NCBI GenBank assembly: GCA_031316235.1
Contig: JALDRA010000001.1
Span: forward strand, 1,980,001-2,012,000
Source: Candidatus Scalindua sp.
GTDB lineage: Bacteria; Planctomycetota; Brocadiia; Brocadiales; Scalinduaceae
DNA: 32,000 nucleotides
Direction: 5' to 3'
The notes under the pieces were generated by a model. It searched no databases. It had not been told where the DNA came from and saw nothing but the letters and a program-made list of their open reading frames with translations. Both the position numbers and the translations under genes were made by a program. Positions 1 through 32,000 of the stretch are shown here, in pieces. Numbering within the stretch: position 1 is the stretch's first letter; every line of letters begins with the position of its first letter.

Positions 1-1737
1 CTCGCCATTGCCCTCTAACTTGATCTCATCGTCATCAGAGTGCAGATAGTATGCAGGAATTTCCTCCAATACGAGATTTTGTGGGAATGGGATCCCCATA
101 TCTCTTTCCAGTATCTCTCTGATAGGAGGAGAAAGCACCCCAACACATGGATTAAGTTGTTTTTTCTCGCCATAATCCTTACCCTCATATAGTACGATAT
201 TCAACTCCTTGTTACGTTTCCTGGCTAACCTGCTGAGGGTAATAGCGCATGCCGTTCCTGCAGGTCCTCCACCAATAATCACAACCGTTTGACCATCTTC
301 AAGCGGACCAAATCCTTTATTTGCCATATCTTCTAACCGCTTCTCATGCCTTAACTCCCTGCCGCCAATAGTATATTCAATCGACAGCCTTACGAAGGCT
401 GTGAGAATGATGGGGAGCAGCTTTATCTGCAGAATCGAATGGATGGCCTTGAAGAATGTCACTTTGTAGGGTGTGCTTCCTGTAAATAGATTCCATAAAA
501 CGTCTAACTGTCTCTTGACGATGGTCGAATCTTTGCCTGTTCGAAGGAGTGCCAAGTAACTGGATGAAATATGTCTTCTGGAAGTTAAAAAATCATTAAG
601 AGCAAATATCTTACTGCCATAATAGCTATCAGATCCGAAGAGTTTCTTGACAGGTTTATGATAACCCTTTAAGAAAGCCTCCTTTGAAACTCCTGATTCA
701 AATATGGAACGTGCTGCTATTTCAGAGGCAACAAAAGCTGATTCAATACCGTTTTTAAAATATCGGGAGATTCCTGCGCTTCCCGTAATAACAAACCGGT
801 GAGTAAACGGATGCTTAGCTGACCTGGTTTGTATCCTGGGAAAACAGATACAATGTTTCTTTGGCATCTTGAAGCCTTCCGGAAACATGTGACGGACTAC
901 AGGGTGACCCATAAATTCAAGCAAATGGGCCTTGTTCAAGTCAGTATTACCAATCAATGAAACCGTTACATAATCACCCCTTGGCGTAATAGTAGCATAC
1001 TTTACTGATTTCATTCCAATCGAAAAGAGGTGAATCCTGTTCTTGAAATTTTTTTGAACATCCTCCTCCCCGAGAAAGATCTCTGCCTGGCACACCCTTA
1101 CGGTTCGAGGTGGTATATAACCAAACTCTAATTTCCTTATTTTATCCAGTATGCCGGTGTTCAACCCGAATGCCCCCACTACAAGGTCTGCGAGAAGTTC
1201 TTCTCGTACCTCTTCTTTCCCGTAAACTATTTTTATCCGGTCTGTCGGGTTTGATGGTAAGACAATATCTTTCACCAGCTGATAACGTACGGTTACCCCC
1301 ATGCTCTCCACATGGCTTAAAAGAAATCTGTCAAAACTTATACACTCAGATTGCTGTGAATACATAGGGCCGTTACCCCTGAATACCGTCACTATTTTTT
1401 TGTCAGGTGATGGTTTTGGGTTGCCTATCTCGATACCCCCGTCTTGAGTTTGGAAATAATAGCCATCAATTACACTCTCTATGCATTTATCAGGTAAAAG
1501 TATGTTTTGGCCCTTTAATTCTCCATACAGTTTTTCAGAAATAACACCCGCACAGAGGTTGCAGCCACGGGGTCCTTTCTGGTTGAAATCTTTCCCCTCA
1601 AATATCGATATCTTGATATTGATACCTCGTTCCCTGGCAAACAGAGATGCAAAGTGGGCAAAGAAAGACCCGGCAGGGCCTCCACCAATAATGACGATGT
1701 GTGAACCCTCTTTAAGGATAAAATTTTTATCTGCCAT
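1..1737 (-). CDS. FAD-dependent oxidoreductase, two-module fusion (paralog 2 joined in frame to a third FAD-binding module); 3' end runs off the window
   Basis: Absent from the ORF track because it has no stop inside the window. Manual minus-strand translation from ATG 1737 gives MADKNFILKEGSHIVIIGGGPAGSFFAHFASLFARERG...KGPRGCNLCAGVISEKL..., colinear with the 469-aa neighbour. I translated every codon and the frame stays open down to base 1. After ...LSIEYTIGGRELRHEKRLED a new Rossmann start, MANKGFGPLEDGQTVVIIGGGPAGTACAITL, begins at ATG 327..325 with no intervening stop. Confidence 0.7.
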   Translation of the reverse strand, partial: MADKNFILKEGSHIVIIGGGPAGSFFAHFASLFARERGINIKISIFEGKDFNQKGPRGCNLCAGVISEKLYGELKGQNILLPDKCIESVIDGYYFQTQDGGIEIGNPKPSPDKKIVTVFRGNGPMYSQQSECISFDRFLLSHVESMGVTVRYQLVKDIVLPSNPTDRIKIVYGKEEVREELLADLVVGAFGLNTGILDKIRKLEFGYIPPRTVRVCQAEIFLGEEDVQKNFKNRIHLFSIGMKSVKYATITPRGDYVTVSLIGNTDLNKAHLLEFMGHPVVRHMFPEGFKMPKKHCICFPRIQTRSAKHPFTHRFVITGSAGISRYFKNGIESAFVASEIAARSIFESGVSKEAFLKGYHKPVKKLFGSDSYYGSKIFALNDFLTSRRHISSSYLALLRTGKDSTIVKRQLDVLWNLFTGSTPYKVTFFKAIHSILQIKLLPIILTAFVRLSIEYTIGGRELRHEKRLEDMANKGFGPLEDGQTVVIIGGGPAGTACAITLSRLARKRNKELNIVLYEGKDYGEKKQLNPCVGVLSPPIREILERDMGIPFPQNLVLEEIPAYYLHSDDDEIKLEGNGE

Positions 1738-1766
1738 ATCAATACCCGGTGTTTCTCAGATCCTTT

Positions 1767-3176
1767 CTATACATTTTTCAGATTACCAATCCGTTTGAAC
1801 CAGGTGAACACACCTGATATCGTGTTCCATGCCAGTGTGATCACGTCCTTCGGAACTGTCTTTGATAACAGCCGGGGATTTAATGCCTTATAAAATATTT
1901 CTTTATAGGGGATGTTTCCCGTTAACATGTTCCAGAGTATATCGTTCATTTGATCTGCAGTCCGCTTATCTTTGTCAGATTTTAAAAATTTAATGTGGCT
2001 GTTTGCTACCTGTCTTTGAGATGACAGATAATCGTTTATTTTTAACATAATGAGACCATACCGATTGTCACGGGCAAGGATACGTTTGGCAGGTTTAAAA
2101 TATCCATTCATGAATGCCGTTTCAGATATTCCCTGCTTAAAAGCGGTATAAGCCGAAAGCTTTGCCATATTAAAGGCGGATTCAATACCGCTTTTGTACG
2201 ACCGAGAGATGCTCGCATCCCCTAAAATAACAATCCTGTCTGTAAAAGGGTGCTTTGCATAATTTACCGGAATCCTGGAAATACACATGCAGAAACTCTT
2301 CGGTATTTCCCACTCCTGTGGCATCAGCCTCCTTACCGCAGGCTGATCCAGGAAGTCTATGAGATGATTTCTCGTCAGGTCCTCTCTTCCCACCAGGTTT
2401 ACCGTGACATAGTCTGCCTTTGGTGTAATGGACGCAAACTTGAGTTCTTTCTTGCCGAGTGCGAAAACAAAGATACTATTGCCGAAAACCCTTTCAATAT
2501 GCTCAGTACCCAGCATTATCTCACACTGACACGTTCGAACGGTTTTCGGTGGTTTATAACCGAAACCCATCTGGGCAACCTTTTCCATCATCCCGGTATT
2601 TACACCAAAGGCACCAGCTACCAGATCAGCTTCAGTTTCCTTTCTTGATGCTCCGTCTCCGGTTATTAACCTGACAGGACCGATGTGTCCGGGGGACACT
2701 TTTATTTCCTTTACAACATCAGGGATTATCTCTACCCCCTTTTTTTTAACATGGTGCAAGAGTAAATCATCGAAGCTGATATTGCCTTCATGTGGGGACA
2801 AGAGCGGCCCATTTCCGCGAAATACCGTGACAATATCTGGTATGTGTCCTGGTACAGGATGATGGAGCAGCACACTGTCGTCCGGTGTTTGGAAACAATA
2901 GGCTTCTATTTTTCTCTGAATACAGGATTGCCCGATACCTATTCCCTCTTTTTGCAGATTAGTAAATAAATTTTCTGATATGACACCGGCGCACATGTTG
3001 CAACCCTGCGGGCCCTTGTGGCAGAAGCTCTTCTTGTCATATATTTTTATGGAGACATCAATGCCCTTCTCTTCGGCGTAGCGCGATGCAAAATGGGCAA
3101 AAAAACTACCCGCAGGCCCCCCGCCAATTATGGCGATCCTGGAACCATCTTTCAGAAAAAGTGTGCTATCGTGCAT
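1767..3176 (-). CDS. FAD-dependent oxidoreductase (geranylgeranyl-reductase-like flavoprotein fold), paralog 1
   Basis: 469-aa ORF. It has an N-terminal dinucleotide-binding motif IAIIGGGPAGSFFAH, a conserved KGPQGCNMCAGVIS motif and a late GDA motif (ILGDASISRSYKSGIESA). By eye, roughly half of the first ~160 residues are identical to the downstream paralog. Confidence 0.7.
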   Translation of the reverse strand: MHDSTLFLKDGSRIAIIGGGPAGSFFAHFASRYAEEKGIDVSIKIYDKKSFCHKGPQGCNMCAGVISENLFTNLQKEGIGIGQSCIQRKIEAYCFQTPDDSVLLHHPVPGHIPDIVTVFRGNGPLLSPHEGNISFDDLLLHHVKKKGVEIIPDVVKEIKVSPGHIGPVRLITGDGASRKETEADLVAGAFGVNTGMMEKVAQMGFGYKPPKTVRTCQCEIMLGTEHIERVFGNSIFVFALGKKELKFASITPKADYVTVNLVGREDLTRNHLIDFLDQPAVRRLMPQEWEIPKSFCMCISRIPVNYAKHPFTDRIVILGDASISRSYKSGIESAFNMAKLSAYTAFKQGISETAFMNGYFKPAKRILARDNRYGLIMLKINDYLSSQRQVANSHIKFLKSDKDKRTADQMNDILWNMLTGNIPYKEIFYKALNPRLLSKTVPKDVITLAWNTISGVFTWFKRIGNLKNV

Positions 3177-3821
3177 AGTGTTTATGTGCCTCTCTCGTTA
3201 CACCTTGTTCATTTTAACGGCAAGTTCTTTTTTGTTCCGATCTTCTCATCACCCGATTACCGGATATCAGGGTAAACAGTACTTGCGGTCTAACACAAGC
3301 TGATAATAGTGGTCATGCTCAATGCGTCATGTGGTAAAGCACTATCAGGGATTTCAAAAAAACAGGAGATTTTATAATCTGCATGGCTTATCAGCTTCAT
3401 CGGGCAGTCTCTTCTTCTTACTATTCCCAATAAAAAAGCCTTGCCACCGAGAGATACAGAGATCACGACTTCGGTAGCAAGGCTATATTTTCTAAGTACA
3501 CACAGAGTAACGCAGCGGGTTAAAAAACCGTCTGCTTTGCGTTCCCGATTGCTCAGGGTATGCCTTTGTCGTGAGACTTAAATATTTTTATCAGATAGGA
3601 TACACTTAAGGTATTACGTTTCATCTATCGAAAAAAACAGGCCACACGGCCCGCATAATCGTCCCGGGATCGTAACAGCCTTTCCTGATCATCGATAGTG
3701 TAGAGTTCAATATACTCCCTCTCTTTTGGATTGTAAACAGAATTTTTGTTTTCACTCAATGGCGGGAAGTAAAAGAGAGGTCTTTAAATGTCACTCTTTT
3801 CTGAATGATTTCCCTGAAAAA

Positions 3822-3862
3822 CCAAAAAAAATAGCGCATCCACTCTGCAGCGGATGCGCTAT
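3822..3862 (-). terminator. Rho-independent terminator of the cytochrome c / HAO-like operon
   Basis: Perfect 11-bp stem: ATAGCGCATCC at 3831-3841 pairs with GGATGCGCTAT at 3852-3862, with a 10-nt loop. On the minus strand a U-run follows (plus-strand A-run 3824-3830). It lies about 125 nt downstream of the HAO stop. Confidence 0.65.
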
Positions 3863-3985
3863 TAGAACCTGTACTAACATCTAGATCTCATCATTCTCGT
3901 AATTAAAACACTGCTGCCTCACAGATACAGCAATTACTATTTACCCGGCAGACTTAAATGAGCCGGTAGATACTTATCCAGCGAC

Positions 3986-5638
3986 TCAATGTTTGTAATT
4001 TGGAGTCATACCGAGTTTTTTCTCCAATGCGGCCTCTCTTCGCATCCTTGCCGCTTCGGATTGAATGTTGCCCAACTCCTGCAACATAGGAGACTGCCCC
4101 CACCACCACATGATATCCTGCTGGACATGGGCATAACCTTTGTAGCCCTGTAGCTTATACCAGAACCACATCTTGGCATACGATGTCTCAATCTGGGTAG
4201 GATTACCCTCTCCCTGATAAAACAGGGGATAGACACCGAGAATAGGACCAACGACCGGTACCCTGCCACCGGTTGATTTAAATGCATTCCAAACACCTTC
4301 TCCAAGTAACGATGCAGGCAGGACATCAGCAAGCCAGTCACCGCCGGGATAGATATCCCGCTCTGCAGCTGATGGATAGAGAATATCGTCAGCAATAAGA
4401 TCGTCAATAATCTTTTGCGCCTGATCTGTCAGCTTGAATGCCTGGAACATGTAATCATCGAGCTGAGTAAGCCAGCCGTCTGCAAAACGAGGGCTGTGAC
4501 AGTTCGAGCAGAGCTCTATCCATTTATCCCTCTTATCAAGGTTCTCATCAGAATGTACGTCAATCTTATCAGCAATGATCTTTATCCCGTAAGGATAATC
4601 CTTAAGAGATGATTCATATTCGATATTTGACGGAGGTATTACTCCCATTCGCCAGATGCCCTTTGAAACGAAGTTGTGGGTAAATGTATCAGCACCCTGA
4701 TACATATGACAGAACTGACAGGTTGGTGTTCGGTACTCTTCACCAACTAAAACATGTGCAAGAGGTTTATCAAAGTTGTAGTGCTCCTCTTCAAGTTCAT
4801 AAATCTTTCCGTGCTTTGATTCACCGTAAGATTCAGCGTCTGGATGATCAGGTCCCATGTGACAGGTCATACAGGCCTCAGGCCTTCTCGCTTCAGCTGC
4901 CGAAAATGAGTGTCTCGTATGACAGGGATCACATTTGTCTGTAGCGCCGTGACACATATCACATCCGGCATTTCCGGCTCCAAACCCTCTCCTGTATGCC
5001 TCCTGATACCAGGGAACATGAACATTCGATTCAAGTGTCTGGATATGGTTGGGCCTGCCGTGATCCTTTTCGCTTGCAAATTCGGTAACCTGTCTTGCAT
5101 GACATTCGCTGCAGTCCCCGGCTGTAGGTAGCCTGATCTCCATTGTTTCTTTATTCACATGACAGTCATAACAATCAACTACGACAATCTCTTTCCCTAT
5201 GCTCTCTTCAATGATCTTTGTCTTTCGAGCAATGATTTCTGTCTTCCTGGGATTATAATGCGCAGATGTCTTCCAATCTTCAATGGCACCGGTGTTTATC
5301 TCCTCATGACACCTGATACAGAGATCCCTGCGCTCCTTTTCAATAAAGAGAGAATGGTCCATCCGTGTAGGAGGCTCATAATGTCTCCCGGGATACATAT
5401 ACATGTTCATGAATGCTGGTTTATAATAGTCTTTGAACAGACCGGCACCCTCTTTCAGGCCTACATTGTCCGCAAAAACCCCCTTATACCAATCGGGAAA
5501 CCCCTCATAAATATCAACATATTTCGGTACATATGGTTTCTTTTCCTCTTCGTGCGCCTGGACAAGGCCGGAGCAAAGAATGGCCATGGTTAGCAGGCAC
5601 GCGCTCAGGAAAAACCGCAGATTTTTTACATACATCAT
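3986..5638 (-). CDS. hao: Octaheme hydroxylamine-oxidoreductase-like cytochrome c (HAO family), secreted
   Basis: Eight CxxCH motifs: CIRCH, CYDCH, CSECH, CDMCH, CDPCH, CMTCH, CQFCH, CSNCH. Signal peptide ...LLTMAILCSGLVQA/HEEE. Size and tryptophan-rich C-terminus are typical of anammox HAO paralogs. Start moved to the ATG at 5638 (MMYVKNL...) because AAGGAG sits about 10 nt upstream, whereas the track start at 5647 directly abuts the SD. Confidence 0.9.
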   Translation of the reverse strand: MMYVKNLRFFLSACLLTMAILCSGLVQAHEEEKKPYVPKYVDIYEGFPDWYKGVFADNVGLKEGAGLFKDYYKPAFMNMYMYPGRHYEPPTRMDHSLFIEKERRDLCIRCHEEINTGAIEDWKTSAHYNPRKTEIIARKTKIIEESIGKEIVVVDCYDCHVNKETMEIRLPTAGDCSECHARQVTEFASEKDHGRPNHIQTLESNVHVPWYQEAYRRGFGAGNAGCDMCHGATDKCDPCHTRHSFSAAEARRPEACMTCHMGPDHPDAESYGESKHGKIYELEEEHYNFDKPLAHVLVGEEYRTPTCQFCHMYQGADTFTHNFVSKGIWRMGVIPPSNIEYESSLKDYPYGIKIIADKIDVHSDENLDKRDKWIELCSNCHSPRFADGWLTQLDDYMFQAFKLTDQAQKIIDDLIADDILYPSAAERDIYPGGDWLADVLPASLLGEGVWNAFKSTGGRVPVVGPILGVYPLFYQGEGNPTQIETSYAKMWFWYKLQGYKGYAHVQQDIMWWWGQSPMLQELGNIQSEAARMRREAALEKKLGMTPNYKH

Positions 5639-5689
5639 AACACACATTCTCCTTTAAGTTATTTTGTAAATTATAGAATCAATCATGTA

Positions 5690-6568
5690 CTACTCATGTC
5701 CATGACGTGCATGCTTCTCCTCTTTTATGGCAAGAGACTGTACAAAATGCACCAGGCTCCAGCGATCCTCGTCTGAAAGTTCTCTGGCAAAGGAAGGCAT
5801 TGGCGTACCATTGATACCGGTCGTGAACCTCAGGTAAATATCCCGGTTGGTCGCACCACCCTTAAATTTACCTGGTCGTGTAAAATCATAGGCCTGTATT
5901 GGAATTTCCCATTCATCTAACAGGTCATAACTGCTTGGGCCATCCCCATGTCCTTCTTCTCCATGACACTTCCAGCACTCTTTCTCAAAATAGAGCTCTT
6001 TTCCCCTGGCAATACTCTGCTTACTCGACGGAATCTCCCTTCCTATGGTTACCGGCGGTTCCGGTTTTCTGTATTGCCAGGCCTCTGAAAAGCTCTTTAA
6101 AACGGGAAGCAATGACTCGATCTGTTCCATTTCAAGTATATCCCATGGAATCATGGATGTACCATGAAGTCCGGTATATATAACATGAATAAGATCTGCA
6201 TCAGTCGGCAGAGAACCGGTTGGGTTGGTCCTTATCTTGTACTGCCCCTTTGTGAAATCCCTTGGTTTCGGATAGAGCGCATGCGCAAGTACTCCCCATC
6301 CATCTCCTTCTTCACCATGACATGCAGCACAGGATTTAAGGTAAAGGTCTTTCCCCATTAATAAATCCTTTGCAGGACTCTTTTCAGCGCTCACACTCTT
6401 TACATGACTAGCCGCCTTTTCAGCGCTTGCCGGCTTTTCAGTGCTGGGAGCCTTACTTTGAGACCAGACATTTTCCGCTGCCTGTACCGCTGCCATTTTA
6501 CAGAGGCATAGCATGGTAACTAAAACAAAAGCACTCAACAAAAATCTCTTCATCTTTAAATATCCCAC
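5690..6568 (-). CDS. Secreted diheme cytochrome c, probable redox partner of the HAO-like protein
   Basis: Two CxxCH motifs (CAACH, CWKCH), each in a class I cytochrome c-like module. Signal peptide KRFLLSAFVLVTMLCLCKMAAVQA, then a low-complexity Ser/Ala/Glu/Lys linker (SAEK repeated). Probable GTG start at 6568, 6 nt after AGGAGG; the track start at 6589 would contain that SD. It ends 51 nt upstream of the HAO start on the same strand. Confidence 0.8.
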   Translation of the reverse strand: MGYLKMKRFLLSAFVLVTMLCLCKMAAVQAAENVWSQSKAPSTEKPASAEKAASHVKSVSAEKSPAKDLLMGKDLYLKSCAACHGEEGDGWGVLAHALYPKPRDFTKGQYKIRTNPTGSLPTDADLIHVIYTGLHGTSMIPWDILEMEQIESLLPVLKSFSEAWQYRKPEPPVTIGREIPSSKQSIARGKELYFEKECWKCHGEEGHGDGPSSYDLLDEWEIPIQAYDFTRPGKFKGGATNRDIYLRFTTGINGTPMPSFARELSDEDRWSLVHFVQSLAIKEEKHARHGHE

Positions 6569-7126
6569 ATTCATCCTCCTAACTATCATAAAAAATTAAA
6601 ATCAAGCCATCGAGAAGCTATTCCGATAGGTTCCATTGTCGAAATACAGCAGAATCTAATGTCTTGAAAACAGAAGGACTCCATACTAAGACAATGTGCA
6701 CGAGACCATATGCGGAGGCAATTATACCAGCATTCTATAAAATTTCAAAAAAAATATTTTTAAAAAGGAATAACTCTTTTGAGCTCAGGAAGAATGTATG
6801 GTCAAAAATTTGTTCAGTATTTATTAAACAGGTTGTAAGGTGAAATAGTCCCGGTGATATTTAATACGAAATGTATTCGATCCGTACGCTTCATACATTC
6901 CGGCTATCATAATATCAGCAAAGTGAACCCGGCTGAACCCTGCCCTGTTTCGTCATTCAGACGGGTATCTATTCCTGTAGATACTGGCACTGAGGGTTGC
7001 CAGGTACTCTTTCGGGGATGAGTAAGCTATTTTGAAAGAGCAGCCTATTTCCGTGCCAGCCCTCTCAGGGTGCGCGAACCTTATTTTCCTGGTTGCGGGC
7101 AATAAAAACTTCTGTCATATTTGTGC

Positions 7127-7155
7127 TTGATTCCACCTTGAACATCTGTTATCAT
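7127..7155 (+). promoter_or_regulatory. Candidate sigma70-type promoter for the CBS-domain gene
   Basis: TTGATT (7127-7132), a 17-nt spacer, then TATCAT (7150-7155). This would give a leader of about 115 nt before ATG 7279. Pattern match only. Confidence 0.3.
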
Positions 7156-7278
7156 GTGCTCTTTTCCTCGTCAGGGGTTTCGTGAAACGCTCATTTCATG
7201 TGCAGTTTCCGGGGAGGAGATACCGCTATTGTTTTTTAACTAAACATATTTTTTAGGTGAATAACAGAGGATAAAACG

Positions 7279-7713
7279 ATGACAACGGTAAAAGAAATCT
7301 TAAAGGGGAAAACTGGCAGCGTTCTCACTATTTCTCCGCAGGAGTCTGTATACCGCGCATTAGAAATAATGGCTGAGAAGAACCTTGGCTCGTTGGTCGT
7401 GGTTGAAAACGAAAAAGTTGTTGGACTCTTTTCCGAACGGGAATATGCACGAAACATTGTCCTGAAAGGAAAAACGTCAAAAGACACTCCTGTTAAAGAG
7501 CTTATGAATAGTAAGGTTTGCTATGTAGGTCCTGAACAGACACTGGACGAGTGCCTTGTGTTGTTTACAGAAAAGCGCACCCGCCATTTACCCGTTCTCG
7601 ATGAGGGGAAGCTGGTTGGTATTATCAGCATCGGAGACGCGGTGAAACAGTACATAGCGGAAAAAGAATTTACCATAACACAACTTGAGAATTTCATTAC
7701 GGGAAGTTTGTAA
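7279..7713 (+). CDS. CBS-pair (Bateman) domain protein
   Basis: 144 aa made of two CBS repeats (…SPQESVYRALEIMAEKNLGSLVVVENEKVVGLFSERE… and …GPEQTLDECLVLFTEKRTRHLPVLDEGKLVGIISIGD…). Stand-alone, similar in architecture to hypoxic-response Hrp1-type proteins. AGAGGA SD 7 nt upstream. Confidence 0.85.
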   Translation: MTTVKEILKGKTGSVLTISPQESVYRALEIMAEKNLGSLVVVENEKVVGLFSEREYARNIVLKGKTSKDTPVKELMNSKVCYVGPEQTLDECLVLFTEKRTRHLPVLDEGKLVGIISIGDAVKQYIAEKEFTITQLENFITGSL

Positions 7714-8016
7714 CGTACAGCGGCTAAGAGTCTCATCAGCCTGTCTGCTCAGTAATTCAGGTTGATTTGCCGGGTGAAACCGGCCTTCCATGGGAAATAC
7801 CTGTACGAAACATGAGCTCTGCTCCATTCCGGGATAGAGCGTTTCAGCTGCCGCCCGGCGCCGTCACCGGTAACACCTCAAAAAGCAGTTCATACAGAAG
7901 TGACCACACTGCCTCCTTCTCTTGCACCCCCAACAATCCTTCAACATGTTCATCCCCTTTGGGGGGGTATTAAAACCAGAGACATATTGTCGTTAACAAA
8001 TCCCTTTCTTTACTCA

Positions 8017-8037
8017 TAATTGACAATCTGTCAATTA
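8017..8037. promoter_or_regulatory. Perfect 9-3-9 palindrome, candidate operator upstream of the FNT transporter gene
   Basis: TAATTGACA-ATC-TGTCAATTA, with arms that are exact reverse complements. It lies about 335 bp upstream of ATG 8373 in a 660-bp non-coding gap. Confidence 0.4.
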
Positions 8038-8372
8038 CAGCACCCGTTCGTTCATTTGCAAAAATTTCTAAAATTTTCGTATCTCCTAGTTTTGCAGATA
8101 GTTAGATCGCTACTTTTCGTTCCATCAGATTTTGGTATCGAGATTGCGCACATCTAACCGAGAAGCTGTTTCGAGACCAATATTTTCTGTAAATTTTTTA
8201 TGTGGTTTAATAGTGAACATGGAGGTGCACTATAGTTTATCCTGTTTTTTTAACCCATTTCCATGTGTGGAGCGAAGGAGGGCTGAATCAAAAAAGGGCT
8301 GTAGGAGTTGTATTTTGATCTTATTTTATATGTTCGAATTTTTCTTGTTTTATTAGGAGGGGGATAATTTAG

Positions 8373-9857
8373 ATGAAAAATACAATGGAAACTTTCTGCA
8401 ACATGGCAGGGATGAAGGAAGATATGGTCAAGAACAGGCTTGGCCAGTACTTTTGCCTGTCAATTCTGGCAGGTATGTATATCGGGTTTGGAATACTCCT
8501 TATTTTCACCCTAGGGGCTGAGTTCGCTAGTGCGTCCTCTGTTGCCGTTAAGTTGGTGATGGGCAGTGCGTTCGCTCTCGCCCTGTTACTCGTCGTCTTT
8601 GCGGGGGCAGAACTGTTTACGGGCAACAACATGGTGATGTTTATCGGCGCCATTAGAGGCAGGTGCGGATGGGGAATGATGATCTGGCTGTGGGTTGTCT
8701 GCTATTTCGGTAACCTGGCCGGGGCCTTAATGCTGGCCGGAGTCATGTCCTGCACGGGACTGGCGGACGGGAACGTTACCGGTGGATTTATCGGAAAGGT
8801 TGCGAGCGCCAAGATGAATGCCGGATTCTGGTTTCTGTTTACCAGGGGCATACTCTGTAACATGCTGGTATGTCTGGCCGTCTGGATGTCGGCAAGGGCA
8901 AAGGATGACGCTTCAAAGATCTTTCTCATATTCTGGTGCCTCTTTGCCTTCATCGCCTGCGGTTTTGAGCACAGCATCGCCAATATGACGATTTTTGGAA
9001 CAAGTCTCATGACCATACATCCGGATACCGTCAGCGTTGGGGGTTTTGCCTGGAACATGTTACCCGTTACCCTGGGGAACATTATCGGCGGTATGTTTAT
9101 CGGGGGTATGTACTGTTTCGTTACCTACGCGCCGGTCCAGGAGATACTTGCACGAGATGGAGGACGGAAGATACATGCGCAAGATGGAGGAGTAGCATTG
9201 CTCATGGAAGCTATGGATGAGAGTGATCAGGATGTGATCGATGGCGGAGGTGATGCGGTAAATCTGAAGAACCGGTTGCAGCCGCTGCTGGTAGAAGACC
9301 GGCTGGTTGCTGAAGGTGAAAAAGTCAGGAAACAGGAAAGTCCGTTGAATCAGGTTGTTCCACAGGGTCAATTGTATGCGCAGAAATATATCACTGCTGC
9401 CGAGTCATGCGTTAAAGAGCTGACACAATGGTGTGACCAGCTCAGTTCGGTCTTGACTCACCTCAGGTCGCAGACGCATGCACTCTCCTACGATGAATTC
9501 TCTGAGATTTTGATACAGCTTCAAATTCAAAGAGATGCACAAAGCCCGATTTACCTGAAAGATGCACTTGTCCGTAAATTGGCAGAGGAGATGTGTCCCG
9601 ATTTTGAAAAATATGCGCGTAGCAAAGGAACAATAAAGTCCCTTGCTGCCTCCGATATCCTGCCAGGCGATGCCCGGAACAAAATTACGGGATTTCTTCA
9701 GCTCTGCAGCAAGGCAGAAGCCACTACCTTGAAAGTGAAAAATCCTGCGAACTATGGCAGAGAACTTTCCGGTGCGCATTCGCTCCTGGCTGAAGCAATT
9801 TACGAGCTTAACGTGCTCAAATTTGAGTTAAACGAGAATTTTGCCGCGTTGTCGTAA
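8373..9857 (+). CDS. Formate/nitrite transporter (FNT) family channel with a long C-terminal cytoplasmic extension
   Basis: The N-terminal ~250 aa carry six hydrophobic segments and FNT signatures (AELFTGNNMV, central His in GFEHSIANMT). Residues ~253-494 are hydrophilic, predicted helical, and match nothing I recognise. Strong SD AGGAGGGGG 9 nt upstream. Confidence 0.85.
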   Translation: MKNTMETFCNMAGMKEDMVKNRLGQYFCLSILAGMYIGFGILLIFTLGAEFASASSVAVKLVMGSAFALALLLVVFAGAELFTGNNMVMFIGAIRGRCGWGMMIWLWVVCYFGNLAGALMLAGVMSCTGLADGNVTGGFIGKVASAKMNAGFWFLFTRGILCNMLVCLAVWMSARAKDDASKIFLIFWCLFAFIACGFEHSIANMTIFGTSLMTIHPDTVSVGGFAWNMLPVTLGNIIGGMFIGGMYCFVTYAPVQEILARDGGRKIHAQDGGVALLMEAMDESDQDVIDGGGDAVNLKNRLQPLLVEDRLVAEGEKVRKQESPLNQVVPQGQLYAQKYITAAESCVKELTQWCDQLSSVLTHLRSQTHALSYDEFSEILIQLQIQRDAQSPIYLKDALVRKLAEEMCPDFEKYARSKGTIKSLAASDILPGDARNKITGFLQLCSKAEATTLKVKNPANYGRELSGAHSLLAEAIYELNVLKFELNENFAALS

Positions 9858-9902
9858 TTTCAGAGTAAAATTCAGGTTTTGAGGTATTGCTATTTAGCTG
9901 AG

Positions 9903-9980
9903 CAGAAGAGCACAACCATGGTCGGGGGTATCTGGTAGGCGAAATTCCAGTTATCTGACCATGGTTGTGTGCTTCTTCTG
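9903..9980 (+). terminator. Long imperfect hairpin downstream of the FNT gene (possible terminator or attenuator)
   Basis: Perfect 13-bp core: CACAACCATGGTC at 9911-9923 pairs with GACCATGGTTGTG at 9957-9969. About 7 further outer pairs follow a 3-nt bulge. The loop is 33 nt and no U-run follows. Confidence 0.35.
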
Positions 9981-10237
9981 TCTATTGTGACTTCATTGCT
10001 GAATGGTTTTAGCTTCTCATATGTCCACCCGCTGTGCTTGAAAAGTATCGGCTCATGTAAAATTGAGTAAGAGTTTTGGATTTTGCCGGTTAAAAAGAGA
10101 AATTTTAGGAGGGGTTCTCTTTTTTCTGCTACAATCTGTTCCTGGAATTTTGCACTTGTAGAATACGTGAAAAAAAATAAGGGGCGGTTCAGATAGCCGA
10201 CCTATTACACATAAGATCTTTAAGTGAGGAGAATGGC

Positions 10238-10768
10238 GTGATGTCGTTAATTAATAGTATCTATAATCAGGTAAAAGGGTTGCCCAGAGCGCCGCAGCCG
10301 GCAATACCCGCGCGAGAGATATGGATTACTCTCATAGCTACGATCATTGGTCTGGGAGTTACGGGAGCATTGGCTTATAAATGGAGCTGTCCCATGTTAG
10401 CTGGACCTTTTGGTTCAACAGCAACAATCATTTACGGCGCTTACAAGGCGCCTTTGGCACAACCAAGAAATGTTTTATTAGGTCATTTTCTCAGCGCGTT
10501 AACGGGCGTTGCCGTTTATGATTTTTTTGGTACCACTTGGTGGTCTATTGCGCTTGGCGTTGCCATTGCCACTATTTTCATGGCGGCAACCTATTCTATG
10601 CACCCGCCTGCTGGTGCCACTGCATACGTGGCGGTTCTGACAGGAGGTTTGGGCCAGGGGTATAGTTTCATATTAAATCCTATTATGATAGGGGTCTTTA
10701 TTTTAACGCTGGTTGCTGTTTTGGTAAGCAAAGCCGCAAAGAGGGATTATCCTACGCATTGGTGGTAA
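10238..10768 (+). CDS. HPP-family integral membrane protein (family with demonstrated nitrite transport in cyanobacteria and chloroplasts)
   Basis: 176 aa with four hydrophobic helices and the eponymous motif in YSMHPPAGATAY. GAGGAG SD upstream. The start is either GTG 10238 or ATG 10241. Confidence 0.75.
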   Translation: MMSLINSIYNQVKGLPRAPQPAIPAREIWITLIATIIGLGVTGALAYKWSCPMLAGPFGSTATIIYGAYKAPLAQPRNVLLGHFLSALTGVAVYDFFGTTWWSIALGVAIATIFMAATYSMHPPAGATAYVAVLTGGLGQGYSFILNPIMIGVFILTLVAVLVSKAAKRDYPTHWW

Positions 10769-11046
10769 CCAGCTTTTTCCCATTGGACGAGCCCTTATCA
10801 ACAGTTGCCTTTCGGTACCGAGCGTTCGCTTCAGATAGACCTCGTTTTTCATTCCATCGGTAGAGGCGGGTGCTGTTCATACATTTTTTGCGAAAAGTGA
10901 TAGCTTGTTTCGTTAAGATGAAGCACTTTTTTGTTTTCTCAAGATACTCGATTATTAAAAGAATGACGGAGGATTGACTTCTCCGTTAACCTAACCGGGG
11001 GTTTGTGTGTACACATGATAAAAAATGTAAATTTACGGAGAAAAAA

Positions 11047-12636
11047 ATGAAAATCTCGATTAAAAATTATATCATCATTTTGCTGATAATATTTACCCTT
11101 CTTCCCTTCATACTGTTACGGCTTATTGCATATCCGAAAATTAATTCCGATCTCAAAACGGTCATTATGAGTAATCTTGAGATTATCGGACACAAGCAGA
11201 CGGAATTGGTAACCACGTGGATGCGTGAGAGGATGAAAGACGCTATCGTGGTAGCAAGTAACCCTTTTATCGCGAAGAGTATTGATCTCAAGCTGGATGA
11301 CGAAGATTTTAAAAAGACGTTAAGGCATTTAGAAACGGTGATCATCGAATATGGCTACAAGGGGGCCTTTGTTGCGGACGCTAACGGAAAAGTCATAGTC
11401 GCCACGGTTTCTGATAATATAGGGAGAGACATCTCAAAAACCGATTATTTCAAGAGCGCGATGCAGGGAAAAACGTATGCAACGAGCATCATTCCCTCTG
11501 AAATTCCGCTTTTAAATGAGTTTGAGGTGAAGGAGATAGGCCTGCCGACCATGTTTGTTTCCACTCCTCTCAAGGATGAAGACAGGATAATTGGCGTTGT
11601 TTCATTGAGGATTCATGTCAGCACCCTGAGCAATCTGCTACAGAGTTATAAGTTTGGAAAAACAGGGGAGACTTTTCTTGTCAACAAAGATGGGTATATG
11701 CTTACCGAATCAAGGTTTACAGAGCAGTTGCAAAAATTAGGTCTCATCAAGACACGTAGTGCTTTAGAGTTGAGGTTGACCGAACTGGGTGAAGAAAATC
11801 TGACGTATGGAGTGCAGCAGTGTATCTCAGGCAAAAGCGGTTTCGATGCAAAAGGGTACAAGGATTATGCCGGTATTGAGGTTCTCGGAGTGTGGAACTG
11901 GTCACCCGAGTTTAACTGGGGCGTAGTGACGGAGATAGACAGGGGTGAGGCCTACGGGGCTGCGTATAATCTTAAGTACATCGTGACTGCCCTCTTATTG
12001 GCAATCGCGTTTCCCATTATCGTGGTTGCCTACTTCGTTGGGAAAAAGTTCTCTGCTCCGATTATTCAATTGACCGAAATAACGAAAAAGATGGCAGAAG
12101 GAGATCTCACCCAGCGAGCCAACGTAACGAGCAGGGAAGATGAGATCGGTGTCCTGGCAAAATCTTTCAATACCATGGCGGAAAACATCAGTAAAAAGAA
12201 TAAGGAGGTTGAGGAGTCCGAGAGTCGATACCGTGAGCTTTTTGACTCTCTGAAGGCCGGTATTTATCAGTGTGAACCAGGAGTTTTTGGTGTTTTCACG
12301 TGGGTCAATCAGGCCTGTGCCGAAATGTTTGGTTACCAATCACCTGAGGAGATGATCGGTACTACGGTGAAAGATATTTACGTAGATACTGAGGATAGAG
12401 ACAGGCTTATTAAAAAGCTCGAAAAGGAGCATGTCTGGAAGGATTTTGAATCCCTATGCAAAAAGAAAAACGGCGAACATTTTTACACCGAAAGGACCTC
12501 GAATCTGGTAAGGGATGCGGAAGGGAAGGCCATACGTATTGACGGGGTAATCAGGGATATAAGTGATAAGAAACCTTTAGGCAGCGGTGGTGGATCGAAG
12601 AGGGTGAAACAGGAACAGAGCGATAAAGGCAATTGA
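11047..12636 (+). CDS. Membrane sensor protein: Cache (periplasmic) - TM - HAMP - PAS, with no recognisable output domain
   Basis: N-terminal TM (IIILLIIFTLLPFILLRLI). Cache-like periplasmic region (…GKVIVATVSDNIGRDISKTDYFKSAMQGK…GKTGETFLVNKDGYMLTESRF). Second TM (IVTALLLAIAFPIIVVAYFV). HAMP (APIIQLTEITKKMAEGDLTQRA…IGVLAKSFNTMAENI). PAS (ESRYRELFDSL…IRIDGVIRDISDKK). It ends at tandem stops TGA TAA after a Gly/Ser tail. Start moved to ATG 11047, with GGAG 7 nt upstream. Confidence 0.8.
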   Translation: MKISIKNYIIILLIIFTLLPFILLRLIAYPKINSDLKTVIMSNLEIIGHKQTELVTTWMRERMKDAIVVASNPFIAKSIDLKLDDEDFKKTLRHLETVIIEYGYKGAFVADANGKVIVATVSDNIGRDISKTDYFKSAMQGKTYATSIIPSEIPLLNEFEVKEIGLPTMFVSTPLKDEDRIIGVVSLRIHVSTLSNLLQSYKFGKTGETFLVNKDGYMLTESRFTEQLQKLGLIKTRSALELRLTELGEENLTYGVQQCISGKSGFDAKGYKDYAGIEVLGVWNWSPEFNWGVVTEIDRGEAYGAAYNLKYIVTALLLAIAFPIIVVAYFVGKKFSAPIIQLTEITKKMAEGDLTQRANVTSREDEIGVLAKSFNTMAENISKKNKEVEESESRYRELFDSLKAGIYQCEPGVFGVFTWVNQACAEMFGYQSPEEMIGTTVKDIYVDTEDRDRLIKKLEKEHVWKDFESLCKKKNGEHFYTERTSNLVRDAEGKAIRIDGVIRDISDKKPLGSGGGSKRVKQEQSDKGN

Positions 12637-12728
12637 TAAAAAAAGAGGGTGTATCCTTCGAAAAAAATGAGAGACAGGGTGTTTATACTAAGAGAAATTT
12701 CAATACACAGTACAAGGAGTGGAAAGAA

Positions 12729-13121
12729 ATGGGAAATGGAAAAAGTACGGGTCTTTCCGTTAACGCGAAGACCGTTGTGATGATACTGCTGTTTTTGAAT
12801 GTGGGTTTTACCGTCAAGATGATAAATAAATACAATGAAATGAAGGACGCCGGTTATGTCAGGGAAAAGACCTTCGAAGAGCAGATGCAGAAAAGGGTTA
12901 TGAGGGCCTTCGGTTCCATAGAAGAGATGAATAAAATAGTTGAAGATGCTTCAAAGCAGAGAGAGGAGGCGGAAAATATTGTGAAATCAATGAAAGAGCA
13001 CGCTGCCGAAAATAAGCGTATAAACAATGAACTTGCTTCCGCAAAGACCGAGCTTTTGGCTGAACGGTCCAGGTTACAAACTACGATAAAAGAGCTTAAG
13101 GAAAAGTTGAAAGAAAAGTGA
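12729..13121 (+). CDS. Small membrane-anchored coiled-coil protein, function unknown
   Basis: ATG 12729 lies 9 nt after AAGGAG. There is one N-terminal TM (TVVMILLFLNVGFTV) followed by a ~95-aa charged heptad-like segment (…EEAENIVKSMKEHAAENKRINNELASAKTELLAERSRLQTTIKELKEKLKEK). The track's TTG start at 12633 is unlikely. Confidence 0.55.
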   Translation: MGNGKSTGLSVNAKTVVMILLFLNVGFTVKMINKYNEMKDAGYVREKTFEEQMQKRVMRAFGSIEEMNKIVEDASKQREEAENIVKSMKEHAAENKRINNELASAKTELLAERSRLQTTIKELKEKLKEK

Positions 13122-13159
13122 GATTAAAAAGGAAGATTTCCATAAGCATGGATCGGGAG

Positions 13160-13202
13160 AAACAGAAAAGGCCAGGTTCCTGAAACCTGGCCTTTTCTGT
13201 TT
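13160..13202 (+). terminator. Rho-independent terminator after the sensor / coiled-coil gene pair
   Basis: Perfect 19-bp stem: AAACAGAAAAGGCCAGGTT at 13160-13178 pairs with AACCTGGCCTTTTCTGTTT at 13184-13202, with loop CCTGA. The 3' arm is U-rich. Confidence 0.7.
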
Positions 13203-13639
13203 AAAGATCTAGGTGTACACAAGAAATAGTTGGCAGCAGTCAGCATAATTACTCTTTTCGGTTATCTTTTTTTTCTTAGAGAAGGATTACAGTAATTTAG
13301 AATTTTATAGAAGTTATTAGATTATATGGATGATAAGAACAAGTATCCAATCAGGCCCTCATTATAACTAAGAGCTTGTAATCTCGAAGCTTATGCATTA
13401 CAGGACGATACTGTTCATAAAAGAGAATTATTGGTATTTGTTTTGCTATTTTTATTGTAGTAGAATATTAAGAGGAGCGTTGTGGGATCTCAGAAAGAGA
13501 TCCAGATAGTGGAAGGCTGTTATCTGGCCTTATCCGGGCAGGACCGAAAGGAGGGAGGAAAGGGATTGATAAATCAGGCACAGTAGAGAGAAAAATAGTA
13601 AGTTGTTTTTTTCAGTTTTTTAGAAAGGGGAAATATTAA

Positions 13640-14167
13640 ATGAGAAAGATAAACCAGGTATGTTTGGGTCTGTTTTGCGCATTTGTTTTAACCGTTGGGG
13701 TTTTTGGAGTTTCATTGAAATACGATACCGCTTACGGCGGAGACCTGACGGATATAAATGTACATGAAACAACTCCAACACGGGCCCTTATGCAGATAAT
13801 CAGTTCGCATACATCCAAAATACTCGATGCAATTTTGATTGGAGATTTTCATGCCGTTATTGATGAGACAAATAAGGTGAGCAAGATCAGCAGAAACCTG
13901 ACAAACATGTTCTTCCCGGAAGGTGCTGAAGGACGTGAGTTCAAGGTTGAAGGAGGGGAAAAATCCAAAAAAATTACAAAAAAGGAATTTGAAAAGTATG
14001 TAACGATGGTAACGGAATCTACCGAGAAAATAGCGGAATCTTCGAAAACTGAAAATATCGTTGAAGCCTACAATAGTTTCGACAAAATGTTGAGGGACGC
14101 GTGTTTTGCCTGCCACACAGTCTCCCGTATCGACTGGCCGGATTTTATGAAGGCAGCTGGAGGTTAA
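13640..14167 (+). CDS. Class II cytochrome c (cytochrome c-prime / c-556 family), secreted
   Basis: Signal peptide (LGLFCAFVLTVGVFGVS). The mature part is about 140 aa and helical, with a single heme motif CFACH about 20 aa from the C-terminus, which is the class II four-helix-bundle layout. Five- versus six-coordinate heme cannot be decided by eye. Confidence 0.6.
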   Translation: MRKINQVCLGLFCAFVLTVGVFGVSLKYDTAYGGDLTDINVHETTPTRALMQIISSHTSKILDAILIGDFHAVIDETNKVSKISRNLTNMFFPEGAEGREFKVEGGEKSKKITKKEFEKYVTMVTESTEKIAESSKTENIVEAYNSFDKMLRDACFACHTVSRIDWPDFMKAAGG

Positions 14168-14174
14168 TTGGTAT

Positions 14175-14215
14175 CAAACGCATGTGCCACTGCGGCGCAT
14201 GCGTTTGTTCTTTTC
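14175..14215 (+). terminator. Terminator hairpin between the convergent cytochrome c and pntB genes
   Basis: CAAACGCATGTGCC at 14175-14188 pairs with GGCGCATGCGTTTG at 14194-14207. That is 14 bp with one mismatch and loop ACTGC, followed by TTCTTTTCG. Confidence 0.6.
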
Positions 14216-14304
14216 GTATTGTTTCCCCGCCCATAGAGTTCCAGCCGGTATAGAATGTCAGGAATACACCGGCAATAATGATAATCCTCCCTTTCATCAT
14301 TGCT

Positions 14305-15678
14305 TTAAAATTTGAGTATTTTTATCATTCTGCCGATGCTCTCTTTTGCGTCACCAAAAATCATCATTGTCTTTTGGTTATAGAAGAGTTCGTTGTCTAC
14401 ACCGGAAAATCCCGGGCTCAAACTCCGTTTGCAGATGATTACGTTCCTTGCTTTGTCGGCATTTAATATCGGCATACCATACAGAGGGCTCTTTTTATCG
14501 CCCCGTGCGTCCGGATTAATCACATCGTTTGCCCCAACAACCAATGCAACATCGGTATTCTGGAAATCATCGTTAATGTCGCCGAGATCGAAAAGCAGAT
14601 CGTAAGGAACATTTGCATCTGCAAGAAGAACATTCATGTGGCCCGGCATACGCCCCGCAACAGGATGAATAGCAAAGCGGATTTCCTTACCGCCTTTTTC
14701 GATCAGGATTTTTACCAATTCATGTAAGACAAACTGGGCCTGGGCAACTGCAAGACCGTAACCGGGAATAACAATAATCGATTCTGCACTCTCAAGCACC
14801 ATTGCCGCATCTTCTTCGGTATATTTTATCACTTTCCTCTCCTCTTCCTTCCGTTCATCTCCAGCAACAGCGCCCCCAACAGCTCCAAAAATCACGTTAG
14901 AAAGAGAGCGGTTCATTGCTCTGCACATAATACGCGTAAGAATCATACCTGAAGCGCCCACTAGAGCCCCGGCTATGATAAGAACATTATTCGAAAGGAT
15001 AAAACCCGTCGAAGCAGCGGCTAGTCCAGATAAGGAGTTCAGTAATGATATGACCACAGGCATATCTGCTCCGCCTATAGGAACAACAAATAAGATCCCC
15101 AATACAAGAGCAACCGCAAGAATTGCTAATAGACAGGTGCTGTTGAGAGGATAGATCACGACAAGAACACTTAAGATGAGGAATGACGTGAAAAGCAGGA
15201 AGTTTAAAGATCTTTGCATCCTGAAAACTACAGGAGCCGATTTAAGCAATCCCTGCAATTTTCCAAAGGCCACAAGGCTGCCCGCAAAAGCCAGGGCACC
15301 GATGAACAAACTTATTACCATTGAGACAATCACACTCTTTTCAAGGAGATCGTCGCTGCGTGAGTATTCGGCCAATGCGACAAAAGCTGATGCCCCGCCG
15401 CCAAGCCCGTTAAAAAGTGCAACAATTTGCGGCATGGCCGTCATCTCGACTTTTTTAGCAACAATGGCCCCTATTGCACCTCCAGTAACGAGGCCGATAA
15501 TAATAAAAGAAAAATGTAGAATTTCCTTATCAAATAGCGTTACGACAATTGCTATCAGCATACCAGTCATGGCAAGCAGGTTTCCCCTGCGCGCACTCTT
15601 GGGTGAATTAAGATCTTTAAGGCCCAGGATAAACAATATTGATGAGAGGAGATAAGCAAGTGTTGTTATCGTTGTCAT
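14305..15678 (-). CDS. pntB: NAD(P) transhydrogenase subunit beta
   Basis: Polytopic N-terminal membrane domain plus a C-terminal NADP(H)-binding domain with PGYGLAVAQAQ and GRMPGHMNVLLADANVPYD. Start set at ATG 15678 (MTTITTLAYLL…), 10 nt after the pntAB stop. The track's 15771 start overlaps the upstream gene. Confidence 0.92.
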   Translation of the reverse strand: MTTITTLAYLLSSILFILGLKDLNSPKSARRGNLLAMTGMLIAIVVTLFDKEILHFSFIIIGLVTGGAIGAIVAKKVEMTAMPQIVALFNGLGGGASAFVALAEYSRSDDLLEKSVIVSMVISLFIGALAFAGSLVAFGKLQGLLKSAPVVFRMQRSLNFLLFTSFLILSVLVVIYPLNSTCLLAILAVALVLGILFVVPIGGADMPVVISLLNSLSGLAAASTGFILSNNVLIIAGALVGASGMILTRIMCRAMNRSLSNVIFGAVGGAVAGDERKEEERKVIKYTEEDAAMVLESAESIIVIPGYGLAVAQAQFVLHELVKILIEKGGKEIRFAIHPVAGRMPGHMNVLLADANVPYDLLFDLGDINDDFQNTDVALVVGANDVINPDARGDKKSPLYGMPILNADKARNVIICKRSLSPGFSGVDNELFYNQKTMMIFGDAKESIGRMIKILKF

Positions 15679-15688
15679 AATGGTACTT

Positions 15689-15982
15689 TCAGTCTCTCTT
15701 TCTGTCTTTCTTGAACATTTCCAACATTCGGTCTGTAACCAGAAATCCGCCAACAACATTGATAGTGGCAAATATTACGGCCAGCGTCCCCAGTATTGCA
15801 CTGACCCATGAGTCTCCCGCGCCGGCGCTAATGAGCGATCCGACAAGTGTTATACCTGAAATTGCGTTTGTTCCCGACATGAGCGGAGTATGTAAAAGCG
15901 GAGGAACCTTTGTGATAAGCTCGAAACCGACAAATACTGCAAGGACAAAGATATAAATTGATAGTATCAGTAATTCAATCAT
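15689..15982 (-). CDS. pntAB: NAD(P) transhydrogenase subunit alpha part 2 (membrane)
   Basis: 97 aa with three hydrophobic helices (…HTPLMSGTNAISGITLVG…). It lies between the alpha-1 and beta genes and overlaps the alpha-1 stop by 4 nt. Confidence 0.88.
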   Translation of the reverse strand: MIELLILSIYIFVLAVFVGFELITKVPPLLHTPLMSGTNAISGITLVGSLISAGAGDSWVSAILGTLAVIFATINVVGGFLVTDRMLEMFKKDRKRD

Positions 15983-17121
15983 ACGCCGGACTCCTTTTCA
16001 AATGCCTTTTCTACCGCTTCATTCAGGATTTTACCGTTGTGAGTAATACAGGTACTCTTGGTTATTTCATCTTCAAAGTCAAAAGAACCCTCTTTCGCTG
16101 CATGCAAATGGCGAAAAAAGGTTATGATGTTTTTTGAATACATTCTGCTCGCATCTACCGGAAGAGTAGATGGCAGGTTAGAGTCTCCACATATGACAAC
16201 ATCGTATTTAACGGTAGTTTTTCCCGCTTCCGAAAGTTCACAGTTTCCTCCCTGTCCTGCGGCAAGATCAACGATTACAGACCCTCTCTTCATTGTCTTT
16301 ACCATTTCTTCAGTTATCAGGACAGGCGCCTTGCCTCCAAAGACTTGAGCTGTTGTAATTACCACATCATTAAGGCAGATCCTGTTCCCGATAACCTCTC
16401 TCTCCTTCTTGATGAATTCTGCCGACAACTCTTTTGCGTACCCGTTTGCAGTCTCTGCATCTTTGACGGGTTCCATCTCTACAAAATGCGCACCCAGGCT
16501 TTCTATCTGCTCTCTTACCGCCGGTCGGGTATCGAATGCTTCTACATGTGCCCCAAGTCTGCGGGCGGTAGCAATTGCCTGCAGACCTGCAACACCTGCC
16601 CCGAGTACAAAAACCTTGGCTGGTGGGATAGTTCCGGCCGCTGTCATCATGAGCGGAAAGAATTTACCCAGGTGGTGAGCTGCCAGAGTAACCGCTCGAT
16701 ATCCTGCAATATTTGCCATGGAACTAAGAGCATCCATGCTTTGAGTTCGTGCAATTCGAGGGATACACTCCATGGCAAAACTGGTGACACGCATATCCTT
16801 CATATCCCGTATGATATCCAACCGTGATGTGGCAAATAAAAACCCTATGTATGTTGATTGTGGTTTCACCATCTCAACTTCAGACTTTGTAAGAGGATGA
16901 ATCTTTAAAATCACCTCTGCACCTGCATAAAGATCTTTTACCTGAGGGACAACGAATGCTCCGCTTTTTTCGTATTCACTGTTCAGAAAAAACGATTCGT
17001 ATCCCGCATCTTTTTCGATGTACACTTCATGATTATCTTTTCTCAGCTGTTCAACCATTTTTGGAATAACTGCAACCCGCCTTTCTCCATCAAAAACCTC
17101 TTTTGGTATCCCTATTTTCAT
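15979..17121 (-). CDS. pntAA: NAD(P) transhydrogenase subunit alpha part 1 (soluble NAD(H)-binding, alanine-dehydrogenase-like)
   Basis: MKIGIPKEVFDGERRVAVIP… N-terminus and Rossmann motif VFVLGAGVAGLQAIATARRLGA. It is the first gene of a three-gene pnt operon. Confidence 0.92.
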   Translation of the reverse strand: MKIGIPKEVFDGERRVAVIPKMVEQLRKDNHEVYIEKDAGYESFFLNSEYEKSGAFVVPQVKDLYAGAEVILKIHPLTKSEVEMVKPQSTYIGFLFATSRLDIIRDMKDMRVTSFAMECIPRIARTQSMDALSSMANIAGYRAVTLAAHHLGKFFPLMMTAAGTIPPAKVFVLGAGVAGLQAIATARRLGAHVEAFDTRPAVREQIESLGAHFVEMEPVKDAETANGYAKELSAEFIKKEREVIGNRICLNDVVITTAQVFGGKAPVLITEEMVKTMKRGSVIVDLAAGQGGNCELSEAGKTTVKYDVVICGDSNLPSTLPVDASRMYSKNIITFFRHLHAAKEGSFDFEDEITKSTCITHNGKILNEAVEKAFEKESGV

Positions 17122-17312
17122 GCTGTTATTCCAACTCCTCTGTTGTCAAAAGCTCAATGAATCTTAAAAAATCATGTACGTGGACAGCTTACCTGTAACA
17201 GGTGTGCCACACAATCCCCCGGGTAAAGGTGAAAGGATAAAATATTCCAGGAAATATGTCAAGCAATCAATTAAAGACCGGAAAAGCAGGAAAGATTTTT
17301 CTCAATATTTGT

Positions 17313-17340
17313 TTGTTTTTCGACTGACAGAGTTTATAAT
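17313..17340 (+). promoter_or_regulatory. Candidate promoter for the ferritin-like gene
   Basis: TTGTTT (17313-17318), a 16-nt spacer, then consensus TATAAT (17335-17340). Pattern match only. Confidence 0.3.
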
Positions 17341-17511
17341 TGGGTTTATCGGGGCTGCATCTGTCAGCCGCGAACTCTTTAGACCATGGAAATATAAGTT
17401 GAGACCTTTTTCTTCACCTCGGTTTATTCATGGTACAGGTGAGGAACGGGTATGTTGAAAACCTGTGGAGTGTAAATAAAAACAAGAAAACTTAAAAAAG
17501 AGAGCTGAGAA

Positions 17512-18000
17512 ATGGATATCTATACGTATGCAATGCAAATGGAGAAAGATGGGAGAGAGTACTACCTCGATATGGCCCAGAAAACAAGCAATCAGGGAGT
17601 TAAGAGTATCCTGAAAATGATGGCAGACGCTGAAGCTAAACATTATAATGTGTTACTGGCTATGCAACGAAATGAAAAAACGGAATTTGAGACGGATACC
17701 AGGATTTTCAATGAAGCAAAAAATGTTTTCACAAAAATGAAAGAAGAGGGAAAAGGGATCGATATTGAAGCCTCCCAGGTAGAGCTTTATAAGCAGGCTC
17801 TTGAAATAGAGAAAGAGAGCCACAAGTTTTATCTGGAAAAAGCTGAAGAGGAGAAAGATCAGCAGAAAAAAGAGCTGATCTTGAAAATCGCGTCTGAAGA
17901 GAAGGATCACTGTATTCTCCTCAGTAATATTATCGACTTTGTATCAAGACCCGATAGTTGGCTTGAGGACGCAGAGTGGCACCACTCCGATGAGTATTGA
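17512..18000 (+). CDS. Ferritin-like diiron protein (rubrerythrin-family four-helix bundle, no rubredoxin domain)
   Basis: Paired E…ExxH ligand motifs: EKDGREYY / DAEAKH and EKESHKFY / EEKDH. Confidence 0.75.
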   Translation: MDIYTYAMQMEKDGREYYLDMAQKTSNQGVKSILKMMADAEAKHYNVLLAMQRNEKTEFETDTRIFNEAKNVFTKMKEEGKGIDIEASQVELYKQALEIEKESHKFYLEKAEEEKDQQKKELILKIASEEKDHCILLSNIIDFVSRPDSWLEDAEWHHSDEY

Positions 18001-18279
18001 GCGGAAGACACATGATCTTGATCCGCCTGACGGAGTCCCTGAGGATGAGGCAAAGCTGCCCGGATACCAGCCGGCTCGCTTTGTAACCAGAAACTGTTAA
18101 CGTATGAGTGTATTACTCAATTACTGACGTAATGTACCGGGGGGGATAGTATCCGTTCAACCCCTCATTCTCTGAGAGACATTATATGTGATATGTGCTG
18201 CCGGATGAATCAAACGTACGCCCTGAAAATTACGCAGATATAAGAGTGTGAACGGCAAGACTCAGGAGAAAATCTTTTA

Positions 18280-19167
18280 TCAATCCGTATCCGTCTGCCC
18301 AAGGACAGTGCTCAGGAAATAGTTAACCTGGCTTACTTCCGAGCTGTTTAACAGAGTAGGGTCAAGGGACTGCATCTTTTCTACCGTCTCTATCCACTCA
18401 CCACCTGTTTTCCTCGATTTAAAGATTCTTTCAATGGAGTGGCATGTGTCGCATTTACTCAAAATAATCTTCAAACCTGTTTTGATATCCATCTTGGAAT
18501 CATCGATTCCAAGGGTTTTTACCAAATATCCGATTGCCTGCAGTTCCTCCCATTCATTCATGTTTTCTGGATCTTTCGCTCGCATAAGCGACACATAATA
18601 CCGCCAGTCTGCTTCTGTCTTATTATGGGAATAAACCCTTTCAAGGGAATGGCAACCTACACACTTTTCGTGGACAACTTTTCTGCCGATGTTCAGGTTA
18701 ATCTTCACAAGCTTTCCCTTATGTGAAAGGGTAATGTACTTGTTGCCCGCTAAAGAAATCATATAATAGCCCGCACTCATGGTAACGGTCATAAAAATCG
18801 TAATCAATATGATCATGCCGTAAATTGCCAGGCTTTGACGATAGCGATTAAAGATATGAACAATACAGATTTTGACAGCAAGGAATGGGAAAATGGAGAT
18901 TCCAATATAGGCATGAATTACGTCTTTGCTTGAGAGGAGCGTAAAATCCGTGGACAATCTCTGAAACATAATGGTACAGATAAAGAGGTAAAGGGCAGCA
19001 AAGAGGTATCCGGTAATGCGATGCGCCCATGTAAAGAATTTGTGGTGGTTTAGCTGATTTTTTCGGCCACGCAGGATGGTTATGAATGTAGCGGCAATGA
19101 TACCAAGGAAAAGTAAGAGTAATGACAGTACTGAAGTTGTAATTGCACTCATAATACCAGATACCAA
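18280..19167 (-). CDS. Membrane-anchored diheme c-type cytochrome (4-TM N-terminal domain plus two repeated monoheme modules)
   Basis: Four hydrophobic helices in residues ~1-145, carrying conserved His (WAHRITGY, IHAYIG…IVHIF). Two homologous modules follow: KCVGCHSLERVYSHNKTEADWRYYVSLM… and KCDTCHSIERIFKSRKTGGEWIETVEKM…. Confidence 0.65.
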   Translation of the reverse strand: MVSGIMSAITTSVLSLLLLFLGIIAATFITILRGRKNQLNHHKFFTWAHRITGYLFAALYLFICTIMFQRLSTDFTLLSSKDVIHAYIGISIFPFLAVKICIVHIFNRYRQSLAIYGMIILITIFMTVTMSAGYYMISLAGNKYITLSHKGKLVKINLNIGRKVVHEKCVGCHSLERVYSHNKTEADWRYYVSLMRAKDPENMNEWEELQAIGYLVKTLGIDDSKMDIKTGLKIILSKCDTCHSIERIFKSRKTGGEWIETVEKMQSLDPTLLNSSEVSQVNYFLSTVLGQTDTD

Positions 19168-19489
19168 AATGATCAGCGGGAAAAAATCTGCTCAGGAACA
19201 ATTGTAATCATTAAAACAAAATGGCTGAGAAATAGCAATGATATCTCATAAATAATGATCACCCAAAGGGTACAGAGAGTAAAAAAATTCTAAAGAGTTG
19301 GAATAACTATTCTAATTATGATAGATTTAACTTCTGTTTTACCGTATTATTTCTGTCCGAATAGCATAAATCTTTTTTATTGAATCATTTATGCATTATA
19401 GTAAAATTGATATTCAAGTGGTATGAATATTGCTGAACTTATCCAAGGGCTGAGACAGCTATTAATTTTTTTGAGAAAGGAAACAGATA

Positions 19490-20089
19490 ATGAGTATATT
19501 AGTCACCAAAGAAGCACCTGATTTTACGGCGCCTGCCGTCTTGCCGGACGGCACTATTAAGGAAGATTTCAAACTCTCTGATTTGAAGGGCAACTATGTA
19601 GTACTTTTCTTCTATCCGCTGAACTTCACCTTTGTGTGTCCCACGGAAATAATTGCCCATGATCACCGGGTAGACGAATTCAAGAAGCGCGGTGTAGAGG
19701 TTGTTGCAGTCTCAATCGATTCACATTTCAGCCATTTTGCCTGGCGGGAAACACCTCCTGAGAAAGGCGGTGTAGGCCCTGTCAGATTCCCGATGGTTGC
19801 AGACATCCAGCATACGATTACCAAGGCTTATGGAATCGAACACCCCATTGGTGTCGCCCTGCGGGCATCATTCCTCATTGATAAAGAGGGGATTGTCCAG
19901 CATCAGGTAGTAAACAACCTCCCTCTCGGAAGGAATGTTGATGAGATGCTTCGGATAGTCGATGCACTACAGTTTACTGAAAAGCATGGAGAAGTCTGCC
20001 CGGCAGGCTGGAAGAAGGGTGATGAGGGTATGAAGCCTACAGCGGAAGGAGTATCCAGCTATCTATCCTCTCATTCAAAAAAGCTGTAA
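19490..20089 (+). CDS. ahpC: Typical 2-Cys peroxiredoxin (AhpC/Prx1 subfamily)
   Basis: Peroxidatic Cys in FTFVCPTEI and resolving Cys in GEVCPAGW. 199 aa. Confidence 0.9.
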   Translation: MSILVTKEAPDFTAPAVLPDGTIKEDFKLSDLKGNYVVLFFYPLNFTFVCPTEIIAHDHRVDEFKKRGVEVVAVSIDSHFSHFAWRETPPEKGGVGPVRFPMVADIQHTITKAYGIEHPIGVALRASFLIDKEGIVQHQVVNNLPLGRNVDEMLRIVDALQFTEKHGEVCPAGWKKGDEGMKPTAEGVSSYLSSHSKKL

Positions 20090-20137
20090 CAGGTAAATTT
20101 GGTAGAAGCAGTTTCTGACTTTTGAGGTATTTTTCTC

Positions 20138-20611
20138 ATGTTCTTAACCTGGATTACGTTTATACATCTTATGTCGCTTGTTGTCTGGATCGGGAGTATG
20201 ATATTTTTTTCCTTTTTCGGAGCGCCCAGTATTTTCAAAATCCTGGGAAGAGAGTTGGCTGGAGACGTAATTGGGGATATTTTTCCGAAATACTGGCTGA
20301 TTGGATATGTGTGCAGCACTACAGCACTTGGAAGCCTGATTTACCTGTGGAGATACGGGAAATCAGGCATTACGGCAAGGATAATTATCCTTGCCGTAAT
20401 GATGGCTTCTACTTTTTATACCGGCGTGTCTATTGGGTCGAATGCAGGAGAGATTAAGGCACAGATGCGCACAGCAGAAGAGGGAGAAAAGAAGGAGGAA
20501 CTGAGACACCGTTTTTCAAAGATACATCGACGCTCAATGGTAATGAATGCAATAATTCTCATTCTCGGTATTGTTACCGTTTTCATGACAGCGTATCATG
20601 TGAGAATTTAA
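20138..20611 (+). CDS. DUF4149-like four-helix membrane protein
   Basis: 157 aa with four hydrophobic helices. The N-terminus FIHLMSLVVWIGSMIFFSFFGAPSIFKIL resembles the DUF4149/TMEM205 family as I recall it. Confidence 0.45.
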   Translation: MFLTWITFIHLMSLVVWIGSMIFFSFFGAPSIFKILGRELAGDVIGDIFPKYWLIGYVCSTTALGSLIYLWRYGKSGITARIIILAVMMASTFYTGVSIGSNAGEIKAQMRTAEEGEKKEELRHRFSKIHRRSMVMNAIILILGIVTVFMTAYHVRI

Positions 20612-20621
20612 GGCAACCTGT

Positions 20622-20657
20622 TATACTAAAACCGAAAACCAAATCGGTTTTAGTATA
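20622..20657 (+). repeat. Solo terminal hairpin of the dispersed repeat family (copy F); likely also acts as a terminator
   Basis: Perfect 14-bp stem: TATACTAAAACCGA at 20622-20635 pairs with TCGGTTTTAGTATA at 20644-20657, with loop AAACCAAA. The 29-nt string AAAACCGAAAACCAAATCGGTTTTAGTAT also ends copies A and B. It starts 11 nt after the DUF4149 stop. Confidence 0.8.
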
Positions 20658-20699
20658 TCTTTCCTGCAGATCTTTTTTCATACAATCAATAGGAGAATT

Positions 20700-21245
20700 A
20701 TGAATACCAAAAAAGAACCCTCCAAAAAATCACAAGCAGAGAAGGCGCCATGCCCTGATGGTACAGAGAAGACACTTTTGACTACCATTGAAACATCAAT
20801 GGCGGAAGAATTGAAGGCAAGCGCTTTTTATAAGGAGGTATCGAAGCAACTCAAAGATAAGGCGGCAAGATTTAAGTTTGAAGTGATGTCTGATGCTGAA
20901 CAGAACCATTATGAGCTCTTGAAAGAGTGGTGTGAGGAAAAATATGGGCTGATACCAAAAACAAAAAAGATCAAAGAAGCAAAGATAGTTATCATAGAGA
21001 AACCAAAAAAAAAAGCCACGTATGAGGATATCATCAAGATAATAATCGCATCCGAGGAAAGGGCATGCAGATTTTATGAAAATGCTGCAAAGAAAACAGA
21101 AAATAGTGAAGCAAAAAAGCTGTTTGAAAAGCTGGCAGAAATAGAGGGTAAGCACGTTGATCAATTTAAAGATGAATTTCGGGTAATAACTGAACCTTCC
21201 CTCTGGTGTGGAGAAGAAGAGATACCATGGATGCTTGAAGTTTAG
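20700..21245 (+). CDS. Ferritin-like diiron protein (rubrerythrin family), second copy
   Basis: Ligand-type motifs EELKASAFY / DAEQNH and EERACRFY / EIEGKH. It has a Lys-rich central linker. AGGAG SD 5 nt upstream. Confidence 0.7.
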   Translation: MNTKKEPSKKSQAEKAPCPDGTEKTLLTTIETSMAEELKASAFYKEVSKQLKDKAARFKFEVMSDAEQNHYELLKEWCEEKYGLIPKTKKIKEAKIVIIEKPKKKATYEDIIKIIIASEERACRFYENAAKKTENSEAKKLFEKLAEIEGKHVDQFKDEFRVITEPSLWCGEEEIPWMLEV

Positions 21246-21247
21246 GA

Positions 21248-21745
21248 TTACAGATATTTTTCAGATGCGGCAATTACAATTCTGGCACATGCCACCGCGT
21301 CTGACAAGGCTTCATGATGGTTTAAGGGAATGCGTAGATAGCGGCAAACATCCGGCAATTTTGTTGGATATATCCCCCATTTTTTCCGTGCCAGTTTAAC
21401 GGTACATTGAAACGGAATTGATGGTGGTGTGATATCCGATTTTTCGCAACAGGCATGTAAAACGGAACGGTCAAAAGAAGAATTGTGCGCAGCAAGAAAA
21501 TCTATTCCGGTTAAAATATCTTTTAATGATGGCCACAAATCCTGAAAATCCGGTTTGGATACTACCATGTCCCAGGTGATACCATGTATGGGAGTAAATT
21601 CGAAATATTGTCTTGGAGGTTTGATAAGCCGATGCTCTTTATGAACAATCTTCCCTGATTCAACCCGAACCATGGCAACAGCGCAGGCGCTGTCTCTAAG
21701 GCGATCGGCGGTTTCAAAGTCTATGGCAACAAAAATACCACTCAT
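21248..21745 (-). CDS. DEDDh 3'-5' exonuclease (DnaQ / Pol III epsilon-like)
   Basis: Exo I VAIDFETAD, Exo II LAAHNSSFDRSVL, Exo III HHEALSDAVACARI. 165 aa, single domain. Confidence 0.85.
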   Translation of the reverse strand: MSGIFVAIDFETADRLRDSACAVAMVRVESGKIVHKEHRLIKPPRQYFEFTPIHGITWDMVVSKPDFQDLWPSLKDILTGIDFLAAHNSSFDRSVLHACCEKSDITPPSIPFQCTVKLARKKWGIYPTKLPDVCRYLRIPLNHHEALSDAVACARIVIAASEKYL

Positions 21746-22332
21746 ATCTTTTTTATGCCAGCCTCAAAAAAAGGGTTTGTATATTTCTCCACACCCACTG
21801 TGGTAAAGGGACCGTGTGCAGGAAAGACCAGGGTCTCATCCGGCAGGGTAAAGAGCTGCTTACGGATATGTTCAACCTGTCTCTTTGCCTCTTTTTGTGT
21901 GCTTGTTCCTCCAACCGAACCGCAAAAGAGGGCATCACCCGTGAAGAGGTAACCGTGTCCAAAATAGGTGATTCCGTGGGGTGTATGGCCCGGCATAGAC
22001 AGGGCCTGAAATCTTAAATGCCCGACCTCAATTACCTCGCCGCCCCGTAAAAGGTGATTTGCGTCACGGATTTCCCCCTCGCCGGCATAGCACTCTACGT
22101 GGTAATGCAGATCGAATTCTGGCACCCCCTCCGTATGGTCCCAATGGCCATGGGTAAAAAAGAGATATTTCAGCTGGATCTCTCTTTCCTGAACAAAGTC
22201 CTCTATCTCTCTGCTAAAACCTCCCGGGTCAATAAAGCCCCCAATCCTGGTTTCGGGGTCTGCCACCAGATAACCGTTTATGGGATACCTCCCCACAGTA
22301 AAACGCCTGAATATCAGATCAGGTATCATCAT
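21742..22332 (-). CDS. Metallo-beta-lactamase-fold hydrolase (glyoxalase II-like)
   Basis: HxHxDH motif in FFTHGHWDHTEG, with later His/Asp ligands (MPGHTPHG, FTGDALF, PAHGP). Its stop overlaps the exonuclease start by 4 nt (ATGA). Confidence 0.85.
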   Translation of the reverse strand: MMIPDLIFRRFTVGRYPINGYLVADPETRIGGFIDPGGFSREIEDFVQEREIQLKYLFFTHGHWDHTEGVPEFDLHYHVECYAGEGEIRDANHLLRGGEVIEVGHLRFQALSMPGHTPHGITYFGHGYLFTGDALFCGSVGGTSTQKEAKRQVEHIRKQLFTLPDETLVFPAHGPFTTVGVEKYTNPFFEAGIKKI

Positions 22333-22476
22333 ATAATGGTTCAGAAAGAAAAAAACTCAGCGGTCCCTGCCCGTACTGAATGGTATGTTCGTGATGGCAG
22401 GTAAACAGACAAAAAATTCCAAACGGGTTTGATAATTCGAACATTGCAAATTCAAATATGCAATTTAGTAACTTCT

Positions 22477-22569
22477 CCTGATTAATGGTATCCCCGGACA
22501 AAAGCCGAGGACTTTACTCGCTCAATTTTATCTCGAATTTTATCCGAAATCCAGTGTGAGCTGAATATA
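22477..22569 (-). repeat. Dispersed MITE-like repeat, copy D (truncated, lacks the terminal hairpin end)
   Basis: The reverse complement aligns with copy A from TATATTCAG…GGATTTCGGATAAAATTCGAGATAAAATTGAGCGAGTAAAGTCCTCGG…TCCGGGGATACC. There is a 3-nt indel relative to A. Confidence 0.75.
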
Positions 22570-22632
22570 GAGTAAATATATTTTACATAATTTAAGTATT
22601 GATAGGAAGCTAATAAAGTATAGAATAAGATA

Positions 22633-22745
22633 TATACTGGAATCGATCTGGTTTTAGATTTTTCTAAAAACCAAAGACTGGTTGCTGGAAGACCCGCTCC
22701 GTTTTTTCTCGGATTTTGTCCGAAAACCAGTATAAGATGAGTATA
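22633..22745 (-). repeat. Dispersed MITE-like repeat, copy E (short form)
   Basis: The reverse complement reads TATACTCATCTTATACTGGTTTTCGGACAAAATCCGAGAAAAAACGGAGCGGG…CCAGTATA. It is colinear with copy B and lacks the same 27-nt internal segment. Confidence 0.75.
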
Positions 22746-22749
22746 AAGA

Positions 22750-23255
22750 TACGGGAGATACCTCGGTAGAAGATCCGGACACCATGTTTATAATCTGCCA
22801 GCTGAAGAGGAGAAAAGCTGGGCCAGGGTAAATGAGTGTCTTGAGAGTACACACTTCAAAAATGTTTTTGTAGTCGGGGATGCGGCACTCCTCCCTGAAC
22901 CTGCTGACAAACAGGCGTATCATGCCCTGGATATGGGGAAGCTGGCTGCTGAAAACATTGTACGACAGACCAGCGACCTGCACAGCGGGCCTTTAAACCT
23001 ACAGTAAAGCCTTTTCTGCTTACTTTTGGTGACATAGGCACCTTTATGATCTTTGGTGAAAAGGTGGTCAGTGGCCCTTCAATGAGTATTGCTAAAGAAC
23101 TGGTATATCAAATGATAATGAGCCAGCTTGAAGGAACAGGAAGTTTACATTCAGTAGAAAATGCACTCAAAAGAGTGCCTTCTTTCTCAAGAGTTCTTAT
23201 CAGAAACCACCTTATACGAAGAATGATGTCCTCACTGTCTAACAGTACACGTTAG
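22750..23255 (+). pseudogene. Type II NADH dehydrogenase (NDH-2) C-terminal fragment, 5'-truncated and frameshifted
   Basis: Three frames must be spliced to read it: GDTSVEDPDTMFII…, then …ARVNECLESTHFKNVFVVGDAALLPEPADKQAYHALDMGKLAAENIV… (second FAD/NAD GD motif region), then …FKPTVKPFLLTFGDIGTFMIFGEKVVSGPSMSIAKELVY…. There is no N-terminal Rossmann half, and the fragment starts directly after repeat E. Confidence 0.6.
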
Positions 23256-23460
23256 CCATAGTGTAAGCAGGATAAAACGACAGGGTGCAGAAGATCTACA
23301 TATCAGATTTTTTCCTTCGAACAGTTGAGGATAGAGATGAATGTCTAAATGGTTGTGACATAGCGAGCATGTCTGTTGTAATTCTCTTACGTGAAATTGC
23401 GCATCTTCAACAGCCCCGGGTGTCTGATTATTTTTTGCTATCTTGATACAGACTTTTGCG

Positions 23461-24408
23461 TCATTTCTTTGCTTCAGAAACTGCAATCTTAACTGCTTCC
23501 CTGAACGGTGTTCTTTTTATGGGAATATATCTTACAATACTGTCATCCAGGCACACAACCTCATTTTTCAATCCCTCTATCAGGGGGTGTGCTATTCCTG
23601 ATGGGATTGGGGTAACCAGGTCTACCCAGTAGGCTGCAAGGCGTGGTGATAAAACCGGTGCACGGAAAATAATCCTTCTGCGGATTCCTACAGCCTCTGT
23701 ATACTGCTGCATCATATCCCGGTACGTCAGAACCTCTGGTCCGCCAATATCGAATTTTTTCCCCGCTGTGTCCGGATTCAGCAGGCATCCTGTAAGGTAT
23801 GACAGGACATCATTTACCGCAATCGGTTGTATCCTTGTATCTATCCACTTCGGGCAAATCATGACTGGCAGCCGCTCCACAAGATATTTCAGCATTATGA
23901 AAGAGGCACCTCCTGCCCCTATGATTACCGCTGCTCGGAGTACTGTTGCAAGGGGTGCTCCAGACGAGAGTATTTCGGCAACCTCCTCTCTGCTTTTCAG
24001 ATGTTCTGAAAGGTCTTTTCCGGTTTCTCCCAGCCCGCCCAGGTAAATCACCCGCTTGATGCCGGCTTCATCTGCCGATGTGATAAAGTTTTTTGCGGCG
24101 TCTTTATCCATCCTGGCGAACTCATTATTTTTGAACATGCTCTTTCCGCCCATTGAATGAACGAGGTAATAGGCCGAATGGATCTCACGGGTCGCCTCTT
24201 TCAGGCCCTCTCCCTTGACAAGGTCGCCCTTGACAATCTCAATATCTTTATTTTCCAGAATGGAAGCCGCTACCTTTGAAGGATTTCTCACCAGCAGCCG
24301 GAGCCTGATGTTTTTCGCTGAAAGAGCAGATATAAGCCTGCTTCCGATAAATCCGGTGCCTCCAAGGATCAATACTCTGTCGCTGGGTTTAAGTGCTAAA
24401 TTGTCCAT
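23461..24408 (-). CDS. NAD(P)H-binding atypical SDR (NmrA / NDUFA9-like)
   Basis: N-terminal VLILGGTGFIGSRLISAL Rossmann motif. 315 aa with no classical YxxxK seen by eye. Confidence 0.7.
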   Translation of the reverse strand: MDNLALKPSDRVLILGGTGFIGSRLISALSAKNIRLRLLVRNPSKVAASILENKDIEIVKGDLVKGEGLKEATREIHSAYYLVHSMGGKSMFKNNEFARMDKDAAKNFITSADEAGIKRVIYLGGLGETGKDLSEHLKSREEVAEILSSGAPLATVLRAAVIIGAGGASFIMLKYLVERLPVMICPKWIDTRIQPIAVNDVLSYLTGCLLNPDTAGKKFDIGGPEVLTYRDMMQQYTEAVGIRRRIIFRAPVLSPRLAAYWVDLVTPIPSGIAHPLIEGLKNEVVCLDDSIVRYIPIKRTPFREAVKIAVSEAKK

Positions 24409-24608
24409 CGTTTCATTATATCAAAGAAATAAGCATTAAACATTTAATATTTTTTAAATCAGGTTTCACCATCTGAAATACGCGGTGCCCCTGATCGTTA
24501 ATGTTTATAAAAAGTATACAGGAAAAACTCTTCCTTAATTATCTTTCTTTGTGTAAACCCATACATGTTGATTTCATTGACATTTCTCACGGGAACTGTT
24601 AAGTTGCA

Positions 24609-24747
24609 TATACTCATTTCATACTTGATTTCGGATAAAATCCGAGAAAAAATTGAGCGAGTAAAGTCCTCGGTGCCTTTTATCCGGGGATACCTTTACC
24701 AGGATTTTGTTTCCGGTAAAACCGAAAACCAAATCGGTTTTAGTATA
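24609..24747 (+). repeat. Dispersed MITE-like repeat, copy A (full length, reference orientation)
   Basis: TATACTCATTTCATACTTGATTTCGGATAAAATCCGAGAAAAAATTGAGCGAGTAAAGTCCTCGGTGCCTTTTATCCGGGGATACCTTTACCAGGATTTTGTTTCCGGTAAAACCGAAAACCAAATCGGTTTTAGTATA. Two internal hairpins, and ends TATACT…AGTATA. Confidence 0.8.
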
Positions 24748-24760
24748 TAAGGAGGTACTA

Positions 24761-26377
24761 GTGAAAAGGATATCTGGCTTCGTAATAACTCCGGTATTAA
24801 TCCTTGTCTTAACTGCTCAGATAACCTTTGCTGCCAGTATTGCAGAGCTTGAAATCAGGGCCAACCAGGGAGATGGTGAGGCAATGTATGAACTGGCAGA
24901 GATGTATCAGAATGGTGTGGGAGCATTACAGAATTACGTGGAAGCACACAAATGGTACAATATAGCTTCATCCCGTGGATATGTAAAAGCCCGCAATGCC
25001 CGTGACATTATTGCTGAAAAAATGATAGACGAACAGCTGGCTGAAGCGCAGAAACTTGCTGCACAATGGGAACCGTCTGAGAGTAAAGTGTCTGAAACTG
25101 AAACCAAAAACAAAAAACAATTACTGCTTGAGGAACTATTCAAGGCAATCCACGATAGTGATGGAGATAAATTACAGGCGTTATTGGATTCCGGAGCTGA
25201 TCCAGACACTGAAATATTTACAGGAGTTCCCCTCCTGATGGTTGCTGTGGGTGAAAACAAGAAGCCGATCGTTGAGGCTCTTGTTAATGGCGGAGCTGAC
25301 GTAAATGTAATGATCAAGAAGGGTTTGACGCTTTTAATGATCGCGATCAAAGACGGTCATAGTGATATTGCAAAGTATTTAATAGAGCAGGGAGCGAATC
25401 TGGACGTGATAAGTGATAACGGTTCCACTGCTTTATCACTGGCAAAGTCCAAAGGATTTGATGATGTCGTAAAGCGTATCAAAAAGGCAGGGGGAAAGGA
25501 TGAACAGGGAGGAAAAGGGCAGATTCCCGGAGATATTATTGCGGTGGTTAAGAAGGGTGATGTTGAAAGAGTAAAAGAATTATTAGCCTGGGGAGCAGAC
25601 CGGAATAAGACCGATAGGAAAGGATGGTTTCCTCTCATGTTTGCCGCCTTTGCCGGGCATGAAGAAATCGTTGCAGTACTCATAAACTCCGGAGTTCAAA
25701 TAAACACAAAGGCGACTGACGGCTCAACAGCACTAATGGCCGCCACGCTGCAAGGACACTATTCAATAGTAAAACTCCTGCTGGAAAAAGGTGCAGATAA
25801 AACAGTCGAAAATAATAGTGGCGCAACAGCTCTCGATATAGCCAGGCAGAAAGGGTATGATGAGATTGCGGGGCTTTTAACCATTAAATTACGCTCAACG
25901 TATAGTAATCTCTCATATGATCAGGTAAAGGCAGCACTGAAAAAATACAATTTCTTTGATCAAAACAGGAATCAAACCGGAGAATTTATCAATGATTATG
26001 AGCTGAAGATGATTAACGGTGATGATGTTGTTCTCGATCATATCACGAACCTGATGTGGCATCAGTCAGGTTCTGAAAAAAATATGAAGTGGAAAGATGC
26101 CAAGGAATGGATTGATAATCTGAACAGACGGGTATACGCAGGCTATAATGACTGGCGATTGCCTACTGTGGAGGAAGCAGCATCGTTGCTTGAATCAACG
26201 GAAAACGATGATTTCTTATATATAGACCCTGTTTTCAATATAACACAACGTTTAATATGGACAGGTGACAGCTTTGGTACTCGTGGTGCATGGGATGCAA
26301 ACTTCGTCACCGGCGGCGTTATCTGGCGCTTCACAGACTCAGATCTCCATGCACGTCCGGTCCGCTCCGTCAAATGA
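24761..26377 (+). CDS. Secreted Sel1-repeat / ankyrin-repeat / DUF1566 (Lcl C-terminal-like) protein
   Basis: GTG 24761 lies 5 nt after AAGGAGG and gives the signal peptide MKRISGFVITPVLILVLTAQITFAAS. Sel1-like repeat GDGEAMYELAEMYQNGVGALQNYVEAHKWYNIASSRG. About 6-7 ankyrin repeats (e.g. GWFPLMFAAFAGHEEIVAVLINSGVQIN). C-terminal DUF1566-type segment (NLMWHQ…W.DAKEWIDNLN…GYNDWRLPTVEEAASL…ARPVRSV). Confidence 0.8.
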   Translation: MKRISGFVITPVLILVLTAQITFAASIAELEIRANQGDGEAMYELAEMYQNGVGALQNYVEAHKWYNIASSRGYVKARNARDIIAEKMIDEQLAEAQKLAAQWEPSESKVSETETKNKKQLLLEELFKAIHDSDGDKLQALLDSGADPDTEIFTGVPLLMVAVGENKKPIVEALVNGGADVNVMIKKGLTLLMIAIKDGHSDIAKYLIEQGANLDVISDNGSTALSLAKSKGFDDVVKRIKKAGGKDEQGGKGQIPGDIIAVVKKGDVERVKELLAWGADRNKTDRKGWFPLMFAAFAGHEEIVAVLINSGVQINTKATDGSTALMAATLQGHYSIVKLLLEKGADKTVENNSGATALDIARQKGYDEIAGLLTIKLRSTYSNLSYDQVKAALKKYNFFDQNRNQTGEFINDYELKMINGDDVVLDHITNLMWHQSGSEKNMKWKDAKEWIDNLNRRVYAGYNDWRLPTVEEAASLLESTENDDFLYIDPVFNITQRLIWTGDSFGTRGAWDANFVTGGVIWRFTDSDLHARPVRSVK

Positions 26378-26455
26378 AACCATGTTCGCATGAAGGCTGA
26401 CTGTATGGTGATCGGTATTTATTCTCACCTTATTCTTTTTGCTGGTGGAGGTTGT

Positions 26456-27310
26456 ATGGCTAAAGTTTTAATTGCCGGTTGTGGAGATATTGGTATGGGT
26501 CTGGGTAAAGCGCTCATTGAAAAAGGGAACTCTGTAGTCGGGCTGAGACGCCATCCGCCTGTCGAGAAAATGGGTATTTCCTTTCTTGCAGCAGATGTAA
26601 CAAACCCGGCGACTCTGGAAGGTATGGATACTGATTTTGATCAGGTGTTTTTCGTTGCAGCACCCAGACAGCATGATTTGAATGCTTACAGGGGAATTTA
26701 TGAAGCTGGAGTAGAAAATTTATTTGATACCTTTTCAAAAAATCAACATACTCCGCACTGGATATCAGTATCTTCTACCAGCGTCTATAACCAGGTGCAT
26801 GGAGAGTGGGTTGATGAGGACTCGTTAACTGAAGCGGGAAGGTTTAATGGGCAGTTGCAATTGTTATCGGAAGAGAGAGTTCTGGCTGAGAACAAAAGTA
26901 ATCTGATAGTGCGTTTTTCCGGGATATATGGCCCGGGACGCAGCCGTATGTTAAGGAAGGCCAGTGAAGGCGGCCCGATACAGTTCAGGCCACCTTATTA
27001 TACAAACCGGATTCATAAAGAAGACTGCATCGGTGTATTGATGTTTTTATTCGAAAAAAGAGTCAACGGCGAAAAATTACATTCACACTATTTAGCGAGT
27101 GATGATGAACCGGCCCCGCTGTGGGAGGTGGTTTCATGGCTCGCAAAGCAGCTTAAGCGCAGACAACCTGAAATCAAAGAGGCAGAGCAGGATGCTTCAC
27201 AAAACAAAAGATGCCGAAATAAGCGATTAAAAGAGCTTGGATACCGTTTTCAATATCCAACATACAGAGAAGGGTACCGGTTGCTGGTAAAAGAATTTAA
27301 CCGTTGTTGA
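26456..27310 (+). CDS. NAD-dependent epimerase/dehydratase-family (extended SDR) protein
   Basis: ATG 26456 follows GGAGG and gives MAKVLIAGCGDIGMGLGKAL, a Rossmann motif. The track start at 26390 adds an unlikely hydrophobic leader. Confidence 0.65.
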   Translation: MAKVLIAGCGDIGMGLGKALIEKGNSVVGLRRHPPVEKMGISFLAADVTNPATLEGMDTDFDQVFFVAAPRQHDLNAYRGIYEAGVENLFDTFSKNQHTPHWISVSSTSVYNQVHGEWVDEDSLTEAGRFNGQLQLLSEERVLAENKSNLIVRFSGIYGPGRSRMLRKASEGGPIQFRPPYYTNRIHKEDCIGVLMFLFEKRVNGEKLHSHYLASDDEPAPLWEVVSWLAKQLKRRQPEIKEAEQDASQNKRCRNKRLKELGYRFQYPTYREGYRLLVKEFNRC

Positions 27311-27381
27311 ATGTGTAATTGAAAAAATCAACTATGGCCTCATATTGTGTTTTTTTACCAGACACTCTCTGTACGTTCTCT

Positions 27382-28332
27382 TTACACATGGTTTCTCAGC
27401 ATCAGTTCCACTGGATGAGGCTCGAGGTAGTGCTGTCTTTCCAAGTAAGATACGTTTAATTTTCTCACATAATGGTTAAGCAGGGTAATGGGTACAACAA
27501 GGGGTATCAATTCTTTCCGGTAACTTTCGATGATTCCGAGCAGCTCTTGTTTTTCATCCGTCGTCAAATTCTTTTTAAAATATCCCTGGATATGTTGTAA
27601 GACATTGGTATTCTTCTTAACCGTTGCAATCAGTGTGATGCCCTCCATGAGAATCCTGATATATTCAGGGAGCAGATTTTCAGCCTTCTCTTTTGTTGCA
27701 TTTGCCAGTAAATGTCCGAGGATTGAATAATGTCTTGGACTGTGCCCCATAATAAGAAGCTTATGAGCGGTATGGAAATCTATCAAGTCTTTCATGGAGA
27801 CATCTTTCTTCCGAAATTCCTGCCACCGCTTTAATACGAATATTCTCTCAACAAAGTTTTCTCTGAAACGGGGATTGTGGAGCCGGCCGTCATCCTCTAC
27901 AGGAATGAGAGGAAAATGCTTCATAAAGGCACCTCCGAATATGCCTTTACCCGTTTTCGTTACCGCCCCTGATGGCAAATACACTTTTACACCTCTTATG
28001 CCGGAGCTTGGCGAACCGCACTTGAAGATAAAACCGCAGAGGTTTTCTTTTTCCAGTTTTTTTATCATTTTTTCTGCCCACTGTAACATTCTTTCAGTGT
28101 GATCTATCCCGGTTTTTATCGTTACAAGGCGGGGAGATTCGGGGTTTCCGAACAGATGCATGGGTTCCCTGGGTACAGAAAGACCACATTCCGTTTCAGG
28201 ACAAACAGGGATCCACTCAAAGTACTGCCCGAGGGTATCGGTTATAAACCTGTCAAGCCTGTGATTCCCATCATACCGCACTTTATCTCCCAGCAGACAG
28301 GAGCTTATTCCTATCTTAATCATTTCGAACAT
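27382..28332 (-). CDS. YbgA-like protein (DUF523 + DUF1722)
   Basis: The N-terminal IGISSCLLGDKVRYDGNH is typical of DUF523. The C-terminal half (…DFHTAHKLLIMGHSPRHYSILGHLLAN…) is typical of DUF1722. Confidence 0.7.
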   Translation of the reverse strand: MFEMIKIGISSCLLGDKVRYDGNHRLDRFITDTLGQYFEWIPVCPETECGLSVPREPMHLFGNPESPRLVTIKTGIDHTERMLQWAEKMIKKLEKENLCGFIFKCGSPSSGIRGVKVYLPSGAVTKTGKGIFGGAFMKHFPLIPVEDDGRLHNPRFRENFVERIFVLKRWQEFRKKDVSMKDLIDFHTAHKLLIMGHSPRHYSILGHLLANATKEKAENLLPEYIRILMEGITLIATVKKNTNVLQHIQGYFKKNLTTDEKQELLGIIESYRKELIPLVVPITLLNHYVRKLNVSYLERQHYLEPHPVELMLRNHV

Positions 28333-28435
28333 ACTGTTCAGCCCTTCCTGACTTACAACCTATTCCCATTGGAAGAATATATTTCTGCAATACTAAGGGT
28401 GCAGGATAAAACAACAAGTTATTCTTTCCTGGGCC

Positions 28436-29317
28436 CTAAGAGACGCAATCGCTGACAGCCGTTTCGATTTCCGGAAATAAAAAGGTGAAACCGCTGTCCA
28501 TAAGTTTTTTCGGGATTACGTTCTGACCCTTTGTGAGTATCTGAGAGCCCTCACCCAATTTTAACCGGAGTGCAAACTTTGGTACCCGGAAAAAGGTGGG
28601 TCTGCGGAGTGCTTTTCCCAGTGCATCGGTCAAACCTTTATTTGTCGTGGGTTTGGGTGCAGTAAGATTATATATGCCTTCATACGCAGTATTTTCTATT
28701 ACGGCCTGGTAAGCGCGTATCAGGTCCTTGATATGTACCCATGAGAATGGCTGCATACCATCTCCAATGGTGCCTCCCATACCCAACTTAAAGGGAAAGA
28801 GCATCTTCTTGAGCGCTCCGCCGTCCTTACCCAGGACTACTCCAAAGCGGAAAATAACCGTTCGAATGCCAAGTTTTCCGGCCTTGAGGGCCTCCTGTTC
28901 CCAATCTTCTGCAAGATTACCGAGGAAATCATCGGCTTTCACATAGTGCTCCTCTGTATGCGTTCCCTCTGTGGCATAGTAGCCTATGGCAGAGGTGGAA
29001 ACAAGCAGTTTCGGTTTCTGGCTTGCAAGTGAGCATGCCTGTACAAGCTTTCGGGTAACATCAATCCTGCTCTCATGCAGGGTCTTCTTATACGTTTCTG
29101 TCCATTTTTCTATGATCGGTGCGCCAGCCAGATTAATAAGTATGTCTGCTCCATCCATCCGCTCCGCTATCACCTCGGGGGAAAGCGTAAAATCCTTTCT
29201 CCCGAGAGGCAGAACCTCGTAATTCTCTGCATGAAAGGCACGGGTCAAATTGGATCCAACAAACCCACTTGCACCGCTCATGGCAATTTTATGGTTGATT
29301 TTATCCTCCATGTTCAT
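28436..29317 (-). CDS. TIGR01777/YfcH-like epimerase-family protein (SDR39U1-like)
   Basis: Rossmann motif AMSGASGFVGSNL and a C-terminal DUF1731-like end (…QNVIPKKLMDSGFTFLFPEIETAVSD). It is on the same strand as, and 103 nt upstream of, the YbgA-like gene. Confidence 0.7.
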   Translation of the reverse strand: MNMEDKINHKIAMSGASGFVGSNLTRAFHAENYEVLPLGRKDFTLSPEVIAERMDGADILINLAGAPIIEKWTETYKKTLHESRIDVTRKLVQACSLASQKPKLLVSTSAIGYYATEGTHTEEHYVKADDFLGNLAEDWEQEALKAGKLGIRTVIFRFGVVLGKDGGALKKMLFPFKLGMGGTIGDGMQPFSWVHIKDLIRAYQAVIENTAYEGIYNLTAPKPTTNKGLTDALGKALRRPTFFRVPKFALRLKLGEGSQILTKGQNVIPKKLMDSGFTFLFPEIETAVSDCVS

Positions 29318-29407
29318 ACTCCTTTCGTAAAAATTTGAAAAAATCTTTCGGGTTTAGATTAGATTATATCGGGGTCTCCCTGAATTAATTGCTGATTTCA
29401 ATTACAT

Positions 29408-29446
29408 CTTCACCACTCTCTCTTTCATAAAGAGAGAGTGGTGAAG
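29408..29446. other. Orphan perfect 18-bp hairpin
   Basis: CTTCACCACTCTCTCTTT at 29408-29425 pairs with AAAGAGAGAGTGGTGAAG at 29429-29446, with loop CAT. A T-rich tract follows on the plus strand only. Confidence 0.6.
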
Positions 29447-29486
29447 ATTGCTTGTTTTTAAGGGTACTTTTTCGATTTTGTGGAAA

Positions 29487-29625
29487 CTAACTGATTTTTT
29501 TGAACAATAAACCTGATGCACTGCAGACAGGACATTTGTCAGGAGCACTGTTTTTTTACCGTATTTCCACAAACCTGGCAGACATAGTAATCCACGTACC
29601 CATTGTTTCCTGATACTTCATTATA
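29487..29625 (-). pseudogene. Relic of a rubredoxin-type zinc ribbon (rubrerythrin C-terminus-like), no start codon, frameshifted in an A7 tract
   Basis: The minus strand reads …GYVDYYVCQVCGNTVK, then after skipping one base of the A7 run (plus-strand T run 29551-29557) KNSAPDKCPVCSASGLLFKKIS*. The pattern [YW]xCxxCG…APxxCPxC…F matches rubrerythrin C-terminal domains. No diiron domain lies upstream. Confidence 0.5.
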
Positions 29626-29978
29626 TCATATTTAACTCTATTTTTCTCTATAAAGAAAGAACTGGTGGTGTTAGGAGTTCCCTGCAATCAGTTTGGCAGG
29701 CAGGAGAGCCGGGGACAGAAGCTGAGATAAAAAAGTTTTGTGAGCTTCGCTATGGGGTAATCTTCCCGATGCTGAAGAAAGCTGACGTGAAAAATCCGAA
29801 ACAACACCCACTTTACCACTATCTTTTGGAGCAAAGCAGCTCTTCCAAAGAGATTGTCTGGAACTTTGAAAAGTTTCTGGTAGGGCGCGACGGTCAGATA
29901 AAAAGACGTTTTTCGTCGGGGATAAAACCTCTGAGCAAGGTAATGGTATCTGCCGTAAAGAAGGAACTTGAGAATTGA
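29614..29978 (+). pseudogene. Glutathione peroxidase fragment lacking the catalytic N-terminus, with an internal frameshift
   Basis: One frame reads …KKELVVLGVPCNQFGRQE. After a 2-nt offset at 29707-29708 the next frame reads PGTEAEIKKFCELRYGVIFPMLKKADV…IVWNFEKFLVGRDGQIKRRF…. The GPx motifs FPCNQFGxQEPG and WNFxKFL are present, but the N-terminal NVAS-C/U-G region is absent because an in-frame stop lies at 29611. Confidence 0.7.
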
Positions 29979-30058
29979 AGCTGGCTCATTAAATCCGGGA
30001 TAGAGAGCCAGGCAGATTACGGAAACAAAAATAATCATGAAATAAATAAATGCTGAAT

Positions 30059-30859
30059 TTATTTTTGATAGTATCTCATGGCTTCCGGTATTTCAGCTTT
30101 TATATTTTTGATACGATTTTGATCTGAGGGGTGAGAACTTAATAACTCTGGAATGTTGGCCGAACCCTTCATGGCAGCCATCCTTTCCCAGAATCCGACA
30201 GCGGTGTTGGGATCGTATCCAGCCATGGCCATAAAGATTAATCCTAAATGGTCAGCCTCACTTTCGTGCACTCTGCTGTAAGGCAGCAGGATGCCGTATT
30301 GAGTCCCGACACCAAAAGCGTTCATCCACAATTTCTGTGTTACTTCAGGTCTGCTTTGAAGAGTCATGGATATTGCTGCTGTACCAAATTCAGCGATTAA
30401 ACCATGGCTCATCCGTTCATCGCCGTGTTTTGCAACAGCATGAGCAATTTCATGTCCCATAACGACAGCTAACCCGCTTTCATCTTTTGTAATTGGTAAT
30501 ATACCGGTATAAACGACGACTTTTCCACCCGGCATACACCAGGCGTTTGCCTCGGGATTCTCGATTAAGTTAAATTCCCAGTTGTAATTTTTCAATCTTG
30601 ATGACATCTGGTTGTCAGCCATGTACTTCTCGACAGCTTTCTGTATTCTCCCCCCGACAGACTTTACCATATTTATCTGCGCCTGGTTTGTGCTGATCTT
30701 ATTTGTTTTCAGGAATTCTTCGTATTGCTGAAAACTTGTTGAAAGCATGGTATCTGAAGGAATAATATCCAGCTGCCTCCGTCCGGTCAACGGCACCGAC
30801 GTACAAGATAAAATAAAAAAACACAGTACGATAAAACCAATAAGATTTTTTTTGCTCAC
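30059..30859 (-). CDS. M48-family zinc metallopeptidase lipoprotein (YcaL/LoiP-like)
   Basis: GTG start 9 nt after AAGGAG. Lipobox in FFILSC. HExxH in MGHEIAHAVAKH. A downstream glutamate and SHP motif (ESEADHLG…LLSSHPSDQNR). Confidence 0.85.
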   Translation of the reverse strand: MSKKNLIGFIVLCFFILSCTSVPLTGRRQLDIIPSDTMLSTSFQQYEEFLKTNKISTNQAQINMVKSVGGRIQKAVEKYMADNQMSSRLKNYNWEFNLIENPEANAWCMPGGKVVVYTGILPITKDESGLAVVMGHEIAHAVAKHGDERMSHGLIAEFGTAAISMTLQSRPEVTQKLWMNAFGVGTQYGILLPYSRVHESEADHLGLIFMAMAGYDPNTAVGFWERMAAMKGSANIPELLSSHPSDQNRIKNIKAEIPEAMRYYQK

Positions 30860-30885
30860 GGTTACATTCTCCTTGTCTCTGAATC

Positions 30886-31027
30886 TATACTAAAACCGAT
30901 CAGGTTTCAGGGTTTTCTGGAAACCGGAGCCTGGTTGATGGTATACCCGGACAAAAAGCACCGAGGACCTTACCCGCTCCGGGTTTTTCGGATTTTATCC
31001 GAAAACCATTATAATAAGATGGGTATC
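30886..31027 (-). repeat. Dispersed MITE-like repeat, copy C (full length, inverted orientation)
   Basis: The reverse complement is colinear with copy A along its whole length (…ATGGTTTTCGGATAAAATCCGAAAAACCCGGAGCGGGTAAGGTCCTCGGTGCTTTTTGTCCGGGTATACC…GATCGGTTTTAGTATA). Confidence 0.8.
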
Positions 31028-31101
31028 ATATTCATTAATCTTCTAACAACTTATAATTACTTTCTTCTGAATCACCTCAGCAGTCTCGGTTAAAGCGGGA
31101 T

Positions 31102-31213
31102 TATACTCATCTCATAATGGTTTTCGGATAAAATCCGAGAAAAATTTGAGCGAGTATACCTTCACCAAGATTTGGTTTCCGGTAAAACCGAAAACCAAAT
31201 CGGTTTTAGTATA
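31102..31213 (+). repeat. Dispersed MITE-like repeat, copy B (short form)
   Basis: TATACTCATCTCATAATGGTTTTCGGATAAAATCCGAGAAAAATTTGAGCGAGTATACCTTCACCAAGATTTGGTTTCCGGTAAAACCGAAAACCAAATCGGTTTTAGTATA. Compared with A it lacks a 27-nt internal segment. Confidence 0.8.
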
Positions 31214-31233
31214 TCAATAATTCCCATTTCGTC

Positions 31234-31911
31234 TCAATCATGACTTATCCCCTCTAAATTTGCCGCCCGATTAATGTCGGTATCAATCCATTTTGTATCG
31301 ATGAGACTGGCCATGTGAAATACCGAATCGTCTAAGGTGCATCTCTCAAAGCAGCAACGAATAAAAGTTGCCGCCCTGAAAATAACCTTTTGCAGACGGC
31401 AGTCTACAAAATGGGTATCTACAAACACTGACGAGGGGAACCGGACAAAAAAATAATCTTCCTCCTCAAAGCGGCAATCATGCCACCATGAACCGCTGAA
31501 AGAGACCTCGCTGAAACGGGATTGGCGGAGAGTGCAACCGTAAAAGGTAGACAAACCAAAAGAGCTCAGTGTTCCCGCCGCCATCTCAAACGTGCAATCG
31601 GAAAAATGACTTTCAGAAAGAAACGAATTGTTAACCTCTAAATGGTCCCAGTCACAATTCAGATAATGCCCCTTGTCACAAAGAACATGATCAAGGGTAA
31701 AGTGGTGCAGCCGGCAATCTTCTGCTCTGAGGCAGCGGCACCGCCCGTCTTGCAGTTTATATGACTGTACCGTGCTGCCAATCAATCTGCTGCCGGACAA
31801 ATCCTCCTGTCTCAGCTCCTTATCCGTAAGCGTTTTCTGAAGTATAATCTTTTTATTCCCGTTACTGTCCATTTTCTTGCAAAAGAAATCCGGAATGGAG
31901 ATCTTTATCAA
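31234..31911 (-). CDS. Pentapeptide-repeat-like protein
   Basis: A degenerate five-residue periodicity runs through residues ~60-215 (…CRLHHFTLDHVLCDKGHYLNCDWDHLEVNNSFLSESHFSDCTFEM…FVDCRLQKVIFRAATFIRCCFERCTLDDSVF…). The start is uncertain: TTG 31911 or ATG 31872. Confidence 0.5.
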   Translation of the reverse strand: MIKISIPDFFCKKMDSNGNKKIILQKTLTDKELRQEDLSGSRLIGSTVQSYKLQDGRCRCLRAEDCRLHHFTLDHVLCDKGHYLNCDWDHLEVNNSFLSESHFSDCTFEMAAGTLSSFGLSTFYGCTLRQSRFSEVSFSGSWWHDCRFEEEDYFFVRFPSSVFVDTHFVDCRLQKVIFRAATFIRCCFERCTLDDSVFHMASLIDTKWIDTDINRAANLEGISHD

Positions 31912-32000
31912 ATATGCTCTTTTTACCTGATCGGAAAATTCCCCGGATTACTCTGAGAGTTATGGTCTTTGATCTTTCGGGATATAGGGACGTTCGGAGC

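Follow-up and report, generated by a model that had tools for sequence, protein, structure and literature searches.

A nitrite reductase operon beside a transport and sensor module in Candidatus Scalindua, with a putative sigma-54 control element preceding the channel gene

The gene cluster found in the window, the whole stretch of 32,000 nucleotides of Candidatus Scalindua sp. DNA analysed here, is real and mostly of a known kind, and it provides a new regulatory lead. We consider it quite probable that the segment brings together, in an arrangement specific to Scalindua, two functional units and an add-on, and that the FNT channel gene is under sigma-54 control. One unit would be the diheme-HAOr operon, coding for an exported octaheme reductase that turns nitrite into NO and for its electron-donating diheme partner. 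The other would be a nitrite acquisition module common to anammox bacteria, comprising FNT, HPP, a dCache-HAMP-PAS sensor lacking an output domain and a small coiled-coil membrane protein, which in Scalindua would also take in a stand-alone CBS-pair protein; the cytochrome c'-like gene would form a sigma-54 unit of its own that arose locally and recently. An earlier note had proposed that these eight genes form a functional island running from nitrite entry to reduction, product buffering and sensing. All eight ORFs were confirmed at their coordinates, with the identities the note had given supported by the domain assignments, and independent gene calls on the identical public contig (L085) gave the same genes. 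Its statement that they are not one operon was correct, since at least four transcription units were found.

The reductase unit lies on the minus strand. HAOr, an octaheme HAO-family nitrite reductase with a signal peptide (3986..5647; start at 5638 in the public gene call), is the ortholog of Kuenenia kustc0458: it matches the multihaem family PF13447 (E 8.6e-54), carries eight CxxCH motifs and aligns over residues 34-545 with PDB 6H5L_A (E 3.3e-224). Its diheme cytochrome c partner (5690..6589, minus strand), with two cytochrome c domains and two CxxCH motifs, is the ortholog of kustc0457 and matches 6H5L_B (E 4.5e-82). By these alignments, which run nearly end to end with equal heme count and gene order, the pair is clearly orthologous to HAOr of Kuenenia (kustc0458/0457, PDB 6H5L). 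Reduction of nitrite to NO by the Kuenenia enzyme was demonstrated biochemically (PMC8042395; activity also in PMC12485887), and because the window pair is orthologous to it, nitrite uptake adjoining nitrite reduction is a sensible reading. The genomic context differs from that in Kuenenia, and what is known of activity and of the absent Tyr cross-link pertains to the enzyme from Kuenenia alone (Ferousi et al. 2021, PMC8042395). HAOr orthologs are 75-93% identical across Scalindua, and the diheme gene was directly upstream of HAOr every time, outside Scalindua too. A strong sigma-70 promoter of its own would drive the unit; it is predicted at 6721..6748 on the minus strand (TTGAAA-16-TATAAT with a TG extension; the best promoter match of the region, 11/12), a block identical in loci L001 and L007 with diverged flanks. 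A hairpin resembling an intrinsic terminator, with a T run behind a 15-pair stem (3830..3863, minus strand), closes the unit.

The CBS, FNT, HPP, sensor and coiled-coil genes adjoin the diheme-HAO pair in 13 of the 14 informative Scalinduaceae loci, that is, those with at least 1.5 kb of upstream sequence, and the full array from FNT to HAOr is present on five metagenome contigs. Because these loci and contigs keep the array, the grouping is more than chance. The linkage of HAOr and CBS to the module is specific to Scalinduaceae: neither S. sediminis (L017) nor any of the non-Scalindua lineages examined has the HAOr linkage, and HAOr orthologs outside the family have different neighbours. The conservation across genera that the earlier note had suggested checking does not hold for the island as a whole: HPP, sensor and coiled-coil genes with FNT nearby are present in Scalindua, Kuenenia, Jettenia and Brocadia, but in the latter three neither HAOr nor CBS nor cytochrome c' genes lie near the module. 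In the window, L001 and L007, where the module has undergone an inversion with respect to HAOr, the two are still linked. In locus L025, the FNT-HPP-sensor-coiled-coil module follows, at a distance of 4.3 kb, an operon of R/b-3 type whose last gene is an HAO; the gap contains a gene for a sigma-54 activator. Genes for such an activator and for a dCache histidine kinase also stand directly upstream of the module in Jettenia and Brocadia.

The module genes are all on the plus strand. The FNT-family anion channel (8373..9857; 494 aa in the L085 gene call) matches PF01226 with 229 bits over residues 9-248 only, the remaining C-terminal extension of ~240 residues having no domain match, and it retains the pore motifs ELFTGNN and FEHS(I/V)ANM. 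Between FNT and HPP, a large imperfect hairpin (9901..9979, plus strand; 23-nt arms, 33-nt loop) without a T run is a possible transcript end or processing site. The HPP-family membrane protein (10238..10768; PF04982, 152 bits) has orthologs 60-70% identical in Kuenenia, Jettenia, Brocadia and Loosdrechtia. It is followed by the dCache_1-HAMP-PAS membrane sensor (11005..12636), which has two membrane segments and whose orthologs (identity 58-61% for those of Jettenia and Brocadia and ~50% for that of Kuenenia, the latter over the dCache-HAMP part) follow HPP in every case. The domain scan of the sensor found no kinase or other output or transmitter domain, and the Pfam scan of the Jettenia ortholog gave three PAS domains and no kinase. 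The sensing that the earlier note read into this gene is incomplete as encoded here, the output domain being absent. Next comes a small single-pass membrane protein with one hydrophobic segment and a charged helical, coiled-coil-like tail (12633..13121), for which the domain-family search gave no match. Its true start is probably about 12729, because homology to relatives begins near residue 33; homologs 47-56% identical are found directly behind the sensor in Kuenenia, Jettenia and Brocadia. The unit holding this gene ends in a perfect 19-bp hairpin with a T-rich tail (13160..13202, plus strand), conserved in L001 and L007. The stand-alone CBS-pair protein (7279..7713, plus strand; 144 aa; PF00571, 88 bits) has relatives in Scalindua of 144 aa and 72-100% identity, and its gene is just upstream of the FNT enhancer in all Scalindua loci; its closest solved structures, 4FRY and 2RC3, are both of unknown function. 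Any role of the CBS, coiled-coil or cytochrome proteins is putative.

The palindrome TAATTGACA-ATC-TGTCAATTA (8017..8037, unstranded), pointed out by the earlier note, would be the proximal enhancer site of the FNT gene. It is real and strongly conserved: TAATTGACAATCTGTCAATTA is exact and unique in the window, where shuffles gave 0 expected matches, and its core TTGACA-N3-TGTCAA is invariant in 9 Scalindua genomes, where it precedes FNT by ~320-340 nt. The putative distal site GACATATTGTC (7981..7991, unstranded; core GACA-N3-TGTC) has its centre 41 bp upstream of that of the main palindrome. Ahead of FNT it is kept as AGACAT(A/T)(T/A)TGTC in 9/9 regions, and three R/b-3 operons have it on their upstream side as CTGACATAATGTCA, while the flanks have diverged; as a palindrome, this second site is half-conserved. 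A promoter of the sigma-54 -24/-12 type, TGGTAT-N5-TTGC (8133..8147, plus strand), is predicted from sequence conservation, the element being found at each of the 12 sites examined, 113-133 nt past the start of the palindrome. The FNT transcript would start near 8159 and have a leader of ~214 nt. A search with the combined palindrome and promoter pattern gave 26 metagenome hits, 20 of them on Scalindua-type contigs. Sister species have this architecture also in front of the Rieske/cytochrome b (R/b-3) operon, which ends in another HAO, a second candidate nitrite reductase. NtrC-type sigma-54 enhancers, such as that of glnAp2, consist of tandem dyads ~100-150 bp upstream of a GG-N10-GC promoter; the layout at FNT is the same, but its putative site sequence, GACA-N3-TGTC, and its putative activator set it apart. 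We thus consider it quite probable, jointly with the explanation given at the outset, that the two palindromes and TGGTAT-N5-TTGC form the sigma-54 enhancer and promoter of the FNT gene, switched on by an enhancer-binding activator at the two GACA-N3-TGTC sites. Gene identities, orthology, synteny and the conservation of these elements are shown, whereas sigma-54 dependence in vivo and the identity of the activator are inferred; no activator gene is present within the window. The earlier note had taken the palindrome as a possible motif shared among the units of the island, but it was found at the FNT gene only.

In E. coli nirBDC, an FNT-family channel gene lies beside a nitrite-consuming enzyme. 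The window and Kuenenia nirS-nirC, a cluster of nitrite transporter and nitrite reductase (PMC7438415), have the same adjacency. The window differs from both in having an octaheme reductase of the HAO family instead of cd1 or sirohaem NirB, and in that channel and reductase are separate transcription units with different predicted sigma factors. The earlier note did not recall such an island being described; however, proximity of FNT and HAO was noted in 2013, and that of FocA and HPP in 2020. In Candidatus Scalindua profunda, the NirC-like FNT scal00416 and scal04132 are near HAO scal00421 and scal04133, 'possibly in an operon', and scal00416 and scal00421 are expressed with protein detected (van de Vossenberg et al. 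2013, PMC3655542). The spacing between the numbers of scal00416 and scal00421 fits the collinear FNT-HPP-sensor-coiled-coil-diheme-HAOr array of most Scalindua loci, but that paper gave the FNT-HAO proximity only, with no mention of HPP, sensor, coiled-coil, CBS or a cis-element. Relative to this form, the window has the module inverted with respect to HAOr, a 240-aa extension on FNT, and pntAB with the cytochrome c'-like gene in place of the flanking HOX gene. Smeulders et al. (2020, PMC7438415) described FocA-HPP proximity and nitrite-responsive expression in Kuenenia stuttgartiensis. Its focA_2/HPP cluster (KSMBR1_1070-1075, kuste3055-3051) shares HPP, the dCache-HAMP-PAS sensor region, the coiled-coil gene and an FNT 41% identical to that of the window, but has HPP first and FNT last and no CBS gene or HAOr nearby. 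TTGACA-N3-TGTCAA was not found at this cluster, which has another palindrome, ATTTCA-N3-TGAAAT, upstream of HPP.

The palindrome could be read otherwise, as a repressor operator overlapping a sigma-70 promoter: it contains the -35 consensus TTGACA, a TTAACA-16-CATAAT match in the window ends at 8020 and abuts it, and a TATAAT lies 15 nt downstream of the R/b-3 sites. We find this unlikely, as the sigma-70 match is not kept in collinear-type loci while TGGTAY-N5-TTGC is invariant at a fixed distance in 12/12 sites, tandem sites 41 bp apart are typical of enhancers, and sigma-54 activator genes flank related clusters. As to the anion, the FNT substrate is not readable from sequence, the nearest solved relative being the C. 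difficile hydrosulfide channel HSC (3TDO, 198 bits) and the scores falling under both the NirC and the FocA equivalog cut-offs. FNT and HPP might then move formate, hydrosulfide or cyanate-derived species for organic-acid or sulfur metabolism, all the more as FNT channels are relatively non-selective (PMC7438415) and a cyanase gene precedes a long-form FNT in L025. Against this, FNT scores higher with NirC (4FC4, 155 bits) than with FocA (about 90-104 bits), the homologs from S. profunda were grouped with NirC (PMC3655542), and the FNT and HPP genes adjoin nitrite-reducing HAOs. In Kuenenia, moreover, the FNT homolog is 36-fold down when NO replaces nitrite, focA_2 and kustc0458 are strongly lowered in NO-grown cells, and the unlinked orthologs focA_2, HPP and hao2 go up under nitrite limitation and down in NO-grown cells (PMC7438415). 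A non-nitrite substrate seems quite improbable to us, and nitrite would be the species transported and sensed.

Product buffering, the part the earlier note gave to the cytochrome, draws on family resemblance only, and the gene is a separate unit. This divergent class II (c'-like) monoheme cytochrome c (13640..14167, plus strand), with an N-terminal signal or anchor and a single C-terminal CFACH, scores 24.8 bits against PF01322, below the cut-off of 26.5 that 6 of 10 scanned relatives exceed. Its structure model is a four-helix bundle (pLDDT 65) whose best fold matches are cytochromes c', with a weak E of ~0.03. As in Alcaligenes xylosoxidans cytochrome c' (PDB 1E83, 2XLM and others), where Arg124 lines the proximal NO site, an Arg stands four residues past the His ligand, and this CxxCH-x3-R is invariant among relatives; but identity is ~14%, and a beta-hairpin is inserted between helices 2 and 3. 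An integral NO-buffering role, although gene and module are neighbours in the three closest genomes (only the window, L001 and L007), is very improbable. No such gene lies near the module in the remaining Scalindua or in any freshwater genus, the family has just 23 representatives among 1.84 billion proteins, and the helix-1 Met is variable, so that the heme may be five- or six-coordinate. The gene also has its own putative sigma-54-like promoter TGGTAT-N5-TTGC (13432..13446, plus strand), which L001 and L007 share unchanged and whose upstream region is different, no TTGACA-N3-TGTCAA site having been found there, and its own strong terminator hairpin (14175..14207, plus strand; 14-pair stem). 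More generally, HAOr operon and module might have stayed neighbours since the Scalindua ancestor by inertia, without functional or regulatory coupling. The promoter types of HAOr and FNT differ, no motif shared by them was found in the window, and their terminators are separate, so that adjacency may not reflect co-regulation; linkage is absent in Kuenenia, Jettenia, Brocadia, another Brocadiia lineage, Magnetominusculus and L017, and the window differs from the collinear order by one in-place inversion, weak as independent evidence. We nevertheless regard pure inertia as rather doubtful, since the linkage is kept across lineages whose HAOr are merely 75% identical, the module also lies beside another HAO-bearing cluster, of R/b-3 type, in L025 and L029, and the unlinked Kuenenia orthologs shift in the same direction with nitrite (PMC7438415). 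Of the proposed island, nitrite uptake next to nitrite reduction thus stands as a sensible reading, given the HAOr orthology and the nitrite response in Kuenenia, but the island as a whole is not kept across genera.

The novelty lies in the conserved putative sigma-54 control element preceding the channel gene, the cluster link itself having been partly noted in 2013. Since the same enhancer design is found at FNT and, in sister species, at the Rieske/cytochrome b operon, one regulator is probably common to nitrite entry and membrane-bound nitrite reduction; HAOr would be expressed independently.

The eight open reading frames first read between positions 3986 and 14167 of the window were all recovered, and their domain assignments held. 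We fetched 79 genome loci around HAO relatives (L-numbers below) and mapped the window proteins onto them. By module, we mean the FNT, HPP, dCache-HAMP-PAS sensor and coiled-coil genes, joined in Scalindua by the CBS-pair gene. Module genes stood beside the diheme gene and HAOr, the octaheme nitrite reductase of the kustc0458 type, in 13 of the 14 Scalinduaceae loci (HAOr 75-93% identical, at least 1.5 kb available upstream of diheme). The sole exception was S. sediminis (L017), with no module genes upstream of diheme. The majority layout is collinear and on one strand, in the order HOX ortholog, CBS, FNT, HPP, sensor, coiled-coil (sometimes with an extra PAS), diheme and HAOr. HOX oxidizes hydroxylamine to NO; its ortholog, assigned by the match to 4N4J (E 8e-150), lies just upstream of CBS (L012 775-2373, with equivalents in L002, L015, L016, L018, L087, L099, L111 and L112), so two NO-forming HAOs bracket the transporter module in the collinear form. 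In the window and its two closest relatives (L001 and L007), the block from CBS to coiled-coil is inverted in place, and pntAB and the cytochrome c'-like gene are found where the others have HOX. A metagenome scan gave 19 further collinear-type contigs, five of which extend into HAOr.

Outside the Scalinduaceae, the diheme-HAOr pair was detected among unrelated neighbours in a Kuenenia MAG, two Planctomycetota MAGs, another Brocadiia lineage and Magnetominusculus (Nitrospirota). At 5009-11713 of the Magnetominusculus locus L113, a 60% identical HAOr and its diheme gene adjoin a COX1-family oxidase or NO-reductase-like gene and SCO1; the pair of the other Brocadiia lineage (L114) has cytochrome bd-like and EB_dh genes around it. 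In Kuenenia, Jettenia and Brocadia, HPP is followed by an orthologous sensor region (58-61% identical in Jettenia and Brocadia), a coiled-coil homolog (47-56%) and FNT (40-44%), with a receiver-only protein between the last two in Jettenia and Brocadia. The cross-genus conservation raised in the earlier note is therefore real for HPP, sensor, coiled-coil and FNT; it does not extend to HAOr, CBS and cytochrome c', which were not found within 10 kb of these modules. This conservation pattern resolves the island into three layers: a pan-anammox transporter/sensor module, its Scalinduaceae-specific linkage to HAOr and the CBS-pair gene, and a cytochrome c'-like gene in place only in the three closest genomes. 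The observation itself is confirmed, and its interpretation as one functional island is supported in part. A second, partly independent association links the module to R/b-3, the Rieske/cytochrome b operon ending in another HAO. In locus L025, a long-form FNT-HPP-sensor-coiled-coil set lies 4.3 kb past an R/b-3-type operon (Rieske, FAD protein, cytochrome b, multiheme, HAO), and in locus L029 such an operon is followed by a paralogous sensor and an FNT paralog.

HAOr (3986-5647, minus strand) has eight CxxCH motifs and matches PF13447 in a Pfam scan (E 8.6e-54). It aligned to 6H5L_A with E 3.3e-224 and the diheme protein (5690-6589, minus strand) to 6H5L_B with E 4.5e-82, other solved HAOs reaching at most 162 bits. 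PDB 6H5L is the Kuenenia kustc0458/kustc0457 complex (PMC8042395). Judged by sequence, the octaheme and diheme proteins are orthologs of its chains A and B, with the kustc0457-type partner gene directly upstream. Purified Kuenenia HAOr reduces nitrite to NO without oxidizing hydroxylamine or hydrazine (PMC8042395) and is one of the two active soluble nitrite reductases of that organism (PMC12485887). By analogy, the Scalindua HAOr would form NO from nitrite, acting with its diheme partner in the anammoxosome. Hao_C (PF22142) was not matched in the window HAOr by the Pfam scan and was present in the HOX ortholog (L012:775-2373); compared at the sequence level, alignments of the window HAOr to oxidative HAOs end at query residue 424 or before. 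The 553-aa protein is 93% identical to that of Scalindua sp. SCAELEC01 and 91% to that of a Scalinduaceae MAG, and public gene calls begin three codons later. Upstream of the diheme-HAOr unit lies the top sigma-70 promoter match of the region, TTGAAA-16-TGgTATAAT (6748-6721, minus strand), unchanged in L001 and L007 amid diverged intergenic DNA, and a strong hairpin (3863-3830, minus strand) closes the unit. HAOr would be expressed from a constitutive-looking sigma-70 promoter.

The FNT assignment (8373-9857, plus strand) stands for residues 9-248 of the 494-aa protein (PF01226, 229.5 bits against a cut-off of 34.6), and the pore Thr and His motifs, ELFTGNN and FEHS(I/V)ANM, are retained in the alignment to 3TDO. 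The remainder (about 250-494) has no Pfam match and no PDB match (best E 0.11). Among solved FNT relatives, the C. difficile hydrosulfide channel scored highest (198 bits), before NirC (155) and FocA (about 90-104), and the protein fell below both the NirC equivalog NF008595 (174.3 bits against a curated cut-off of 293) and the FocA equivalog TIGR04060 (178.1 against 290.1). Since the hydrosulfide channel is nearest and both equivalog thresholds are failed, we infer the substrate from context and not from sequence. The C-terminal extension of about 240 aa is predicted to be helical, its single-sequence AlphaFold model being unusable (pLDDT 45). L001, L007 and L025 share it (58-73% full-length identity), and the FNT of collinear-type Scalindua loci, of 312 aa, is devoid of it. 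In S. arabica-type genomes, a second FNT copy, 58-59% identical, lies between coiled-coil and diheme-HAOr (L002 7661-8476, L003 182-967); in L002, the enhancer palindrome described below is upstream of this second copy and not of the first.

The HPP protein (10238-10768, plus strand) matches PF04982 with 151.6 bits against a cut-off of 27.2. Nitrite transport is known for cyanobacterial and plastid members (cited in PMC7438415) and by analogy may be extended to the window protein. Nitrite would enter via the FNT channel, and possibly via HPP too. Between the two genes, a long imperfect hairpin with 23-nt arms and no T run (9901-9979) may be a repeat element or the place where a transcript ends or is processed. 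The CBS-pair gene (7279-7713, plus strand) invariably adjoins the FNT enhancer in Scalindua, and the matches listed in its homolog search were filled by 144-aa Scalindua relatives. HPP-CBS fusions are common, and JGI annotates HPP matches as 'CBS-domain-containing membrane protein'. This naming, the sole pointer, hints that the CBS protein could be the detached regulatory half of such fusions; speculatively, it may sense adenine nucleotides and gate a transporter accordingly.

The Cache sensor call (11005-12636, plus strand) was right for dCache_1-HAMP-PAS, and these are the only domains: the protein has no kinase or other output domain, and a HisKA and HATPase_c transmitter was not found by Pfam scan. 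The same scan revealed no kinase in the 762-aa Jettenia ortholog (dCache-HAMP-PAS x3) or in the 770-aa Scalindua paralog of L007, and the Brocadia ortholog is entered without a kinase domain in the gene tables. Transmitter-bearing paralogs occur elsewhere (L007:12220-14676; L081:509-3655, in Jettenia). No informative solved dCache relative was found as to the ligand. For the coiled-coil frame (12633-13121, plus strand), the true start is probably near 12729. As the source of the input signal, the sensor without an output domain and the coiled-coil protein that always accompanies it are the leading candidates.

The class II cytochrome (13640-14167, plus strand) scored just under the PF01322 cut-off (24.8 against 26.5 bits). 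As six of the ten relatives scanned pass, at 28-36 bits, its membership rests on transitive homology, and we class it as a divergent member of the class II cytochromes c. It has a single heme motif, CFACH, at residues 155-159 of 175. The single-sequence model is a four-helix bundle (pLDDT 65), with cytochromes c' as best Foldseek matches at a weak E of about 0.03, R124 variants of Alcaligenes cytochrome c' among them. CxxCH-x3-R is kept throughout the family, a spacing that we take to be that of Cys116/Cys119/His120/Arg124 in the Alcaligenes protein; the helix-1 Met, which bears on whether the heme could be five-coordinate and bind NO, is present in the window protein and missing in some relatives. 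Only 23 representatives of the family were detectable among 1.84 billion proteins, and its linkage to the module is recent and local. The gene has its own terminator and its own conserved upstream region, different from that of FNT, with an invariant sigma-54-like TGGTAT-N5-TTGC (13432-13446, plus strand); a perfect, conserved 19-bp hairpin follows the coiled-coil gene (13160-13202, plus strand). These separate promoters, hairpins and terminators define at least four transcription units with three promoter architectures, in accordance with the first reading that the island is not one operon.

Other features were seen in the stretch. A c-di-GMP-I class riboswitch aptamer (3469-3574, minus strand; 37.1 bits against a cut-off of 35) sits in the leader of a gene for a 469-aa geranylgeranyl-reductase-family flavoprotein (1767-3176, minus strand), the first of three tandem paralogs in relatives; a weaker match occupies the same relative place in L001 (12082-12225, plus strand, E 9e-6). 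The pntAB transhydrogenase genes (14305-17121, minus strand) are followed by an oxidative-stress set of two rubrerythrins, AhpC peroxiredoxin and DUF4149 (17512-21245). A further TGGTAT-N5-TTGC at 19419, about 70 nt upstream of ahpC, suggests that this genome uses sigma-54 promoters widely.

The palindrome at 8017-8037, proposed earlier as a motif common to the island's units, is exact and occurs once in the window, with up to two mismatches allowed or by position weight matrix, and a good copy upstream of diheme-HAOr was found in one genome only (L020). That proposal must be abandoned. In nine Scalindua genomes, the palindrome core TTGACA-N3-TGTCAA stands unchanged about 320-340 nt ahead of the FNT start, amid diverged flanks. 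A second dyad, AGACAT(A/T)(T/A)TGTC (window 7981-7991), is centred 41 bp upstream of the palindrome in every FNT case. A TGGTAT-N5-TTGC element (8133-8147) likewise accompanies it in every FNT case, 113-127 nt past the palindrome start, and with its counterparts in 11 other sites the distance is 113-133 nt; conserved across species, it fits the GG-N10-GC spacing of sigma-54 promoters (compare TGGCAC-N5-TTGC). Enhancer-binding activators usually act from tandem dyads about 100-150 bp upstream, and the predicted FNT promoter is preceded by two such dyad-symmetric sites, 41 bp apart. The three-part design CTGACATAATGTCA + TTGACA-N3-TGTCAA + TGGTAC-N5-TTGC is found upstream of R/b-3 in S. rubra, S. 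sediminis and a Scalinduaceae MAG, and on one metagenome contig (L094). The last gene of R/b-3 is orthologous to that of Kuste4574, for which a role as membrane-bound nitrite reductase has been proposed (PMC12485887). The combined palindrome and promoter pattern occurred on 26 metagenome contigs, 20 of them in FNT or R/b-3 context; we attribute the other six to chance, as they are unrelated DNA, mostly inside coding sequence, without the second dyad. P0034, taken as a lead to the R/b-3 locus of the window's own genome, was discarded, being a different HAO paralog beside an alginate-export-like porin. The strict sigma-54 and palindrome patterns were not found at the Kuenenia, Jettenia and Brocadia modules. 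Other dyads were noticed there, ATTTCA-N3-TGAAAT upstream of HPP in Jettenia (L081 9604-9622) and Kuenenia (L080 9439-9453), and TCAATCG-N4-CGATTGA upstream of a Jettenia dCache kinase (L081 129-146) and of the Brocadia FNT (L082 14223-14240); they are possible counterparts of the Scalindua enhancer.

No activator gene was found in the window. In Jettenia and Brocadia, HPP is directly preceded by a sigma-54 activator gene, whose paired dCache histidine kinase shares 36% identity with the window sensor; in four Scalinduaceae loci, sigma-54 activator genes flank R/b-3-type operons. In L025, the interval from the R/b-3-type operon to the long-form FNT (12162-15513) contains a sigma-54 activator, YceI-like, rubrerythrin-like and cyanase genes; this activator is receiver-less (351 aa, AAA+ plus HTH_8), and an 898-aa activator with cNMP-binding and 4Fe-4S domains lies upstream of the operon. 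The conserved cis-elements suggest that FNT transcription would be set by an enhancer-binding protein and sigma-54, and that the R/b-3 complex would be under joint control with FNT in at least some Scalindua. Taken further, a Scalindua nitrite-acquisition regulon can be drawn, in which a tandem GACA-N3-TGTC enhancer and a sigma-54 promoter would co-control FNT and the HAO-bearing Rieske/cytochrome b complex; the output-less sensor would pass the signal via its coiled-coil partner to an enhancer-binding protein. We hold this complete circuit to be rather improbable as drawn; the receiver-less activator of L025 is a candidate for its enhancer-binding protein.

The earlier note knew of no description of such an island as a unit, but the cluster is not undescribed. 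In S. profunda, the NirC-like genes scal00416 and scal04132 are reported to lie close to HAO genes (scal00421 and scal04133), perhaps sharing an operon with them, unlike Kuenenia kuste3055 (PMC3655542). In Kuenenia, HPP is close to focA_2, and focA_2, HPP and hao2 are induced under nitrite limitation (PMC7438415); focA_2 and kustc0458 are strongly repressed in NO-grown cells (summarised in PMC7438415). As these papers describe proximity and expression, the core idea of the cluster is already published, and the window holds a further, rearranged version of this cluster type. Since both the FNT-HAO proximity in Scalindua and the nitrite-responsive FocA/HPP/HAOr expression in Kuenenia are known, the cluster itself adds little. 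Our literature search found no paper that treats nitrite sensing by Cache proteins or sigma-54 control in anammox bacteria, and none on the sensor and coiled-coil genes of the module or its pan-anammox conservation.

The significance therefore rests mainly on the regulatory lead. The questions concerned are the identity of the NO-forming enzyme of anammox bacteria, and the means by which they sense and take up scarce nitrite in the ocean. To our knowledge, there is no genetic system for these bacteria. Two handles are offered: the pan-anammox HPP-sensor-coiled-coil triad, whose sensor ligand is assayable in vitro, and the sharply conserved predicted sigma-54 enhancer common to the nitrite channel gene and the R/b-3 operon, usable for DNA-binding assays, heterologous reporters and genome-wide regulon prediction. 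If true, the regulon would give anammox bacteria their first defined circuit of nitrite sensing and transcription.

Follow-up and report, generated by a model that had tools for sequence, protein, structure and literature searches.

The window, which is the whole stretch of 32,000 nt that was analysed, comes from a Candidatus Scalindua genome and carries six copies of a short repeat among genes that are functionally unrelated. The original prediction had listed six copies, and a repeat search, an alignment and an nhmmer profile all find them where it had placed them, with deviations of at most 1 nt. As had also been proposed, every copy is intergenic and none contains a transposase ORF. The copies, together with the parts of copy A, are the following:

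20622-20657, plus strand: copy F, 36 nt, internally deleted, both termini kept (profile E 1.6e-4)
22477-22569, minus strand: copy D, truncated long form (profile E 1e-19, profile positions 2-97)
22633-22745, minus strand: copy E, 113 nt, short form (profile E 8e-31)
24609-24747, plus strand: copy A, 139 nt, long form (profile E 7e-43)
24609-24610 and 24746-24747: TA duplications of copy A
24609-24634: left TIR of copy A
24664-24690, plus strand: middle hairpin module of copy A, 27 nt, AAGTCCTCGGTGCCTTTTATCCGGGGA
24722-24747: right TIR of copy A
30886-31027, minus strand: copy C, 142 nt, long form (profile E 6e-42)
31102-31213, plus strand: copy B, 112 nt, short form (profile E 2e-31)

Two of the copies are placed between any upstream promoter and the ribosome-binding site of the downstream gene. 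The AGGAGG ribosome-binding site of an Ank/Sel1 gene starts 3 nt past the end of copy A (GTG start at 24761), and that of an M48 peptidase gene (30059-30859, minus strand) lies 16 nt beyond the right end of copy C. Copy D is found upstream of an MBL-fold gene (21742-22332, minus strand), and copy E adjoins a gene-like fragment for which a Pfam search returned no match. Copy B has a minus-strand gene on either side and is antisense to each. Copy F lies 11 nt past the stop codon of a DUF4149 gene and is terminator-like by score.

The 27-nt middle module is present in A and C and missing from B and E. Copy D keeps the left TIR, the left hairpin and the middle module, and is devoid of the right hairpin and the right TIR. 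The left terminus of copy C is degenerate (GATACCCATC), and copy E is a member of a sub-family with a re-registered right inner stem (TTTTTAGAAAAATCTAAAA). Copy F had been described as a solo end; it is instead an internally deleted copy, a perfect 14-bp palindrome with an 8-nt loop and the termini TATAC...GTATA, and it has an exact 30-nt stretch in common with A and B.

Ends, target site and spread of the family

The element has sharp ends, TATACTCAT…TTTTAGTATA, and the alignment of the window copies confirms the shared ends that had been noticed earlier. An imperfect 26-bp TIR, TATACT-N10-TGGTTTTCGG, is common to the left end and the reverse-complemented right end, and TATACT is perfect at either end of the element. 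The earlier impression that the copies are flanked by TA is explained by a target-site duplication (TSD). Where the element has inserted into another repeat, ccttg-TA-cctggg in the empty site becomes ccttg-TA[element]TA-cctggg in the filled one; this comparison sets 2 filled loci (L006 and L012) against 12 empty paralogous sites and represents one independent insertion event. The target is AT-rich and weakly palindromic, with the TA of insertion in its middle and symmetrical bases around it (-1 A and +1 T, -2 K and +2 M, W at -3 and +3). The left flank contains no conserved tetra- or pentanucleotide.

The size of the family was estimated by a genome scan and a profile search, and the figures apply to the matches listed. 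The similarity is clearly not confined to the window, as at least about 180 matches were obtained in at least 119 8-kb blocks; almost all of these belong to Candidatus Scalindua/Scalinduaceae MAGs and represent several genomes. The profile search gave 188 matches, with 118 unique full-length copies among the stretches listed. About 93% of the family copies are intergenic, and their orientation and context are unbiased. Site occupancy varies from species to species; for the copy at L050, the comparison with the window is one of presence and absence only, the opposite intergenic DNA being too diverged for a base-level empty site. Two short-read contigs (L123 and L124) end within copies A and E, and exact matches to proteins of the window came only from Logan contigs that are short and broken in MITEs, one protein having no record. 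Short-read assemblies break at these sites because of the many near-identical MITE copies.

Hairpins, modules and the readings they invite

Both hairpins and the 27-nt block are found as the original prediction described them, apart from the right stem. A right hairpin is present, and its best fold is a longer one, GATTTGGTTTCCGG-TAA-AACCGAAAACCAAATC, with the AAAACCGA/TCGGTTTT stem given earlier as an alternative pairing. Similarly, the two length classes hold inside the window, whereas at least eight size classes exist family-wide, in a modular series of 29, 36, 57, 92, 113, 140, 166 and 196 nt. The 57-nt minimal form consists of TIR, TAAAA and TIR. GC-rich hairpin modules of the type CCYGCC...GACRGG, 26-35 nt long, always occupy the apical loops of the MITE's hairpins, directly 5' of TAAAA; 42 of 42 lie inside the MITE, and none was seen elsewhere. 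A model in which the length classes arise from a tandem 27-mer is wrong in general, as the modules are different hairpins; in the L050 copy, however, the middle module is genuinely duplicated in tandem. An IS110-family IS in other genomes targets this 27-nt module, and the two split copies (L062 and L101) that were considered as autonomous elements contain an unrelated IS110-family IS as their insert. The GC-rich loop modules might conceivably, though the chance is small, reflect an undescribed hairpin-loop-targeting insertion or templated expansion, or a genus-wide co-option of the element as an RNA-level regulator tuned by its modules.

The interior had also been read as the descendant of a coding sequence, a decayed small protein gene or mini-ORF module. 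In A, B, D and E one plus-strand frame indeed stays open over much of the copy, and the length of the 27-nt indel is divisible by three. However, the open frame is not a property of the family, being found in only 45 of 111 copies; the copy lengths fall into the three residue classes modulo 3 as 51, 47 and 13, and substitutions by codon position number 40, 47 and 25, the third position being the least variable. The candidate frame has neither a start codon nor a ribosome-binding site, the copies are found in both orientations, and the other internal modules measure 26-35 nt. Descent from a coding sequence is therefore rejected as extremely improbable.

Somewhat more weight, while still improbable, is given to a functional structured RNA or cis-regulatory module, such as a 5'-UTR hairpin, a terminator or an RNA-stability element, in which selection would act at the RNA level and spread would be secondary. 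Every copy folds far better than shuffled sequence, with z-scores of -3.2 to -7.7; five of the six window copies are sense-oriented directly upstream of a gene, and copy F resembles a terminator behind a stop codon. The sub-family with the re-registered stem still forms a hairpin, and an orthologous copy is kept in two species with 110/113 identity. This retained copy, however, sits inside a conserved block that reaches past its ends, and the two strands of the element fold about equally well. Double-sided changes are limited to two pairs, in 2 copies each, while wobble asymmetry favours the plus strand in some helices and the minus strand in another. A search of all copies against Rfam gave no match at the gathering score, and at E<=1 the sole overlapping match was rli42, whose 22.7 bits fall below its gathering score of 80. 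Across the family, copies in tandem spacers divide 34 to 20 by orientation, which is not significant, the spacer types correspond to the background, and the neighbouring genes offer no common function. A promoter and terminator scan of the region gave counts within the shuffle expectation, and the only signals linked to the element were inward-facing TATACT -10 boxes and the terminator-like copy F. The earlier suggestion of a structured RNA thus finds no support in Rfam matches, compensatory changes, wobble or orientation.

The candidate IS630-family partner and the probable origin of the repeats

An IS630-family IS of ~1.12 kb with closely similar termini co-occurs with the MITE in Scalindua genomes. 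The left end of the MITE is identical to the right terminus of the IS at 21 of 26 positions, and the right end at 19 of 26. The IS was recognised from several pieces. In SCAELEC01, where 85 MITE matches occur alongside IS ends, four identical contig ends carry TATACTCATTACGAAATGGTTTTAGG together with the transposase gene's 3' end; another contig end (L041) carries the left end of the IS, a DDE_3 remnant abuts a TIR at L060, and L120 and L122 hold one half of the IS each. At L136 the IS is complete, is bounded by TA on either side and bears a one-base frameshift. The reconstructed transposase, a 343-aa composite sequence joined from two contigs, scores 220 bits on the NCBIfam model transpos_IS630 (NF033545; cut-off 100) and contains Pfam DDE_3 and HTH_33/29/23 domains. 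The window's own genome yielded no intact transposase gene. Clustering of all ORFs that reach 150 aa, over 950 kb (part of each genome), gave no multi-copy transposase; in the short-read MAGs the IS has collapsed into contig ends. When metagenomes were scanned with a 20-mer of the transposase 3' end, 11 matches came back, which are devoid of TIR or transposase similarity and are attributed to chance.

These termini also bear on a different mode of movement, in which the element would be a REP/BIME-like or IS200/IS605-derived (PATE) palindrome that a hairpin-recognising Y1 (RAYT/TnpA) transposase transfers in single-stranded form. The mosaic of hairpin modules in variable number, with hairpins close to both ends, is what such an origin could produce. 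Y1-mobilised elements, however, have neither TIRs nor a TA duplication, and both are present here; moreover, the ends match an IS630 DDE element, and the repeated ORFs in 950 kb (part of each genome) include no Y1 transposase. With TATAC ends, TIRs and a TSD, the element does not belong to REP/BIME, and with an unconserved left flank, unlike that of PATE, and a duplicated TA, it does not belong to PATE. Mobilisation by a Y1 enzyme has a negligible probability.

Judged from sequence comparison, the repeats are very probably MITEs, non-autonomous DNA transposons that owe both their origin and their mobilisation in trans to the resident Scalindua IS630-family (Tc1/mariner-superfamily) DDE transposase. 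An IS630/Tc1-mariner-type MITE is the best explanation because of the TA duplication, the TIR and an IS630 IS with a matching terminus. The copies have the properties of prokaryotic MITEs, namely a length of 29-196 nt, no consistent ORF, TIRs, a TSD, dispersed positions and differing occupancy, and those of the IS630/Tc1-mariner group, namely a TA target, a 2-bp duplication, similar IS termini and a transposase with HTH and DDE domains. The core of the original prediction, a MITE-like, non-coding, TA-flanked and spreading element, is in this way sustained by the outside copies, the TSD, the TIR and the related IS, and a candidate for the autonomous element that it proposed to look for has been located, a relative with similar, not near-identical, ends. 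Since the TIR identity between MITE and IS (73-81%) falls short of near-identity, the true driver may be another IS630 element that is more closely related. The identity of copies between species equals that within a genome (0.84), so that the family may or may not be active at present in each lineage.

In the proposed mechanism, the HTH domains of an IS630-type transposase would bind the TIRs, and the DDE domain would cut the ends and join them at TA, where the target is cut in staggered fashion; repair would then produce the TA duplication. The internal hairpins would be inherent imperfect palindromes, as either half resembles TIR-loop-TIR'. The series from 29 to 196 nt could arise from deletions between short repeats (TAAAA, TGGTTTT) together with sub-family-specific GC-rich loop modules. 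Effects on neighbouring genes would be by-products of insertion and not the cause of the family's existence.

The type of element is ordinary, and it is apparently undescribed in the Scalindua group; a well-known class is extended to a new lineage, and current concepts are unchanged. Scalindua, the principal anammox genus of the sea, in which the element is abundant, is known solely from enrichments and MAGs. Insertion polymorphism of the family provides a ready marker for strain or species typing, and the copies flag genes with remodelled upstream regions, which in the window are the Ank/Sel1 and M48 peptidase genes. The family also offers a clean pair of MITE and probable parent IS (IS630 family) in Planctomycetota, in which the 57-nt form would delimit what the transposase needs, and a case from nature in which a MITE module serves an IS110-family element as its specific target.

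Comparison with known elements

IS110-family elements insert specifically into REPs, and targeting by this family was observed in the Scalindua MITE as well. Like REP/BIME, the MITE is hairpin-forming, intergenic, mosaic and multi-copy, whereas REPs measure 20-40 nt, have GTAG/CGTC heads and a link to the RAYT Y1 enzyme, and are devoid of TIR and TSD, none of which applies to the MITE (PMC3733652). The Stowaway-like eukaryotic MITEs derived from Tc1/mariner elements are similar in their TA duplication, short TIRs, origin by internal deletion and transposase superfamily (PMC3814204). The Scalindua element differs from them in belonging to the prokaryotic IS630 branch, in being much smaller and in its functional-looking 57-nt minimal forms.

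TA duplication is also a feature of the Correia elements of Neisseria. According to a review in which RUP is also named (PMC10969869), the Correia repeat-enclosed elements (CREE) are about 100-200 bp long, number more than 100 copies, end in TIRs of about 26 bp, include length variants due to internal deletion, and lie in many cases directly upstream of genes, all of which is reminiscent of the Scalindua family; the resemblance is architectural only. Their terminal TATA-like sequence is a possible -10 hexamer, and TATACT of the Scalindua element likewise scores as an inward-facing -10 box (PMC10969869). Promoters, IHF sites and RNase III processing have been shown experimentally for Correia elements (PMC10969869), whereas the promoter-like count in the Scalindua region stays within the shuffle expectation. 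Conversely, no transposase partner has been identified for Correia elements, whereas the Scalindua MITE has a candidate one in the IS630 family.

RUP of Streptococcus pneumoniae is an IS630-family MITE linked to IS630-Spn1. Like RUP-type IS630 MITEs, the Scalindua element is about 100-140 nt long, non-coding, mostly intergenic and present in high copy number; it inserts at TA with duplication of TA, its copies are found clustered and nested together with other small repeats, and its termini are similar to those of an IS630-family IS that resides in the host and has a transposase presumably acting in trans. Unlike RUP, it has an unrelated sequence and resides in a Planctomycetota anammox lineage, both of its ends derive from the right terminus of the IS, and each half has its own hairpin. 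Its size series is, moreover, unusually rich and modular, with GC-rich modules in the hairpin loops.

Copies in the window and in related genomes

The MITE family, a small non-coding repeat with TATAC termini, has six predicted copies in the window, all of which were recovered in place by a repeat finder and a multiple alignment:

24609-24747, + strand, copy A
31102-31213, + strand, copy B
30886-31027, - strand, copy C
22477-22569, - strand, copy D
22633-22745, - strand, copy E
20622-20657, + strand, copy F

The original description holds for the ends, for the two hairpins and for the 27-nt block found in A and C and not in B and E; F, which had been regarded as a solo end, is of the 36-nt type and keeps both termini. 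A profile made from four window copies recovers 6/6 (E-values from 7e-43 for A to 1.6e-4 for F), and an exact 30-nt stretch is common to F, A and B. Folding of every window copy is far more favorable than that of shuffled sequence, on both strands (z -3.2 to -7.7). Their neighbor genes (DUF4149, rubrerythrin, RNase T-like exonuclease, MBL hydrolase, NmrA-like, Ank/Sel1, M48 peptidase, and pentapeptide-repeat protein) have functions unrelated to one another. Copy E is directly abutted by a gene-like fragment with a frameshift (22746-23260, + strand; …NVFVVGDAALLPEPADKQAYHALDMGKLAAENI… then …FLLTFGDIGTFMIFGEKVVSG…), which has no match in Pfam and may represent a gene cut short where a MITE-associated break occurred.

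The similarity is not confined to the window, as copies occur in many other Scalindua loci. Scanning of a genome collection with a degenerate left-hairpin pattern gave at least 119 stretches, and nearly all of those listed belong to Candidatus Scalindua/Scalinduaceae MAGs (SCAELEC01, RBC_AMX3, CBDCUS01, OFTM1, and one Anammoxibacter MAG). Sporosarcina and Mesorhizobium matches, without a profile match, are due to chance. The profile search of 917 kb of listed loci plus the window yielded at least 188 matches and at least 118 unique full-length copies; among the loci listed, SCAELEC01 accounts for 85 matches, RBC_AMX3 for 82, and CBDCUS01 for 12.

The window genome is a different Scalindua, whose coding regions share 77-84% identity with the syntenic RBC_AMX3 locus L050; for individual repeat copies the figure is higher, at 88-98%, in the same comparison. 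One copy present in L050 is absent at the matching place in the window. Copy identity is 0.84 between genomes versus 0.84-0.85 within genomes, so sub-families are shared across species. Orthologous sites of RBC_AMX3 and SCAELEC01 display three outcomes: a retained copy, a 139-nt copy versus a short F-like remnant, and presence versus absence. The retained copy (L023 4348-4759/L107 6677-7089) has 110/113 identity between SCAELEC01 and RBC_AMX3 and lies in a near-identical block of ~250 nt which reaches past its ends, the DNA farther out being strongly diverged; the adjacent ORFs, judged by eye from translations only, resemble LexA, UmuD, and Y-family DNA polymerase. The Logan contigs L123 (SRR28338162) and L124 (SRR28338161) carry the window NmrA-like gene and both end inside copy A, and the other end of L123 falls inside copy E. 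The family thus fragments assemblies of this organism.

Ends, target site and modular architecture

Over 118 copies, the boundaries are sharp, from TATACTCAT… to …TTTTAGTATA, with unrelated flanks and no duplication beyond these ends. The diagnostic insertion is a single event present in two loci (L006 7587-7698 and L012 6937-7049), where the MITE sits within another repeat family of ~160 nt. The empty site is represented by 12 uninterrupted members of this host family, which read …cgccttg TA cctgggc…; the two filled sites have …ccttg TA-TACT…GTG-TA cctggg… instead. Therefore, the MITE inserts at TA and duplicates it, the element itself being TACT…AGTA. Around TA, the context before insertion is symmetric, with A at -1 and T at +1, G/T at -2 and C/A at +2, and A/T at -3 and +3, where C or G is depleted, a pattern which would be expected of a DDE transposase at a palindromic AT-rich site. 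The motif TATACT-N10-TGGTTTTCGG occurs both in the left end and, once reverse-complemented, in the right end. The host is a third repeat family (…gagtacgctccggttacgtaattatttcgcgccttgTAcctgggcagttttggttcaaacactggg…) with many copies (L086 ~667-830, L071 1046-1204, L001 313-470, and many other SCAELEC01 loci).

Length forms of the MITE family
29 and 36 nt: forms shortened by deletion across short direct repeats
57 nt: minimal form, in which TAAAA joins the left and right TIRs
92 nt: 57-nt form whose loop holds a GC-rich hairpin
113 nt: two hairpin units with a central TATA in common
140 nt: a 27-nt middle hairpin added
166-196 nt: one or two further GC-rich hairpins, placed either within the apical loops, immediately 5' of TAAAA, or between the middle unit and the right one

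The GC-rich modules (CCYGCC…GACRGG) measure 26-35 nt, belong to several sequence types, always adjoin the 5' side of TAAAA when in an apical loop, and are confined to MITE copies, with 42/42 matches inside and none outside in 917 kb (for example, L035 300-471, L074 7658-7823, L087 1376-1571, and L013 415-594). In L050, the middle module is genuinely duplicated in tandem. Three solo left TIRs of RBC_AMX3 (L009 7665, L059 5274, and L061 6333) break at one point of the left-hairpin loop (…TTTTCGGATAT|), beyond which they run into unrelated sequence; breakage may recur at this point, or a longer, unrecognised element may end there.

Two RBC_AMX3 loci also harbor IS110-family ISs that are 99.7% identical (L062 4511-6204 and L101 3246-4936), frameshifted, and with DEDD_Tnp_IS110 and Transposase_20 domains. 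Both are inserted at the identical point of the 27-nt middle module (…GTCCTCGGCGCC^TTTGTCC…), in two MITE copies whose right halves differ, which looks like sequence-specific targeting of the MITE, comparable to that of REPs by certain IS110-family elements.

An IS630-family relative

A candidate autonomous element sharing the termini, as sought in the original prediction, is an IS630-family IS with similar ends (L136, L120/L122, and L060). The MITE terminus type starts an identical ~125-nt sequence at the beginning of four SCAELEC01 contigs, each with different flanks; short-read assemblies break like this at elements that are long, multi-copy and recently active. This sequence runs on, in the long-read locus L060, into a DDE_3/HTH_33 remnant. 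Homologues include Ca. Brocadiaceae proteins named IS630 family transposase and one Ca. Scalindua japonica transposase. Transposase halves with termini were obtained from L120 (C-terminal) and L122 (N-terminal), and their 343-aa composite reaches 220 bits with NCBIfam transpos_IS630, against a cut-off of 100, and contains the Pfam domains HTH_23/29/33 and DDE_3. A complete ~1.12-kb IS, bordered by TA on either side and frameshifted by one base, lies in L136, and a contig end of SCAELEC01 (L041) carries the IS left end.

The IS right TIR matches the MITE left end at 21/26 positions (22/26 for the window copy A variant) and the MITE right end at 19/26; therefore, the IS right terminus is the source of both MITE ends. 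A distinct MITE family, ~182 nt long (for example, L010 3193-3373, L049 5114-5295, L115 5418-5599, and L060 1638-1819), is bounded on either side by better-matched TIRs of this type (TATACYCATCRCRAAWTGGTTTTCGG) and presumably depends on the same IS630-type transposase for its mobility.

Tests of coding and RNA function, and known systems

Genomic context was assessed for 97 copies with genes on both sides: 91 are intergenic and 6 overlap a predicted ORF by >60 nt, mostly via start-codon ambiguity. Tandem, divergent, and convergent spacers (54/24/13) match the background (336/107/88). In tandem spacers, 34 copies are sense versus 20 antisense, which is not significant, so the 5/6 sense arrangement of the window does not hold for the family at large.

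Descent from a coding sequence, suggested by a frame open in several window copies, is contradicted: 45/111 copies have the frame open, lengths modulo 3 are 51/47/13, and substitutions by codon position are 40/47/25. The alternative suggestion of a structured RNA lacks support, since pair statistics reveal almost no double-sided compensation and a permissive Rfam search of the MITE gave nothing relevant; no family reaches its gathering score on the window copies. In the left and middle helices wobble asymmetry indicates the + strand, in the right inner one the - strand, and Alifold energies favor neither strand. Promoter and terminator counts remain within shuffle expectation; the predicted sites linked to the element comprise TATACT -10 boxes that face inward and F itself, a terminator-like hairpin 11 nt past a stop codon.

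Other features of the window were also recorded:

3470-3574, - strand, c-di-GMP-I riboswitch aptamer (37.1 bits versus an Rfam gathering score of 35), upstream of the minus-strand ORF 1767-3176
29406-29448, perfect 20-bp stem with a 3-nt loop and a T-rich tail, unrelated to the MITE and the strongest terminator-like hairpin in the region
257-303, 1670-1716, 3109-3155 and 733-819, 2172-2258, direct repeats with ~1.4-kb spacing and 68-74% identity

The direct repeats fall inside adjacent minus-strand ORFs (1-1737, 1767-3176 …), which suggests tandem paralogous genes.

In the features tested, the element works like and qualifies as a prokaryotic MITE of IS630/Tc1-mariner type. Within the library searched, no paper connects Scalindua with MITEs, the only related statement being that anammox genomes contain IS630-family ISs (PMC7814187). 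Membership of REP/RAYT and of IS200/IS605-PATE is ruled out by the TIRs and the TSD; the closest architectural analogues of the Scalindua MITE are the RUP and Correia elements (PMC10969869).
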